Assembly (NCBI GenBank): GCA_017609645.1
Contig: JAFCDQ010000003.1
Coordinates: forward strand, 148,846-212,845
Length of the DNA: 64,000 nt
Reading direction: 5' to 3'
Source of the DNA: Candidatus Woesearchaeota archaeon
GTDB taxonomy: Archaea; Nanobdellota; Nanobdellia; Woesearchaeales; ARS49
Shown: one piece after another, positions 1-64,000 of the stretch
Layout: every line of letters starts with the position of its first letter
Position numbering within the stretch: the stretch's first letter is position 1
Made by a program: the position numbers and the translations under genes
The notes under the pieces: generated by a model
What the model was told of the DNA's origin: nothing
Databases searched by the model: none
What the model saw: only the letters and a program-made list of their open reading frames with translations

Positions 1-975
1 ATAGCCTTTTAGGCTGCTAAATCTATTTTTTAATTGCTCGTGATTATAATCTATTCCTGTATCTATAACTGCTACATTAACTCCCTGTCCTTTTGTTGTT
101 TTTTGAGCATCATATGCTCCGATTTGCATTAAGTTCCTGTATTTTGTGAGAACATCATTTTTTGTTTTGATTTTTGGCAGTTTTATTATTTTTGCTATTG
201 ATGCATCAAACTGTTGTTTGAGTTCTTTTTCTACTTTTTTCTCGTCTTTTTTCGGGCATCTTACATCAATAAATGGTATGTTTTTGTATGAGAAAGCAGG
301 CAGGCTTAATGCTGTTTTGATTGTGTATAATATTTCTGCTGCGTGTGTTTGTCTTGAATTATTTACTAATACTCTACCAAGTTGTTTTTTGTCTTTTTTT
401 GGCTTGTTTCTTTTTCGTAAATTAAAGAAGGTAAACAATTGTTTTGATATAAAGGAGTCAAAATCCAGTTTTGTATAAGTTCTTATTAATTTTTCAGCAT
501 GTTTGTAATCAAAATTTTGCAGATAATCTATTAATACCTCGTGTATTTTGTGTGAAAGTTCTACTCTTGAGCCGCTTGTTCCAAAAAATCCTTTGAAATA
601 GTCAGGTATTTGTTTTAATCTTAAGTCTCTTCCATACAAGACTTTTGTTCCTTTGTCTGTTACAAGGCCTAATTGTGTGTGATCTGTTGCATGTCTTGCT
701 AATAATTCTAATGGATTTTCTGTTTCTGTTATTGAAACTCCGCTGCTGTTGCTTATTCTTAGTCTTCCTTCTGAGTCGCATAAAGTTATTGGTATGTTTT
801 TCTTTAGAACATGATTTTCTAGTTTTGCAAATGTTTTCTTTTTCTTTAATTGTTTTATTTCATCTTTTTCAAGTCTTTCACTTAATCCAAGAGTTCCATG
901 AAAGTCAAATATTGTTTGCTTGTATTCATTTGAACAGATATATAGATCTTTTTTGTTTTGTATGATGTATATCAT
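1..975 (-). CDS. Subtilisin-like (peptidase S8) serine protease, N-terminal 325 codons; the gene continues beyond the window start
   Basis: I checked by hand that the minus-strand frame is open from the ATG at 975-973 down to position 1; an upstream in-frame stop lies at 1035-1033. Residues encoded at 1-120 read GQGVNVAVIDTGIDYNHEQLKNRF, the canonical subtilase Asp-box (DTG). About 300 aa precede the Asp box and there is no obvious signal peptide. The six-frame track misses it because it is truncated. Confidence 0.6.
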   Translation of the reverse strand, partial: MIYIIQNKKDLYICSNEYKQTIFDFHGTLGLSERLEKDEIKQLKKKKTFAKLENHVLKKNIPITLCDSEGRLRISNSSGVSITETENPLELLARHATDHTQLGLVTDKGTKVLYGRDLRLKQIPDYFKGFFGTSGSRVELSHKIHEVLIDYLQNFDYKHAEKLIRTYTKLDFDSFISKQLFTFFNLRKRNKPKKDKKQLGRVLVNNSRQTHAAEILYTIKTALSLPAFSYKNIPFIDVRCPKKDEKKVEKELKQQFDASIAKIIKLPKIKTKNDVLTKYRNLMQIGAYDAQKTTKGQGVNVAVIDTGIDYNHEQLKNRFSSLKGY

Positions 976-1112
976 GTATTTTACATAGATTCTGTCTTTA
1001 AAACAATCTTCGACGAGAAAACAGTAAAATATTCACGTATTTTCTATTTATTTTCAACAATTAGTAAAGATTTTTCAGAATTAATGCTTTTTTCTGAAAA
1101 TTTTCCTAAAAA

Positions 1113-1120
1113 TTTAAATA
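1113..1120 (+). promoter_or_regulatory. Candidate TATA box (TTTAAATA) 22 nt upstream of the ATG at 1143; the transcript is probably leaderless
   Basis: It lies inside AAAAATTTAAATA (1108-1120). The same 8-mer sits at the same spacing upstream of the genes at 36227 and 49035. Confidence 0.3.
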
Positions 1121-1142
1121 TTACTTGCTAATTTTCCTATTT

Positions 1143-1727
1143 ATGACAAAAATTTATCTTATCAGGCATGGCGTAACGCAGGATAACTTAGATAAAAGAC
1201 ATCAAAGTAGTTCTACCCCTTTGAATGAAACAGGTTTAGAACAAGCCAAAAAAGTAGCTGAAAAACTTAAAGATCTAAAAATTTCAACAATTTATTCTAG
1301 TCCTTTTGTTCGTGCAATGCAGACTGCAGAAGTAATTGCATCTCACCATGAATTAGATATTATCAAGGTTGATAATCTGCGTGAAAGATCTTTTGGTGAT
1401 TTTATAGGTCTTACTAGAAAAGAAGTCTTAAAAATTATGCCTGATATTGAAGAACAATTTAAACATCAAGGAATGGATTGGAAAGCTCCTAACGGAGAAA
1501 GTATGAGAGAACTTCAGTCAAGAGTTGTTAAAATCTTTAAAGATTTAGCAAATAAGCATGGTGATGAGAATATAATTATTATAAGTCATGGTGCTACTAT
1601 TATTACTCTTTTAATTCATTGTCTAAAAGTGCCTATTGAAAATGTTTTTGCTATTCGTCCCCTTGGTAATTGTGAAGTTATTGAAGTAGATTGGAACAAA
1701 GGTAAAGCTGAATTAAAGTATGAATAA
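1143..1727 (+). CDS. Histidine phosphatase superfamily protein (phosphoglycerate mutase / GpmB / CobC-like)
   Basis: N-terminal IYLIRHGVTQDN is the RHG catalytic motif; a later ISHG motif is present. The track start at 1125 is a TTG; the ATG at 1143 matches the family N-terminus. Confidence 0.8.
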   Translation: MTKIYLIRHGVTQDNLDKRHQSSSTPLNETGLEQAKKVAEKLKDLKISTIYSSPFVRAMQTAEVIASHHELDIIKVDNLRERSFGDFIGLTRKEVLKIMPDIEEQFKHQGMDWKAPNGESMRELQSRVVKIFKDLANKHGDENIIIISHGATIITLLIHCLKVPIENVFAIRPLGNCEVIEVDWNKGKAELKYE

Positions 1728-1738
1728 TCAGAAAATCA

Positions 1739-2365
1739 TTAATTAGTCGCTATATTCCTAACTAATCTAACCTTTGCTACATTGCTTTTGCTTAAGAACT
1801 CTCCATCTTTTGTGTATATCTCAAAAAATGCTGTGTATTTATCTCTTGGATAATATCCAATGTATTCATCATATTTGTTTGCATACCCAAACACAACATA
1901 TCCTTCTATAAATGCAGTGGTGATTATTTGTTCGCATGTTGGAGGATCGCTTTCATATTGGTTTTGTGCGCACATTTTTATGACGAGATTTTCTACTGGA
2001 TCATATGGATATGGTCCGAATTTCCCTTCATATGTTCTTATGATATCGTCATAAAGTTGTATCTCTCCATACATCGTAGAGGGCGTGAATATTCCTTGTA
2101 CATAAAATTGAATATCATTTGGCATTAATGCTTTTTGTACTTCTGTTTGCATTGGCAGTTCATATACTCCTGGCAAAGTGCCTGCTTGTCCAACTGAGAC
2201 AATTTGTTGTGTGCCAAATAATCCTGGTATTGGCTCCCATGCTTCTATTATTTGCTGTCCTGTTCTTTTGCCTAGAAATGAGTCGCTTGTTGATGCTATA
2301 CCAAGTAAAAGAATTATGACAATTAAAGCTCCGGATGTTACACCAACTTTTTTTACTCTTTGCAT
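1739..2365 (-). CDS. Secreted or membrane-anchored hypothetical protein; last gene of the surface-protein locus
   Basis: 208 aa with an N-terminal hydrophobic segment (GALIVIILLLGIAS). It follows the giant-protein gene on the same strand. Confidence 0.5.
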   Translation of the reverse strand: MQRVKKVGVTSGALIVIILLLGIASTSDSFLGKRTGQQIIEAWEPIPGLFGTQQIVSVGQAGTLPGVYELPMQTEVQKALMPNDIQFYVQGIFTPSTMYGEIQLYDDIIRTYEGKFGPYPYDPVENLVIKMCAQNQYESDPPTCEQIITTAFIEGYVVFGYANKYDEYIGYYPRDKYTAFFEIYTKDGEFLSKSNVAKVRLVRNIATN

Positions 2366-2404
2366 TTTATCCTCCTTAAGGAATGTGTTTTTTTAAAGGT
2401 TTTG

Positions 2405-5400
2405 TTAATAATTGAATATTTCATTTACTCTGTTGTATTTTTCATTTATCATTTCCAGCAGTAATTCTTCTGTGCACACATAATCTTTGTATGCTCTGCA
2501 TTCATCTATTTTTTCTTGGTATTTGTCAAATCTTGTCAAGCCTATATTACTCGCGACTTTAAGGAAGTTTTCTTCTAATGTTAACACTCCCCAAAGATCT
2601 CCATTGTCTGCTAGATAAATCCATAATTTGTATTCTTCTGGCAGAACATTTCTCATCAATGCAAGGTCTGACTCTTCTGTGTATAAAAGATCTTTTTTCA
2701 CTTGCTGTTCTCTTTCAATTATGCTTTTGCTGATTAAATGAGCAGGAATTTTTAGAGTTTCATTTACATATTGTTCCATACGGTATTTGCCAGTTTGTTC
2801 TGGAGTGATGCTATCTAGGGCAGCAATAATATTATTTAATTGTTGTAGTTGATATCCGTGATGAATATCTGATAATTTTGCTTTGTAAGCTTTTATTTTT
2901 CCTTTTAAGTATTGGAGATTATCGGCCATATTTTGTCCTGAAACATAATCTTTTGAATTTTTCAAGATATCCAAAATAAATACTTTTGCATCATCTGCGG
3001 TTTGAGTGTATCTTTTCATCTCAGAGTTTAATGCTTTTGGAGATGGTTTTACAGCAGGTTTTATTTCTCCTTTAAACTCCAATCTTATTAATACTACACT
3101 GGTTTTTAGATTTTCTTTGACTATTATTAGATTATCCAAACAGTTCTGCTGATAATTATTCATGCATTTCCTTAATTCCATGTCAAAGGCATTCATTTGT
3201 TTTTTCCATTCATTATTCAGTTTTAAATCATTTAATGTTTGCGGCAGTTCATAATAATTTTTTTGAAGTTCTCTTAAGAATTTGATTTCTGTTTTTTGAA
3301 TTTGATTTTTTGTTGCCTGTCCTGCATTTCGTTTGATTCTTAGTTCTTTTTCAGCGTCTATATTATTGAATAAGAAATTTAGAGTGTTTTTAAAGTAAGT
3401 TATTTTGCCTACATACAGCATTGCTCTTATTTCTATTTCTGCTATTTCATTTATTGTTTTTTGTATGTTTTGCTTAACACTTTCTTCACTTGATTTCTTC
3501 AATATGTTTTTCTTTAAATCATCTATTATTTGTTTTTTTGTTGCTAAATTTTTCATGAATTTGTTTATCTCTGTTAATTGTGATGTTGTTTTAACTGATT
3601 CCAATAGTTCTGTTATTTGTTTTTCTGCCCTCGCTAATTCTGTAAAATAAGTATTTATGTGGTCTCTTGCAGTATCTGCAGGAGTGTAATATTTTCCAGT
3701 TTGTATTGCAGGCAGGACTTCTTTTAATTGCCCTCTTGCAGACTTGCTTTTTGCAATTATTGTATCAATCGCTATTTCTTTTATTTTTGCTATTGCTTCT
3801 CCTTCGCTTGCTTTTGGAGGCAATGCCACTCCCGTTAATCTCTCTGCTTCTGTGAGGACTTTTTCTTTTTCTTTTTGTGCATCTTCAATTAAATCTATGA
3901 CTCCTTTCAAATAAGCTTTGATGTCAGCATCATTTTTCTTAACTTCATTAAATCTTTGCAGTTTTCTTGTTAATATATCAAGTATTTTTGCTAAATCATC
4001 TGCTTGGAGTTTTTCAGTTTCTTTTGCTAACGCATTATATTTATCTATTAATTCTAAGAGTTTTTCTTCTACTTGTGATTCTAATGGTTCTGCTTCTCTT
4101 TCTATGTAATTTGTTATGTCTACATAGATTTTTGCCATGTCTGTTTTTTGTAAAAATACATTGATATTGTCGCTTATTACTTTTTCATCATTAATATACC
4201 CGTCTAGCGGATCTAATGCTTGTCTTATTTGGAATAATAAGTCATTTGCTGTTGCTTCTTCAATAATTTCTTTTTCAGGAATCTCGCATACAACATAGAA
4301 TTCTTTTTTCATCTCTACTGGAGAGCCTATTACAGGGTCTATGCTTTGCATTGATGTTGGATTGCCGTATTTGTCTGCATCATATGCCTGGAATATGACT
4401 GTAAATCTTTGAGGTTGATATTTTGTTTTTGCATCTGCACAGATATCTCCTGCAATTGTTTGTATTATCTTGAATTCTTTTCTTTTTCCTTTTATCTTGC
4501 CTATTTTGTCTTTTGCAGGAAGGTTTATTACGACTTCTATGTTTTTTGCTTTATCAATAAATACTATTTTTGTTTTATAATCTCCTTTGTCAAGATTTAT
4601 TCTTTCTGTGTATTCAAAACCATATGCACTATTTTTTACTTTGTCTTCTAAATCTTTTGATTCATGAATTCTATAAACAAGTTCTCCGTTTTCTTCATCA
4701 ATTACTAAAAGATATGATATGCTTGCTGCATAAGGTTGTTTTTCTTCTCTAATTATTTTGAATTCTTCAAATAATTGCAGTTCTCCTGGACGAATAAAAC
4801 TCAAGCGAATGTCAGATTGTGATAATGTGTCAGACATTTTTGCTGTTTCTTTGTCTTTGTCCCATTCTAAAATTCTCATGCCGATGGTTTTCTCTCCCAT
4901 CCATTCTTTTGTTACAAATATATTTCCTATTCCCGCATCTAATGTGCTTACTGTATAATCTCCATTAGTGTTTAGTATTGTTTTTCCAGCAAATGTTTCA
5001 CTTGCAGGATCTTTTTGTGTAACTATTCTTCCTTTTGCATCTTTTATCTGCCATGCTAAGAATTTATTGTATACTGGTTTTGGAGGACTTGGATAATCCT
5101 GGCTTATTGCAAGTTCTGCTTCAAACTTATCTTTTATAGTGAATATTGTTATTTCTTTTTTGTTTTGTTTTATTGTATGAGGTGCTTTGATTGTTAAATC
5201 TCTAAACATTACTCCTCCTTCTTGTTCTCCAAATACACATCTAAAGCTCAAGGTAAAGAGGTCAAATGCGCAAAAGTTTGGAGGATGTGTTCCTGTCTGA
5301 CCTATTGAACAAGTTACTGAATCATCTCTGAATTGTCCGTTTGGATCTGTCCAGCTCCAGGATAATTCTGCCGTGTCATATCTAACCATGCTTTGGTCGC

Positions 5401-8400
5401 CTTGTAATGGTATGAATAATTCTTTGTTTAATATATCATATTTGCTTATTGTTCCTGCTATTTCTGGCGGAGTGACTTCTAATTCTTTTTCTCCTTGCCT
5501 GCAGTCGCATTCTCCTTTAAGGAAGCCGTCTGTTTCTTTGCATTTATATCCTTGGCTGCATTTTAATTTTAATCTTAAGTTAAGATCGCTTCCTGGCGCG
5601 ATCATTATTCCAAAATGATAAAGCCATTTTGCTGATCCTTTTACAGGATAACTTGATGGATCATATCCTATGAATCTTCTTGAGCAAGGGAATATTACTG
5701 CTGAGCTGTCTATTGGTACTTCTTCTAATGACATATCAAACAGAACGTCTGGATCTAGGCTCCACGTGCCTGTAAATGCAAATGAGCACATGCTGTGCAC
5801 TAACTTCCTGTCTACAAACATTGCTTTGTATAATCCTGTTCCGCCGTATCTTTCTTCTACATCTCTGCCTACATTACTCGCTGATGTTGTTAATGCTGTT
5901 AATACATTTTCTACGCCTCCTATTTCTACTCTTTTATTTGCTTTTGGCATGCTGTATTTTTCTGAGAAACATTTTACTACATTAAATATTAAATCACACA
6001 CATATGTCTCTAGTACTGCTTGGCATACTCCTTCGCTTCCTTCTCCTGTTGTTCTTACAACATCAAAGCAGTTTTTGGATGCAGTTAGTATGTTTTTCCA
6101 TAATTTCAAATTAGCTACCATGCCTGGCAGGCAGATGCATTGTCCTGAACGCAATAGTCCACTTGATGGTCTGACAATGTATTCTTTGTCTTCTGAACCT
6201 ATTTTTGTGATTATGCTTTCATATAATTCTGTGGCTCTTGCTTTTGTTATGCATGAAGCACCTTTGCCTGCTGCAGTACATAATGCTTTTTGGAATCCTT
6301 CAATATTTTTTATTTTTCCTGTTGCGTAATATTCTTCTATTATTTCTGGTGTGAAGAATGTGTCAGCCTCTGCTGCTTCTAGTTCTATTGCTTCTAGTTT
6401 TGCATTTAAGTAATGTCTTTTTCCTTCTGCAATTATTCCTGATTGCTCGCTTTTTTGGAAGTTAAGAACTTCTACTACATATCCTAGTTTTACTGTGTAA
6501 AGGCTTGTTGATTTTGTTAAGCTCATTAGCACTTTTTGTTCTTCTGTTAATGGTATGACAAACACATAGAGCATTTGTTCTGGGCTGAATTCTGATAATC
6601 CTAATTCTTTTATTTTATCGTCACTAAACTTCACAATCTTGTATGTTTCTGGTGTTGGCCCTCCTTTTGCTTCGCAGAATCCTGCAACAGAGTTCCATAA
6701 TTTGTTGCATTCTACTTTTTCTTTGCCTACTTCAAATTTGTTTTGTCCTACTCTTTCTGAACTTAGGCATGTGCTTTCTTTTATTTCGTCAAATGTGTCT
6801 AAAAATTCTAGTTTACTTAGTCCGCATGCGCTGCCCCAGGTGTCCATGTATTCATATCCACAGCATTCTGCAGTTGCTGGATGAATTCCTGAGCAGCTCA
6901 GTCCTGTTATTTTTTCTTTTTCTCCGTCATCTTGATGTTTTAGATAGTTTCCATATATTTTTTTTACTTCGTCATTGCTAATCATTAATTTTCCTTTTAC
7001 TCCTTTTTTGTTTTGTTTTATCCATGCCGCACAGTCACTGCCTTGGTATATTTTCCCGTCAATGGCGTATTTTGCTGTTTCTGCATTTTTTGGAATATTT
7101 TTTATCTCGCTTATTCTGTTTTGCTGTCTTTTGATGTATGTTTGTAATGTTGGGGCGTCTGGACAAGCTACTCTGTCACATACTTGTTGATAGATTGATT
7201 TTACTTGATTATAAGTTTCTACTGCATCTTGGCAGGATTTACAGTTTGTTTGTGTTTCTCCTGTGTAAATTTCGCACATTCCTGATTTTGCTATGTTTGG
7301 ATTAAATCCTTTTCCTGATAGGAAACTTGCTGCTGCATTTAATTCGCAGTTTAATGTTTTTTGAACTTGAAAGACATACATTAATACATTTCCTGCTAAG
7401 CAGCCTATTGTTGCTACTTTTCCGACTGTTTCTATTGGTTTTAGTATAAAGTCTATTCCTTTTATTATATCTCCAAAACGCCTTGATAAGAATTCTAATG
7501 CTCCTGATGGTATTATGTCAGCAGGGATTAGTTTGTCTATCATCATTTCTTGTTCTATGCATATTTTTTGTACTTTATTCTCGCTTATTTCTTCTTCTAC
7601 ACTTTCTCCTGAGTATGGATCTGTTACCCATCTTTTCTTAACTTCTTGGAATGGAATCTCTAACTCGAGCATAAATCTTCCGCAGCCAAATCCTGGAACA
7701 AGGCAGTTTCCTTCTCTATGATTGCTTAATTCCATTAACCTGTCTGAGGTTAGTGCTTCTGGATCGTCTGAAAGTAAGTCTAGTGGATTAAAATTAAATT
7801 GTATATATCCTTTTACTTTTTCATTTTCATATCCTCGAACAGGTGTTGCTATTGTGTTTATGTTGACCCATCCATTATCATATTGGTTTGCAACTGCTGG
7901 GCTGAGCATCATTGCATTTGCTTTTATTGCGTTTGATCTTAGTCTTATTTTGTTTACGCCTTTGTATTCTAGTTCAAATGCAAGTCCTATTTGCTGCATT
8001 CCTTCAAACATTAATCTTGGAGTTAGTATATCAGGTATTGGTGTTGAGATTCGTGATTCAAACCACGTGCCGTAACCGCATATTGCATATTCTACTATGC
8101 TTTCTGGTGTTTCTGTCATTAATCCTACTGCATCAACAGCCTGTAATTTGATTTTGTTTGCATAACCTCCTCCTGCTTGCAGTGTTGCTCTCATTTCACT
8201 TGAGGTCATGCCTGCTCCTGTTGTTTTTAGAACAATTTGTGCTGCAAATGTTCCATCATTTTCTGTTAGAACTGTTTTTTCTGCTTTGCCGTTCAAGAAT
8301 ACTGTCACGCTTGCTTTTTCATTTAATTTTCCTCTTACTATTACTGCTTTTTTGTATGAAGGGGTTAATTCTTCGAGATTTGTTTCAATGAATTGAGGAG

Positions 8401-9253
8401 GTCCTGAGTCATACATTATTTCTTTCTTTGTGATTGTTCTAAATCCTGCTTCATCTTTTGCAGTTATGATTACTTCATTTTTTCCTTCAAATAAATCTAT
8501 TGGGATTGTAAAGTTTCCTTCAACACTTTTGTTTTTTGTTCGTGATTCATCACTATCTTCTTTATTGATTTGTATTATCAGTGTTACTGGTTCATTCACA
8601 TATCCATTAAGTTCAATTATTTTTTGGGTCGTTACATCTTCTATTTTAATTTCTAATTGAGGAGGTTTTGTGTCAACTTTGACTGTGAATTCTTTTGTTA
8701 GTTCCTGTCCTCCTATATTTATTGCAGTTATTTTCAATTTGTTTGTATCTTTTGTTAATGCTATGTTGGTTATTGTGAATAATTCTTCTTTTGTCAGGAT
8801 GTTTTTCTTTTCTATGCCATTAACAAATACTCTTATTGTTGTCTCAGGAATTGTTTTTCCTTTTATCTCGATGCTTGTGCTTTTTGCTACTTCAGGCACA
8901 TCTAAATCTAGATAGAATTCTTTTACTGTGAATGTTCCTTCTCTCAATGCACAATCAGGGGTAAGCAATTCTGTGCAGCTTAGTATTTTATAGACGTATT
9001 CTCTTTGTTCTGTATTAAATGTAAATTCATGATGTGTTTTCTTGTCTTGGTATGCTTCGCCTAAAATTTCCTTAAAAGAGCCGTATCCATATTCAAATGT
9101 TGCATTTGTTGCGATGTCTGTGTTCCAGGATACTGTTGTTGTGGTTTCTGTGTGTGTGAAAACTACATTTGTGATAAAATCAGGTTGTGCTAATACTGAT
9201 ATTGCTAGTGCTATGATAATGAGGATCATGATGTTTTTTATTTTTATTTTCAT
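2405..9253 (-). CDS. Giant secreted surface protein (2282 aa): signal peptide, FN3-like N-terminal module, Cys-rich central region, about 900-aa K/E-rich coiled-coil C-terminus
   Basis: Single uninterrupted ORF. The N-terminus MKIKIKNIMILIIIALAISVLAQP is a signal peptide, and TVSWNTDIATNATFEYGYG is an FN3-like start. The C-terminal third is heptad-like and Lys/Glu-rich. Its start overlaps the stop of the upstream pilin-like gene by 4 nt. Confidence 0.8.
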   Translation of the reverse strand: MKIKIKNIMILIIIALAISVLAQPDFITNVVFTHTETTTTVSWNTDIATNATFEYGYGSFKEILGEAYQDKKTHHEFTFNTEQREYVYKILSCTELLTPDCALREGTFTVKEFYLDLDVPEVAKSTSIEIKGKTIPETTIRVFVNGIEKKNILTKEELFTITNIALTKDTNKLKITAINIGGQELTKEFTVKVDTKPPQLEIKIEDVTTQKIIELNGYVNEPVTLIIQINKEDSDESRTKNKSVEGNFTIPIDLFEGKNEVIITAKDEAGFRTITKKEIMYDSGPPQFIETNLEELTPSYKKAVIVRGKLNEKASVTVFLNGKAEKTVLTENDGTFAAQIVLKTTGAGMTSSEMRATLQAGGGYANKIKLQAVDAVGLMTETPESIVEYAICGYGTWFESRISTPIPDILTPRLMFEGMQQIGLAFELEYKGVNKIRLRSNAIKANAMMLSPAVANQYDNGWVNINTIATPVRGYENEKVKGYIQFNFNPLDLLSDDPEALTSDRLMELSNHREGNCLVPGFGCGRFMLELEIPFQEVKKRWVTDPYSGESVEEEISENKVQKICIEQEMMIDKLIPADIIPSGALEFLSRRFGDIIKGIDFILKPIETVGKVATIGCLAGNVLMYVFQVQKTLNCELNAAASFLSGKGFNPNIAKSGMCEIYTGETQTNCKSCQDAVETYNQVKSIYQQVCDRVACPDAPTLQTYIKRQQNRISEIKNIPKNAETAKYAIDGKIYQGSDCAAWIKQNKKGVKGKLMISNDEVKKIYGNYLKHQDDGEKEKITGLSCSGIHPATAECCGYEYMDTWGSACGLSKLEFLDTFDEIKESTCLSSERVGQNKFEVGKEKVECNKLWNSVAGFCEAKGGPTPETYKIVKFSDDKIKELGLSEFSPEQMLYVFVIPLTEEQKVLMSLTKSTSLYTVKLGYVVEVLNFQKSEQSGIIAEGKRHYLNAKLEAIELEAAEADTFFTPEIIEEYYATGKIKNIEGFQKALCTAAGKGASCITKARATELYESIITKIGSEDKEYIVRPSSGLLRSGQCICLPGMVANLKLWKNILTASKNCFDVVRTTGEGSEGVCQAVLETYVCDLIFNVVKCFSEKYSMPKANKRVEIGGVENVLTALTTSASNVGRDVEERYGGTGLYKAMFVDRKLVHSMCSFAFTGTWSLDPDVLFDMSLEEVPIDSSAVIFPCSRRFIGYDPSSYPVKGSAKWLYHFGIMIAPGSDLNLRLKLKCSQGYKCKETDGFLKGECDCRQGEKELEVTPPEIAGTISKYDILNKELFIPLQGDQSMVRYDTAELSWSWTDPNGQFRDDSVTCSIGQTGTHPPNFCAFDLFTLSFRCVFGEQEGGVMFRDLTIKAPHTIKQNKKEITIFTIKDKFEAELAISQDYPSPPKPVYNKFLAWQIKDAKGRIVTQKDPASETFAGKTILNTNGDYTVSTLDAGIGNIFVTKEWMGEKTIGMRILEWDKDKETAKMSDTLSQSDIRLSFIRPGELQLFEEFKIIREEKQPYAASISYLLVIDEENGELVYRIHESKDLEDKVKNSAYGFEYTERINLDKGDYKTKIVFIDKAKNIEVVINLPAKDKIGKIKGKRKEFKIIQTIAGDICADAKTKYQPQRFTVIFQAYDADKYGNPTSMQSIDPVIGSPVEMKKEFYVVCEIPEKEIIEEATANDLLFQIRQALDPLDGYINDEKVISDNINVFLQKTDMAKIYVDITNYIEREAEPLESQVEEKLLELIDKYNALAKETEKLQADDLAKILDILTRKLQRFNEVKKNDADIKAYLKGVIDLIEDAQKEKEKVLTEAERLTGVALPPKASEGEAIAKIKEIAIDTIIAKSKSARGQLKEVLPAIQTGKYYTPADTARDHINTYFTELARAEKQITELLESVKTTSQLTEINKFMKNLATKKQIIDDLKKNILKKSSEESVKQNIQKTINEIAEIEIRAMLYVGKITYFKNTLNFLFNNIDAEKELRIKRNAGQATKNQIQKTEIKFLRELQKNYYELPQTLNDLKLNNEWKKQMNAFDMELRKCMNNYQQNCLDNLIIVKENLKTSVVLIRLEFKGEIKPAVKPSPKALNSEMKRYTQTADDAKVFILDILKNSKDYVSGQNMADNLQYLKGKIKAYKAKLSDIHHGYQLQQLNNIIAALDSITPEQTGKYRMEQYVNETLKIPAHLISKSIIEREQQVKKDLLYTEESDLALMRNVLPEEYKLWIYLADNGDLWGVLTLEENFLKVASNIGLTRFDKYQEKIDECRAYKDYVCTEELLLEMINEKYNRVNEIFNY

Positions 9254-11241
9254 TTTATTATTGGCAGCAGTGCTGTTTGGTATTTTGTTGTAGCGTCATA
9301 ATATCCTTTATCTAAAAATGCGAGCAGGTTCTGCAGGTCTTGTTCTCTTGAAGGGTTTGGTCTGTATTCAACCAAATTTAATTGTATTTTATCTTTGCCT
9401 AATAAATCATGATAACTTACTCCATAATTTTCTTTTTGGTATCCTCCTATTATCATGTCTCCTGCTACTAGATACATTTCTAGTTCATATCGCGCATCAT
9501 CTAGTACAAAGTCCAGAGTTTCATCTTCTGGGAAGATTTTATATTGTTCATAATCTGTTCCTTTTAGTTTTAATGACAGCATAATTCTTTCTTTGTCTTT
9601 TAGTTTGAATCGGTTTTGGTCTGTCTGCCATTGTCTCATGTTTGATTGATATGGATGTATCACAAATTCTGGTTTTAATGCCTGTAGTTTTTTCAGGTAT
9701 ATATCCAGTGTGTCTTGTGTAAGCCATTGTGCTGAGTCAAGATATCCTTTTTTTGTTGCAAGTACTCTTGGATTGCCGCAGCCTTGAGGAACATTTGTTC
9801 TTAATTCAATATCCCCGTTGCTTTGTACTTGTGTCTCACCCATTTCGCAGTCTATGCTCATACATTCTAATGTTATGTTTACTTCTTCAAGAGGTATGCC
9901 AACTGGGCTGTATGGTTCAAAGCCTAGTACTTTGATTTTTATTTCTCTTTCCCCTTGTTCTTCACAAAATCCTGAGCCAATATACATTGGTTCAAATTGT
10001 CTCATGCCAAAGTTAACTCTTTCAGGCGCATTGTCACTTATTATTACTGGCGTTCCAAATTGAAATACAAATCCTTGATTGTCAAATGCTTTGTCGTCTT
10101 TTACTATGACTTTTAGAGGATATATTATATCATATGTGAAGTGCCATTGGTTCATGCAGAAAAATGGTATTAAGTTTTTTGATCCTTTTGCCACCTCACT
10201 TTTTAGCCATTTGCCGTCGTGAGGAAGAGCGCTCATTAATAATTGTGAAGGGTCATAAACAAATTTGACTTTCAAGTCTGTGCTTGAAAGTTTTGGATCA
10301 AATGTCATCTTGTTTATTTCATACACATCTGCAGGAATATCTCCTTCAATTTCTACTGAACTTATTTTTCCTTTGATCAAGTCTTCTGTGATGTCTTCTC
10401 CTTTACTTTTTAATTCGTCATATACTCTTTGCGCTGCTAGCGGCGCTGGTTGAGGAGTATTTTTGATTCTTATCATAGGTATTGTGTAGAATAATATTTT
10501 TTTCATTCTTTCTTGCACTGTTTCTAGGTTCCATTTCTTTTGTGTGCATCCTGCTTCCATTCCTCCTAATGGTATTTTGTCGTCTCCACTCATCATGTCT
10601 ATTGTAAGTTTTTCCAGCCATTTTTGTTTGTTTTCTTCTGCCAGGATTTGTACTGCTGTATCATACATTTCTCTGTATCTTGATTCTTGCAATGCAAAGT
10701 ATTCAGAATGCATGACTGTTCTTTGTTGTGTGTTTATGTTTAGCGGCCATTTTATTTCTGCCACTACTTCTTCTTCTGCATATGTCACTAAAACATCTGG
10801 TTCTTCTAATATTTGCACCATTTGGGATGGCGCTAATGCTTGAAAGTTAACACAGGTTTGTATTTCTTGTTTTATGTATCTAGCTAGTTGTGTTTGCATT
10901 AGTCCATAACTAGGTATTCTGTTTTCTGTTTCATAATACCAGAATGGAACTTTCACAACTCCTAATGAATCTGCATTGATGTAAGAATCTGGATTGCTTA
11001 ACACAAATGCAGGGATTTCTATGTATCCTCCTTGCAGTCCTTGTATTATTAGTCCTTGTTTTAGTGCATTTTTTGCACAGTCATTTACCATGTCAAATAC
11101 TGGTCTTACGTCACTGGGAACACTTGGTGCAGTTCTCCAGGGCTTAGCAGCTTCTGTCGTTACAAAGTATAGAACCATTCCTATTGTGATTATTAAGATT
11201 AAACCTAAGATTATGAATATTGTTAGTTGTCCTTTTCTCAT
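9250..11241 (-). CDS. Large (663 aa) protein with a class III (type IV prepilin-like) signal peptide; paralog of the 711-aa protein at 18052..20187
   Basis: N-terminus MRKGQ followed by about 22 hydrophobic residues (LTIFIILGLILIITIGMVLYFV). A Shine-Dalgarno-like AGGGGT lies 3 nt before the ATG. Shared motifs with the 711-aa paralog are QGGYI, PFWYY/PYWWY and CVNFQAL/CVNNFAGL. Confidence 0.7.
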   Translation of the reverse strand: MRKGQLTIFIILGLILIITIGMVLYFVTTEAAKPWRTAPSVPSDVRPVFDMVNDCAKNALKQGLIIQGLQGGYIEIPAFVLSNPDSYINADSLGVVKVPFWYYETENRIPSYGLMQTQLARYIKQEIQTCVNFQALAPSQMVQILEEPDVLVTYAEEEVVAEIKWPLNINTQQRTVMHSEYFALQESRYREMYDTAVQILAEENKQKWLEKLTIDMMSGDDKIPLGGMEAGCTQKKWNLETVQERMKKILFYTIPMIRIKNTPQPAPLAAQRVYDELKSKGEDITEDLIKGKISSVEIEGDIPADVYEINKMTFDPKLSSTDLKVKFVYDPSQLLMSALPHDGKWLKSEVAKGSKNLIPFFCMNQWHFTYDIIYPLKVIVKDDKAFDNQGFVFQFGTPVIISDNAPERVNFGMRQFEPMYIGSGFCEEQGEREIKIKVLGFEPYSPVGIPLEEVNITLECMSIDCEMGETQVQSNGDIELRTNVPQGCGNPRVLATKKGYLDSAQWLTQDTLDIYLKKLQALKPEFVIHPYQSNMRQWQTDQNRFKLKDKERIMLSLKLKGTDYEQYKIFPEDETLDFVLDDARYELEMYLVAGDMIIGGYQKENYGVSYHDLLGKDKIQLNLVEYRPNPSREQDLQNLLAFLDKGYYDATTKYQTALLPIIK

Positions 11242-11297
11242 ATTACCCCTTTTTTTACTTTTGCTGCCTTTTTTGAGCTTACTTTTATAGTCTTGCT

Positions 11298-11392
11298 AAC
11301 CGCGACAGGGGGTTGCCCCCTTCGGGGATGTCGCCACTCAAATAAACTTTGCAGTCAAGCGAATTGGCAGCAAAGTCTACCCCCTTGTTCCC
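11298..11392. other. GC-rich structured intergenic element (candidate small RNA, leader or attenuator) between the 297-aa membrane-protein gene and the 663-aa pilin-like gene
   Basis: The only strongly GC-rich island in the window. Outer stem GCGACA (11302-11307) pairs with TGTCGC (11329-11334) and encloses a GGGGG-UUG-CCCCC hairpin (11308-11320). That hairpin competes with a CCC-UUCG-GGG tetraloop hairpin (11318-11327). A second 7-bp stem ACTTTGC/GCAAAGT (11346-11352 / 11370-11376) has a 17-nt loop. I found no tRNA cloverleaf. Confidence 0.35.
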
Positions 11393-12286
11393 CTAAAGTT
11401 TAAATTTTTCAATAAATGTTTTCAAATAATTTCTCAGCCACACTACAAGAAGCGCTAACAATAATGCTTGTATGTAAAATGTTGTTGTTGGCGTTAAAGT
11501 TAATGATAATAATGAAAGTATTACTGCAATTAAAAAATAAATAAAGATAATGTAGCTTATTGGATTGAGGCATTTTGATATTAATGTCAGACTTTGTATT
11601 CCTTTTGCAAAGCTTTGTTTTATTTTGTTTGTTTTCAGCATATTGTAATGCAAAAATGTTGTCATATATATGTAAAATACAAGGAATATTGTAGGAATTA
11701 GTGATACTGCTATTTGTCCAGCGAAAGCATCTTCTTTCGGTGCAAAAATATAATATAATATTCCCCACATCAGCCACCATAATAAGTTTAATGCAAAAAA
11801 CTTAAGCAATTTTTTCTTGTTGAATTTTTGTTTAAGTAGTTTTAGCCAAACAAAATATTTCAATATTGAGTATATTATTAAAAGCAAAAGCAAAAATACT
11901 GCGAATATTAATATGATGTAAACGATTGTTTGCTGTGCTAATGCTAGATTTTGTTGTATTGCTTCAAATGTTTGTTCTGTCAATTGTGTTGAAGCGATTT
12001 TTTCAGCGACTTTAGAAACTAATTTTAGCGCCCCTTGTAATAAAAAGAAGAATATTACCAAATAGGCTATATCTAAAACAAATATTGTGAAGATTGTTTT
12101 GTTGAATTTAAATGATTTCAGGAATGTTTGGAACTTTTTCTTGTCTGTTTTTGTTGGAATAAGCAGGACTAATCCTGCTAGCGCAAGTATGATAAAAAGA
12201 TTTTGTTTAACAAATATTGTCAATCCTATTCCTGCTAAAATACTTATGATCCCTATTACTTTTTGTGTTATGTTTTTTATTTTCAT
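11393..12286 (-). CDS. Polytopic integral membrane protein, hypothetical (about 8 predicted TM segments)
   Basis: 297 aa, almost entirely hydrophobic helices. It lacks prepilin-peptidase and archaeosortase motifs. Its start overlaps the upstream gene's stop by 4 nt. Confidence 0.6.
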   Translation of the reverse strand: MKIKNITQKVIGIISILAGIGLTIFVKQNLFIILALAGLVLLIPTKTDKKKFQTFLKSFKFNKTIFTIFVLDIAYLVIFFFLLQGALKLVSKVAEKIASTQLTEQTFEAIQQNLALAQQTIVYIILIFAVFLLLLLIIYSILKYFVWLKLLKQKFNKKKLLKFFALNLLWWLMWGILYYIFAPKEDAFAGQIAVSLIPTIFLVFYIYMTTFLHYNMLKTNKIKQSFAKGIQSLTLISKCLNPISYIIFIYFLIAVILSLLSLTLTPTTTFYIQALLLALLVVWLRNYLKTFIEKFKL

Positions 12287-14811
12287 ATTAATGTACCATC
12301 TTCTGCATCTTCTGATTGTAAGTTATTTGCTGCCAGATTTCTTGAATCCATTGTGCTTGCCGGTCCTGCTCCTGCAAATGGCACACAATATTCACTTTTT
12401 GCACCTGGGAAATCTGCATCAGTCCATTGCATAGCTGCTGGAAGAAGTCCTCCTGTAATTGAACCAATTCCACCTAATATTGTTCTTGCCCATAAGTCTT
12501 CATAATCTTGAACAAATTCATCTATTTTTTCTTTAAACACTAAACAAATTTGATTATAATCTGTTGTGCTGTATTTGATAAAGTGTCTTGTTGCGCCTTG
12601 TCCTGGTTTGAGATATTTCCAGTCAGAGAACCATCTTGCTCGTCTTTCAGGGCCTCTGAATTCTACATTCACGTGCAAGTCTCTGTCTAATGGATTATTT
12701 ACTCTCATTTGTGCATTGTAAAGCCACATAGTGATTACTTCCATTTTCTTTATGTCGAGTTTTGGATCTGTGAAATCTACTTTTACACCGTCAATAAATG
12801 TCTGTTCTCCAAATAAATCTACTAATTCTTGTCTTGTTAATCCTTTGAATTCTATTGAGTCTGATCTCTCACCCACAAGTAAGGCAGCTCCCATTGGTGC
12901 TGCAGTGTCAGGCCCTTTTGTTAGCATGTAATTGCTTGGGCTTGAACTGATAAATCCTTCACATATATGTGATGTCCAGCATTCTTTTAATCCACCTATC
13001 ACACAGAATTTATCTTGAATCTCCTGCTTTCTCTTTGCAGCTTCTTGTAAATAATCAGAATCAAATATTAATGCGCTTAAGTATGCAAATCCCTTATATT
13101 GATTGAATGAATGTGTTAATACTCCTAGAAATCTCCACGTTCCCATTGCACTTATCTTTTTGCCTACAGAAACTGGCAAAGTTAAGTATATTGTTATCAT
13201 TTTTTGTTTGGCTTTTTCTAGCATTTTTTTCATTGCTGGAGTTAATCCTTTTTTTGCCAATAATGCATCATAAAGTTCATCAAATGTTAATGCTTTTCCT
13301 GTTGTTTTTGCTTTTGCTAATAAAGCATCTAATTCAGTATTCAATTTTTTTATAGACTCTCGTGATAATCCTTGCTCTTTTGCTGCATCTTCTAAGACTT
13401 TTTTCGCTTCCTCAAAAAGAGCAGTTGCAATTGCTAAATCTTCATCTGCTGTTGCTGAATCAAATCTTGCTATGTCTTCATTTTCCTCTGCTATTTCTAA
13501 CTTTACTTTATCTTGATCAAGCAATTTTTTTGCTTCTTCAATTGTATCAAGAGTTCGTTCTGCATCTGCTTTCATAACTTCTAATTTTGCTTTGTATTCA
13601 TTTTCCTTTGCTTGCTCTAGTTTTGTTTCTGCTTCATAAAAAGCTTGTTTTGCTTTTTGATATTCTTCTCCTGGTTTTGCTGTTGTTGTTGCTTCTTGTG
13701 CTTTGTCAAATTCAGTTAATGCCTTGGTATATGCAGTTACTGCAGTTTCATACGCTTTATCTGCTTCTATGCTTGCTAATGTATTTTGGTACAGTATTTG
13801 TGAATTTTGATATTTTGCTTCTGCATCTCTATATTCTTCTAGTACATAGTTATATACCTGCTCTGCTGATTCACTATATCGTTTTGCTTCATTTAGTTCT
13901 AACAGTTTTTTCCCTCTATCCATCTCTGCATTTTCTTTATCTTGTGTCGTTGCGTCTTCTATCACTTCCCATGCCAAAAGATCGTTGCTAACTTTTAGAT
14001 AGTCTTCGCCGATTTGTTCTACGGCTAAATCTATAAAATTTCCATCGTTATCAAGTGTATAAGACTTAAATGTGTCTTTGTCTTGCATTACATTAAAGAT
14101 TGTGTTCCATTTTCCTGCAATAAACACTTCTTCAGTACTTCCAATTTTGTTGCCTTGATAATATTGGTTTTTTATTTTTCTTTTTAATTGCCCTGTTTTT
14201 TTGTCAATTACTAACTCAACTTTTGAAACTTGATATCCTAAGTTTGCTTTTTTGTCTGCTTCTGATAATTCTTTATGCAGTTTACTTGCCTTGTCTAGAA
14301 CATATTCTTCTACTGTTCTTCTTAATTCACCATTAGCACTTAATTTGTTTTCAGTTCTTATTGTTGTTTTGTATTCTTTTAATCCTCTGCTCCATTCTTG
14401 TGTGCTTTTGCCCCAGTAATTTATGCTTCCATCTGCTTCAACTCTAAAAGAATCTGCTTTTTTGATATCTTCATATATATTTGAAGTTAGATATTTGTTT
14501 TGGACATATCCTTCAGCTTGTAAGTCTTTAGCACTTACAACGACATCTTTGATTTTGAGTTCTCCTTTTATTAAAGGAATAATTCTGTTATTCTTTGAAG
14601 AAACATAGTAGTCTGCACTACCTGGAGTTTGTTTCATTTTATCTGTCACTGTTTCTTTTGCAGGTTTAGGCGTGATTCCTATTTTATTATCTTCAATCAA
14701 CTTATTTACAGCTCCTTTTTCTGGAGCTTTAGTATCTGCTGCATAAGCTATAAAGCTACTTAAGAAAATCATGATTATCATTATTCCTATAAATCTTCTA
14801 GAATGGTTCAT
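12283..14811 (-). CDS. Large secreted protein (about 840 aa) with a central coiled-coil region of about 190 aa
   Basis: The track ORF extends to 14895. The in-frame Met at 14811 gives a signal peptide (MNHSRRFIGIMIIMIFLSSFIAYAA) and cuts the overlap with the upstream gene to 14 nt. The central segment is A/E/K-rich and heptad-like. Confidence 0.65.
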   Translation of the reverse strand: MNHSRRFIGIMIIMIFLSSFIAYAADTKAPEKGAVNKLIEDNKIGITPKPAKETVTDKMKQTPGSADYYVSSKNNRIIPLIKGELKIKDVVVSAKDLQAEGYVQNKYLTSNIYEDIKKADSFRVEADGSINYWGKSTQEWSRGLKEYKTTIRTENKLSANGELRRTVEEYVLDKASKLHKELSEADKKANLGYQVSKVELVIDKKTGQLKRKIKNQYYQGNKIGSTEEVFIAGKWNTIFNVMQDKDTFKSYTLDNDGNFIDLAVEQIGEDYLKVSNDLLAWEVIEDATTQDKENAEMDRGKKLLELNEAKRYSESAEQVYNYVLEEYRDAEAKYQNSQILYQNTLASIEADKAYETAVTAYTKALTEFDKAQEATTTAKPGEEYQKAKQAFYEAETKLEQAKENEYKAKLEVMKADAERTLDTIEEAKKLLDQDKVKLEIAEENEDIARFDSATADEDLAIATALFEEAKKVLEDAAKEQGLSRESIKKLNTELDALLAKAKTTGKALTFDELYDALLAKKGLTPAMKKMLEKAKQKMITIYLTLPVSVGKKISAMGTWRFLGVLTHSFNQYKGFAYLSALIFDSDYLQEAAKRKQEIQDKFCVIGGLKECWTSHICEGFISSSPSNYMLTKGPDTAAPMGAALLVGERSDSIEFKGLTRQELVDLFGEQTFIDGVKVDFTDPKLDIKKMEVITMWLYNAQMRVNNPLDRDLHVNVEFRGPERRARWFSDWKYLKPGQGATRHFIKYSTTDYNQICLVFKEKIDEFVQDYEDLWARTILGGIGSITGGLLPAAMQWTDADFPGAKSEYCVPFAGAGPASTMDSRNLAANNLQSEDAEDGTLI

Positions 14812-17800
14812 ATTCTGGTTCTCCTCCGTTTTCTCCAGACGCTGTTGTTTTATCATATTCTTCTGCCCATTCTTCCATTTCACCGCACCATTCATTTGTT
14901 ACCATTCCCATTTCATTTTGTCTGTTTGTCATTGCAGCAATACTTGCCCATGCTTCTCCTACTTCTGCAGCTACCCTATACAATGAGCATGCTGTATGAA
15001 TTTGTGCTGGTTTTGTTTCACAAGTCAAGTCACACCAGGTTCCAAAGAATGTTGTAACTATTGTCCATGGATTTGCTAGCATCTCACCTAGCATTTGACT
15101 GATTCCTTCAAAGAATTGTGAGAATGGTATTATGTCAAATAAGGGTCCGCCCCATACATATGCGCAGTTCATGTAATGATTTGTATCTTTGCAATAACTT
15201 ATTGGAACTCCTGTTTCTTTCCAGTCTTTTTCTAAGCAGGTTGCATATTTGCATTCTATTTGTGCTATTTTATTGATGTTTCTGATAATTCCTGGCAAAC
15301 AAAGACATGCCGTGCTTAAGTAAATATTATCTTTTATATTTGTATACATTCTCATGTTTCTTTCGCCTTCTCCGAGATTTCGCATGTTTCCTTGCATCAT
15401 TGCCCAGCCTGCTGTTAAGCTGCCACCTTGATCCATTATCCAGTCTTCAAATGCAGTGCACCATGGAGCTCCTCCTCCAACTAGATTTTCAATTCCCCAT
15501 TGGTCTTTTCCTCCGCTTGACTGACAATTTACTACAGCGCAGGCTTTGTCTAAGATTGTGTATAATGGAACTCCTAGTAATTTTTCTTCTTCAGGTATTA
15601 CTATTTTTTTGAATGAGGATTGTTTTCCTCCATATGCTCCGTCTATTTTTTCTTCTATTTCACATATTGGAGCTCTTGTGAGATAGATTGATTGGGATAT
15701 TGCAGGTCCAAAGACAGGAATGGCGCTTGTTGAGTCTTCCACGTTTCCTATTACTGCAACTAGTGCTGCTCCTGTTGATATTATGCTTGTTATGATTCCT
15801 TTCCATTCACATACTTCTTCTGCTATGTTAACTATTTCATTCATTGTTTCTAAAAGATCTGATTTAAGCACTCTTGCAGTATCCACAGCTTCTTTGATTG
15901 TTTTTTCTCTTCGTTCATAAATATCTCCAAGAGGCAAATCATAAAATTCTAAAAGAATGTCTACATCTTCTTCTTGAGGTGTTGTGTATATTGTTTGTTC
16001 TCTTTTTGAGTAGATTGTTAATGGACATGATAAGCTTAAATTATCTAGATAATAATCTCTTGCAGGAAGTTGTATCATAAAGTAGGGATTTGTGCTTCCT
16101 GGTGCTGTGTTTATTGTGCTTATATCGTCAATAAAGTTTGTTGTATTTCCAATACAATCATTTATTGATGTAGGTCCGATGATGCTTACTGTTTCTGCGC
16201 TTGAGCTTGTGCTTAAATCAACTTCACATACTACTCTTTGAGGTAGTTGTGATGTTGTTTTTCTGTCTATTGGCTGCGGCCTGCATGTTACATCACTTGT
16301 CCAGTATTTTCTTGCAGTGTCAACATCAAGTTCATATATTGTCATGTTGTATTCTGTTTCTGTTGTGTCATCAAATATGTCTGTGAATATGAAATTTATT
16401 GTTGCTTCTGCTGGTCCGCTTATGTCAACTACACTTTCAAACAAACATTCATCTAATCCTGTTATGCTGCTTAAGCTGCATTCAACAGCGTCTGAATCAC
16501 TTTCACCGCCTATTGCACTAAAGTCAGCAAAAGCATTTTCAAAGTTTTTGCTTTCTACAACAAATTGGACTGTGTCTCCTCTAACTGCTTCTCCTCCTAC
16601 ACCTTCTGGTCCTGGAATTACTATATAGTCTATTACTTTTGGTTTTAATGGTCCTTCGCTTTGATAAAATATTTCAAATTCTTGTCCAGAGTCTATTTTG
16701 TTTCCTAAATCATCTTGCGTGTCTGAGGATAATTCAAAATCATATATTCCTGAATTTGTTGTTAAGAAATTTGGATGTATGTTCCATTTGCAGTCCCATT
16801 TGTCAGCTGCAGTATTCTCGCACAAATCTGCTTGTAATTTTTTATCTGCAGATCTTCCTGTTAGATCATAAATGTTAAGATATGCTTTTCCTAGGTTCAT
16901 TCCTACTCCTGGATCACCGTCAGTATCTTTTTCTGAGAATATAATTGTGAAATAAGAATTATAAGCTGCTATTGGGTTTCCGTCTCCATCTACTGGCCCT
17001 TTTCCAATCTGAACAACAACAGGTGATTTATCATCTGCTTCTATATCAAAATCAAGTGTTCCTTGGCCTTGATTTCCTATGTTGTCTGTTGCTCTTACAA
17101 GTATTGTTCCAGAACTTTCTTCATCAACTTCCAGACCAGTCCAGTAATAAAAATTAGGAATTTGTTTATTTGAATAAGGAACTAATTGCACATTGTCATT
17201 AAATGGAGTTAGTTTTGCTTTTACTGTTGCATCTTCTATTCCGCTTAAATCAGTGATTTCTGCTCTGACACTTACTTGCTCGCTTCTTCCTGGCAGGACA
17301 TGTGTTATTTGTGCTCCTTCTGCATTTGTTAATGCTACTTCTATTGTTGGAGCTCCTTCATCTATGTAAAAATCATCACAAGCAGTATCTTCTCCGTCTA
17401 AGAAATCTCTAACAGTTGCGCATGCTCTTAGTTCATTTTCATCTCCATCATATATATAATCAAATCCTTCTGTTATTTCGCATTCTCCGGCCTCGCCTGT
17501 TATTGTTCCTACTTCTTCCATGTTAACATAGAATATGATTTCTTTTATTCCTGAGCATTCTGCTGATGCAGTTGTTGTGCCGTAATCTTTTGCCGTTACA
17601 GCAAAATTTACAGGGCCTGTTGTCATTTCTGGTTCTACATTAAAGCTTATTATTTCTGGGTCTGTATCATCTATGATTATTGTTTCTTCTAATGTTTCTC
17701 TTAAGATTGTATCTTGGTCATGAAGTGTTACTTTAAAGTCTATTTTTTCTTGTCCAATAAGATCTAATTCATCAGTATACGTGCAGGTGTAATAATCATC

Positions 17801-18055
17801 TGTTCCTTTTTGGCAAGTATCAAATGGCGCAAACACATTGCCTATCCAGAAGTTGACTCTTGATGGAAGTATGTTTTCATTTAACAGCATTGCTTTTGCT
17901 TTTATTGTCAAGGTATCTTTTGATCTTGCAAAGCCGTTTGCTTCATCTTCTCCGCTGTATCTGACCAGCTGCAAGTCAGATGTTTCTGCAATTGATATTG
18001 GAAGCAGAACTATCAGGATGATCATCATTATTGATATTTGTTTTTTTGAGTTCAT
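14798..18055 (-). CDS. Giant secreted protein (1085 aa) with acidic DxDxDG-like calcium-binding-type motifs and a Cys-rich C-terminal domain
   Basis: Signal peptide MNSKKQISIMMIILIVLLPISIAETS. Motifs DTDGDPGVG, PVDGDGNPI and DDTDPE are present. Its start overlaps the stop of the 711-aa pilin-like gene by 4 nt. Confidence 0.75.
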   Translation of the reverse strand: MNSKKQISIMMIILIVLLPISIAETSDLQLVRYSGEDEANGFARSKDTLTIKAKAMLLNENILPSRVNFWIGNVFAPFDTCQKGTDDYYTCTYTDELDLIGQEKIDFKVTLHDQDTILRETLEETIIIDDTDPEIISFNVEPEMTTGPVNFAVTAKDYGTTTASAECSGIKEIIFYVNMEEVGTITGEAGECEITEGFDYIYDGDENELRACATVRDFLDGEDTACDDFYIDEGAPTIEVALTNAEGAQITHVLPGRSEQVSVRAEITDLSGIEDATVKAKLTPFNDNVQLVPYSNKQIPNFYYWTGLEVDEESSGTILVRATDNIGNQGQGTLDFDIEADDKSPVVVQIGKGPVDGDGNPIAAYNSYFTIIFSEKDTDGDPGVGMNLGKAYLNIYDLTGRSADKKLQADLCENTAADKWDCKWNIHPNFLTTNSGIYDFELSSDTQDDLGNKIDSGQEFEIFYQSEGPLKPKVIDYIVIPGPEGVGGEAVRGDTVQFVVESKNFENAFADFSAIGGESDSDAVECSLSSITGLDECLFESVVDISGPAEATINFIFTDIFDDTTETEYNMTIYELDVDTARKYWTSDVTCRPQPIDRKTTSQLPQRVVCEVDLSTSSSAETVSIIGPTSINDCIGNTTNFIDDISTINTAPGSTNPYFMIQLPARDYYLDNLSLSCPLTIYSKREQTIYTTPQEEDVDILLEFYDLPLGDIYERREKTIKEAVDTARVLKSDLLETMNEIVNIAEEVCEWKGIITSIISTGAALVAVIGNVEDSTSAIPVFGPAISQSIYLTRAPICEIEEKIDGAYGGKQSSFKKIVIPEEEKLLGVPLYTILDKACAVVNCQSSGGKDQWGIENLVGGGAPWCTAFEDWIMDQGGSLTAGWAMMQGNMRNLGEGERNMRMYTNIKDNIYLSTACLCLPGIIRNINKIAQIECKYATCLEKDWKETGVPISYCKDTNHYMNCAYVWGGPLFDIIPFSQFFEGISQMLGEMLANPWTIVTTFFGTWCDLTCETKPAQIHTACSLYRVAAEVGEAWASIAAMTNRQNEMGMVTNEWCGEMEEWAEEYDKTTASGENGGEPEYEPF

Positions 18056-20187
18056 CTTAATACTGGTTTTAATAATGGCGCTTTAGCGATTGATTCATCT
18101 TTTATTTTGGTTATTTGGTCTAAATCTTCTATAAATCTTTGATCTTGAGGTACTTTGTCTATTGCAAGTGAAAAATATGTAAGCAGTAATTCTTCAGAAT
18201 CATATAGTTTATCAGGTGTGACTGTGAAGTCTATCTCCATCATAGTTGTTGGAAATGGATTTTCTGCATTAAATATCATGTCTTCTGGAGGTAGGTCATA
18301 CGATCTTCGTTTAGTTATAGGAATAAGTCCAAATATTTTTTCTGGTTCTATATATCTTGTGTCTTTTGGTATTACTATGTTTTTTGTTAAAAAGCCTGTT
18401 ATGGTGATTTTGTAGTTTCCTGGGATTAATGTTATTGTGTTTTCTTTTCCTCCTGATAAATCTGTTATTGCTGCAAAATCATCTTCAAACTGGCCTGGTT
18501 CTTTTGTAATCATAACCATCAATTCTTCTTCTTTATCTACTGGATGAAACTCGGTTGTATCTAGTTTCCATTTTCTTACTCCTTCTTTTTCATACAAATA
18601 TTTTCTGGCATTTACTTTGAGTTCTTTTTCTGGATACATTGTTATTGCAAGTTTTCCTTCTTTATCTCCTGTTGTTAATGGAGCATATATTGTCATGTAT
18701 CCTTGTCTTTTGATTTCTAATAATCCGTTCAAGCATCTTGGGAATTTAGAATTAAATATTCCTTGTGCTGTTGTTCCTAGCGCACATGCTGTGTCTCCAC
18801 AAGTGTAGATTATTGATGCATCATCTATGAATTCTTTTGTTGCATAATCTTTCAACTCGATATTTATTTCTCCGCTTGTTCTTTGGTTTGCTTTGCAGAA
18901 TAGGTTAGAGTCAAGATTTTTTAATGCTGCTGCCAGTTTTGTGTTTGATGTGAATGGATTATTATTTCTTAGGTTTGCTTCTAAGAAGAATTTAAAGCTG
19001 TATCCTTTGCCGCCTAGTGCATTTGGATTTGTTATCTCAACTAATACAGGTATGCTTATGTCATATGCAAAATTGTATTTTTGTATTCCAAATATGAAGA
19101 AGCTTTCTGATAATAATGAATTGTCAGGCCTGCATAATTCTCCGTCACAGTTTAAGTCTATGTAGGGTTTCCACCAGTCAAGATAATAAAATCTGACTTC
19201 TAAATCAGGATGAGGCGTGTCCATTGGTATTAAGAACTGTCTGTTGTACATTAGTTCATATGCTTCTGCATCTCTCACACCAGGTGGAGAAGGAACATAG
19301 TTGAAGTTTCTTGTTCCGCTTAATTGTAATAATGGAATATAGCTTGTGAGCATTTGAGTGATTTTCTTTTGTACTTTACTTTTTAACCAAAAGGTTTCTT
19401 TGCCTGTTTCAAATGTCATGTCAGATACAGGAGGCAGTGCATTTTTGTCAAGCTCAGAGAATGAATAAACCAGTTCTTTTATTGCATTTTCCAAGAAGGT
19501 GTATTCTATTTCTATGTTTGTTATGTCTGTTGCTAAATCATATATTTCTTTTAGGTTTACATTCACTGTTGCTGCAAAGTTAGCTAAGTCTTGTGTTGTT
19601 TTGTCTTTTGTTGCTTCTAACTCCCAATCTAATGAAATTAGAATGTCATTATCGCGGATGATTAATTCCACGTCAGGTCTTGATTTTTCTTCAACAACAT
19701 AGCCTTGTTCTCTTAATCCTGCAAAATTGTTGACGCATGCTGCAATGTTTTCTTCTACATAATCTGTTAATTGTTCTTCTATGTTTATTTTTCTTCCTGA
19801 GTATAGTTCAGGTCTTTTTGTTTCAAATGCACATTTGTCCTGGCATTTGTTTGGACTTTGCATATACCACCAATATGGTGATACAGGACCTTTCCCTCCT
19901 AATGATACTGCATCTGCTTCTGTTGGCGCATAAGGATTTTGTGCATAGTCAGGCAGGATATATCCTCCTTGCGAGCCTAATAAGTCAAGTCCATCTATTG
20001 TTGTTTTCTTGATGCAGAGCAGCACATAACTTGTTACAGGATCTGCTTCTGCGATTGGCACTACAGGAGTTATTGCTTTTCTTTCTATTGGTTTTTCCGC
20101 AACCTGAACAAAATAGATGACTAAAGCTATTGTGATTAATAGAATTATTCCTATTATAATGAACAATGTTACTTGTCCTTTTCTCAT
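18052..20187 (-). CDS. Large (711 aa) protein with a class III (type IV prepilin-like) signal peptide; paralog of 9250..11241
   Basis: N-terminus MRKGQVTLFIIIGIILLITIALVIYFV. A Shine-Dalgarno-like AGAGGAAAC precedes the ATG. It shares the N-terminal domain with the 663-aa paralog. Confidence 0.7.
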   Translation of the reverse strand: MRKGQVTLFIIIGIILLITIALVIYFVQVAEKPIERKAITPVVPIAEADPVTSYVLLCIKKTTIDGLDLLGSQGGYILPDYAQNPYAPTEADAVSLGGKGPVSPYWWYMQSPNKCQDKCAFETKRPELYSGRKINIEEQLTDYVEENIAACVNNFAGLREQGYVVEEKSRPDVELIIRDNDILISLDWELEATKDKTTQDLANFAATVNVNLKEIYDLATDITNIEIEYTFLENAIKELVYSFSELDKNALPPVSDMTFETGKETFWLKSKVQKKITQMLTSYIPLLQLSGTRNFNYVPSPPGVRDAEAYELMYNRQFLIPMDTPHPDLEVRFYYLDWWKPYIDLNCDGELCRPDNSLLSESFFIFGIQKYNFAYDISIPVLVEITNPNALGGKGYSFKFFLEANLRNNNPFTSNTKLAAALKNLDSNLFCKANQRTSGEINIELKDYATKEFIDDASIIYTCGDTACALGTTAQGIFNSKFPRCLNGLLEIKRQGYMTIYAPLTTGDKEGKLAITMYPEKELKVNARKYLYEKEGVRKWKLDTTEFHPVDKEEELMVMITKEPGQFEDDFAAITDLSGGKENTITLIPGNYKITITGFLTKNIVIPKDTRYIEPEKIFGLIPITKRRSYDLPPEDMIFNAENPFPTTMMEIDFTVTPDKLYDSEELLLTYFSLAIDKVPQDQRFIEDLDQITKIKDESIAKAPLLKPVLR

Positions 20188-20207
20188 ATAGTTTCCTCTT
20201 TTTTTAG

Positions 20208-21122
20208 TCAGCTGACTTTCAACGTTATCGGAATTTTTGTCAGTTTTCCTAAATCAGATGCTATCACAGTTATGATTTTATCTCCTGTGACTCCTGCTTT
20301 TGGTATGATTATCATTTGATTTCTTTCAACTCTTATGTCTATGCCATCCTCTGTGGTGGATAAAAATACTAATTCATCACCTTCTGGATCTTTGAATTGT
20401 TTTGAAAGGTCTATTATTGTTTTTCCTTTAACTGCAAAGTCTTTTGATTCTCCTATCCATTCTGGAGGCTGGTTCTCTGTTCTTTCGATATGGTAAATTA
20501 ATTCATTTACTTCTAGCCTTCCATTTATTACTTCAACAAATAATTTAGCTACAACTCCTTCAAAATCATTTAATGTACAAGTGTCTAAGCATGATTTTGT
20601 GAATTTTCCTTCATCATCTAATGCAACTTGTTCAGTATCAAACACCAAGACTAATTGCTCTTTATGTTCTAAGAATACTTTTGCTGATTCTCCTTCAAAT
20701 TTTCCAGATATAGCAAAGGATAATGGTACTTGTTTCAACATACCTGTTGAGACTGTTGTGTTTTCAAATACTAAAGTTACTGGTTGTGATATTTCATCTT
20801 GAAATGTTGTTAATCCTACAATCCCTGGATTTAATGCAACAATTATGCTAAAGACTATTATCAGCACTCCTGCGACTATGATGTTTAATGGCATTTTGGT
20901 CGTGCCTTTTTGCACTTCTTTTATTCTGTTGAATACTTTTGTTATTTGATCATATGCTAGTTCTCTTTGAAATTCATCCATGTTTGTTTTCATTAATTTA
21001 GAATAAATATCTAGAAGCAGGTAATATTGTTTTCTGGCAGAGTCTACTCTGCTTGCATCCAAGTGTTGCTGGGCTTTATAGTAGCTTTCTACGAAATCTT
21101 TGACTAGTTGACTTTGTTCCAT
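20208..21122 (-). CDS. Single-pass (type II) membrane protein, hypothetical: about 75-aa cytoplasmic N-terminal domain plus an extracellular beta-rich domain
   Basis: 304 aa with one hydrophobic segment (LNIIVAGVLIIVFSIIVAL) after a charged N-terminal region. First gene of the locus on the minus strand. Confidence 0.55.
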   Translation of the reverse strand: MEQSQLVKDFVESYYKAQQHLDASRVDSARKQYYLLLDIYSKLMKTNMDEFQRELAYDQITKVFNRIKEVQKGTTKMPLNIIVAGVLIIVFSIIVALNPGIVGLTTFQDEISQPVTLVFENTTVSTGMLKQVPLSFAISGKFEGESAKVFLEHKEQLVLVFDTEQVALDDEGKFTKSCLDTCTLNDFEGVVAKLFVEVINGRLEVNELIYHIERTENQPPEWIGESKDFAVKGKTIIDLSKQFKDPEGDELVFLSTTEDGIDIRVERNQMIIIPKAGVTGDKIITVIASDLGKLTKIPITLKVS

Positions 21123-21223
21123 ATCACCACCTTTTACTTTTAAATAAGATTACGTTTTACTTTATAAATGTTTCGGATGTTTATCGTCGAAAAAGTGTTT
21201 TTGAGAACAAGTTAAAATTTTAC

Positions 21224-21781
21224 TTATTTTTTAGTTTCTTCAGAAGGTTTTTCTTCTTTTTTTTCAGCTTCTTTAGGTTTTTCTGCAGGTTTCTCTGCTT
21301 TCTTAGGTTCTTCTTTAGGTTTTTCTTCCTTAGGTGCTTCTTTTTTTGGCTCTTCTTTTACTGTTTCTTTAGGTTTTTCTGCTGGTTTCTCTGCTTTCTT
21401 AGGCTCTTCTTTCTTTTCTTCAATCAATTTTTCTTTGCCTTCTTTTAAGATTTTTAAGTTGATTTGAGAAATTTTAGCATGAACTGCGTTTCCACAGACT
21501 GTTTTTCTTACTTTTATTCCTTTTCCTTTCTTTTTCAAGCCTACGCCTTGTACTGCAAATATTCTTTTTCTGATTGGCCCGTCAATATCTTTTCGCATTG
21601 GAAATCCACAGGAATCACTGCCTCCTGTTATTTCAAATTCATACCCTGCAAATCCGATTGTCTCCCCTGCTATCTTTTCACCTATTTTTTTACCTATAAA
21701 GCTTGAGGATTCATCTTCTGATAGTTCTTTTTGCAGGCATTTGCCTTTTTTTGTGCCAATTACGATTTTAAATGCAGTCAT
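21224..21781 (-). CDS. rps6e: 30S ribosomal protein S6e with a 65-aa Lys/Glu/Pro-rich C-terminal repeat tail
   Basis: MTAFKIVIGTKKGKCLQ...ITGGSDSCGFPMRKDIDGP matches the archaeal S6e N-terminus and core. The tail contains EEPKKAEKPAEKPKE twice. Confidence 0.85.
   Translation of the reverse strand: MTAFKIVIGTKKGKCLQKELSEDESSSFIGKKIGEKIAGETIGFAGYEFEITGGSDSCGFPMRKDIDGPIRKRIFAVQGVGLKKKGKGIKVRKTVCGNAVHAKISQINLKILKEGKEKLIEEKKEEPKKAEKPAEKPKETVKEEPKKEAPKEEKPKEEPKKAEKPAEKPKEAEKKEEKPSEETKK
21271..21412 (-). repeat. Direct repeat of 96 nt (two 46-nt copies, 2 mismatches) encoding the duplicated EEPKKAEKPAEKPKE block in the S6e tail
   Basis: CTTTAGGTTTTTCTGC[A/T]GGTTTCTCTGCTTTCTTAGG[T/C]TCTTCTTT occurs at 21271-21316 and 21367-21412. 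Confidence 0.6.
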
Positions 21782-21805
21782 GATTTAAGTTAAAATTAGC
21801 TGTTG

Positions 21806-21824
21806 ATTTAAAAAGGTTTTGGTA
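21806..21824 (-). promoter_or_regulatory. Candidate BRE/TATA promoter of rps6e (leaderless): ATTTAAAAAGGTTTTGGTA, identical to the 19-mer upstream of rpl21e
   Basis: In the minus sense it reads TACCAAAACCTTTTTAAAT, followed by 24 nt and then the ATG. The same 19-mer occurs at 61413-61431, 25 nt upstream of the rpl21e ATG. Confidence 0.4.
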
Positions 21825-21833
21825 ATAGAAGAG

Positions 21834-22178
21834 TTATGATATGAGCTTTAATTTTCCTGTTACTTTGTCTATTTCTTTTTCTTTGTCAGGACCTATTGCT
21901 AAACAAGTTACTGTTCCTGGTTCTAAATGAGTTTTGCCAGCATCGATTATTAATGCTGTTTTTAATTTTAATTGACCTGCTTTTTTCTTGTATTCCATCA
22001 ATTCTGTTTTGTCTTTGACTTTAAGGATTGATTTTTTCATTCCTTCTTTTTGCCAGCTGTCAATTTTTGTTTTAGAACTCTTTAATACAGCATCAACACT
22101 TGCATGGCTGCATTGTGCTGCCATTTTTCCTTTTGACAATTTTAAGTCAGTTCGCACTAGTATTACTTGTTTGTACAT
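21834..22178 (-). CDS. pth2: Peptidyl-tRNA hydrolase, archaeal/eukaryotic PTH2 type
   Basis: VILVRTDLKLSKGKMAAQCSHASV is the PTH2 signature; 114 aa. Confidence 0.85.
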   Translation of the reverse strand: MYKQVILVRTDLKLSKGKMAAQCSHASVDAVLKSSKTKIDSWQKEGMKKSILKVKDKTELMEYKKKAGQLKLKTALIIDAGKTHLEPGTVTCLAIGPDKEKEIDKVTGKLKLIS

Positions 22179-22198
22179 TGTAATATAAAAAAAAGAAA

Positions 22199-22675
22199 TT
22201 AATTAGGGAATATATCCCTATTTCTTGTTGGAATACAGACTCTATCTGCAGAGTCATACCAATCTAAAGTCTGATGCCCAATATCTGCTAGATAACAAAG
22301 CACATCTGAGTTTATTCTTCCTTGATATAATGGAAGATTATATTGTCTTAGCGTTTGTCCTCTTTGTGCTTTATCTTCTACAACATAACATTTTATTTGA
22401 TCTTGCGGAATTATTTGTTTATCAGACCTTCTATTCCCCCATATAGTTCTACATTGAGGAATATGTTCTACTCCGCCTCCTATAATAATGTAATGAGCTT
22501 GATCATATGACATTCCGCCTGTTTCTCCGACATAGGGTTTGTTATATGTCATGCCCGCATACCATGATTCTCCTGTTGTACTTGCTCTTGTAAATAGCAA
22601 GACTAATCCTATAATGGCTATGATTGTTATAACACCTAAAATAACTAATCCTAATCCTACTTGACCTTTTTTCAT
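22199..22675 (-). CDS. Small (158 aa) pilin-like protein with a class III signal peptide
   Basis: MKKGQVGLGLVILGVITIIAIIGLVLLF. A perfect Shine-Dalgarno GGAGGT (22682-22687 on +) lies 6 nt upstream of the ATG. Confidence 0.65.
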   Translation of the reverse strand: MKKGQVGLGLVILGVITIIAIIGLVLLFTRASTTGESWYAGMTYNKPYVGETGGMSYDQAHYIIIGGGVEHIPQCRTIWGNRRSDKQIIPQDQIKCYVVEDKAQRGQTLRQYNLPLYQGRINSDVLCYLADIGHQTLDWYDSADRVCIPTRNRDIFPN

Positions 22676-22745
22676 TTTTGAACCTCCTTTTTGACTATTA
22701 TATACTTTAATTACGTATATTGATATTTAAATGTTTTGTCTTGTT

Positions 22746-24629
22746 TTACTTCTTTAATTCAATCTCCTCTTTCAAATCTTTAACAAACTTGTTCAGATTT
22801 ACATTATTAATTACTTCATTACTTCTTGTTCTAACTGTCAGCTTGCCGCTTTTCTCTTCTTTTTCTCCAAACACCAGCATATAATTTATTTTGTCTACTT
22901 GCGCTTCTCTTACTTTCTTACCTATACTTTCAGATCTGTTATCTGATGTAACTATGAATCCTTCTTGTATTAATTCTTGTTTTAATTTCTCTGCTTTTTT
23001 GACAAATCTGTCAGCTATTGTTAATATCCTTATTTGTTCAGGTGAAATCCATAATGGAAACTTTCCTGCATAATGTTCTATTAATATTCCTAAGAATCTT
23101 TCTATTGATCCGTATATTGTTCTGTGCAGCATAACAGGACGATGCTTTTTGCCGTCTTGTCCTTCATATGTAAGATCAAATTTCTCTGGCATTAAAAAAT
23201 CAAGTTGTATTGTTCCACACTGCCAGGTTCTTCCTATTGCATCTTTGATGTGAAAGTCAATTTTTGGTCCATAAAATGCGCCGTCTCCTGGATTGACTTG
23301 ATATTTCATTTTTTTTGCTTTCATTGCATCTGCTAATGATTTTTCTGCAATTTTCCAGACTTTTGGATCTCCCATGGCTTTTTCAGGCTTAGTTGAAAGT
23401 TCTACATGATAGTCAAAGTCAAATACAGAATATACTCTGTCTACTAGCTCTATTAATTCTATTATTTGTTCTTGCAGTTGCTCTTCTGTGCAAAATATGT
23501 GCGCATCATCTTGTGTGAATGCTCTTACTCTAAACAATCCGCTTAGCACTCCTGAAAGTTCATGTCTGTGCACTAGTCCAAATTCTCCTGCTTTTATCGG
23601 AAGTTCTCTGTAAGAATGTGCTTTTGTCTTATAGATAAGCATGTTTCCAGGACAGTTCATTGGTTTTAATGCATAATCTTGATTATCAATTTTAGTAAAG
23701 TACATATTTTCTTTGTAATGATTCCAATGTCCAGAACGCAGCCATAATTCTTTGTTTAATATGATTGGCGTTTTGTTTATTTCATAATTTAATTTTTTGA
23801 TTTCTTCTGTCATGTACTGAATTAATTTATCAAAAATATATGTTCCTTTATCATGAAAAAATGGCATTCCTGCAGCTTCTTCGTGAAAACTAAACAAGTC
23901 AAGCTGTTTTCCTAGTTTTCTATGATCTCTTTTTTCAGCTTCTTGTAATTTGAATAAATATTGTTTTAGTTCTTTTTGGTCAGGAAAACTTATGCCGTAA
24001 ACTCTTGTTAATTGTTTATTTTCTGCTTTTCCTTTCCAGTATGCTCCTGCTAGTTTCATTAGTTTGAATCCTTGGATGAATCTTGTTGAGGGAATATGCG
24101 GTCCTCTGCATAGATCAATAAAGTCTCCGCATTCGTATGCGGTTAGTTTTTCTCCTTCTTTTTCAAATTCTTTTGCCATCTCTAGTTTATATTCATTTTT
24201 TGGAAAATGTTTTTTCACATCTGCTAATTTCCATGTTGTTTTTTTGAATGGATAATTTTTTGCAACTATTTTTTTCACTTCTGTTTCTATTTCTGGAAAA
24301 TCATCTAGGGTGAGTTCTATATTGTCAAAATCATAATAAAATCCATTTTCAACAGCTGGCCCAATTGTTATTTTTACATCAGGATATAAATTTCTAACAG
24401 CATATGCTAGTACATGTGCAGAACTGTGCCAGAAGATGTCTTGTCCTTCTTTATCTCTAAATGTAATAAATTTCACTTCACAATCTTTGTTAATTTTTGT
24501 AAACAAATCAAGTGGAACATCATCTACTTTAATCGCAAGGACACCTCTTGCCTTCTCTTTTTTAACAACTTCCTCTCCAGTTATCCCCTTTGGATATTCT
24601 TTTTTCTTCCCATTTACAACTAATTTCAC
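22746..24629 (-). CDS. thrS: Threonyl-tRNA synthetase with a bacterial/eukaryotic-type N-terminus (TGS domain plus zinc-containing editing domain)
   Basis: Class II motifs (RHELSGVLSGLFRVRAFTQDDAHIF), the editing-domain HSSAHVLAYAV motif and N-terminal TGS-like MKLVVNGKKKEYPKG; 627 aa. Confidence 0.95.
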   Translation of the reverse strand: MKLVVNGKKKEYPKGITGEEVVKKEKARGVLAIKVDDVPLDLFTKINKDCEVKFITFRDKEGQDIFWHSSAHVLAYAVRNLYPDVKITIGPAVENGFYYDFDNIELTLDDFPEIETEVKKIVAKNYPFKKTTWKLADVKKHFPKNEYKLEMAKEFEKEGEKLTAYECGDFIDLCRGPHIPSTRFIQGFKLMKLAGAYWKGKAENKQLTRVYGISFPDQKELKQYLFKLQEAEKRDHRKLGKQLDLFSFHEEAAGMPFFHDKGTYIFDKLIQYMTEEIKKLNYEINKTPIILNKELWLRSGHWNHYKENMYFTKIDNQDYALKPMNCPGNMLIYKTKAHSYRELPIKAGEFGLVHRHELSGVLSGLFRVRAFTQDDAHIFCTEEQLQEQIIELIELVDRVYSVFDFDYHVELSTKPEKAMGDPKVWKIAEKSLADAMKAKKMKYQVNPGDGAFYGPKIDFHIKDAIGRTWQCGTIQLDFLMPEKFDLTYEGQDGKKHRPVMLHRTIYGSIERFLGILIEHYAGKFPLWISPEQIRILTIADRFVKKAEKLKQELIQEGFIVTSDNRSESIGKKVREAQVDKINYMLVFGEKEEKSGKLTVRTRSNEVINNVNLNKFVKDLKEEIELKK

Positions 24630-24691
24630 TTCTTACACCTTCTTTTGATAAGTTATATCAAGGCATATAAAAACCTTTTCAGAAATAGTTG

Positions 24692-26302
24692 TTAATTTCC
24701 TTTCACTAAATAATTTCCATCTTTGTTTATCACAGTATTTACTGTTTTAATATCAAAAGGATAATATTTTACTATTTTAAGATTCATTTTTGCGGATACT
24801 TTAGTAGCACCGATTGTTGTTCTGCTTCCTGCATATCTTCTGACAAAATTAAAGAAGTTTCCTTGATCTTCTTTTCCTCCTTCAGCTGTGCTGCAAGAGT
24901 CTAAAAAGATAACTGCATCTTTTGCTAACATAGAAAGATATGTGCCAATATCTGTATCAGTTATATCTAATCTTTGATTTTCTTCACGTCCGCCATACAT
25001 TATTCCTTTTTTTGATCCATGTCCTGAAAGAATAAGTAATTTTGTGTCTTTATTTTTCATAGCTTCTATTGTTTCATATACTTGTTTTTCATTTTCTGCG
25101 ATTGCGAGTTTAATATCATAATGTTTCTTTATTGAATTAAAAAATTTAACCATCGTGTTCATTTCAAAAACTTTCATTGAAGAATGTGTTTTTCCTTCAC
25201 TATAAGGCAAGATCCAAACTGCATTTGGTTTTTCTGTATCTTTAAAATTTAATATTTCATCTGTTGTTAATCCAAGTTGTGCAAATCTATAAATTCTCAT
25301 TCCATCATAACCTTTTTTAGCTAATTTTTCTGCATATCCAAACAAATCATAATCTTCTTTTTCTAAAACTTTATCAAAACCATAGAATTTTTCAACTTTT
25401 CTAAATTTGGATATTTGTTCTGAATTTGTAAAAACAGGATTTCCTTTATTGTCTTTAAATTCTAATAATTTCTTTGCAAATTCATAAGTACCTTTTGCTC
25501 TTTTAAATTCGGTTAATTCACTCTCATCAACAAATATTTGTTCTCCTTTTTCATTTTCTAAAGTTAACATTTTTTCTGCATATTCTTTAGTTCCTCCAAC
25601 TGAAAAATAATTTGAAATATAATGATCAAACAAAAGATTTCCTTTTTTTGTTTTTATTTTCATTAATTCAAGAAGTTTTTCATGTGAAATGTTTGCTTTA
25701 TAAAGTTTAATTATGTCTCCAGACAGATCGAGAGAAAACAACTTTGTTCCATCTGATTTTTTTGATTTGGCAAATCGCATTACATAATCTACAGGAACTT
25801 TTGCCTTTGATAATTCGCATATTTCAGAGTTAAAAAATGTAAAATATGAACGATTTCCCTTTTTATCTCTCACTTTTTTAAGTTTAATGGCATAATCAAC
25901 AGGAACTTTAGCTTTATATAAATCATAAATAAAATCTTCAAAAATAAATAATCTATCTTCCTCTTCATCTCTCGCATTTAATAATTTTTTAGCATAAGAA
26001 ACATCCATATCTCCTGGAAATTTGTATCCGTCAATAATTATATCCTTTAATTTTGGTTTTTCCTTTTCTACTTTACCTTCCAATGTCTGCGGTTGACTCT
26101 GTGTTTGAGAAATAGTTTGTATTTGTGGTTTTGTCTGTACTTTCTTTTTTCTTTTTGTTTGCACTTCTTCTTTTGTTTGAGAATGATAAACTGGCTCTAT
26201 AGGGATAATTTCAGTTGTATTACTACAACCTGTCAAAACACTCCAAGCTAATACAGCTGTTGCAAATATTCCACCAACTAATCTTCCTAACTCCATAATC
26301 AC
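24692..26302 (-). CDS. Lipoprotein with six or more internal repeats of about 35 aa and a C-terminal CHAT/caspase-like (clan CD) domain
   Basis: Lipobox LTGC at the end of the signal peptide; repeats of the form LYKAKVPVDYAIKLKKVRDKKGN..F. The C-terminus has KLLILSGHGS...(about 40 aa)...VIFLDSCSTAEGG, the His/Cys dyad spacing typical of CHAT/caspase-fold enzymes. Confidence 0.6.
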   Translation of the reverse strand: MIMELGRLVGGIFATAVLAWSVLTGCSNTTEIIPIEPVYHSQTKEEVQTKRKKKVQTKPQIQTISQTQSQPQTLEGKVEKEKPKLKDIIIDGYKFPGDMDVSYAKKLLNARDEEEDRLFIFEDFIYDLYKAKVPVDYAIKLKKVRDKKGNRSYFTFFNSEICELSKAKVPVDYVMRFAKSKKSDGTKLFSLDLSGDIIKLYKANISHEKLLELMKIKTKKGNLLFDHYISNYFSVGGTKEYAEKMLTLENEKGEQIFVDESELTEFKRAKGTYEFAKKLLEFKDNKGNPVFTNSEQISKFRKVEKFYGFDKVLEKEDYDLFGYAEKLAKKGYDGMRIYRFAQLGLTTDEILNFKDTEKPNAVWILPYSEGKTHSSMKVFEMNTMVKFFNSIKKHYDIKLAIAENEKQVYETIEAMKNKDTKLLILSGHGSKKGIMYGGREENQRLDITDTDIGTYLSMLAKDAVIFLDSCSTAEGGKEDQGNFFNFVRRYAGSRTTIGATKVSAKMNLKIVKYYPFDIKTVNTVINKDGNYLVKGN

Positions 26303-26374
26303 TATAAAGTAGCTATTTTATATATAAATCTTTCTCTCCCAAAGCTTTAAAAAACAATAAAACATCAATAACTC

Positions 26375-26923
26375 ATGCTTCCAAAAATAAAAGAGGACAT
26401 AATCTCAGTATTAAAAAAAGCAATTCCTGCTTTGAAAAAAGAGGATTTTACTGAATTAAGTGATTTAAGTAATAGAACTATTCATGATGCAAGTATTTTT
26501 CAAGATGCTGATTCAATCTCTTGTGCCGTTCTTATGTATTCTTTGTCAAAGTTTTGCCAGCAATGCAAAGAAAAAGATATCTCTCTTCCAAATTTTGCCG
26601 CACAATTAGAAAAAGCTTTAGATCTCTTAAAAAAAGATAATATTAAACTTTACGAAAATAAAATTAAAGAGATTTTCAAAGTTATGAAAAAATATGATGA
26701 AAAAGTTAATATTTATTTTGAAGAAGCAATCAAGCGTGCAAAAATCAAGAAAGCAAGCTGGATGCATGAACACGGCATTAGTATTGCAAGAACAGCTGAA
26801 CTTCTAGGAGTGAGCCAGTGGGATTTAAGAAATTATGTTGGAGTAACTAAAGTTCCTGACAAAAACTTAGGCGGTTTAACAGCAAAAAAGAGATTAGAAG
26901 TAGCGAGGGACTTATTCAAATGA
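26375..26923 (+). CDS. UPF0175 (COG2886)-type antitoxin-like protein with an N-terminal extension of about 110 aa
   Basis: The C-terminal ISIARTAELLGVSQWDLRNYVGVTKVP matches the UPF0175 helix-turn-helix signature. Its stop overlaps the start of the downstream PIN gene (ATGA). Confidence 0.5.
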   Translation: MLPKIKEDIISVLKKAIPALKKEDFTELSDLSNRTIHDASIFQDADSISCAVLMYSLSKFCQQCKEKDISLPNFAAQLEKALDLLKKDNIKLYENKIKEIFKVMKKYDEKVNIYFEEAIKRAKIKKASWMHEHGISIARTAELLGVSQWDLRNYVGVTKVPDKNLGGLTAKKRLEVARDLFK

Positions 26924-27609
26924 AAACTTTAGTTTTTGATACAGGACCAATAATCTCTTTAGCACTAACTAATTTGCTTTGGCTTTTGCCTGAATTAAAG
27001 AAAAAATTCAAAGGAAGATTCTTAATCCCTCTTTCTGTAAAAAAAGAACTTGTTGACAAACCTTTTCACGGGAAAAAATTCAAATTAGAAGCTATTCAAT
27101 TAATGCAGTTGATTGAAAATAAAGTCTTGGAAGTTATTGATGAGGATAAAGTTTCTAAAAGAGCTAAAGAATTAATTGAAGAAGCAAATAAGATTTTCAA
27201 AGGTTTTCATCATAATATTAACATAATTCAAGAAGGGGAGATGGAAGCCGTTGCTATGGCAGAATTATATAATGCAGATGGCATTGTTATTGATGAAAGA
27301 ATTACTAGAACTTTAATTGAACATCCTCCTGGTTTGCAAAAACACATGGAAAGAAAACTGCACACAAGACTTTCTGTAAACAAACAATTATTAGAAAAAC
27401 TCAGTGATCAATTAGATGATGTTTATATCATTAGAAGCACAGAACTTGCTGCAATTGCTTTTGAAAAAGGATTATTAAACAAATATATTATTCCAAGAAA
27501 AGTCACTAAAAGAGATGTGTTAGACGCCACATTATGGGCATTAAAGCTTAATGGCTGTTCTATCAGAAGCGACGAAATAAGAAAAATCAGTCAAGAAGTT
27601 GTTAAATGA
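26920..27609 (+). CDS. PIN-domain protein (COG2405-like putative toxin or nuclease)
   Basis: N-terminal LVFDTGPIISLALTNLLWLL carries the first PIN Asp; acidic residues recur in QEGEMEAVAMAELYNADGIVIDE. 229 aa, translationally coupled to the upstream UPF0175-like gene. Confidence 0.6.
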   Translation: MKTLVFDTGPIISLALTNLLWLLPELKKKFKGRFLIPLSVKKELVDKPFHGKKFKLEAIQLMQLIENKVLEVIDEDKVSKRAKELIEEANKIFKGFHHNINIIQEGEMEAVAMAELYNADGIVIDERITRTLIEHPPGLQKHMERKLHTRLSVNKQLLEKLSDQLDDVYIIRSTELAAIAFEKGLLNKYIIPRKVTKRDVLDATLWALKLNGCSIRSDEIRKISQEVVK

Positions 27610-27643
27610 TTATTTCCAATATTTTTTTATGAAATGAATTGAT

Positions 27644-29950
27644 TTATTTGGAATTAGAATCTTTTTTCTCTATTTTTTTTAAAGTTCTCTCTTTTCCAAG
27701 TTGAGCTAACATATCTTCAGATCCTATTTTTAGAGCTGTTTCATAAGAAGTAAGTGCTTCGTCTAATCTATCTACTCTTTGTAGAACATCTCCTCTAAGA
27801 ATATAAGGCAATGCATCATCAGGATATAACTCTATTGCTCTTTCATAAAACTTAAGTGCTTCTTCCAATTTTCCTGATCTTTCTAAAATACTTCCTTCCT
27901 TACAATAAGGAATTCTTGTTAGAATTTTGGTTTTGTAATCTTCATAATCATCACATTCAGTATTTTCATTTTCTTCTTTTTGTTGTTCTAGTTTTCTTTC
28001 AACTTTTCTTTTAAAAACTTCATAAAATTCTTTTTTCCTTGGCTTTAATTCAATTGCTTTATCATAATATTTATTTGCTTCTTCTAGCTTACCCAATTCT
28101 TCTAACGCCTCTCCTTTACTACAATAATAATGTGCTTTTTCTGGATCTAGGTCTATTGCTAAATCATACTGTTCAATGGCGTCTACTAGTTTACCTAATT
28201 TCCTCAATGCGTCTCCTTTACTACAATAATAATGTGCTTTTTCTGGATCTAGGTCTATTGCTAAATCATACTGTTCAATTGCATCTTTGAATTCTCCTAA
28301 TTCTTCTAAAGCCACTCCTTTTGTAAAATAAAAAAAAGAATCATTTGGTTCAATCTCAATTGCTTTATTATAAAATTCAATTGCTTTTTCAGGATTATCT
28401 TCTTCAATTTCTTGGCCTTTAAGCAAAAAAGAAAAAGCATCTTTTTCTCTCTCAATATTAGAACTTTCACCCCTCTTTTTGAAATCCAAATCTATTACCT
28501 CTTCAGAAACTTTTTGTTCTAATAAAGATGAGTCATCATTTTTTGTTAAAATATCTAAATTAATTAAAGCATCAATAAAATCATCTATCGTTTGATATCT
28601 ATCTTCAGGATAAAATTCTAATCCTTTTTCAATTACTTTTATTATTTTTCCATCAACTTTTGCTTTTTTCAGTGCATTGTAAATTCCCTGAGGACCTGGG
28701 CCTATATTTACTCCTAATGGTTTGCCTGTTAATAACTCATAAAATATTTTGTTTAAAGAAAAGATATCGCTTTTTTCTGTTGGTTTTTTTCCATTTAATT
28801 GTTCAGGAGACATATATAGAAGTGTCCCTTCAAATTCTTTGCTTTGCACAGTCATTATAGACTTTAATGTTTCTGGATTTGACAAAATTTTAGCAAGGCC
28901 AAAATCACAAACCTTAACTTCTAAGTCATCATTTACAAGAATGTTTTCCGGCTTTATATCTGCATGAACAACCCCTTTAGAATGCGCATAAGACAATGCA
29001 TTAGCGACTTGACTTATGATTTTTATTGTTTTTTCTTGGGTAAAATCATTTATCTTTTCTCTTAAATTTGTTGAATTCTCAAAATATTCCATCAATAAGT
29101 ATGGAAATCCCTCTCTTTGAACATGTTCAACAAGAAGTATATTCTCATGCGTTCCTAAACATTTATGCGCCTCAGCTTCTTTAAGAAGTTCGTAACTAGC
29201 ATTAGGTTTTGGGAACTTCATAGTTTTTAAGATATTAGTTTCAGTTTTGACTTTCCAAACAACACCAAAACCCCCTTCACCAATTTTCTCTTCTAAGGTA
29301 TAACCATCAATAATTTGTCCAGAGCTTAAATTTAAAGCTCTTCTTGAGCTTCTTTTAGTTTTAGAAGAAGCAATAAGTTCTATAACATTCAGTTTGCTTT
29401 CTTTTTCAACACTTTCAATATACTTCTTAGCCCAGTTTTCTATTTCTTTAGGAGCTCTCTTAGAGGTTCGTAATTCTGCTTGTAAATTTAATTTAAGTTC
29501 TTCTGTTAATTTATCAAGATTATCAAAAGAATATTTAATCCATCTCTGATTACGCAGATCGGTTGCTTTTTTTAAAGCCTCATCTAAGTCTTGTGAAATA
29601 AACAATATTGGTTTTTTTTGACCAATTAAGAAACCTGTTTCAAGCATCACATTTTCATTTATTTTTTGGCCTTCTTTTTTACTTAAACTCATATCAGAAA
29701 TTCCCATAGTGGCGTACTCTGCAGCAAGTTGGATATCTTCCCAGATAGAACCTTCCCCTAATAAACGCGTAGCACTAAGCACATTTATGCTATATTCCCC
29801 TAAATTTAAACTAGCGTCTTCAATTGCTTTTAGAATTTCTTCAAAATCCTCATTATATTCCTGAGCTACAAATATATAAGGTATTTCTAGCTGAATTTTT
29901 TCTTCTAGTTTAAGTAAATCAAAATACTTCTGTCGAACAACGTTTCCCAT
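27644..29950 (-). CDS. Multidomain signalling protein: N-terminal TIR-like / nucleoside 2-deoxyribosyltransferase-like domain, Hanks-type Ser/Thr protein kinase, C-terminal TPR repeats
   Basis: Kinase motifs GEGGFGVVWKV, HADIKPENILV and DFGLAK. The N-terminus has NENVMLETGFLIGQKKPILFI, which resembles the NDT/COG4271 TIR-like motif. The C-terminus has 34-aa TPR units (AIEQYDLAIDLDPEKAHYYCSKG...). Confidence 0.85.
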   Translation of the reverse strand: MGNVVRQKYFDLLKLEEKIQLEIPYIFVAQEYNEDFEEILKAIEDASLNLGEYSINVLSATRLLGEGSIWEDIQLAAEYATMGISDMSLSKKEGQKINENVMLETGFLIGQKKPILFISQDLDEALKKATDLRNQRWIKYSFDNLDKLTEELKLNLQAELRTSKRAPKEIENWAKKYIESVEKESKLNVIELIASSKTKRSSRRALNLSSGQIIDGYTLEEKIGEGGFGVVWKVKTETNILKTMKFPKPNASYELLKEAEAHKCLGTHENILLVEHVQREGFPYLLMEYFENSTNLREKINDFTQEKTIKIISQVANALSYAHSKGVVHADIKPENILVNDDLEVKVCDFGLAKILSNPETLKSIMTVQSKEFEGTLLYMSPEQLNGKKPTEKSDIFSLNKIFYELLTGKPLGVNIGPGPQGIYNALKKAKVDGKIIKVIEKGLEFYPEDRYQTIDDFIDALINLDILTKNDDSSLLEQKVSEEVIDLDFKKRGESSNIEREKDAFSFLLKGQEIEEDNPEKAIEFYNKAIEIEPNDSFFYFTKGVALEELGEFKDAIEQYDLAIDLDPEKAHYYCSKGDALRKLGKLVDAIEQYDLAIDLDPEKAHYYCSKGEALEELGKLEEANKYYDKAIELKPRKKEFYEVFKRKVERKLEQQKEENENTECDDYEDYKTKILTRIPYCKEGSILERSGKLEEALKFYERAIELYPDDALPYILRGDVLQRVDRLDEALTSYETALKIGSEDMLAQLGKERTLKKIEKKDSNSK
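28101..28269 (-). repeat. Identical 67-nt segment repeated at 102-nt (one TPR unit) spacing inside the kinase gene
   Basis: 28101-28167 equals 28203-28269 exactly; both encode TPR units, which suggests recent unit duplication or gene conversion. Confidence 0.8.
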
Positions 29951-30002
29951 CTTCAGTCCCTACTCTCTAGTAATCATTTAAAAACCTTTCGTCAGAAAAA
30001 GA

Positions 30003-30698
30003 TCATTTTTTCTTATAACCAATACTCTTTACCTTAATCTTCCCAGGAAACCATTTCAATAATAAATCAATATATTCTTCATGAGGTATTGAATTTGCAT
30101 TTGCTGCTTCATTCAAAAAAGATTGTAAATAACTTTGATAAGGTTTTAATAATTTCTCAACATTGTCGTTAGAATAAACTTTTTCTTTAGCAATAACAAT
30201 ACTCCCGTCTGTTGCTATGAACATAATGCCTTCATCTTCAGCCCATTCACAATCTTCTTCAAGTTCTAATGATAATATTCCTTTTTTCTCTATGCGAGGA
30301 TAAGCTGGAAAGAATAGGGGCTCAGCTTTTAATTGTTGAAGTGATAGTATTGTTGTTTCATTGTCAAATAATTGGCTTCCTGAAAATACTTGGTCTATTA
30401 TATTGCTTCCTTTGTCTTCTGACTCTATATCTACAACATCTAATTCTTCAGCATCAAGAACTTCTCTGCAGACTTTTGTATTCTCAAATGCAACCAGGAA
30501 ATTTTGTTCAAAATATTTGTTCAAAAGTATCATTCTTAAGAAGGGCAATACTCTTGCTTCTAAAAGAAACTTCTGAAAACTGTTAAAATTTACAAAAGGA
30601 AATAAATTAATCTCTTTTAATCTATTTAGATTTACTTCATACCCAAAGTTTTTTGACATTAATTGCTTGATTGTTTCCATGATGAAGGTTTTCTGCAC
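30003..30698 (-). CDS. Hypothetical protein (231 aa, acidic)
   Basis: Long ORF with no recognisable motifs; the likely start is the Met at 30680. Confidence 0.45.
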   Translation of the reverse strand: MQKTFIMETIKQLMSKNFGYEVNLNRLKEINLFPFVNFNSFQKFLLEARVLPFLRMILLNKYFEQNFLVAFENTKVCREVLDAEELDVVDIESEDKGSNIIDQVFSGSQLFDNETTILSLQQLKAEPLFFPAYPRIEKKGILSLELEEDCEWAEDEGIMFIATDGSIVIAKEKVYSNDNVEKLLKPYQSYLQSFLNEAANANSIPHEEYIDLLLKWFPGKIKVKSIGYKKK

Positions 30699-30773
30699 TA
30701 TTCATTTATAAGTTTTATGCTGTTTTGTTAACCAAACATTTAAATATGTATTTCTTATATTTTTCTTAAAAAG

Positions 30774-31316
30774 GTGATGCTCATGAAAGATAAAGAATAT
30801 GAATTAGTTCCTGAAGATGAATTAGAAAAGCTTAGAGCAGAAGTCAAGGAACTGAAAGAATTTGAAATTACTCCAACTAAGAAGATGGAGGTTTCTATAT
30901 TAGAATTAAACAGGAAATTAGACAAATTATTAGATGTTTTTGAGAGAGCTTCCAGAGATTTAAGAAAAGAAGAAGGCGGTTTGACCTTCACAGATAAGAT
31001 GAAGCCTATTTCAGAAAAGCTAAATAAAATTTTAGAACAAAATGCTGAATTAGCTTCAGGTATTCTTGCTTTGGCTGATATGATTAAACCAGAAAGAAAA
31101 CTTCCTCAGATGCCAGGTCAATTGCCTAGGCAGCCTCATGCACCCCCTAGAATTCCTCCTCAAGGAAGGATTGAACATAAAGAAGGTTTTCCTCAGCCAC
31201 CTAGTGGTGTTCATATAAGAACTCCTATACCTCCAAGTCAAGGTTTGCCTCAAAAAGCTCCTTTACCTCCTCCTAGCAATTTGCCTCCTCCTAAGAAGAG
31301 GACTTTTGGCTTGTAA
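30774..31316 (+). CDS. Hypothetical protein with an N-terminal coiled coil and a C-terminal proline-rich low-complexity tail
   Basis: LEKLRAEVKELKEF... followed by PQMPGQLPRQPHAPPRIPPQG...PLPPPSNLPPPKK. Confidence 0.5.
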   Translation: MMLMKDKEYELVPEDELEKLRAEVKELKEFEITPTKKMEVSILELNRKLDKLLDVFERASRDLRKEEGGLTFTDKMKPISEKLNKILEQNAELASGILALADMIKPERKLPQMPGQLPRQPHAPPRIPPQGRIEHKEGFPQPPSGVHIRTPIPPSQGLPQKAPLPPPSNLPPPKKRTFGL

Positions 31317-31545
31317 AATGACTTTTGATGTTAGTAAAGCCAGAATTCTGTTAAAATATTTAGCTAGAGCTTATTCTACAACTCCTGATCATAAACAAAG
31401 GAGTGTTAGAAATGATTTAGTTAGAGATTTCTTAAATATTAAGAGATTGTTAACTCAAGCAAGAAGAGAAGGTGTTGAGCCTGATAGAATTCTTCCTTTA
31501 ATTGAACGCGCTGAAAAAATTAAAAAAAAAATAAAAGAATTTTAG
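31306..31545 (+). CDS. Small hypothetical protein (79 aa)
   Basis: ORF translationally coupled to the upstream gene; no known motifs. Confidence 0.4.
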   Translation: MACKMTFDVSKARILLKYLARAYSTTPDHKQRSVRNDLVRDFLNIKRLLTQARREGVEPDRILPLIERAEKIKKKIKEF

Positions 31546-31706
31546 AGGTCTTTTCCCATTACAGTTCTTCTGTTGTTTGCTCCTGCTCTTTCACATGCAG
31601 CTTTAACAAGCTCTTGCACTTTCTTATCTAGTGCTTCTGCAAAGTCTCCTGCAACATTTAAATCCCCAACAGCTTCTTTTATCTTTGCTTTTACTACTAA
31701 AGACAT
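31542..31706 (-). CDS. Small (54 aa) histone-fold-like protein of the DUF1931 type; absent from the ORF track because it is shorter than 60 aa
   Basis: I translated it by hand as MSLVVKAKIKEAVGDLNVAGDFAEALDKKVQELVKAACERAGANNRRTVMGKDL with no internal stops. A perfect Shine-Dalgarno AGGAGGTG (31713-31720 on +) lies 6 nt upstream of the ATG. The protein resembles the DUF1931/histone-fold pattern (ALD..V.EL...A..RA...GRKTV...DL). Confidence 0.55.
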   Translation of the reverse strand: MSLVVKAKIKEAVGDLNVAGDFAEALDKKVQELVKAACERAGANNRRTVMGKDL

Positions 31707-31776
31707 TCTATACACCTCCTTACCTATAACCTCAGCAAAGCTCGTCTAGTATTAAAATCTTTGCTTTTCAACAAGT

Positions 31777-33486
31777 CTAACGATGCGCATACCAGAATTC
31801 ATAAATATTGTTCTTAATACTATTTAACTTACAAAAGCCAAAGCGTTCAAACTGAATGATATCATTAACTTTAAGCGTCTTAACAGATTCTTCTGCAACG
31901 CCTTTCTTCAAAGTACCGTCTGGCATTAAAACTTCTACCTTAACAGTTTTTTCTTTACTTGGCAGCCAGTGTATAATCGCAGAACCATTTTGTTTATACT
32001 TTTCGTACTCTTCAGAATCAAATATATACTTTGTTCCTTTCTTTTTGAAGTTTATACAATCCATCAACCTAACTATATTATTGTTCTGAATATTTTTTTT
32101 GTCTTGTTTTGTAATGTAAATACTGCTATCAAACTTGAATTTTCTTTTTCCTCGTTTAGGATAATCAGGATGAAGCTTAATTTCAACAGCTTTTTTAGGT
32201 GCTTTGTCTATATTTACTTTAACAGGATCCCAGATAAAGAAGTATCTGTTTGCTTTTTTGTCTATTATATCTCTATTATGAGCATTTAACAGCTTAAAGA
32301 ATTCATCTAGTGTTACTGTTTTGTCTGTTAGTGTTAAACCCATATCTATTGCAAATTTGACAAATGCTTTTGGCTGATAACCTCTTTTCTTTAATGCTCT
32401 AATTGTCTGCAGCCTTATATCATCCCATCCAGTAAACTCACCGTATTCTATTCTTTTTTTTGTTTCTGTTGTGCTTAATTTAATTCCTTTGAAATTGATT
32501 CTGCCAAAATAAAGGTCTATTGGTGGTTTCCATTTGAAGAATTCACATACTTGTGCTTGTTTTCTTGCATTATCCATATGATCCTTGCCTCGTATTGCAT
32601 GAGTTACTTTGAGATCATGATCATCACATACAACTGCAAAGTTCATTAATGGCCACATCCTATATTTAGTACCTTGTTTAGGATGTTTTTCTAAATTCAC
32701 TCTAAACGCAGACCAATCTCTTAAAGCAGGATTTTTATGATTAATATCTGTTTTTATTCTTACAACAGCATCTCCTGGCTTGTAATCTAAGAACATTTTG
32801 TCCCATCTTGTGTGTTGTTCCTTGATTGACAGCTTTCTACATGGACATTCTTTCTTTTTTGTGATTAATTCTCTGAATTTGTCAGGATTGCACGTGCAAA
32901 CATATGCTTTGCCTTTCGCAAATAGTTTTTCCCCATAATCATAATAATCTTTTAATCTGTCACTTTGGCAAACAACTTGTGAGACATTTTTTTCTGTCAG
33001 CCATTTTGCATCTTCATCAATCAATTTATAAGATTGTGGATAAATATTTTCAGGATTAGTATCATCTATTCTTAGGATTAGTTTTCCTTTGTATTTTTTT
33101 GCATATTCTGAATTAATAGATAGTACAAATGCATGTCCTATGTGTAATGGTCCTGATGGGCTAGGAGCCATTCTTAACACAACTTTGCCTGGTTTTACAT
33201 CCTTCAACTCTTTTAACTCTTTTTTCTCAACAATTTTCTTTTCTTCTAATAATTCAGGTGCCATGTCTTTTAATCTTTCAAGTTGCTGATTCATTGGCAT
33301 TCCATTTACTTCTGCTATTATTGATTGTATTTTTGGAGAAATAGTTTTGAGTTTTGTCTTGATGTCAGGCATTTCATTCAACAATTTGCCTATTACAGCT
33401 CCTGGATTGGCTTTTCCATCAAATCTGCGAGCATTATCTAAAGCCCATTTCCATATTATCTTGTCAATATCCTCTTTTTTAGCCAT
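31777..33486 (-). CDS. gltX: Glutamyl-tRNA synthetase (archaeal/eukaryotic GlxRS type)
   Basis: Class I HIGH motif (SPSGPLHIGHA) and 569 aa, typical of archaeal GluRS. Confidence 0.9.
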   Translation of the reverse strand: MAKKEDIDKIIWKWALDNARRFDGKANPGAVIGKLLNEMPDIKTKLKTISPKIQSIIAEVNGMPMNQQLERLKDMAPELLEEKKIVEKKELKELKDVKPGKVVLRMAPSPSGPLHIGHAFVLSINSEYAKKYKGKLILRIDDTNPENIYPQSYKLIDEDAKWLTEKNVSQVVCQSDRLKDYYDYGEKLFAKGKAYVCTCNPDKFRELITKKKECPCRKLSIKEQHTRWDKMFLDYKPGDAVVRIKTDINHKNPALRDWSAFRVNLEKHPKQGTKYRMWPLMNFAVVCDDHDLKVTHAIRGKDHMDNARKQAQVCEFFKWKPPIDLYFGRINFKGIKLSTTETKKRIEYGEFTGWDDIRLQTIRALKKRGYQPKAFVKFAIDMGLTLTDKTVTLDEFFKLLNAHNRDIIDKKANRYFFIWDPVKVNIDKAPKKAVEIKLHPDYPKRGKRKFKFDSSIYITKQDKKNIQNNNIVRLMDCINFKKKGTKYIFDSEEYEKYKQNGSAIIHWLPSKEKTVKVEVLMPDGTLKKGVAEESVKTLKVNDIIQFERFGFCKLNSIKNNIYEFWYAHR

Positions 33487-33515
33487 AAAATAAGTATAAA
33501 TAGCAGGGGTTTAAA

Positions 33516-34244
33516 TTATTTTCTTAATCTATGTATCATAAAAAAAGGATTCTTTTCCATTGCTTCTCTAAAAGCAGCATCTACTGGTTGTTGTGCTCCG
33601 CCTCCTGCAACTATTATCGGCACTTCTTCAAATTCAAATCCTGCTTTTCTAAATGCTTCTTCATATGTTTGTTTTTCCCAATAATAACTTGTGAATTCAC
33701 AGAATTTTTTTGTAAAGTCTACACTGCATAATTCTATCGTAACTTTTGCTCCTTCTTCTTCACTTTCAGCAGTTGCTCTTACTCCATATTGTTCATAATT
33801 AGTATTATTACTCATTATGTTCAAATAAATCCCGCCTGGCTTTAACACACTAAAGATATTGTTTAACATTTTGTCAATTTCTTTTTTTGTTTTAGAATAA
33901 TGTAATAACATCATTGCTGTCACCATGTCAAATTCTCCATGGTAAGTTAAATCATCATTTATCACGTCAGCAACAAAATAATCTATTCCTCTTTGTGTTT
34001 CTTTTTCTATTGCCATTTCTATTTGCTCGTCAGAAATATCTACTCCAACAATTCTGTTTGCGCCGTATCGTTTTACTAATCTTGTTGAATAGCCGCTTCC
34101 GCAAGCCACATCAAGAACATCTAATCCTTTTATATCTCCTAATGCACTTACAAAAGAAGGTATTAATACATATTTAGAAGTAGGTCTTTCCTTAGACTCT
34201 TCATAAGCTTGTTTTATTTCGTTGTATTCATCTCTTGTTGTCAT
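33516..34244 (-). CDS. Class I SAM-dependent methyltransferase
   Basis: Motif I VLDVACGSGYST; 242 aa. Confidence 0.8.
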   Translation of the reverse strand: MTTRDEYNEIKQAYEESKERPTSKYVLIPSFVSALGDIKGLDVLDVACGSGYSTRLVKRYGANRIVGVDISDEQIEMAIEKETQRGIDYFVADVINDDLTYHGEFDMVTAMMLLHYSKTKKEIDKMLNNIFSVLKPGGIYLNIMSNNTNYEQYGVRATAESEEEGAKVTIELCSVDFTKKFCEFTSYYWEKQTYEEAFRKAGFEFEEVPIIVAGGGAQQPVDAAFREAMEKNPFFMIHRLRK

Positions 34245-34279
34245 TTTTTTAAGAATCAGGCGCGCATTTATATTATTTT

Positions 34280-34981
34280 CTAATATCGTCCGCCTAGATA
34301 AACATTTTTTATTTTCTTGTGTTTTAGAATTTCTTTTCCGCCTTTTAATGCCACTTTACCGTCTTCTAACAAGTAAGTTTTGTCTGCTATCTCTACTGCT
34401 TTTTTTGCATTCTGTTCTACTATTAATATTGCTAAGCCTTCTTTTCTTAAATTTTTAATCATTTTGAAAACTTCTGTAACTAATTTTGGGCTTAATCCTA
34501 AAGATGGCTCGTCTAATAGCAATAGTTTTGGTTCTTGCATCAGCGCTCTTCCTAATGCTAGCATTTGTTGTTGTCCTCCACTTAAAGAAAAAGCATGTTT
34601 TTTCTGTTTTCTTTTTAATTCTGGAAATTTATCAAAAACTTTTTTCATATTTTCAGATAGTTTGTGATTAGTTAATCTTCCACCTAATTCTAAGTTTTCT
34701 TTTACTGTTAAATTTGAGAAATTGATTTTTCCTTGAGGAACATAGCTTATTCCTTTTTTGATTAATTCATGTGTTGGTAATTTTGTTATTTTTTCCCCTT
34801 CAAAATTTATTTTTCCAGAATAAATATCACATAAGTTAAAGACACTTTTTAATACAGTACTTTTTCCTGCTCCATTAGGCCCTATTAACGCAACTATTTC
34901 TCCTGCTTTGACTTCAATATCTATCCCTTGCAGTACTTTTAATTTCCCATATCCTGAGTCAAGTTTCTCTATCTTTAGCAT
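34280..34981 (-). CDS. livF: Branched-chain amino acid ABC transporter ATP-binding protein (LivF-like)
   Basis: Walker A GPNGAGKST, ABC signature LSGGQQQ and Walker B LLLLDEP. Confidence 0.85.
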   Translation of the reverse strand: MLKIEKLDSGYGKLKVLQGIDIEVKAGEIVALIGPNGAGKSTVLKSVFNLCDIYSGKINFEGEKITKLPTHELIKKGISYVPQGKINFSNLTVKENLELGGRLTNHKLSENMKKVFDKFPELKRKQKKHAFSLSGGQQQMLALGRALMQEPKLLLLDEPSLGLSPKLVTEVFKMIKNLRKEGLAILIVEQNAKKAVEIADKTYLLEDGKVALKGGKEILKHKKIKNVYLGGRY

Positions 34982-35038
34982 TTACTTTAATAGGATTAGA
35001 TTGTTTTTAAAATTTTGCATATCAAAAAAAGAAGAAAT

Positions 35039-36100
35039 TCAAATAACTAAAACTTCTCCTAACTTTCCATCCTGAACCATCAATACCTTCATTGGAAGTT
35101 CTATCTTCTTCTCTTCATCATATTTTACTCCTTTAATTGCTAAATCATGTGAATTGACATAATCAATCAAGTCTAGTATATTTGATTCTGCATTGTTGCA
35201 AAGAACTTCTGCAAACATATAACCATATGCTGAGTAAACATTTGGTTCTTCTGAATATTTTTCTTTAAATCCTGATTGAAATGCAGGATCATATTCAATC
35301 TTTGCTATGCCTGTAAAATACACTCCTTCTAAGATATCTTCAAACTCTTTTACTTGGTCTTCTTCAACATCAGATCCTATTATTATCATGCCTTTATACT
35401 CTCTTTCTTTCAATTCTTTTACGATCTTGAAATTGACTGACGGTTTCATTGTTGAAACAAAGACAAATTCTGGATTTTTCTCAATTATTTTTGTTGTTAT
35501 TGTATAAAATTCACTATCTTTTACATTTATTTTACTTACGTCTAACAGATTAAGATTAAATTCTTCTGAAATCTTTGAAAGAAGTTCATTTATTGATTCT
35601 CCTACCGCATCATTTGCTAAAATAGAGTAAAAACTCTTCTTATTTTGCTTAACAGGAAATTCAAATGATTTCTTTAACTGATAATAAGGGCTTGGATAAT
35701 TACATATCATGTTTTCATATTCTAAGAATGAATCAGAACACATTGACATTGCTATGAAAGTATATCTTTTCTTATCTCCTTGTGCAGAATACAGTGTTTC
35801 TGAAGCCGCAGGTCCAAAAGGTCCATAAAAAGTATTAATTCCATCTACGCTAGACAATTTCTTGAAAGCATTGATTGTCTCTTTTGGCTGTCCTTTGTCA
35901 TCTTCAATAACAAATGCACAATCCTGCTCTGAACTGTAGAGATTAATCCCTTTAACTACATCATTTCCAAAGTTAGCAAAATCTCCGCTTAAAGGCAAGA
36001 TTGCTCCTATTTTTACACCTTGTGAGATAGGTAAAAGTAAAATAACACATAAAATCGCTATGATTAATAAAATTCCAATAATCCAAAGTTTTTTAGCCAT
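35039..36100 (-). CDS. LivK-like periplasmic substrate-binding protein, membrane-anchored
   Basis: N-terminal TM anchor followed by GVKIGAILPLSGDFANFG, typical of type I PBPs of the Liv family. Confidence 0.7.
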   Translation of the reverse strand: MAKKLWIIGILLIIAILCVILLLPISQGVKIGAILPLSGDFANFGNDVVKGINLYSSEQDCAFVIEDDKGQPKETINAFKKLSSVDGINTFYGPFGPAASETLYSAQGDKKRYTFIAMSMCSDSFLEYENMICNYPSPYYQLKKSFEFPVKQNKKSFYSILANDAVGESINELLSKISEEFNLNLLDVSKINVKDSEFYTITTKIIEKNPEFVFVSTMKPSVNFKIVKELKEREYKGMIIIGSDVEEDQVKEFEDILEGVYFTGIAKIEYDPAFQSGFKEKYSEEPNVYSAYGYMFAEVLCNNAESNILDLIDYVNSHDLAIKGVKYDEEKKIELPMKVLMVQDGKLGEVLVI

Positions 36101-36195
36101 GTGTAAAAAAAGTAAATAAAGGTATAAATAAGTATTCGTAAAAATTTACTAAGAAAAGTAGAAAAACGAACAAATCTTTGCTAATTTTAGTAAAA

Positions 36196-36203
36196 TTTAA
36201 ATA
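36196..36203 (+). promoter_or_regulatory. Candidate TATA box (TTTAAATA) 23 nt upstream of the ATG at 36227
   Basis: Same 8-mer and spacing as upstream of the genes at 1143 and 49035. Confidence 0.3.
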
Positions 36204-36226
36204 AGAATTACTTTTCTTAGACTAAT

Positions 36227-37177
36227 ATGAAATTAAAACTAGATAAAATAGATAAGAAGCTGTTGAGTTATTTATTTCATAACTTCAGAAAACCTATAAC
36301 TCAGATTGCTAAGAATTGCAGGATTTCTAGAGAGCAGGCAGAATATAGAATAAAGAAATATGAAAAATCAGGCTTGATTAACAGATATTTAACAGCTTTT
36401 AATTTATACATGTTTGGATACAGAGAACATTATACTTTGAGGTTGAGAGTTAAGAATCCTAAATCAAAAAATTTAGACAAATTATGCAATAAAAATATAT
36501 TAATATTCACCAGACTTCATTCTTTTGGTGAATGGGATTATATTTTGGCAATTTTTGCAAAAAATAAAACAGATTTCCTTAATTTCATTTCAACATTATT
36601 TAATTCATGGAAAGAAGACCTTCTTGACTACAGCATTTTCGAACCAACAGAAGTGCATTTTTATCCTCTAAAGATATTTGGTAAAAGAGAAGACGACAAA
36701 ACTCTGAGTTTTAAAGAAGATAAAGAGATTAAATTTGATGTTTTAGATAAAAAGCTCATGACAATTCTTGCTAAGAATGCTGATATCAAAATTGTTGATT
36801 TGGCAAGAAAACTCAAAGAAAAAGTAAAGACAATTAGTTACAGATTAAAAAGATTAGAGAAAAATATCATCGTAGGATATAGAATTTTCCTGGATTTAAG
36901 CAAAATAGGTTATAACCTAGCACAATTATCAATTAAATTAAATGATTTGTCAGATTCAACAGTAAGACAATTAAGACAATACGCAAAGCAAAGAGAAAGC
37001 GTGCATGCATTTAATTTAGGTATAGGAAAATATAACACAATGTTTCAAATTATTTATCAAAATCCTAAAGAAGTTAATGAAGAGATAAATAAATTAAAAG
37101 AAATATTCAAAGAAAAGATCATAGAATTTGATGTGACTTTTATTGATAAAGAATTAAGTCCCACATTATATCCTTAA
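36227..37177 (+). CDS. Tandem-duplicated Lrp/AsnC-family transcriptional regulator (two complete HTH plus RAM modules in one 316-aa chain)
   Basis: Both halves carry the AsnC-type HTH pattern (KIDKKLLSYL...IAKNCRISREQAEYRIKKYEKSGLI and VLDKKLMTILAKNADIKIVDLARKLKEKVKTISYRLKRLEKNIIVGY). Confidence 0.8.
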   Translation: MKLKLDKIDKKLLSYLFHNFRKPITQIAKNCRISREQAEYRIKKYEKSGLINRYLTAFNLYMFGYREHYTLRLRVKNPKSKNLDKLCNKNILIFTRLHSFGEWDYILAIFAKNKTDFLNFISTLFNSWKEDLLDYSIFEPTEVHFYPLKIFGKREDDKTLSFKEDKEIKFDVLDKKLMTILAKNADIKIVDLARKLKEKVKTISYRLKRLEKNIIVGYRIFLDLSKIGYNLAQLSIKLNDLSDSTVRQLRQYAKQRESVHAFNLGIGKYNTMFQIIYQNPKEVNEEINKLKEIFKEKIIEFDVTFIDKELSPTLYP

Positions 37178-38251
37178 CGGAACAATCTCTCCATCCTTTA
37201 TCTGCCACCACATGAACTTTCTTATCCCATCTCCTTTCTCGTCAATACTAAATATTCCACTCACACCTTCTCTATTCTCAATGTCATAAAGATATTCTTT
37301 CAAACAATTTGAATCTTCACACTTCTTTAAAGCATCATATAAAACCATGTAAGTATCATATCCTAAAGCTCCATACATCTCTTCTGGAATCTTTTCTCCG
37401 TATACTGCTTCATAATCAGCTAAGAATGTCTGCATTTTAGAAGAATCTAAATCATACTCATAAGTTATCACAATTAATCCTTCAGCAGTATCTCCCATTA
37501 AATTTTTGAGAACTTGTCTAGAAAAGAATGCTTCATTTCCTATTAATTGAGTTTCAATTCCTAACTCCTTTGCTTGTTTTACCAATAAAGTTGCTGAGAT
37601 GGGAGATTGTACTAAGAATAAAATAGCATCGGGATTTGTATTTTCTATTTTTGAAAGTTGGAGTTTAACATCTTTATCTCCTGAATCAAAATATTCAATC
37701 CCTGTAACCTCCTCTTCATAAACTTTTACAAAAGAATCTTTCCATCCGACAGCATAATCTGTATTTTCTACAATTATTCCTATCTTGCTATTTTTTTTAA
37801 TCATATTTGCTGTTTTCTCTGCAAATAAATCTGCTGAAGAAGATATTCTAAAAACATGATCTCCTGCGTCTGATATAGCAGGAGCACTTGCTACAGAAGA
37901 TATCAAGATTTTTTCTTCAGTTAATGGTGCAATAGCTAATGTTGATCCTCCGCAGATTGCTGAAACAATAATATCTACATTATTAACATCTAATAATTTC
38001 TTAGCAGCTGTAACTCCTTCTTTCGGTATGCATTTGCCGTCTTCAAATATAACTTCAATTTCTTTGCCATCTATTGAATGAAACTGTTTATTAGCAAGTT
38101 CAAATGAATTTTTAATATAAACTCCTGGATTTGCTACAGGACCGGTTAAAGGCCCAATAAAACCTATTTTGATTGTTTTCTCTTCAGGAACACAACTGAT
38201 TAAAAACAATGTTAAGATCATTAAACATAATATTTTCTTCATTTTAACCAC
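37166..38251 (-). CDS. LivK-like substrate-binding lipoprotein
   Basis: Lipobox LISC followed by KIGFIGPLTGPVANPG; 361 aa. Confidence 0.75.
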   Translation of the reverse strand: MVKMKKILCLMILTLFLISCVPEEKTIKIGFIGPLTGPVANPGVYIKNSFELANKQFHSIDGKEIEVIFEDGKCIPKEGVTAAKKLLDVNNVDIIVSAICGGSTLAIAPLTEEKILISSVASAPAISDAGDHVFRISSSADLFAEKTANMIKKNSKIGIIVENTDYAVGWKDSFVKVYEEEVTGIEYFDSGDKDVKLQLSKIENTNPDAILFLVQSPISATLLVKQAKELGIETQLIGNEAFFSRQVLKNLMGDTAEGLIVITYEYDLDSSKMQTFLADYEAVYGEKIPEEMYGALGYDTYMVLYDALKKCEDSNCLKEYLYDIENREGVSGIFSIDEKGDGIRKFMWWQIKDGEIVPLRI

Positions 38252-38349
38252 CTAGAAATAGTGTTATCGACGAGATATTTAAGTTTATGTTGTAGAAAAT
38301 CTACTACAATAAAGAAAGATTTATATATCTACTCCTCATATTATCTAGT

Positions 38350-39081
38350 ATGGTAACAAAAGAAGAAGCATTAAAAGAACTGAATTTAAGCGATAAAGAG
38401 GTAAAAGTATATCTATCATTATTAATGCTGGGCCAATCTACTGCTAACTCTATAGCAAAAAAAGCCAGATTAAACAGAGTCACAACTTATGATATTCTTA
38501 AAGCTCTGCTAGAAAGAGGTTTTGTTTCTTATGTTATCAAATCAGGCGTTAAACATTTTGAAGCAGTTGACCCTTCTAAATTTTCAGACACATTAAAAGA
38601 AAAACAAGAAAAAATCAAGGCAATTATGCCAGAATTAAAAGCAATAAAAGCGTCTTTGACAAAAAAACCTCAAGTAGAGATGTTTGAAGAGATCAAAGGT
38701 TTGAAATCAATCTTTAATGATATTCTTAAAGAAAATAAAGAGACTTTGTTTATAGGGGATCCTAAGATGTTAGATAAACTTCAATTTTATTTCCCTCATT
38801 TTATCAAACAAAAGAGAAAACAAGGCATATTCTCTAAAGTAATCACTTTTGACTGTCCTTCTATGAGAAAATACAAGAAACAATCCCCTAAAAAATACCT
38901 TAATATGAAATTCATAAAACAAGAAATAGAAATGACTAAAGTGATTTATGGCAATAAAGTTTCTTTCTTAACCTTTAAGGAAAAGAATTCTATTGGAATA
39001 TTGATTAATAATAAAGATATAGCTGATACTGAAAGAAAATTATTTGATATGTTGTGGAAACAAGCTCATTCTCCTAAATAA
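38350..39081 (+). CDS. TrmB-family transcriptional regulator
   Basis: N-terminal HTH LSDKEVKVYLSLLMLGQSTANSIAKKARLNRVTTYDILKALLERGFV matches HTH_TrmB; 243 aa. Confidence 0.7.
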   Translation: MVTKEEALKELNLSDKEVKVYLSLLMLGQSTANSIAKKARLNRVTTYDILKALLERGFVSYVIKSGVKHFEAVDPSKFSDTLKEKQEKIKAIMPELKAIKASLTKKPQVEMFEEIKGLKSIFNDILKENKETLFIGDPKMLDKLQFYFPHFIKQKRKQGIFSKVITFDCPSMRKYKKQSPKKYLNMKFIKQEIEMTKVIYGNKVSFLTFKEKNSIGILINNKDIADTERKLFDMLWKQAHSPK

Positions 39082-39785
39082 GCATCCAGCACTTTCTTAT
39101 TATTTTGTATTTGTTTAGGTTTGCCCGACGCTATAACTTCTCCTGCATCTAAGACAAATATATGATCTACTAAATCCATAACGAAGTTCATGTCATGTTC
39201 AATCAAAAACACTGTTTCTCCTTTTTTGTTTAAATTTTGAATTATTTTTTTTATTTGTTTCCTTAACTTTGGATTAACTCCAGCTACTGGCTCATCCAGC
39301 ATCAATAAATCATGTGGTTTGGCTAAAGCAACGCCTAAATCTAATAACTTCCTTTGTCCATATGATAAATCACTTCCTAAAGTATGTAATGGCTTAGTCA
39401 ATCCTATCAAATTCATTATTTCTTTTATTTTCCATTCAACATCTTTTTCTTTTGCAAACATTGATTCATCATTTGTTGACAAAGCCATCATGAAATGATC
39501 TTTTATTGTTAAATTCTTGAATAATCGAGGATCTTGAAATGTTCGAGAAATTCCCATTTTAGCGACTTTATTAGGTCTAAATTTATCAATTCGTTCTTGT
39601 TTAAATTTTATAAATCCTGAATTTGGTTTTATCAATCTTGAAATAACATCAAATAATGTTGTTTTTCCAGATCCATTTGGACCTATGAGCGCTGTAATTT
39701 TATTTTTCTTAATTCCTAAACTACATTTATTTAATGCTCTTACTCCTCCAAAGTTTTTAGTTATTTCATGCGCTTCCAATATCAT
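39066..39785 (-). CDS. livG: Branched-chain amino acid ABC transporter ATP-binding protein (LivG-like)
   Basis: Walker A GPNGSGKTT, signature LSYGQRK and Walker B LLMLDEP. Confidence 0.85.
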   Translation of the reverse strand: MILEAHEITKNFGGVRALNKCSLGIKKNKITALIGPNGSGKTTLFDVISRLIKPNSGFIKFKQERIDKFRPNKVAKMGISRTFQDPRLFKNLTIKDHFMMALSTNDESMFAKEKDVEWKIKEIMNLIGLTKPLHTLGSDLSYGQRKLLDLGVALAKPHDLLMLDEPVAGVNPKLRKQIKKIIQNLNKKGETVFLIEHDMNFVMDLVDHIFVLDAGEVIASGKPKQIQNNKKVLDAYLGE

Positions 39786-40654
39786 TCGAGATCAATCCTC
39801 CCAAATAATCCTTTTGGTCTATACAATAATATTCCTAATAATATCAATGCATAGAATATTTGTCTTAATGGTCCTAGTACTGTGCTTGGCAAATACAAAA
39901 ACCTCAATGCTTCTGGGATTAATATAATAATAAAAGTAGCTACTATTGTGCCTTTGATTGACGCTATTCCTCCAACTATTACTATTGTAAATATTAAGAT
40001 TATTTCAGCTAATGAAAAACTGCTTGGATCAATATAAGTTATGTAAGATGCAAATAAGCTTCCTGCTATTCCTGCAAAGAATGCGCTCAGCATCATTGAT
40101 TTTGCTTTTAATTTGAATGTATCTTTTCCTAAAACTTTTAAGCCTATTTCATCATCTCTCACGCCTTGTAACAATCTTCCAAATGGGCTTTTGACTATTT
40201 TATATATTAAAAACACTGTTATAACAGCTAATATTGTTACAAAGATGAAATAAGGCAGTAAGCCGCTGATTTTAAATCCAAATATTACTGGTTTTGGAAT
40301 TCCTGGTATTCCTAATGGTCCTCGAGTTAATTCTGTCAAGTTCAACATTAATGAATAGATTACAAAACTAAATCCTAATGTTGCTAATGCTAAATAATCT
40401 CCTTTTAATTTCCTTGTTGCCAGAACTAGTAAAAATCCAAATATAGCCGCTATTAAGCCTGATATAAAAAAAGCCATAATAAATGAAACTCCTGCTTTTA
40501 ATAATAAGGCAGACGTATAAGCGCCTATTCCAAAGAATGCTACATGTCCTAAATTTAATAATCCTGTAAAACCTAATGCTAAATTCAAACTCACTCCCAG
40601 AATTATGTAAATCGCAATCAAAATCCCAATATGCAGCAAATAAGATTCTATCAT
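39782..40654 (-). CDS. livM: Branched-chain amino acid ABC transporter permease (LivM-like)
   Basis: Polytopic membrane protein; operon position between livH and livG with 4-nt overlaps. Confidence 0.8.
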   Translation of the reverse strand: MIESYLLHIGILIAIYIILGVSLNLALGFTGLLNLGHVAFFGIGAYTSALLLKAGVSFIMAFFISGLIAAIFGFLLVLATRKLKGDYLALATLGFSFVIYSLMLNLTELTRGPLGIPGIPKPVIFGFKISGLLPYFIFVTILAVITVFLIYKIVKSPFGRLLQGVRDDEIGLKVLGKDTFKLKAKSMMLSAFFAGIAGSLFASYITYIDPSSFSLAEIILIFTIVIVGGIASIKGTIVATFIIILIPEALRFLYLPSTVLGPLRQIFYALILLGILLYRPKGLFGRIDLE

Positions 40655-41538
40655 TTCTTCACTCCTTTATTTAATCCAAACAAGCCTGTCGGTTTGAATA
40701 ATAAAAACAAGAATAACAGTAAGAATGTTATTGCATTTTTATATCCTGACGGCAAGAACCATACTCCAAAATTTTCTGCGCCTCCAATAATATAGCTTCC
40801 TAATACTGCAGCAGGCACTGATGTTATTCCTCCTATTACTGCTCCTGTGAAGCCTTTTATCATCAGGCCCATTCCCATTGTTGGTTCTAGGTTTTGTTCC
40901 ATTCCTATTAGTATTCCAGCAAATCCTGCCATTACTGTTCCTAAAATAAATGCTAATGCCATGATTTTTTTAGAGTTTAATCCCATGATTTCTGATAATT
41001 CTGGATTGTCTGCTACTGCTCTCATATCTCTTCCTATTCTTATTTTATGCATGAATAACCATAATAAAACTAATAATAACACTGACGCAATTATTATTAC
41101 TAATTGCAATGGTGTTATGACCGCTCCTAAGAATTTGATTACATGAACTCCTTTGATATAACCTATTGTTTTTACATCTGCTCCATAAGCCATCAAAATT
41201 AGATTTTCAAATAATATCAGCAATCCTACACTTGCTATCAATAAAACTATGCTTGATGATTTTCTTTTCATTAAGGGGCTGTATATTCCTTTATACATCA
41301 AGTAGCCAAATAATCCTGTTATGATTAAAACTAAAATACAGCTGATTAAGAAAGGTATATGTAATAATGAGTACATCTGGAAGAGCATATATGCTCCTAT
41401 TACGACACTCACTCCGTGTGCAAAATGCATAAATCTGCTTGTTGAATATATTAAACTAAATCCAGAAGCCACTAATGCGTATATGCTTCCTGCTATTAAT
41501 GAGTTAACCAGCAACTGAACAAATATATTAAATGCCAT
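40651..41538 (-). CDS. livH: Branched-chain amino acid ABC transporter permease (LivH-like)
   Basis: Polytopic membrane protein; first gene of the livHMG block. Confidence 0.8.
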   Translation of the reverse strand: MAFNIFVQLLVNSLIAGSIYALVASGFSLIYSTSRFMHFAHGVSVVIGAYMLFQMYSLLHIPFLISCILVLIITGLFGYLMYKGIYSPLMKRKSSSIVLLIASVGLLILFENLILMAYGADVKTIGYIKGVHVIKFLGAVITPLQLVIIIASVLLLVLLWLFMHKIRIGRDMRAVADNPELSEIMGLNSKKIMALAFILGTVMAGFAGILIGMEQNLEPTMGMGLMIKGFTGAVIGGITSVPAAVLGSYIIGGAENFGVWFLPSGYKNAITFLLLFLFLLFKPTGLFGLNKGVKK

Positions 41539-41687
41539 TATTTCCTTTTTCTTTTAAATTCAGGCATATTTGTTTTTAAAATTTTGCATATCAGAAGAAG
41601 GGAAAAATAAAATTTAATGCACTAAACGTATTTAAATTTTTAATTGAGCCAATCTCTTCGCATTTTTAATAAAAACTTTTTTAAATG

Positions 41688-41701
41688 CCGAATATATACG
41701 G
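41688..41701 (+). promoter_or_regulatory. Candidate operator CCGAATATATACGG between the TATA-like TTTTTTAAAT and the probable start codon of the HTH_10 regulator
   Basis: Imperfect palindrome. A related copy, CCGAATATGTTCGG, lies at 42380-42393 upstream of the adjacent LivK-like gene. Confidence 0.4.
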
Positions 41702-41708
41702 TTATTGT

Positions 41709-42368
41709 ATGTGGTATATAAAATTCAAAATAAAACATAGTGATTGTGTTTATGCGCCAGAATTAGAAAAGTTAAAGCTTTCAGTATTTTTCTATCCATT
41801 AGGAAATTATAAAAAAAAGGGCTTTATTTTTACTTCGGCTCTTCAAAAAATTTCTGGAAAAGCAAATTCCATTAAAAAATATTTTACTTATCTAAAAAAG
41901 CATAAGAATACTCTAAGAATAGAACAATATGAGAATACTATTTTTACATTAGTTAAACATAAAAAAGTGAAAACAACTTATGAAACAATGTATAATCCTG
42001 CTTTAATATATCCTGCTCCTGCTTTTTTAGACAAAAAAGGATTTGAAATTTGGGAAATTGCTTGCTGGGACAGGAAACCATTAGAAACTTTAATCAGTGC
42101 AATGTCAAAAAGTAAGACAACAATCAGTTTTGAACTTCTTTCTTTTGTAAAAAGAACCCTGCATGAGGTATATATCCTTAATTTGCTTCCAAAATTAAGT
42201 CCAAAACAAAGAGAGGCGATTGAATTAGCTTACAAAGAAGGATATTATGAATATCCCAAAAAAACAGATCTTAATAAGCTTGCAAAAATGATGAAGGTTG
42301 GAAAGTCAACATTTCAAGAGCATCTAAAAAAAGCTGAAAAAAAGATTATTCCCAGATTAATTGAATAA
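41709..42368 (+). CDS. Transcriptional regulator with a C-terminal HTH_10 (bacterio-opsin-activator-type) domain
   Basis: C-terminus LSPKQREAIELAYKEGYYEYPKKTDLNKLAKMMKVGKSTFQEHLKKAEKKII. I chose the Met at 41709 (MWYIKFKIKH) as the start because it aligns with the paralog N-terminus MWIAKFKFKH; the track begins at the ATG at 41685. Confidence 0.7.
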   Translation: MWYIKFKIKHSDCVYAPELEKLKLSVFFYPLGNYKKKGFIFTSALQKISGKANSIKKYFTYLKKHKNTLRIEQYENTIFTLVKHKKVKTTYETMYNPALIYPAPAFLDKKGFEIWEIACWDRKPLETLISAMSKSKTTISFELLSFVKRTLHEVYILNLLPKLSPKQREAIELAYKEGYYEYPKKTDLNKLAKMMKVGKSTFQEHLKKAEKKIIPRLIE

Positions 42369-42379
42369 ATTTTAGAATA

Positions 42380-42393
42380 CCGAATATGTTCGG
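42380..42393 (+). promoter_or_regulatory. Second copy of the CCGAATAT-N-T-CGG motif (CCGAATATGTTCGG), about 85 nt upstream of the LivK-like gene at 42479
   Basis: Inverted-repeat arms CCGAA/TTCGG, preceded by the TATA-like TTTTAGAATA. Confidence 0.4.
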
Positions 42394-42478
42394 ATAAAAT
42401 GTTTTCTACTGCAAACTATCTTCTAAATAACAAAATGAATTGTTACGGGAAAATTTGATGGAAATATAAGGTAAAAAA

Positions 42479-43600
42479 ATGATGAAAAAAATTTTTGCAA
42501 TCATTCTAACATTCCTATTAACCTTAACATTTCTAGCAGGATGTTCACCAGTTAATCAAGAAGAGACTATTAAAGTTGGATTTGTATCTACTCTTTCAGG
42601 TGAAGCAGGTTCTTGGGGTCAACAAGTAAAAAAAGGTTTTGAATTTGCTCTGGAAGAGATTAATACTAACAAGCTTTTAGGAGACAAAAAACTTGAAATT
42701 TTCTATGAAGATGATTTTTGTGATGCGACAAACGGATTAACAGCATTTAATAAATTAATAGATGTTAATGATGTTCAGATAATTGTTGGAACTGTTTGCT
42801 CTTCTGTTGCAATGGCAGTATCAGAGAAGACTCAAAGTAATCATATATTATATCTAGCTTCTGCAGCTACAAATCCTGAAGTAACAGAACAAGGAGATTT
42901 TATATTTAGATTATGGGCTTCAGATGACTATGATGCAAAAGCTATCGCTCAATTTGCTGTTAATGAATTAAGATTAGAAACATTTGCAGTTACTTATGTT
43001 AATGATAATCCTGCAGGCCCCATATTAAAAGATGCTTTTAAAGAAACAATTCTAAAAAAAGGAAAAAAGATTTTGGCAGAAGAATCCTATTCTTCAAAAG
43101 AGACTGATTTTAAAACACATTTAATTAAGATTTTACAAAAAAATCCTGAAGCAGTTTATTTAATGACTAATCCAGAAAGGACTGATTTAATCATAAATCA
43201 AATAAGACAACTAGGTTTTGAGGGCATAATATTTGCTTACGGACCTTCGATCACTTCTGAAGGCGTGGTTGAAAAGATTAAAGATAAAAAAGATATATAT
43301 TATGCTTTGCCGGTTTCAAAACAGGAGACACTATTTTGGAATAAATATAAAGAGAAAAAAGGCGAAGATGCAGATTCTCTCGTGGCTTTAGGTTATGACA
43401 GTATGAAAATTCTTGTTGATGGAATTAAAAAATGTGATGTTGATACTGGGTGTTTAAGAGAATATCTGCTAAAGCTAAAAGATTATGAATCTGCAAGAGG
43501 TAAATTAAACTTTGACTCTGAAGGAGCTTTGACTAATATTGAATTTGAAGTGAAAAAAATAAAATTTAAACCTTACCCAATTCTCCATTCACAACTTTGA
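42479..43600 (+). CDS. LivK-like substrate-binding lipoprotein
   Basis: Lipobox LAGC followed by IKVGFVSTLSGEAGSWG; 373 aa. Confidence 0.8.
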   Translation: MMKKIFAIILTFLLTLTFLAGCSPVNQEETIKVGFVSTLSGEAGSWGQQVKKGFEFALEEINTNKLLGDKKLEIFYEDDFCDATNGLTAFNKLIDVNDVQIIVGTVCSSVAMAVSEKTQSNHILYLASAATNPEVTEQGDFIFRLWASDDYDAKAIAQFAVNELRLETFAVTYVNDNPAGPILKDAFKETILKKGKKILAEESYSSKETDFKTHLIKILQKNPEAVYLMTNPERTDLIINQIRQLGFEGIIFAYGPSITSEGVVEKIKDKKDIYYALPVSKQETLFWNKYKEKKGEDADSLVALGYDSMKILVDGIKKCDVDTGCLREYLLKLKDYESARGKLNFDSEGALTNIEFEVKKIKFKPYPILHSQL

Positions 43601-44681
43601 ATGAATCAAAATCTACCAAGATATCTCCGTTCTCATCAAATGTTATCTCTTGCATTAATCCTTTCCATCCTTTTGTGTTATATAATTCTTTTTTGATGCA
43701 ATCAGTATCTTCTCCGCATTTTTCCATTTTTTCTGCTAATAGAAATAATCCGTCATATAATGTTGCACAAAACACTCCTACATCACATCCAATTGTTTCT
43801 TGTAAATATTTGAAACCTTCTGTTGTTTCATCAAAATGCTGTTTTTGTATAATCATTCCTTCCATATAATCTTTTCCCTCATTTAAAGTATCTCCTAAAC
43901 TAAACATTTCAGCTCCGTAAAGTTTTGCTGAAATATCTTGTTCTTTAACTTGTTTTGCAAAAAGAATTGCTACTGGAATTGTTTGCGGAACTAAATATAT
44001 TGCATCAGGTTCTGATTGTTTTATCTTTAACAATTGCACTCTGAATTCTTTTTCATCAGAATTTACTAGCTCATCTGCAACTATTGTTCCGCCGAATTTA
44101 ACAATTTCTTCTTTGAATTTTTCTCTTAATGCTTGGGCATAGTCAGTATTTTCAGAAAGTACCGCTATTTTTTTGTTTTCTTGTTCAATAACTTTTTGTG
44201 CAGCTACTATTGCTTGATGAACATCTGAACCAACATTTCTAAATATATATTCTCCTGCAGTTGTGATTTCAGGGCTTGTTGATGCTGGCGATAAGAATAT
44301 TATTTTTTTTTCTTCAACAAAAGGCGCAGCTCCTAATGTTTCGCCTGAACAAATTCCTCCAAAAATAGTTTTCACGCCTTTTAAATTAACTAATGTTTGT
44401 GCTGCTGTTAACCCATCTTTTGGATTGCATTTGCCATCTTCAAAAAGCAGATTGAATCTGATATTTTTTTTCTCTTTCTTCAATTTTTCATTTAAGTCTT
44501 CTAATGCTTTCTGTGCTATTTTTTGCCCAATCAAACCATGAAAAGCACCATCTCCTGTTAATGGAAATATTGCGCCTATCTTATAGACTTTAACTTTTTC
44601 TTTTATTGGTTGAGCAATTTGTGTTGTAGTACAAGCTGCCAAGAACAATAAAATCATTATGATTGTGATTATTTTTTTCAT
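43566..44681 (-). CDS. LivK-like substrate-binding lipoprotein (close paralog of 45771..46901)
   Basis: Lipobox LAAC followed by a TTTQ linker and YKIGAIFPLTGDGAFHG. Its C-terminal 50 aa are nearly identical to the paralog. Confidence 0.8.
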   Translation of the reverse strand: MKKIITIIMILLFLAACTTTQIAQPIKEKVKVYKIGAIFPLTGDGAFHGLIGQKIAQKALEDLNEKLKKEKKNIRFNLLFEDGKCNPKDGLTAAQTLVNLKGVKTIFGGICSGETLGAAPFVEEKKIIFLSPASTSPEITTAGEYIFRNVGSDVHQAIVAAQKVIEQENKKIAVLSENTDYAQALREKFKEEIVKFGGTIVADELVNSDEKEFRVQLLKIKQSEPDAIYLVPQTIPVAILFAKQVKEQDISAKLYGAEMFSLGDTLNEGKDYMEGMIIQKQHFDETTEGFKYLQETIGCDVGVFCATLYDGLFLLAEKMEKCGEDTDCIKKELYNTKGWKGLMQEITFDENGDILVDFDSFKVVNGELGKV

Positions 44682-44787
44682 TTTTACCTTCCCTTAAGTT
44701 ATAAAAATTAATAGTATCTACTTGTTAATTAAATATTTTATTGATTTTTTTAACAAAATGGAAATATTTATAAAGAATTAATACTTT

Positions 44788-45762
44788 TTGTTAAGTAATA
44801 TGCATAAAATAGATTTAAAAGATAAAAAAATACTTTATCAATTAGATCTTAATTGCAGGCAGTCTTTTCAAAAAATTGGCAAAAAAGTCAGGTTAAGTAA
44901 AGAATCAGTTTTTTATAGAATAAAAAAACTTGAAGAACAAGGAATTATTGAAAGTTATTCTACATTGCTTGATATTGGAAAGCTAGGTTATACAAGCTTT
45001 AGAATTTTTCTAAAATTTCAAAACACTACTTCTTCAAAAGAAGAAGAAATAATTAATTATCTTAAAAAAGAAAAAATAGTTGGCTGGTTTGTAACAATTG
45101 AAGGTAATTGGAATGTGAATCTTTGGTTAATGTCTAAAAATGTTGAAGACTTTGATTCTTTCTGGATAAAATTCAAGGAAAAATACATTAATTATATTGC
45201 TAAACAGAAGCTTGCTGTGTTTACTAACATCACATATTTTTCTAAATCATATCTAATAAATAAATTCAATAAAGACAAATGCAGGTTTGTATCTCCACCA
45301 AAACAAGGAAAAATTGATAAAATTAATTTAGAAATTTTAAAACTCTTAGCATCAAATGCTAGACTCCCTACAGTAGATATTGCTCAAAAACTTAAAATTT
45401 CAGCCAAAACTGTTGCTCATAGAATTAAAGATTTAGAAAAAAAGAAAATAATTGTCGGTTTTAAACCATTACTTAATCTTAATAAATTAGGATATTCTTA
45501 TTATAAAGCGCATTTTAAACTGCATAATTTAACTAAAGAAAAAGAAAAAGAAGTAAGGTATTTTATTTTTCAACAGCCCAATATTGTTTATGATAATATA
45601 GCTATTGGGGGCTCTGATCTAGAAATTGATATTCAAATAGAAAATAAAGAAAAACTTCGTGAATTAATCAAAGAAATAAAAGACAAATTCTCTTTAATTA
45701 TCCAGGATTCTGAAATACTGCATTATTTGAAAGAGTATAAGTATGTTACTTTTCCTGTTTAA
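44788..45762 (+). CDS. Tandem-duplicated Lrp/AsnC-family transcriptional regulator (324 aa)
   Basis: Two AsnC-type HTH modules (KILYQLDLNCRQSFQKIGKKVRLSKESVFYRIKKLEEQGII and LEILKLLASNARLPTVDIAQKLKISAKTVAHRIKDLEKKKIIVGF). Confidence 0.8.
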   Translation: MLSNMHKIDLKDKKILYQLDLNCRQSFQKIGKKVRLSKESVFYRIKKLEEQGIIESYSTLLDIGKLGYTSFRIFLKFQNTTSSKEEEIINYLKKEKIVGWFVTIEGNWNVNLWLMSKNVEDFDSFWIKFKEKYINYIAKQKLAVFTNITYFSKSYLINKFNKDKCRFVSPPKQGKIDKINLEILKLLASNARLPTVDIAQKLKISAKTVAHRIKDLEKKKIIVGFKPLLNLNKLGYSYYKAHFKLHNLTKEKEKEVRYFIFQQPNIVYDNIAIGGSDLEIDIQIENKEKLRELIKEIKDKFSLIIQDSEILHYLKEYKYVTFPV

Positions 45763-45770
45763 TGCAAAAA

Positions 45771-46901
45771 TTAAATCTTTACCAATTCTCCATCCACAAC
45801 TCTGAATGAATCATATTGAACTAAGATATCTCCATTGTCATCAAAAGTTATCTCTTGCATTAATCCTTTCCATCCTTTTGTATTGTACAATTCTTTCTTG
45901 ATGCAATCTGTATCTTCTCCGCATTTTTCCATTTTTTCTGCCAAAAGAAAAACTCCATCATAAATTGAAGCACAATATATCCCTAATTCGCATCCTGTCT
46001 CTTCTTGGACATACTTGAATTCTTCAGTAGTCTCATCAAAATGAGCTTTTTGAGTTATCATTCCTTCTAAATAATTCTTCCCCTTTTTCAAGGTGTCGCC
46101 AAAAGTAAAAGCTTCATTTCCGAAAAGTTGTGCTGATATTGTTTGTTCAGTTATTTGCTTAGCAAACATTATAGCTACACGAATATTCTGCGCATTTAAG
46201 TACAATGCATCAGGATTGGCTGTTTTTATTTTTATTAATTGAATTCTTATGTCTCTTTCATTAGAATTAACGACTTCATCAGCGACTATCTCTCCTCCTA
46301 GTTTTTTGATTTCTTCTTTAAATTTTTCTCTTAATGCTTGTGCATAATCAGTATTTTCTGAGAGTACTGCTATTTTTTTATTGCCCTCTCCTAAAATTTT
46401 CTTCGCAGCAACAACAGCTTGATATTCATCAGAACCAATATTTCTAAATATATAATCTCCTGCATTAGTAATCTCAGGGCTTGTTGACCCAGGGGATAAC
46501 ATTATTATTTTATTTTCTTCTGCAAATGGCGCAGCTCCTAATGTTTCGCCTGAACAAAATCCTCCAAAAATTACTTTTATATCTTTTAAATTAATTAGTG
46601 TTTGCGCTGCAGTTAATGCATCTTTTGGATTGCACCTACCATCTTCAAAAACTAGCTCAAATTTTATATTTTTATTTTCTACTTTTAATTTTTTATTTAA
46701 ATCTTCTAATGATTTTTGTATTACTTTTTGTGCAGGCATTCCATAAATAGAAGCATCACCTGTTAAAGGCAATATTAAACCTATTTTATATACTTTTGTA
46801 CCAGTTACTATAATTTCTTTTGATTTTGTTGCAACTTGAGTTGTAGTGCAAGCTGTAACTAAGAACAACATGATTAAAATTGTAAATAGGTTTTTTTTCA
46901 T
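45771..46901 (-). CDS. LivK-like substrate-binding lipoprotein (close paralog of 43566..44681)
   Basis: Lipobox VTAC followed by a TTTQ linker; the 3'-end nucleotide sequence is about 85-90% identical to 43566-43760. Confidence 0.8.
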   Translation of the reverse strand: MKKNLFTILIMLFLVTACTTTQVATKSKEIIVTGTKVYKIGLILPLTGDASIYGMPAQKVIQKSLEDLNKKLKVENKNIKFELVFEDGRCNPKDALTAAQTLINLKDIKVIFGGFCSGETLGAAPFAEENKIIMLSPGSTSPEITNAGDYIFRNIGSDEYQAVVAAKKILGEGNKKIAVLSENTDYAQALREKFKEEIKKLGGEIVADEVVNSNERDIRIQLIKIKTANPDALYLNAQNIRVAIMFAKQITEQTISAQLFGNEAFTFGDTLKKGKNYLEGMITQKAHFDETTEEFKYVQEETGCELGIYCASIYDGVFLLAEKMEKCGEDTDCIKKELYNTKGWKGLMQEITFDDNGDILVQYDSFRVVDGELVKI

Positions 46902-46980
46902 TTTTTGCCTACCTCAAGTTCTAATTTTTTATCTACCTTAAATTATTATTAATAAGTCAAAACTAAATATTTAATCTTTT

Positions 46981-46998
46981 TACCAAACATGTTTGGTA
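46981..46998. promoter_or_regulatory. Perfect 18-bp palindrome TACCAAACATGTTTGGTA between the HTH_10 regulator gene and the LivK-like gene at 45771..46901
   Basis: It is self-complementary over all 18 nt. A degenerate copy overlaps the regulator's own start codon at 47653-47669. Confidence 0.45.
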
Positions 46999-47002
46999 TT
47001 TT

Positions 47003-47653
47003 TTATTTAGAATAAGATAATAAGTTTGGAATAAGTTTCTCTTCAGCTACTCTTATATGCTGTTGATAAGTCGCTAAAGAAACTCCTGTAAGCTTAGCTA
47101 GTTTTCTTAAATCTGTTTTTTTAGGAGTTTTATAATATCCTTCTTTTATTGCCAGTTCTATTGCTCTTTTTTGTTTTGCAGTTAAATCCGGCATTAGTTT
47201 TGGAAAAAACACATTGTCAATGTTTATTTTATTAAATTTTAATAATTCAAAATTTTTTATTCTTTTTTTGACTTTGTTAACAAATTTAGAAACTTCTTCT
47301 TTTTCCCAAGAAGCTATTTCCCACGTTTCATAGCCTTTATCATCGATTAATACTGGCTTGACAAAGATTATTTTTGGCGTATAAAACTCAACTGCTTTGA
47401 TTTGAGCTTTTTCTAAAAGGAAAAACATATCTCCTTTTTGTTCTAGTTTTATTACGTTTTTGTCTTTTTTTAAGTCTAAAACAAAATCAGTCATATTTGA
47501 AGGTCTGCCTGCCATATACTGCAAAGAAGATGTAACAGCTCTTCCTTTATCTTTAAAAACAGAAAAAACAACTCCTTGTATGGTTATCTTAAACTTTTCA
47601 CATCTATTCCCTATTATACAATCATGTTTAAACTTAAACTTTGCTATCCACAT
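47003..47653 (-). CDS. Transcriptional regulator with a C-terminal HTH_10 (bacterio-opsin-activator-type) domain; paralog of 41709..42368
   Basis: C-terminus LTAKQKRAIELAIKEGYYKTPKKTDLRKLAKLTGVSLATYQQHIRVAEEKLIP. Confidence 0.7.
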   Translation of the reverse strand: MWIAKFKFKHDCIIGNRCEKFKITIQGVVFSVFKDKGRAVTSSLQYMAGRPSNMTDFVLDLKKDKNVIKLEQKGDMFFLLEKAQIKAVEFYTPKIIFVKPVLIDDKGYETWEIASWEKEEVSKFVNKVKKRIKNFELLKFNKINIDNVFFPKLMPDLTAKQKRAIELAIKEGYYKTPKKTDLRKLAKLTGVSLATYQQHIRVAEEKLIPNLLSYSK

Positions 47654-47669
47654 ACAAACATGTATGGTA
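47653..47669. promoter_or_regulatory. Degenerate copy (TACAAACATGTATGGTA) of the 18-bp palindrome, placed between a TATA-like TTTATAAAA and the regulator's ATG
   Basis: Matches TACCAAACATGTTTGGTA at 15 of 18 positions and overlaps the start codon at 47653. Confidence 0.35.
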
Positions 47670-47757
47670 TTAGGTTTTATAAAAGTTTTGAAAAATTAGA
47701 AGGCCAATAAATTTTCTCTCATTTTACTAATAATTGTTCAAAGTTCCTGTTAAATGT

Positions 47758-48930
47758 TTAATTAAACTCAACTATTTCTCCTTTTTCTGCATCAATTATT
47801 TGTTTCATTGCAAAGTTTATTCCTTCTAGATCTCCGTTTTTATCAAACTCGTATTTTCCTATTACGCCATCATATTCTGGCATAGCATACAAATAATCTC
47901 TGATGCATTCTGTGTCAATTTTTCCGCAGGATTCTATTGCATTCTTGATTATGTAAACAGTGTCATATCTTGCTCCAATTTGATAATCGCTTGGGGGCTT
48001 AGAGTACTTGCTCAAGTATTTGTTCAAGAAACTGGTGGCTTTTGAATTGTTTTTGCTTAGTCCAGGCGTATCTACAAATTTAAAGCCATTTAATGCATTC
48101 CCTGCATTTGTTAATGCATCTCCGCTGCTAAAAGCAAAATTGCCGTAATATGGAATATTTATGAGAAGTTCTTTTGCCTGCTTGACTGCTAAACCTCCTG
48201 AAAGTCCTGTTTGCGGGTTAAAGAAAATAGCTTCTGGCTTTGATGCTTTTATTTTTGTTAATTGAATTCTATAATCTTTTGATTCCATCTCAAATATTTC
48301 ATCTGCTATTATTTCTCCACCTAGTTTTTTAAATCGTTGCAAAAATACTTTTCTTACGCCTTGTGAATAATCTTTATTTTCTGTTAAAACTGCAACTTTT
48401 TTATAGCCGTCATTAAAAATCATTTCAGCGATTGCTTCGCCCCCTTCAACATCTGAAGGTGAATTTCTGAAAATAAAATCTCCTGCATTTGTTATATCTG
48501 AGCTTGAAGAAAATGCTGATAATACAATAACTTTGTTTTGTTCAGCTATTGGTGCTATTGCTAATGTTTCTCCGCTGCATGCACCTCCTAGAATAATCTT
48601 GACATTATCAACATTGATTAACTTATTTGCCGCTGTTGTAGCATCTTTTCCACTGCATTTTCCATCTTCATAGATAACTTCAACTTTCATGCCATTGATT
48701 CCTCCTTTAGAATTGATTTCTTCTAAAGCCAGTTCAATAGCATTTTTCTCTCCTTGGCCATAAGATGCTCCGTCACCTGTAAGAGGAATTATAGCGCCTA
48801 TTTTATATATTTTAATCCCTGTAACAATCACTTCCTTTGCTGGCTGTGCAACTTGAGTTGTCGTGCACGCTGTCAAAAATAATATAAGAAATATTATTAC
48901 ATTTATTTTGTTTATTTTTTTCAGGTTCAT
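47758..48930 (-). CDS. LivK-like substrate-binding lipoprotein
   Basis: The track ORF begins at a TTG at 49002. The ATG at 48930 gives MNLKKINKINVIIFLILFLTAC with lipobox LTAC followed by a TTTQ linker. Confidence 0.8.
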   Translation of the reverse strand: MNLKKINKINVIIFLILFLTACTTTQVAQPAKEVIVTGIKIYKIGAIIPLTGDGASYGQGEKNAIELALEEINSKGGINGMKVEVIYEDGKCSGKDATTAANKLINVDNVKIILGGACSGETLAIAPIAEQNKVIVLSAFSSSSDITNAGDFIFRNSPSDVEGGEAIAEMIFNDGYKKVAVLTENKDYSQGVRKVFLQRFKKLGGEIIADEIFEMESKDYRIQLTKIKASKPEAIFFNPQTGLSGGLAVKQAKELLINIPYYGNFAFSSGDALTNAGNALNGFKFVDTPGLSKNNSKATSFLNKYLSKYSKPPSDYQIGARYDTVYIIKNAIESCGKIDTECIRDYLYAMPEYDGVIGKYEFDKNGDLEGINFAMKQIIDAEKGEIVEFN

Positions 48931-48970
48931 TTTTTTCACCTTTAAAATTAAATTTTTTTCATAATTAAAG

Positions 48971-48988
48971 AATTTTCTATAGAAAATT
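48971..48988. promoter_or_regulatory. Perfect 18-bp AT-rich palindrome AATTTTCTATAGAAAATT in the divergent promoter region between the LivK-like gene and the tandem Lrp gene; overlapped by a second inverted repeat AAATTTTGC-N6-GCAAAATTT (48984-49007)
   Basis: Both are self-complementary. A TATA-like TTTAAATA at 49005-49012 lies 22 nt before the Lrp ATG. Confidence 0.35.
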
Positions 48989-49034
48989 TTGCATAACCGC
49001 AAAATTTAAATATTATTATGTAGTTTCTGCATAT

Positions 49035-50009
49035 ATGAAGCTTGATTTGATTGATAGAAAGATTTTATATGAACTGGATTTTAATGCAAGAATGCCTTTG
49101 ACTAAATTAGCTAAAAAGCTTAGGATTTCAAGGCAGGTTGCTGATTATAGGATTAAGAATTTAGAAAAAAAAGGCATAATAGAAGAATATTTTGTCATTG
49201 TTGATAATGCAAAACTTGGATTAAATTATTTTAGGTTAGTCATCCAAATGACAGATTTTCCAAAAATTAATGAAATTCTTGAATTTGGTAAACAAAATCC
49301 TAATTTGGCTTTTTTAGGCCTTCTTGATGGAATGTGGAATTTATGTATAGGAATTTGGGTCAAGGATATTTCAGAATTTGAAGACTTTTTACGATATGTT
49401 CTTTATAAATACGGAAATTATATTTCAGATAAAGAAGTTTCAATCGGTTTTCAAATCAGACATTTTCAGTCAGGTTTTTTATTAGACAAAAAAGATAATA
49501 AGGAATTCTTAACTGGTGGAAAATTATTTAAAATTAAGCTTGATGATATTGATAAGAAATTACTTATATTATTAAGTAAAAATGCCAGGGAATCAATTTG
49601 TAGTTTAAGCAAAAAGCTTAATATCAGTGAAAGAAGTGCAGCATATAGGATTAGACAATTAAAAAAGAGAAAAGTTATTCTTGGTTATAAAACAAAAATT
49701 GATTATAAAAAACTAGGTTTTTTTAATTATAAAGTTTTTTTTAATTTTAAAAAATTAGAAAAAAAAGATGAAACCGCTTTAATTTTTTATCTCAAACAAC
49801 TGCCAAATTGTATTTATGTGACAAAACCAATAGGAATGGCAGATTTAGAATGTGAACTTCTGATTAGAACAAGAGAAGACTTTTTTAATATAATGCAGGA
49901 AATCATGGAAAAATTTGGATATATCATTAAAAAATACGAACACTTAGTTATTTACAAAGAGCTAATATTAAGATATATTCCTGTAAATTATGACTCTAAT
50001 AAAAAGTAA
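49035..50009 (+). CDS. Tandem-duplicated Lrp/AsnC-family transcriptional regulator (324 aa)
   Basis: Two AsnC-type HTH modules (KILYELDFNARMPLTKLAKKLRISRQVADYRIKNLEKKGII and LLILLSKNARESICSLSKKLNISERSAAYRIRQLKKRKVILGY). Confidence 0.8.
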   Translation: MKLDLIDRKILYELDFNARMPLTKLAKKLRISRQVADYRIKNLEKKGIIEEYFVIVDNAKLGLNYFRLVIQMTDFPKINEILEFGKQNPNLAFLGLLDGMWNLCIGIWVKDISEFEDFLRYVLYKYGNYISDKEVSIGFQIRHFQSGFLLDKKDNKEFLTGGKLFKIKLDDIDKKLLILLSKNARESICSLSKKLNISERSAAYRIRQLKKRKVILGYKTKIDYKKLGFFNYKVFFNFKKLEKKDETALIFYLKQLPNCIYVTKPIGMADLECELLIRTREDFFNIMQEIMEKFGYIIKKYEHLVIYKELILRYIPVNYDSNKK

Positions 50010-50023
50010 AGAAAAAATAAAAG

Positions 50024-51226
50024 TTATCTATGCAAAAAGCACCTTTCATGTGTGTCGAACAACACTAATCCCATCTCATCTGCCATGAATATCACATCAG
50101 TATCTGCAGTTGAGCCTCTGGGAAAGATTATTCCTTTGATGCCATATTGTGCAGCTAACTTAACAACATCAGTCGCAGGCATAAAAGCATCTGAAGCCAT
50201 GAATGTTCCTTTTGATTGATATCCTCGTTCAGATAATCGAATAGCATCCATTGCAGCATCTATTCTGCTTCTTTGCCCAGAACCAATGCCATGTGCTTTA
50301 TTTTCTGTTGCAATAACAATTGCATTTGATCTTGTGTGTGCTGCCACATGCCATGCAAACAGCGCTGTGTATATATCATCCTCTGTTGGTTTTTTCTTTG
50401 AAATACACTCAAGATCTTCAGGTTTCCAAATGTTAGTTTGATATCTGTTCTCAACCAACAAACCACCTGCAGTTCGTTTATAGTCTATTCCACTATCTTT
50501 TACTGGCTCTGAAATATCTGGCATCTGCAAAACTCTTAGTGGTTTTCTTTTCTTTAGTGCTTCTAATGCTTCGTCAGTATAGGATGGTGCTATCAACACT
50601 TCTGAATTTTTCTTAGGTTTTGCAATCTGCTCTGCAACTTCTTCAGTTACTTCATAAGATAAAGCAATAACTCCTCCAAAAGAAGATAATTCGTCTGCAA
50701 ACCATGCTCGTAAATAAGTTTGTAATGGGTCTGTTCCTCTTGCAACGCCGCTTGGCATTTCATGTTTTACTATTGTTGCAACTAAAGTATCTACACTCTC
50801 GTTCTCAAATAATTCTTTGTCATTTTGTTTGTTTGAAAGTTCATGAAGTGATTTTGTCAATCTTAAAGCCAAATCAACATCTCCTATGTTGATATAACCT
50901 AAACCTTTTGTTCCTTCTTGCAATACTTCAAATGTTGCTGTGCATGGTCCTGAAGCTCCGTCTTCTCCATAAAATGCAGCAGATCCTCCTGGATTCTGAC
51001 CATATCTAAGAGAGAGTTTTTTACTAAACGTTGTTGAAGATTCCCGAATAAGTTGCATCAATTCACGGTCTTGATCAATGTCTAATCCTTGGTCATTTTC
51101 CAATCCCAATCTTTCTAATTTTAGTTTAATAAATTTATCCATATCTATAATTGCACATTGTTCTGGAAAAGATTCGTCTACTTTTTTCACATATTTTTCT
51201 TTACTTGATTCCTCTACCATTCTCAT
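50024..51226 (-). CDS. purH: AICAR transformylase, domain-only PurH (lacks the N-terminal MGS-like IMP cyclohydrolase domain)
   Basis: LRYGQNPGG (PurH LRYGENPHQ motif) and the C-terminal ...GIKGIIFPRGSTADTDVIFMADEMGLVLFDTHERCFLHR match the AICARFT domain; 400 aa. Confidence 0.8.
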   Translation of the reverse strand: MRMVEESSKEKYVKKVDESFPEQCAIIDMDKFIKLKLERLGLENDQGLDIDQDRELMQLIRESSTTFSKKLSLRYGQNPGGSAAFYGEDGASGPCTATFEVLQEGTKGLGYINIGDVDLALRLTKSLHELSNKQNDKELFENESVDTLVATIVKHEMPSGVARGTDPLQTYLRAWFADELSSFGGVIALSYEVTEEVAEQIAKPKKNSEVLIAPSYTDEALEALKKRKPLRVLQMPDISEPVKDSGIDYKRTAGGLLVENRYQTNIWKPEDLECISKKKPTEDDIYTALFAWHVAAHTRSNAIVIATENKAHGIGSGQRSRIDAAMDAIRLSERGYQSKGTFMASDAFMPATDVVKLAAQYGIKGIIFPRGSTADTDVIFMADEMGLVLFDTHERCFLHR

Positions 51227-51984
51227 TCACCTCTCTCACTTCTATTTATTCTAAAAAATTTGTTATTAATATTATTAATATCTCTTTCTTGGAAAGCAAC
51301 TGCAACACTTACTCTAAAATCATCTTTGCCTTGTTCTGGTTTTAATGCTTCATAAACAGCTTCTGCTATTTCTTCAGGAGTTTTTCCTTTTAATTCAACA
51401 TCGAATGGTTCTCCTGTAAAAGAAGGAACTGGTTCTACATTCGGTCCTGCATATGTTGTGATTGATTTTCCTTTTCCTGAAATTAATGGAAACTCAAAAT
51501 GATATCTTAATGTTTCATCATTTTCTGCTTTTTTCAATATGCCTAACACAGCCACATTATCTTCTCTCATAACTATGCCACCAATTCTTGGCGTGCAGTA
51601 TTTATCATCTTCATATGACCATTTGTCAGAATGATTTTTTGAAAACGCAGAAGTCATAACTTTCATTGGAGAAGTACCATTTATAAAATAAGAATGATCA
51701 ATTGCTGACATATGGTCTCCATTAGCGATCAGTAAAGCTCTGTCAGCCATTATTGCATTATCATAAAGAAGCAAATCAACTTTTCCTTGTTTAACTGTGT
51801 CTTCATCAATAGCCTCGATTTTGACATTATTTCCAACTACTTCCAATTTCCTTGCCCTGCTTGGCGGACTTCTTCCTGTCAATGCATAAACAACAACATT
51901 ATTATCATCTATCTGTCCAATTATTATAACTCGTCCAAGATATTCCCATTTTGCTAAATTTTCCAATCCTTCTCCTTTTGTCAT
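51223..51984 (-). CDS. purO: Archaeal IMP cyclohydrolase PurO
   Basis: YLGRVIIIGQ...YALTGRSPPSR...TPRIGGIV parallels M. jannaschii PurO (YLGRILAVG...YRVSSRSFPNR...TPRIAAAI). Overlaps purH by 4 nt. Confidence 0.75.
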   Translation of the reverse strand: MTKGEGLENLAKWEYLGRVIIIGQIDDNNVVVYALTGRSPPSRARKLEVVGNNVKIEAIDEDTVKQGKVDLLLYDNAIMADRALLIANGDHMSAIDHSYFINGTSPMKVMTSAFSKNHSDKWSYEDDKYCTPRIGGIVMREDNVAVLGILKKAENDETLRYHFEFPLISGKGKSITTYAGPNVEPVPSFTGEPFDVELKGKTPEEIAEAVYEALKPEQGKDDFRVSVAVAFQERDINNINNKFFRINRSERGE

Positions 51985-51986
51985 TT

Positions 51987-53633
51987 TTATTCCTCCTTTC
52001 TAAAAGATAATTTTAATTCTTTAAGACGAGCTTTTGCATATGTAACAGGAATTGCTGTTAGTCTGCCTGCATCGCCAATATTATTTTCAGGTTTAATTAT
52101 TCCTAGAATTTCATCTCTCACATCAAAGGTTATTTTATTGTCTGCTAAAAGTTTGCTTGTCAAATAAACATAATCACTTTCTTGTACTTTTCTTCCCATT
52201 GTTTTTTCTTTCAAAGTATCATATGCATCTGATATTCCTTCTCTTTTAAGTATTGTCTGCACAGCCGCTGCTGACATTTCTGGATGTTCATCTACTTCTT
52301 TTTGAATATTGTCATAATTTGGTTCATATTTATTTATCTCTTGAATTAATCTTTTTATTCCAATTATTGTTTTTGCAAAAGGTTCTCCTATGCCTCTTCT
52401 TTGTATTGATCTTCTTAAATCTCCCTGCATCTTATATTTAATCTGTCTTTCAAATCCTTGAAATTCTGCATTTGCTTCTGTCAAATATTCTTCTGCTCCT
52501 TCTGACAGCCAAGGATTTGTTTTCTGCGCCATTACAGAAGATCCTGATTCTCCTTTTGTTGTCTTTTTCTGAAATAATCCTCGACTGCAATAATCCCAAA
52601 AGTCAGCGCAAACTTTTATCAAAACATTATTTGTGTTTACAACATCATCATAGAATTTCTGATGCTGCACTCCAAAAACAGGCTGGTCTGCCATTAACTC
52701 AAGTTTTAATTTTAAAATACCTTCAACAAAATATCTGCCAAACTCATCCCAGTCAGCATAATCAGGATATGCTGCAATTAAGTCATTATTATTTCCAATT
52801 GCTCCTCCTAATTTTCCCGGCATTAATAAATATTTATTTGCAAAATTATCTAGTTCAATACCTAAAATAGAAATAAAATTAGCAAATACTTTATGCAAGG
52901 TTGTATATTCTGCATATTGGCCGTGTGTTTGTCCTGCAAATACAGCAGGATCCCAAGTCTCAACTTTTTTAATTAAAGTTTCTTGCAGTTTTAACAATGC
53001 AGGCATATAATGTTCTTTAAACAGTTCTTTTACTGTTAAACTATAAACATTTCCATCAATATCGTCTGATGTTAATGCAAAATGTATGGCTGATTCAACT
53101 TCATTTCTTATGTCTTTTTCCAAAGAATCTCCTAGTTCATATACCATCCATGTTGTCATCGCAACTACATCATGATTTATTTCTCTGTCAAGCAGTTGTA
53201 TTTTTCTAAAATCATTTTCATCAAAATTCTTATACAAGCTTCTTAACTTTTCTTTTTCTTTGTCAGTAAATTCTCTACTTAAAAGATGTTTTTTCTCACC
53301 TTCATATTCATTACAAATAACATCAGTTAATGCAATCAAATATTCTACTTCAACATATACTCTTTTTCTTGTCCATTCATATTGTGATGTAACAGAATGC
53401 AATTCATCAACATATCTATCATATCTTCCTTCTATTGGAGATATCGCATGCATTCTTTTCTTTAGTTTTTCATTTGTTTCAATAGTGTTAAGTAAATAAG
53501 TAATAACTGATTCATCAACCTCTTCAGAAAGTTCGCGCATCAATAATTGTTTTGTATCTAATATAATATTGTCAAACTCAGAAATAAGATGTTCTAATCC
53601 TTTTCTTTTAAGTATTTCTGTATTTTTTACCAT
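51987..53633 (-). CDS. purB: Adenylosuccinate lyase with an N-terminal extension of about 60 aa
   Basis: ISPIEGRY (PurB SPxDGRY motif) and the fumarate-lyase signature GSSVMAQKTNP. The real start may be the internal Met at 53453. Confidence 0.8.
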   Translation of the reverse strand: MVKNTEILKRKGLEHLISEFDNIILDTKQLLMRELSEEVDESVITYLLNTIETNEKLKKRMHAISPIEGRYDRYVDELHSVTSQYEWTRKRVYVEVEYLIALTDVICNEYEGEKKHLLSREFTDKEKEKLRSLYKNFDENDFRKIQLLDREINHDVVAMTTWMVYELGDSLEKDIRNEVESAIHFALTSDDIDGNVYSLTVKELFKEHYMPALLKLQETLIKKVETWDPAVFAGQTHGQYAEYTTLHKVFANFISILGIELDNFANKYLLMPGKLGGAIGNNNDLIAAYPDYADWDEFGRYFVEGILKLKLELMADQPVFGVQHQKFYDDVVNTNNVLIKVCADFWDYCSRGLFQKKTTKGESGSSVMAQKTNPWLSEGAEEYLTEANAEFQGFERQIKYKMQGDLRRSIQRRGIGEPFAKTIIGIKRLIQEINKYEPNYDNIQKEVDEHPEMSAAAVQTILKREGISDAYDTLKEKTMGRKVQESDYVYLTSKLLADNKITFDVRDEILGIIKPENNIGDAGRLTAIPVTYAKARLKELKLSFRKEE

Positions 53634-53671
53634 GCTTTCTCTCTATAAAATTTAAAATAAAAAAATAAAAT

Positions 53672-54988
53672 TTATCTATTAATTGCTTTAGCTGCAATAT
53701 CTGTTCTAAAATACTGTGATTTTTTCCCTGTTTCTTTGTCAACAAATTTGATTTTCTCTACAGCATCATATGCTCCTTTCTGCGCTTCAGCAATATCTTT
53801 TCCATAATGTGTCACTCCTAATACTCTTCCTCCGCTTGTTACTAAATTTCCAGCTTCATCTAATTTTGTTCCTGCATGAAACACAAAAGTATTTGGATCT
53901 GTTACACTTTCTAAGCCAGTAATCAATTTTCCTCTGTCATACTCGTTTGGATATCCTTCTGATGCCATTACTACACAGCATGCAGCTCCGTCTTTATGTT
54001 TAATCTCTACTTCATCTAATTTTCCTGTTGCACATGCCATGCATGCTTCATACCAGTCAAAGTCAGTTAACATTGTTATTGGTGGCATTTCAGGGTCTCC
54101 TCCTCTGACATTAAATTCTAATACTTTTATTCCATCTGCAGTTTTTATTAATCCTGCATAGATTATTCCTTTGTAGGTTATTCCAATACTGTTTAACCCC
54201 TCAACTAATGGAGCTAAGATTGTTTTATAGATCTGCTCTTCCATTCCAAGAATCACTGGCGCTGGTCCATATGCACCCATTCCTCCTGTATTTGGTCCTT
54301 TGTCGCCATCAAATGCTGGCTTGTGATCTTGTGTTGAAACAAGCTGCTTGATTGTTTTGCCGTCACATAATGCTATTACAGATGCTTCTTCTCCTATTAA
54401 TTTTTCTTCTACTACAATCAAATCACCTGCACTTCCAAATTTCTTGTTTACCATGATTAAATCAATTGTTTGGTATCCATGTTCTAAATTGTTTAAAACT
54501 ATTACTCCTTTTCCTGCTGCTAAGCCGTCAGCTTTCACAACTGCTTCTAATCCACTGTCATAAAGATCTTTTAGATAATCTTTTGCTTCTTCTGGATTAT
54601 CAAATGATTCATAAGCTGCTGTAGGTATTCCAAATTCTGTCATTGTTTCTTTAGCAAACTTTTTGCTGCCTTCAAGCAAAGCAGCACTTTTATTTGGTCC
54701 AAAGATATGTTTCATACTTGCGCCCATCTCATAAGTATCTGCAATTCCATCTACTAATGGCTGTTCAGGTCCAACAACTGTTAAAGTAATATTTTTATCA
54801 TGAACAAACTTAATGATCTGTCCAAATTGATCAAGATCTAATTTTACATTTTCTCCTTTTTCCAGTTGCGCAGTTCCAGCATTTCCTGGTCCGCACCAGA
54901 CTTTGTCAACATTAGGGCTTTTATTCATTTCTCGTGCAAAAGAATGTTCTCTAGATCCACTGCCTAAAATTAATACTTTTTCTCCCAT
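53672..54988 (-). CDS. purD: Phosphoribosylamine--glycine ligase
   Basis: N-terminal KVLILGSGSREHSFA, an ATP-grasp core and 438 aa. Confidence 0.95.
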   Translation of the reverse strand: MGEKVLILGSGSREHSFAREMNKSPNVDKVWCGPGNAGTAQLEKGENVKLDLDQFGQIIKFVHDKNITLTVVGPEQPLVDGIADTYEMGASMKHIFGPNKSAALLEGSKKFAKETMTEFGIPTAAYESFDNPEEAKDYLKDLYDSGLEAVVKADGLAAGKGVIVLNNLEHGYQTIDLIMVNKKFGSAGDLIVVEEKLIGEEASVIALCDGKTIKQLVSTQDHKPAFDGDKGPNTGGMGAYGPAPVILGMEEQIYKTILAPLVEGLNSIGITYKGIIYAGLIKTADGIKVLEFNVRGGDPEMPPITMLTDFDWYEACMACATGKLDEVEIKHKDGAACCVVMASEGYPNEYDRGKLITGLESVTDPNTFVFHAGTKLDEAGNLVTSGGRVLGVTHYGKDIAEAQKGAYDAVEKIKFVDKETGKKSQYFRTDIAAKAINR

Positions 54989-55004
54989 TTTTCCACCTCA
55001 AAAC

Positions 55005-56708
55005 TTATTTTGGTCTGTAAACTGTTGCATGTTTTGCATTGTCTTCTGCAACTTTTGCTTTCTTGCCTTGCATATATTTCTCTACACCCTCTTTAACTTC
55101 GTCGTGTTTTAATCCAAGTATTTTTGCTGCAGCTAAAGCAGAATTAGTTCCGCCATATGCAACTGTTGGAGCAACTCCGCTTGGTGTTTGTAAAGAACTC
55201 CAAACTTCATTTGAATCTTTGTCAGATTTATTTTCATAATTAATTATCACTGGATTTAATGTCCTTGCTGCAATAGAAGGTCCTTTTCCATTTGACATTC
55301 CTGTTACATCAATGTAAATAATATCTCCTGAATAAGAATCAAACCAGTCTACTAATTCAAATAAACTTTCAGGATCTCTATGTGCTGATGCAACATTTAT
55401 TCCATGAGGTATATTTAATGCTTTTAATGTTTTTGAAATGTTTTTCACAGGAGACTTTTCCTTCTCAATATCACTTCCAGATCCTGCAATTATTGAAACA
55501 AAATATCCTTTTATTAATTTGTCATTTTGGCTATATGTACAATTTAGATTATGGCAGACTATATGTGACTGATCAAAGTAAGAATCTCCAACTTTTAATC
55601 CTTCTACAACATCGTCTAAATCAGCACCTGTCAAAAATTCATGTGCTTGGCAAATTATTTTTGCTGCTTCTAAACGAACAGAGTCAGGCAATACAACTCC
55701 TTTCTTTTTCCATAAACCTGCCTCTTGCAGATATTTTCTAACATATTCTTTGTCAAAAGCTTGAGGCTCTTCTTCTGCTTCAAATCTTTCTTGATAAGTT
55801 TCTAATTCCCAAAATCTTGAAGAATCTGTTGTAAACCATTCATCAGCTAAAACTACACAATCAGCAGGCTCAGTATAATTTATTTTTTGCTCTTTTGTGT
55901 ATTTTCTGACTCCCCATTCAAACTTTGTGTCAACAAATATTTTGCCTTTTTTCGCTAATTCTTCTGCTCCTAATTTATATAATTTTTTTGAACAATCAAT
56001 CACATAATCAAGAACATTTCTATCACTAATTGAAGCACTCAATAGCAAAGATCTCTCTTCTTCACCCTCGACTATAGGCAGAGGTAAAACAATCTTATTA
56101 AATCTCTTTTGCAAAAATTCATATGCCTCTTCAACAGTTATGCCAGGATCTCCGTCTGCTTTTGTTGTTATTGTAACAATTGGCTTAACAAACTTTGCAT
56201 TTTTCTTTATCTCGCCACCTTCAAACATGTCTGGCGTTAGTTCAATACCATATTGTTCATAGAATTTATTGTTTGTTGAAGAATGCCTCTTTCCATAATC
56301 TATAATTTGATTAAAATCTCGCCAAGCAGATCCTGTTATAAATCCCCTAACTATTACTTCTAATCCTAAAGTATGTAATTGCTCAATAAGCATTGAATTT
56401 GTAGTTAATCTTTTTTTTAGATGATGCTGACAAATCTGCTCTTCTTCAATCTTTTTTGCCCAATATTCCTGAACTTCAACAAATAAAGCTCCTTTAAGCG
56501 GAATAGCACCAGTAAGTTCTACATCTCCTGCAGAAATCCTGTCTGTTGTGAATTGTATTCCTTCTATATCATTTATCTCATAATTATCTCTTACTTTGCC
56601 TTTATGAAAGCCTCCCTCAGGCACTCCTAACTCTGGAAAGCATGTTGTTTCAAGAACTCTATTTTCTTCAATCATAATTTTTAATGTTTCATCTACAGAC
56701 ATTTGCAC
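55005..56708 (-). CDS. purCE: Bifunctional SAICAR synthetase (eukaryotic Ade1-like PurC) fused to AIR carboxylase (PurE); PAICS-like domain order
   Basis: N-terminal GKVRDNYEI...TTDRISAGDV matches the SAICAR synthetase fold. The C-terminal IAGSGSD...SAHRDPE...AYGGTNSALAAAKILG matches PurE. Confidence 0.8.
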   Translation of the reverse strand: MQMSVDETLKIMIEENRVLETTCFPELGVPEGGFHKGKVRDNYEINDIEGIQFTTDRISAGDVELTGAIPLKGALFVEVQEYWAKKIEEEQICQHHLKKRLTTNSMLIEQLHTLGLEVIVRGFITGSAWRDFNQIIDYGKRHSSTNNKFYEQYGIELTPDMFEGGEIKKNAKFVKPIVTITTKADGDPGITVEEAYEFLQKRFNKIVLPLPIVEGEEERSLLLSASISDRNVLDYVIDCSKKLYKLGAEELAKKGKIFVDTKFEWGVRKYTKEQKINYTEPADCVVLADEWFTTDSSRFWELETYQERFEAEEEPQAFDKEYVRKYLQEAGLWKKKGVVLPDSVRLEAAKIICQAHEFLTGADLDDVVEGLKVGDSYFDQSHIVCHNLNCTYSQNDKLIKGYFVSIIAGSGSDIEKEKSPVKNISKTLKALNIPHGINVASAHRDPESLFELVDWFDSYSGDIIYIDVTGMSNGKGPSIAARTLNPVIINYENKSDKDSNEVWSSLQTPSGVAPTVAYGGTNSALAAAKILGLKHDEVKEGVEKYMQGKKAKVAEDNAKHATVYRPK

Positions 56709-56788
56709 TCACCTCATATCGTTATAAAAACACTATAACCCTTTTTTATATACCTTTTTCGCCACAACAAAATATACTTTCTAGGCTC

Positions 56789-56828
56789 TAAAGCGTCATA
56801 AAGCTTCGTAAAGCTATCTAAAGCTTTG
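56789..56828. repeat. Four tandem 10-bp units TAAAGC-N4 (TAAAGCGTCA TAAAGCTTCG TAAAGCTATC TAAAGCTTTG), with further degenerate TAAAG copies out to 56860
   Basis: TAAAG recurs at 56789, 56799, 56809 and 56819 (exactly 10-nt phasing), then at 56833, about 56844 and 56856. The repeats lie in the 275-nt divergent intergenic region upstream of the GHKL ATPase genes. Confidence 0.5.
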
Positions 56829-56910
56829 TTTCTAAAGTTTCTAAAAGTTTGTTTATAAAGTAAAAAATCTATGTATATTACAGCACCCAAGCTGAAATCC
56901 CTTCCCCACC

Positions 56911-56936
56911 CACTCTTGCGTTATTACGCAAGAGTG
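56911..56936. promoter_or_regulatory. GC-rich perfect 11-bp inverted repeat CACTCTTGCGT-TATT-ACGCAAGAGTG, 48 nt upstream of the ATG at 56984
   Basis: The arms are exact reverse complements. The local sequence is GC-rich against an AT-rich background. Confidence 0.5.
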
Positions 56937-56983
56937 ATGAAAACACCGAAAGATTTAAATATGAGTGAGACTGAACTAACACT

Positions 56984-57862
56984 ATGATGCACAAAAGATT
57001 AGAGGAGTTAGCAATAGATACAATCAGCGGTATTAATTATCGAGATAGATCTCACATTAAAGGTATTTTAGATAAATCTTATAAAGTAAATTCTAACAGT
57101 CCTTGTGTTAGCATACAAGAAAATATTTACGGACCTGATTCTAGATTTATTCTTTATCTTGATGCAAAAGACAGAATTTCATATGAAGGTGCTGTTACAA
57201 AAGCTATTTTGATTCCTATTATGCATGAATTATCTCATAATATTCAAAAACAATACCAAAAAATGCAAAAAGAACAGCAATTATCCCTATTTCTTCCTTT
57301 TATTTCTTTCATAGGCTTGAGAAAAAGCAGAGAAAAATATGAAGAACATGGTGTCAAAAAAGAAAATGAATTTTATATTTTTGATTTTGCAGATACCGGA
57401 TTGGGTATTCCAAATACTAAAATAGCTGCTTTACAAGGAAAAGCATTGCTTGCTGATACACAACTAAGCAATAAACTTCCTGAAGAAATACAAAAAGAAC
57501 TAATTAGAATGACTGTTGAAAGTGACGTTACAGAAGAAACAGGCGGAATGGGATTAACCATGGCTTATAGAACTTGTAAAACATCAAAAGGAATTTTTTA
57601 TATTGCTTATGATTTCAGAGAAAATGGTAATGGAAGAAATTGTGCTTTATTCACATCTCTCAATCCAACACATATTAGAAAAACAAATAGAAAACCTATT
57701 AAAAAAATTGATAATTTTTTAGAAAATAGAACTAAAACACATGTAAGAGTTTTTATTCCTACTGATTATGTGTTAACTATTGAAAAGTATTTGATTGAAA
57801 ATTCTGAAACTTTTCAAATACTAGACTCAAAACAAAAATTAGAATTTTTAAAAGATCAATAA
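56984..57862 (+). CDS. Divergent GHKL / histidine-kinase-like ATPase (HATPase_c-like) protein, soluble, with a possible H-box
   Basis: G1-like FDFADTGLGIP and G2-like GGMGLTMAY. The upstream IPIMHELSHNIQ resembles a HisKA H-box. No TM segment or sensor domain is recognisable. Confidence 0.55.
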   Translation: MMHKRLEELAIDTISGINYRDRSHIKGILDKSYKVNSNSPCVSIQENIYGPDSRFILYLDAKDRISYEGAVTKAILIPIMHELSHNIQKQYQKMQKEQQLSLFLPFISFIGLRKSREKYEEHGVKKENEFYIFDFADTGLGIPNTKIAALQGKALLADTQLSNKLPEEIQKELIRMTVESDVTEETGGMGLTMAYRTCKTSKGIFYIAYDFRENGNGRNCALFTSLNPTHIRKTNRKPIKKIDNFLENRTKTHVRVFIPTDYVLTIEKYLIENSETFQILDSKQKLEFLKDQ

Positions 57863-57872
57863 AGAGAAGACC

Positions 57873-59375
57873 ATGGTAGATTATATCGAATACGATGCAA
57901 ACGCTGCAAGAGAATTTATTGCATTAATTAAAAAAAGAATTGATAGGTTAACCCCTGCTAAAACTAAAGAATTCTTAAAAGAACTAAATGAAATTGATGA
58001 GATTCATATAAAAGAAGCTGCTAAAGATATTCTTTTCTTTTCAAAACTAGAACGTATTGATCCAGCAGTCTCATTTATTATTGAACAAAAATATCTTTTA
58101 AATGATAAAACATTAAGACCTACATCAGAAGATATTCAAACAGAATATAATACTAACCTTGATGATGAAGCTTCTGCTCTAAACTTTGAAGATATTCCTG
58201 CATTAGAAAGAGCAGGTTTAGAACAAATTGTTGATCCTTTAAAAAATAAAAAAGGTTTAGGTCACATAAGTTATGTTTTTGATAATCTGCGCGAATTAAC
58301 TCCTAAAAGTGTTGCTAATTTTATTATTGAACAAACAATTGCAAGAATAGTTAGAAAACCAAATCGTAAACTTAAAATAGTTGAGAAACACCCAGTTGGT
58401 CTGCCTAAGAAATACAAAGAAGCATGTAAAAAGTTGAGCGGTCAATCAGGCCAAAAAATTACAAAAAATATCACCATCAATATTGGAAAAGAAAAAAATC
58501 AACTCAAACCAACAGACGAAGCAAAGTTGATTTACAGTCTTAATGCTAATGATAAATTCCATAGTATCTACTTGCCTTTTTTCTTTGGAATGTATGGTGT
58601 TAAAGAAATTACTGAAAACTCAGTCAAACAATATGATAAACTAAAAAAGAAAGGCGAGTGTTCAAAAGATAATCCTTTCTTGATGTTGGTTGGCGCAAAG
58701 AAGATATCTGATCAAAGATACAGTACTAGTCAGCGTTTAAAAGCTATTAGATTAGAAGCTTTGACTGATAAAGTTCAAACAGAGGATACAAAAAAAGAAT
58801 CAGCTACTGAAAAAAAAGAAAAAGCAAGTGTTTTCTTGTTTGAATTTGCAGATACTGGAGAAGGGTTTACCAGAGATCAATTACAGAATTTATATAATAG
58901 AATTTATCAAGCAATGATTGTAGATGCAACTGACGAAACAAAATCATTCAAAAAAACTTTAACAAAAGGGAGTGCTAAAGAGAAACACGGAGAAATAGGA
59001 CTTGCTGGTTCTGCTAAAATCTTTGCACAGACTTTCGGAGGAACTTTTGAAATAAATTCTAATTATCACTCTATTGACGGAGTATTATACAAAGATTCAA
59101 TTATTTGTAATAGTGACAAATATGAATTTAAACCACATCAAAAAGCAGTTCAAAGAGATTATGATATTCAGAATGTAATGCAAAAAAGAGCTAAAACTTA
59201 CATTAATATTCAATTAACAGAACATAGTCTGCGTGATCTTGATAAAATAATTCTCGAAAAGCAAAAATATGCTGCTGCAGAAAGACCTCTTGTTTATGAT
59301 GAAAACGATATGACTGAAACATCTGTACTGGAAACTGTTGATTTTGATGAATTTGTATTTCCAGAAGAAATGTAA
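57873..59375 (+). CDS. Second divergent GHKL / HATPase_c-like ATPase protein (500 aa)
   Basis: FEFADTGEGFTRDQL (G1-like) and GEIGLAGSAKIF...GGTFEI (G2/G3-like). It lies 10 nt downstream of the previous gene, with a long N-terminal region of unknown function. Confidence 0.5.
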   Translation: MVDYIEYDANAAREFIALIKKRIDRLTPAKTKEFLKELNEIDEIHIKEAAKDILFFSKLERIDPAVSFIIEQKYLLNDKTLRPTSEDIQTEYNTNLDDEASALNFEDIPALERAGLEQIVDPLKNKKGLGHISYVFDNLRELTPKSVANFIIEQTIARIVRKPNRKLKIVEKHPVGLPKKYKEACKKLSGQSGQKITKNITINIGKEKNQLKPTDEAKLIYSLNANDKFHSIYLPFFFGMYGVKEITENSVKQYDKLKKKGECSKDNPFLMLVGAKKISDQRYSTSQRLKAIRLEALTDKVQTEDTKKESATEKKEKASVFLFEFADTGEGFTRDQLQNLYNRIYQAMIVDATDETKSFKKTLTKGSAKEKHGEIGLAGSAKIFAQTFGGTFEINSNYHSIDGVLYKDSIICNSDKYEFKPHQKAVQRDYDIQNVMQKRAKTYINIQLTEHSLRDLDKIILEKQKYAAAERPLVYDENDMTETSVLETVDFDEFVFPEEM

Positions 59376-59377
59376 AA

Positions 59378-60712
59378 TTATTTTCTAAAAACCAAACCCT
59401 TTATCGCAGTCACTGCATCATTTATTTGTTCATAACAAGGAATTCCTTTCTCTTTTAGCTTTTTAGAAATCTTGTCAGCAAGTCCTGTTCCTGTCACAAC
59501 AGCAATTAATGGCTTTTTCTTAGCATCAGCACAGATTTTATTTGCTAATCTTTCATTAATTAAAGGAACTTGTGTTAATATTAAAACTAATATCAAATCA
59601 TTATTCTTGTCTTTTGCACAGGCTTTAATCGCTAAGTCATATCTTTCATTTGTTGAATCTCCTAGTAAATCCATAGGGTTATTTACAGAAACTATTGCTG
59701 GAAATTTCTTATTCAACTGTTTAACACATCTTTTGCTTGGCTGCACTAGCCGAAGTCCTGCTTTCTCTAACAAATCAGCTGCATTGATTCCATACCCTCC
59801 TCCATTGGTAATCACTTGGATTTTATTTCCTTTTGGCAGATTCTTAATTTTTTCAAAAGCTTCTGCCATGATAAACATTTCTTCAATACTTTTAACCTGA
59901 ATACAGCCAGCCTGACGCAAAGCACCTAAATAAATCTCTCCACTGCCTGCTAAACTGCCTGTATGACTCTTTGCCGCAGCTCTTCCTGCAGAAGTCATTC
60001 CTCCTTTCAAAACAATTATAGGTTTTTTTATCTTCTTAGCAACACGAACAAACCTTTGTCCGTCTTTAATTTGTTCTATATACATGCAGATTACTTTTGT
60101 CTTCTTATCTTTGCCTAAATATTCTAAAATATCTGTTTCATTCACATCTATCGCATTTCCATAACTGACAAATTTTGAAAATCCCAAATGTTTTTTAGAA
60201 GCTAAATCAAGTATCATCGCTCCAAGTGCTCCGCTCTGTGAAACAAGAGAAATATCTCCTTTTTTTGGTCTGTGCAGTCTTTGCTTGAGCATGAACATAG
60301 TGTCAACATCAGAATAAGAATCAAATACACCTAAACAATTTGGTCCTATTACTCTTAATTTATATTTATCAATAACTTTCTCTAATTCTCTCATTAATTT
60401 CAAATTACCAACTTCTTTAAAACCAGCACTAATAATAACAACATTCTTAATTCCCTTCTGACCACATTCATCTAAAATTCCAGGAACTGTCTTTGCAGGT
60501 GTTGCTATGACCGCTAAATCTATTTTTCCTTTAACTTGTAAAACATTTGAATAACATTTCTTGCCATAGATAGATTTAGCTTTTGGATTGACACAAAACT
60601 CTGAAAATTTCTTATCAAGCAAATTCCTAAAGATAACATTACCTATCTTTCCAGGGAATCTAGAAGCTCCTACCACCACCACTTTTTTTGGATTGAAAAA
60701 CTTATCAAGCAT
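59378..60712 (-). CDS. acdA: Acetyl-CoA synthetase (ADP-forming) alpha subunit / CoA-binding NDP-forming acyl-CoA synthetase
   Basis: N-terminal FNPKKVVVVGASRFPGKIGNVIF...LAVIATPAKTVPGILDECGQKGIKNVVIISAGF matches ACD alpha subunits; 444 aa. Confidence 0.85.
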   Translation of the reverse strand: MLDKFFNPKKVVVVGASRFPGKIGNVIFRNLLDKKFSEFCVNPKAKSIYGKKCYSNVLQVKGKIDLAVIATPAKTVPGILDECGQKGIKNVVIISAGFKEVGNLKLMRELEKVIDKYKLRVIGPNCLGVFDSYSDVDTMFMLKQRLHRPKKGDISLVSQSGALGAMILDLASKKHLGFSKFVSYGNAIDVNETDILEYLGKDKKTKVICMYIEQIKDGQRFVRVAKKIKKPIIVLKGGMTSAGRAAAKSHTGSLAGSGEIYLGALRQAGCIQVKSIEEMFIMAEAFEKIKNLPKGNKIQVITNGGGYGINAADLLEKAGLRLVQPSKRCVKQLNKKFPAIVSVNNPMDLLGDSTNERYDLAIKACAKDKNNDLILVLILTQVPLINERLANKICADAKKKPLIAVVTGTGLADKISKKLKEKGIPCYEQINDAVTAIKGLVFRK

Positions 60713-60758
60713 ATGACGATAAAAGCATTATTTATTTTTAAATGTATTGTAAAAAGAA

Positions 60759-61100
60759 TCAAACAAACCCTTTGACAATATCCCCTATCTTCTTGCAGTT
60801 TTCTTTTGTAATTGTTACATTAAATCCCTGCAGAACAACTTTTACTTCTTCTTCCGTGTTAGGTAGTATGTCAATTATTTTTTGAATTTGAGGTTCTCTC
60901 AATCTAGGAATTTTTAATCCTTCGATTTTTTTGTTAAGCTCGTCTGCTTTCTCTTTTCCTAGTTTTGCTACTTGATTTACATATTCTAATGCTTTTTGAG
61001 CTCTGAAATTCAGTTCTTTGTCTCTTTTCTTTATTTTTTCAAGTTCTTCCTTTACCTCGTAGAGGTTTACAGGAGTTGATTCTAAGACTTCGTGTTTCAT
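60759..61100 (-). CDS. rpoF: Probable DNA-directed RNA polymerase subunit F (Rpo4/Rpb4-like)
   Basis: 113-aa helical acidic/basic protein immediately downstream of rpl21e with a 4-nt overlap, the conserved archaeal L21e-RpoF arrangement. The similarity is pattern-level only. Confidence 0.5.
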   Translation of the reverse strand: MKHEVLESTPVNLYEVKEELEKIKKRDKELNFRAQKALEYVNQVAKLGKEKADELNKKIEGLKIPRLREPQIQKIIDILPNTEEEVKVVLQGFNVTITKENCKKIGDIVKGFV

Positions 61101-61387
61101 AGTTTTTTCAGGTGCACTGGATGCACAATTATTTTTTTGATTTTGTTTCCATCTTTTATATTGACTTCATAACAAGCGCCTCTTTTGGCCTGCACTATTC
61201 CCTTCTTGCCGTGAAATCTTCTGTGATAAAGTGATTTTTGTACTGCGGATTCTGCTAAAAGAATCACTTTTTCTCCTGCTGTTAGCGTAGCCAAGTATCT
61301 TGTAATGCTAATTTTACCTTTCTCCCTTTTATTCTTCTGGAAGATGTGTCTGCTCTTTCTTCTTGGTCCGCCTTGTCTCGTCACCAT
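61097..61387 (-). CDS. rpl21e: 50S ribosomal protein L21e
   Basis: MVTRQGGPRRKSRHIFQKNKREKGKISITRYL... matches the L21e N-terminus and length (96 aa). Confidence 0.9.
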   Translation of the reverse strand: MVTRQGGPRRKSRHIFQKNKREKGKISITRYLATLTAGEKVILLAESAVQKSLYHRRFHGKKGIVQAKRGACYEVNIKDGNKIKKIIVHPVHLKKL

Positions 61388-61412
61388 ATTGTTAACAAAA
61401 AGTTCGTATTTT

Positions 61413-61431
61413 ATTTAAAAAGGTTTTGGTA
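61413..61431 (-). promoter_or_regulatory. Candidate BRE/TATA promoter of rpl21e (leaderless): the same 19-mer ATTTAAAAAGGTTTTGGTA as upstream of rps6e
   Basis: The minus sense reads ATACCAAAACCTTTTTTAAAT, followed by 25 nt and then the ATG at 61387. Confidence 0.4.
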
Positions 61432-61503
61432 TGCTCACCCAAACATTTATATAATAACTAGGCAATCCCATTTTCAAGTAACAAAGAAAGGAGAGGTAAT
61501 AGA

Positions 61504-61896
61504 ATGGCATTTTTTTCAAAAATTAAAGAAAAACTAAGTGGAACAAATTCTAAATTCGACGAGCTCGAGAGTGAAGAAGGTTACGTTGAGCTTGACACTG
61601 ATTCTGAACTTAAACAGAGTAAAGTTCTTGTTAGACCTTTCCTTTTGAAAGACTTTGATGATGTGAAGCAGATTCTTGATGCTTTAAGAGAAGGCAGGAC
61701 TATTGCTTTAATTAACATAAAACCTCTAAAAGAAAGAGATCTTATTGAATTAAAGAGAGCTATAAGCAAGATGAAAAAGACTGCTGATGCTATTGACGGC
61801 GAGATTGCTGGTTTTGGTGATGATTATCTTGTTGTGACTCCAAGTTTTGCTGCTATTTATAGAAGCAAACAGATTAAAGAAGTTAGAGAAGATTAA
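61504..61896 (+). CDS. sepF: Cell division protein SepF (FtsZ-interacting, DUF552)
   Basis: VLVRPFLLKDFDDVKQILDALREGRTIALINIKPLKERDLIELKRAISKMKKTADAIDGEIAGFGDDYLVVTP matches the SepF core. A Shine-Dalgarno AAAGGAGAGGT is 7 nt upstream, and a TATA-like TTTATATA (61446-61453) lies about 50 nt upstream. Confidence 0.85.
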   Translation: MAFFSKIKEKLSGTNSKFDELESEEGYVELDTDSELKQSKVLVRPFLLKDFDDVKQILDALREGRTIALINIKPLKERDLIELKRAISKMKKTADAIDGEIAGFGDDYLVVTPSFAAIYRSKQIKEVRED

Positions 61897-62541
61897 TTAT
61901 TTCTTTTTATTTCTTAATTCTTTCAAAACTTTATTTGCAATCTTATGTGCAATATGCAAAGGTTCCGGTAATTTATGAGGAGGAATTATTGTTTTCTTAA
62001 CAAGTTCTGCTGCAAAATCAACTGTAACTAGATTTCCTGGGCTTACAATAACTGGCCTGGCATGTTTTCTTGTGCTTACTTTTTGCGCTACAATTTGTCC
62101 ATCTATCACAATATTATCACCTTGTTCTTCTCCGTCTAGCAAATCTTTAGCAACTCCTATTGTAGGCTTGACTAACTCCACTCCAATATATGCTGCTAGT
62201 CCGCATTTTCTTGGATGTGCTATGCCGTGCCCGTCTATCATTATGACATCTGGCTCATTTTCAAAGTCATAATATACTTGCAGTATTGGAGGTCCTTCTC
62301 TAAATGCTAAAAAGCCAGGCACATAATTCATTGGCGCTTTTGTCACAATATGTTTTACTTCTAGAACTTTCATTGTTTTTGCATCCAGAACTACACCTGC
62401 GCAGACTGCTTGGTCTCCGTCATAGGTCACATCAAATCCTGCGATTTTCTTGACATCAGAAATTTTGAGAGTTTCATCTACTTTGAATTGTTTTGCTGTT
62501 TCTTGCTGCATGCTTTTAAGCTTATCAAAACCGAATTTCAT
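61897..62541 (-). CDS. nfi: Endonuclease V
   Basis: GFDVTY...VPGFLAFREGPP...IMIDGHGIAHPRKCGLAAYIGVELVKPTIGVAK is the EndoV signature. The track ORF extends to 62607; the Met at 62541 gives the typical length of about 214 aa. Confidence 0.8.
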   Translation of the reverse strand: MKFGFDKLKSMQQETAKQFKVDETLKISDVKKIAGFDVTYDGDQAVCAGVVLDAKTMKVLEVKHIVTKAPMNYVPGFLAFREGPPILQVYYDFENEPDVIMIDGHGIAHPRKCGLAAYIGVELVKPTIGVAKDLLDGEEQGDNIVIDGQIVAQKVSTRKHARPVIVSPGNLVTVDFAAELVKKTIIPPHKLPEPLHIAHKIANKVLKELRNKKK

Positions 62542-62701
62542 TTTTTTTATCTCGATTGAGGTTTTGATGCTCGAAATTCCAAAGGAATTTTGTTGTATCA
62601 AATCCAAATTTCATAGTAAAAACCCCTCTTTAATTACTTAATTAGAATTAAATCAGCTATATTTAAATCTTTCGGTTTGTAACCACTAAAGAATAAGTAA
62701 A

Positions 62702-62965
62702 TTATTTCTTTTCTGAATATATCAAACTTACACCAGCATAAAGTATACATGCCCAAGGACTTGCATAAACAGCATACTCTGTGGCAGTTTCTAATGAAGA
62801 ATAATCAGCTCCCGTAGTTACCAAACCCAGAACAAAGCCTACTGCTAAAGCACCTTTTCCTGTACCTCGGGCTATTTTCTTCAATAAACCTTCTTGTTCA
62901 GGCATTTGATTACTAAATTCAGTTTCAACTAAACTTTGTTCTATTTCACTTAGTTCTTCACTCAT
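62702..62965 (-). CDS. Small hypothetical membrane protein (87 aa)
   Basis: Acidic N-terminus plus two hydrophobic segments; no homolog recognised. Confidence 0.35.
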   Translation of the reverse strand: MSEELSEIEQSLVETEFSNQMPEQEGLLKKIARGTGKGALAVGFVLGLVTTGADYSSLETATEYAVYASPWACILYAGVSLIYSEKK

Positions 62966-62998
62966 TCTCAGTCAAAATCAAGAATTCTTATTTAAAAC

Positions 62999-63526
62999 TT
63001 ACTTCTTTAATTTAGATTTTACTGCTTTTTCAGAAATTATTGCTGAATTTCCTGTAGGATCTTCAAGAATTATCTTCACTTTCTCACTGCCCCATAAAAC
63101 TTTCTGCAGTTTCTTCAGTAACCTTTTAGCTTTTTTCTTGTCATCATCATCTTCTGCAGTTTCTTTGACATTTTCTATCTGCACTTTAAACTTATTCAAT
63201 AAACCCTCTACATTAGTCACATAGCCGTTGCTTGCAGGTCCTGGCGTTATTTCGCCGACATGAGGTATCTTTACCGTTGCCTCAGCGCTTTTCACAACCC
63301 TAACATTCAAATCTTCTTTAGAACTAACTTCAAAAGTATATTTAGCAGGCTCATGCACTTTATCTGCTTCAATATCTGATTTATGATATTTGCACTTAGA
63401 ACAATCCATGGAAAACACATGCACTTTGCCGAAAAAAGGTATTTCTTGCTCTGACTCTGACAAAGTCAGGTTCTTTGTATTACAAAATGGACAAGGCTGC
63501 CCTTTTAACTGATTTACTTTAGCCAT
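62999..63526 (-). CDS. ZPR1-type zinc-finger domain protein (COG1779-like)
   Basis: CPFC-(N22)-IPFFGKV-(N6)-CSKCKY matches the ZPR1 C4 finger; 175 aa. Confidence 0.65.
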   Translation of the reverse strand: MAKVNQLKGQPCPFCNTKNLTLSESEQEIPFFGKVHVFSMDCSKCKYHKSDIEADKVHEPAKYTFEVSSKEDLNVRVVKSAEATVKIPHVGEITPGPASNGYVTNVEGLLNKFKVQIENVKETAEDDDDKKKAKRLLKKLQKVLWGSEKVKIILEDPTGNSAIISEKAVKSKLKK

Positions 63527-63582
63527 AATTATATACTCAAAACCGAGAATACTTAAAAAGTTTTCTCAACAAGCAAATTAAC

Positions 63583-64000
63583 ATGATTTTAAAAAGAGTG
63601 ATCCTTAATAATATTAGATCTTATAAAAATCAAGAGATTAAATTTCCTGACTCTAAAACACTATTAGCTGGCGATATTGGTTCAGGTAAATCTACCATTC
63701 TATTAGCAATCGAGTTTGCTTTGTTTGGTACGTTAAGAGCTGAACTTTCAGGAAATGCTTTGTTAAGAAACGGCTCGGATTCAGGAACTGTTGACCTTGA
63801 GTTTGAAATTGAAAATAAAACTTATCTCATACACAGAGGATTAAAACGCACTAAAAAATCTGTTGAACAAGAAGCAGGCTATATTGTTTTTGATAATAAT
63901 AGACAAGACCTGACTCCTATTGAATTAAAAGCTTTCATCCTTAATCTTTTAGAATATCCTAAAGAATACATAACTAAAAGTAAAAATTTAATTTACCGTT
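63583..64000 (+). CDS. Rad50/SbcC/SMC-family ATPase, N-terminal fragment; the gene continues past the window end
   Basis: I translated it by hand from the ATG at 63583: MILKRVILNNIRSYKNQEIKFPDSKTLLAGDIGSGKSTILLAIEFALFG. It has the Walker A motif and the Rad50-like N-terminus NFRSY...F...G. The frame is open to the window edge. Confidence 0.55.
   Translation, partial: MILKRVILNNIRSYKNQEIKFPDSKTLLAGDIGSGKSTILLAIEFALFGTLRAELSGNALLRNGSDSGTVDLEFEIENKTYLIHRGLKRTKKSVEQEAGYIVFDNNRQDLTPIELKAFILNLLEYPKEYITKSKNLIYR

Follow-up and report, generated by a model that had tools for sequence, protein, structure and literature searches.

The question raised by this locus is what kind of protein is encoded by P1 and P2, two adjacent genes of a small genome from a DPANN (Woesearchaeota-like) archaeon, which an initial annotation had described as highly divergent GHKL ATPases. 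We analysed the whole stretch of 64 kb that contains them, hereafter the window. Both open reading frames were recovered as described, with a gap of 10 nt (57863-57872) between them, and the peptides quoted from them were confirmed, namely FDFADTGLGIP and GGMGLTMAY in P1, and FEFADTGEGF and GEIGLAGSAKIF in P2 (Table 1). Both products are predicted to be soluble, as had been claimed, with a maximum Kyte-Doolittle 19-residue mean below 1.0. The ten genes around P1 and P2 are housekeeping genes (purB, purD, a purC-purE fusion, rpoF, L21e, SepF, EndoV, ZPR1 and an ADP-forming acetyl-CoA-synthetase-like gene, ACS-like). Searches against Pfam, NCBIfam, PADLOC and PHROGs gave nothing above threshold for P1 or P2, phmmer against the PDB returned nothing relevant, and no further member of the P1/P2 family was found among all six-frame ORFs of the window by phmmer/hmmsearch.

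Table 1. Coordinates of P1 and P2, their motifs and the upstream elements within the window.
Feature	Position	Strand	Remarks
Four TAAAGC motifs	56789..56824		exact 10-bp spacing; purCE/P1 divergent intergenic region
Perfect palindrome/hairpin CACTCTTGCGT-TATT-ACGCAAGAGTG	56911..56936		11-bp stem; unique in the window
BRE/TATA-like putative promoter element CCGAAAG-A-TTTAAATA	56946..56961	+	centre ~26 nt before P1 ATG
P1, short-form GHKL-like protein	56984..57862	+	ORF, 292 aa; paralogous to P2
P1 motif I / N-box E82-L-S-H-N86-I-Q-K89-Q-Y91	57227..57256	+	E, N, K, Q, Y invariant across family
P1 strand + G1 box F133-D-F-A-D137-T-G139-L-G141	57380..57406	+	invariant A-D-x-G-x-G
P1 G2 box G187-G-M-G190-L	57542..57556	+	invariant G-x-x-G; 50 residues past G1 Asp
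P1 motif IV candidate K251-T252	57734..57739	+	invariant K-T; start of last predicted strand
P2, long-form GHKL-like protein	57873..59375	+	ORF, 500 aa; orthologs P0003, P0004
P2-specific helical N-terminal extension	57873..58295	+	residues 1-141; absent in short forms
P2 motif I / N-box E245-I-T-E248-N249-S-V-K252-Q-Y254	58605..58634	+	invariant; cf. MutL KELVENSLDA
P2-type helical insertion	58704..58820	+	~40 residues (roughly 278-316); beta-hairpin between motif I and G1
P2 strand + G1 box F323-E-F-A-D327-T-G329-E-G331	58839..58865	+	invariant
P2 G2 box G373-E-I-G376-L	58989..59003	+	invariant; 46 residues past G1 Asp
P2 G3-like strand G389-G390-T-F392-E-I-N-S	59037..59060	+	G390, F392 invariant
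P2 motif IV candidate K441-T442	59193..59198	+	invariant
P2 acidic C-terminal tail, ending F-x-F-P-E-E-[M/Q]-COOH	59280..59372	+	conserved in P0002, P0003, P0004

P1 and P2 proved to be homologous across ~265 residues (BLASTP E 2e-6), P1 being the more divergent paralog, with 25% identity to the 266-aa short form of the L006 locus. Word-indexed searches recovered only P0003 and P0004, which are 65% and 64% identical to P2, respectively. No family member was found in a first scan of genome contigs; profile-guided contig scans added L006 and L008, plus the histidine kinase L007, and an exhaustive profile scan covering 1.84 billion proteins yielded, in addition, a histidine kinase and a single partial short form. 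One family member is labelled Woesearchaeota. The family is very small and, if the assignment holds, confined to a few DPANN archaea. The position of the genes is fixed, between purC and the ACS-like gene, where three arrangements occur (short only, long only, short and long). The P2 ortholog of L003 is preceded by a P1-like C-terminus. P1 is missing from the L001/L002 lineage and is thus dispensable there. P2 is under purifying selection (dN/dS 0.09-0.31), and the family evolves fast, with 25-30% identity as compared with 64-79% for the flanking proteins.

Overall identity within the family is only 22-30%, yet the D-x-G-x-G and G-x-x-G motifs and the E-x-x-x-N helix are retained in every member found, and since P1 and P2 are homologous, this invariance places the motifs beyond chance. 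The Glu and Asn of motif I are present in all five aligned members (E82/N86 in P1, E245/N249 in P2 and E77/N81 in the short form), and the G1 box, invariably A-D-x-G-x-G, follows a predicted strand in the models of both P1 and P2. The G2 box reads G-x-x-G-[LI] throughout, the third Gly of G-x-x-G-x-G not being kept, and the lid, which spans 46-50 residues from G1 to G2, is unusually long. The last predicted strand of both models opens with an invariant K-T, a candidate equivalent of the Thr of GHKL motif IV. Conservation of the G-box residues in homologs, on which the initial annotation had staked its proposal, was thus borne out.

Profile and structure searches led to the same superfamily. 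Pfam HATPase_c matched four of the five members at E ~1e-3, below its curated threshold, and the sole extra-family match among the 1.84 billion proteins was a hybrid histidine kinase (E 2.3e-4). With hhalign, the family aligned to kinase catalytic domains at 96.8% probability, through G1, the F-box, G2 and G3, for three kinase sequences of which two were chosen because they already matched. The matches to HATPase_c and to the histidine kinases P0006 and L007 fall in the G1 region of P2, and in the hhalign alignment the G2 box and the G3-like strand of P2 fall on the kinase G2 and the kinase strand GG-x-l-x-v-x-S. A profile search of the PDB placed the GRP94 N-domain on top at a sub-threshold E of 0.03-0.05. 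Foldseek with the P2 model returned Hsp90/HtpG/GRP94 N-domains as eight of the top nine matches and MutL at rank 7, the first four having E values of 2e-4 to 6e-4, and MutL, topo II, SMCHD1 and MORC were among the structural matches; the corresponding fold search with the P1 model gave essentially noise. Since both models derive from 4-sequence alignments and are of low confidence (pLDDT 46.6 for P2 and 34.4 for P1), the fold searches count as supporting evidence only. The N-box helices of the kinases and of GRP94 were aligned to the P2-type insertion in mutually inconsistent registers; we rejected these alignments as spurious, because neither P1 nor the 266-aa short form has the insertion, and because the invariant E-x-x-x-N precedes it. 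Each of the links to GHKL proteins is, taken singly, sub-threshold or dependent on a low-confidence model.

The general proposal of divergent GHKL/Bergerat-fold ATP-binding proteins is nevertheless supported, as the motifs are invariant and independent methods converge. We regard P1 and P2, with confidence about evenly balanced, as paralogs in a very small family that evolves quickly, its members being soluble, stand-alone nucleotide-binding proteins of the Bergerat (GHKL) fold. By analogy with other GHKL proteins, they would bind ATP, close the lid and dimerise, presumably as homodimers in one-gene species and as a P1:P2 heterodimer in this genome, whose closely spaced P1 and P2 genes are probably co-transcribed. 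P2, in which the two acidic residues of motif I are retained (E245 and E248), may be the more hydrolysis-competent subunit; in P1, the second of them is His. GHL ATPases use a Lys/Arg of the transducer to contact the gamma-phosphate; the family has no transducer to provide it, and hydrolysis may therefore be weak or absent. The output would probably pass through the extra parts of P2, its 141-residue helical N-terminal extension and its acidic C-terminal tail. A separate gene homologous to the extension was not found in any of the DNA collected for the analysis.

The alternative that fares best, though unlikely, is that P1 and P2 are GHKL-type Ser/Thr protein kinases, similar to RsbW/SpoIIAB or mitochondrial PDK/BCK, in which a single transducer-less Bergerat domain phosphorylates a partner with the motif I Glu as the general base. 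Such kinases would account for the architecture, one Bergerat domain with short flanks and no transducer, as well as for a motif I in which the third residue after the Asn is basic (N-x-x-K), a feature also of histidine kinases (N-A-x-K-Y), and the best sequence-database matches are indeed kinase catalytic domains. In PDK, motif I reads N-A-M-R, again with a basic residue in that position. However, neither HATPase_c_2 nor any kinase-specific profile was matched, the conserved neighbours include neither a STAS-type gene nor any other candidate for a substrate, and the lid measures 46-50 residues against 24-29 in the three histidine-kinase sequences compared. The RsbW-like option raised earlier was not sustained, with HATPase_c_2 unmatched and the conserved neighbourhood free of STAS or sigma partners; to our knowledge, archaea have no sigma factors. 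In addition, the second acidic residue of motif I is present here, whereas it is reported to be absent in mitochondrial kinases (PMC13614785).

A role in transcription would involve the DNA upstream of P1, which the initial annotation had taken for an elaborate leader. This DNA sits upstream of the BRE/TATA-like element, and the short distance of that element from the P1 ATG makes the supposed leader more likely to be promoter/operator DNA of a leaderless mRNA than a 5' UTR. The element, a putative promoter judged from its sequence, is kept upstream of the P2 ortholog in L001/L002 and is repeated in L003 between the P1-like gene and P2; in this genome, P1 and P2 would probably be co-transcribed from it as one leaderless mRNA starting at about 56984. 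A further TATA-like box upstream, at about 56846, is another candidate for setting the transcription start. The palindrome may act as an operator in the DNA or as a hairpin in the RNA; it lies in a 121-nt fold with z = -4.5, and in L001 it persists with CAC/GTG replaced by CCC/GGG. The TAAAGC array holds three overlapping exact matches, against about one expected with one mismatch allowed, and its motifs are partly conserved in L001. An Rfam scan of 55500-60500 detected no RNA family. Apparently unusual conservation of the upstream intergenic region (88%) was rejected, because two identical sequences had inflated the figure; the pairwise identity is 75%, the same as in coding DNA. P2 might be a transcription regulator that senses ATP or purine nucleotides through a GHKL sensor joined to an HTH-like N-terminal domain, is modulated by P1, binds the phased TAAAGC repeats and/or the palindrome in the intergenic DNA that it shares with purCE, and controls the purine-biosynthesis genes and itself, which we consider improbable. 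Slightly more doubtful is the wider proposal of a new minimal GHKL module serving DPANN archaea as a purine-nucleotide sensor and transcriptional regulator of purine biosynthesis, its long form carrying an HTH-like N-terminal domain that would bind the TAAAGC repeats and the palindrome, and with P1 as a modulating heterodimer partner.

It is equally doubtful that convergence or chance explains the likeness to GHKL proteins and that P1 and P2 have another fold and function. One could point to profile matches that all stay below the curated thresholds, to two poor structure models, to the lysine/glutamate-rich sequence (EKKEKE) that contributes to the kinase match, and to N-box alignments to the P2 insert that disagree between targets, but chance would then have to produce four correctly ordered and plausibly spaced motifs, all invariant at this level of identity, a predicted secondary-structure order that fits the Bergerat topology in both models, and the convergence of independent methods on GHKL domains. 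Finally, P1 and P2 are not two-component histidine kinases, and the orphan pair once suggested, autophosphorylating on His and signalling to a distant receiver protein, is very improbable despite the weak HATPase_c similarity, the histidine kinases as best database matches, and a His (H45) common to the P2 orthologs in a long predicted helix: no HisKA/DHp profile of Pfam was matched even at E up to 10, no His is invariant in the region common to short and long forms, the supposed H-box IMHELSHNI of P1 is really the N-box (motif I) helix, with K/S and E/D in homologs in place of H81 and H85, receiver domains are lacking both in the window (zero by phmmer/hmmsearch of all six-frame ORFs, in line with the initial annotation) and among the neighbours in related loci, and two-component systems, generally missing from lineages of this kind, were not detected in finished Nanoarchaeota and Nanohaloarchaeota genomes (PMC5847659).

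The family comes from DPANN archaea with reduced genomes and very few regulatory proteins. If the assignment holds, its members, which span 266-500 aa and exist naturally in short, long and paired forms, provide a compact model for exploring the capabilities of a Bergerat domain on its own; little follows in practice from a tiny family without known phenotype. We assigned no GHKL subclass, because the motifs form a mosaic, and the family HMM scored ~0 bits or below against E. coli HtpG, MutL and EnvZ (GyrB not reported) and thus did not discriminate subclasses. With the catalytic domain of histidine kinases (HATPase_c, PF02518), the only Pfam family matched, the proteins share the alignable order of strand, G1, F-box, G2 and G3, an N-box with N-x-x-K and an aromatic residue, the GG-x-F-x-I-x-S strand and the lack of a transducer. 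Unlike histidine kinases, they have no DHp/HisKA, conserved phospho-acceptor His or receiver partner, they carry Glu instead of Asn four residues before the Mg-binding Asn, and their lid exceeds that of the three kinases by 15-25 residues. Hsp90/HtpG/GRP94 proteins differ by their middle and C-terminal domains, for which only 30-60 residues remain after the ATPase core in these shorter proteins, and PF00183 was not matched; archaea, as far as we know, generally lack Hsp90. Membership in the Hsp90 and MutL families was not supported, and neither was the MORC/paraMORC option, as no family profile was matched and the defining extra domains are absent; HATPase_c_3, DNA_mis_repair and PADLOC also gave no match. 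Motif I of the family reads K-E-[IL]-T-[ED]-N-S and comes close to the K-E-L-V-E-N-S of MutL, and the second acidic residue, immediately before the Mg-binding Asn, a trait of MutL, GyrB and MORC (PMC13614785), is E/D in P2, P0003, P0004 and the short form. In contrast to the GHL ATPases (MutL/MORC/GyrB-TopoVIB), the family has K instead of D at +3 of motif I and no S5-fold transducer domain, for which there is no room, as P1 ends 40 and P2 58 residues past motif IV. RsbW/SpoIIAB and PDK/BCK are similar as small soluble Bergerat domains without transducer or DHp, and they have E-x-x-x-N with a basic residue shortly after; they differ in profile, in their much shorter lid and, for RsbW/SpoIIAB, in the STAS or sigma partner genes that are missing beside P1 and P2, and none of our tests supported membership among these kinases. 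If the assignment holds, P1 and P2 represent a minimal GHKL branch that has not been described before, in which traits of the ATPase class, a MutL-like motif I and an Hsp90-like lid length, are mixed with a trait of the kinase class, the lack of a transducer.

Both open reading frames that the initial annotation had described were recovered at the same coordinates, with the same G1-like and G2-like peptides and the same 10-nt gap, and both encode proteins predicted to be soluble, as neither has a hydrophobic segment that could span a membrane (maximal 19-residue Kyte-Doolittle mean below 1.0). Judged from sequence, the short-form protein P1 and the long-form protein P2 are paralogs. P1 52-272 aligns with P2 216-462 at 22% identity (BLASTP, E = 2e-6), and P2 adds three parts to a P1-like body: an N-terminal extension of 141 residues, a ~40-residue helical insertion within the hairpin that precedes G1, and an acidic C-terminal tail. 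The terminus of this tail, F-x-F-P-E-E-[M/Q]-COOH, is kept in all three P2 orthologs, and we take it to resemble partner-docking C-terminal peptides, for example the Hsp90 EEVD, a TPR-binding motif.

Features of the P1/P2 locus and of the surrounding window
Feature	Position	Strand	Detail
Large-ORF run	2405-20187	-	2282, 663, 870, 1085, 711 aa
Kinase/TPR protein	27644-29950	-	768 aa
PurC-PurE	55005-56708	-	567 aa
TAAAGC array	56789-56824		four motifs, exact 10-bp spacing; purCE/P1 divergent intergenic region
Palindrome	56911-56936		perfect 11-bp stem, 4-nt loop; just upstream of BRE/TATA element
BRE/TATA-like element	56946-56961		CCGAAAG-A-TTTAAATA; centre ~26 nt before P1 ATG
P1	56984-57862	+	292-aa ORF
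P2	57873-59375	+	500-aa ORF
P2 acidic tail	59280-59372		residues 470-500
Motif I / N-box	short-form numbering		E77-x-x-x-N81-x-x-K84-Q-Y, invariant
G1	short-form numbering		A-D124-x-G126-x-G128, invariant
G2	short-form numbering		G171-x-x-G174, invariant
G3-like	short-form numbering		G187-x-F189, invariant
Motif IV candidate	short-form numbering		K235-T236, invariant

We propose, with about even confidence, that the pair forms a GHKL-type switch, which would bind ATP, close its lid and dimerise in the general GHKL manner, as a homodimer in single-gene lineages and as a P1:P2 heterodimer in the window genome. The catalytically more complete subunit would be P2, whose N-terminal extension and acidic tail would carry the output. 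An RsbW/PDK-like protein kinase seems unlikely. The family K-Q-Y after the motif I Asn resembles the N-A-x-K-Y of kinases more than the x-x-D-A of GHL proteins, the strand past G2 (GG-T-F-E-I-x-S) is kinase-like, and just 40-58 residues lie beyond motif IV, so that a transducer domain is lacking, as in the kinase class. In the family motif I, a second acidic residue (His in P1) adjoins the Asn, a feature reported to be common to MutL, GyrB and MORC and absent in Hsp90 and the mitochondrial kinases (PMC13614785).

Several results, none of them decisive singly, agree that the family (P1, P2 and their homologs) very probably has the GHKL fold, and a protein outside this superfamily altogether is quite improbable. 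The residues that stay invariant, at an overall identity of 22-30%, are the Bergerat ATP-site set in the correct order. HATPase_c was the sole Pfam family matched, by four of the five members (E ~1e-3; 18.8-20.1 bits, under the cutoff of 26.4). When 1.84 billion representatives were scanned exhaustively with an HMMER profile, four proteins were recovered, P1, the P2 ortholog P0004, the partial short form P0005 and, as the sole outsider, a hybrid histidine kinase (E 2.3e-4) aligned over a strand, G1 and the F-box. Furthermore, hhalign against three kinase catalytic domains gave 96.8% probability, an optimistic statistic since two of these references were chosen for similarity; the alignment runs on through G2 and G3, regions outside the original matches, and implies a lid insertion of 15-20 residues. 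In a PDB profile search, the GRP94 N-domain ranked first (E 0.03-0.05).

True histidine kinases are hardly credible. The P1 segment IMHELSHNI, previously read as a possible H-box, is the motif I helix with the invariant E82 and N86, and both of its His residues are replaced in homologs (H81 by K or S, H85 by E or D). No HisKA-type profile matched, even at E up to 10, and no invariant His occurs in the region common to the short and long forms. In line with the initial annotation, which saw no response-regulator partner, no receiver domain was detected within the 64-kb window when every six-frame ORF was searched by phmmer/hmmsearch. This result, together with the report that two-component systems went undetected in the finished genomes of Nanoarchaeota and of Nanohaloarchaeota (PMC5847659), leaves a histidine-kinase reading unsupported. 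The initial interpretation is borne out in part: it named the superfamily correctly, but its suggestion of an orphan phospho-signalling pair found no support.

The family is new, very narrow and divergent within the well-known GHKL superfamily. Among 5.8 billion clusters, word-indexed searches yielded P0003 and P0004 as the only P2 orthologs (64-65% identical) and no match to P1. Profile-guided DNA scans recovered a full-length short form of 266 aa from the related loci L006 and L008, as well as one bacterial histidine kinase (L007), and phmmer/hmmsearch of all six-frame ORFs found no third member in the window. Only two relatives are labelled, a 'Candidatus Woesearchaeota' MAG protein and a contig binned 'Methanosarcinales'. 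L008 (CAYPUD010000044.1, 'uncultured Methanosarcinales archaeon') is probably mis-binned; the ORFs that it shares with L006 are all identical in translation, and its family protein starts with the exact sequence of the Woesearchaeota-labelled protein. Its purC ORF is broken into two pieces by a frameshift or assembly error.

The gene occupies the same slot in every lineage, divergent from purC and convergent with an ACS-like gene, beyond which lie rpoF, L21e and SepF. The short form stands alone at L004, L005, L006 and L008, the long form alone at L001 and L002, and both occur in the window and at L003, in which the P2 ortholog follows a P1-like C-terminus. The 80-nt gap of L003 contains a repeated BRE/TATA element, whereas the window's spacer retains only the ribosome-binding context of P2, AGAGAAGACC-ATG, and P1 and P2 are therefore likely co-transcribed in the window.

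The ten surrounding genes are housekeeping, including purB, purD, a purC-purE fusion, RpoF/Rpb4, L21e, SepF, endonuclease V, ZPR1 and an ADP-forming acetyl-CoA-synthetase-like CoA-binding protein, and this set identifies the source as archaeal (GC ~31%). In PurC-PurE, SAICAR synthetase is fused with AIR carboxylase; its identity to the stand-alone PurC of two close relatives, L001 and L006, is only 24-28%, whereas those two PurC proteins share 61% and all other flanking proteins 64-90%; purC/purE looks replaced or strongly remodelled at a conserved position. Elsewhere, a series of very large ORFs is practically without Pfam matches, the exception being one borderline Ig-like domain of the 2282-aa protein, and possibly encodes surface or host-interaction proteins of a type typical of DPANN archaea. 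As for signalling, the window gave a single recognisable protein, a fusion of a Hanks-type Ser/Thr kinase with multiple TPR repeats.

Flanking proteins keep 64-79% identity between the window and L006, and the family protein only 25-30%. P2 is, by its substitution pattern, a real gene under purifying selection, with a Nei-Gojobori dN/dS of 0.31 against L001 and 0.09-0.11 against L003 (neighbours, 0.06-0.14), and its amino acids change ~1.5-3 times faster than those of its neighbours. P1 is faster still: over the only 39 residues that can be compared it is 44% identical, and P2 between the same two genomes 64%. Against L001 (10001-11479), the dS of P2 (0.55) lies below that of the neighbours (0.86-1.57) and its dN is higher, possibly reflecting recent inter-lineage exchange or nucleotide-level constraint.

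Promoter/operator DNA fits the palindrome and TAAAGC motifs better than the elaborate leader described earlier. The position of the BRE/TATA-like element suggests, from standard archaeal promoter geometry, that the P1 mRNA is leaderless; a long leader, from an upstream TATA-like box at ~56846, is a possible alternative. The palindrome, the only one in the window (regional fold, z -4.5), may be either an operator or an RNA hairpin, and the TAAAGC array looks like candidate transcription-factor sites on one helix face. L001 retains the palindrome with a compensatory-looking stem change (CAC/GTG to CCC/GGG) and keeps the array in part; both are absent from the short-form lineage, and Rfam found no RNA family in this region. 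Exceptional conservation of the intergenic region was rejected, as its pairwise identity to L001 (75%) is no higher than that of coding DNA.

Finally, we file the family as a divergent, unclassified GHKL group outside any named subfamily, because its features are mosaic, its HMM scored ~0 bits or below on HtpG, MutL and EnvZ (GyrB not reported), and defence-system and phage profiles did not match P1 or P2. Compared with real E. coli sequences, the family combines traits of several GHKL classes: beside the kinase-like traits, its motif I, K-E-[IL]-T-[ED]-N-S, nearly matches the K-E-L-V-E-N-S of MutL, its lid (G-[MF]-T-R-D-[EQ], T-K-S-F-x-x-[ST]-L) echoes Hsp90, and its G1-to-G2 spacing is 46-50 residues, as against 41 in HtpG and GyrB, 35 in MutL and 24-29 in kinases.
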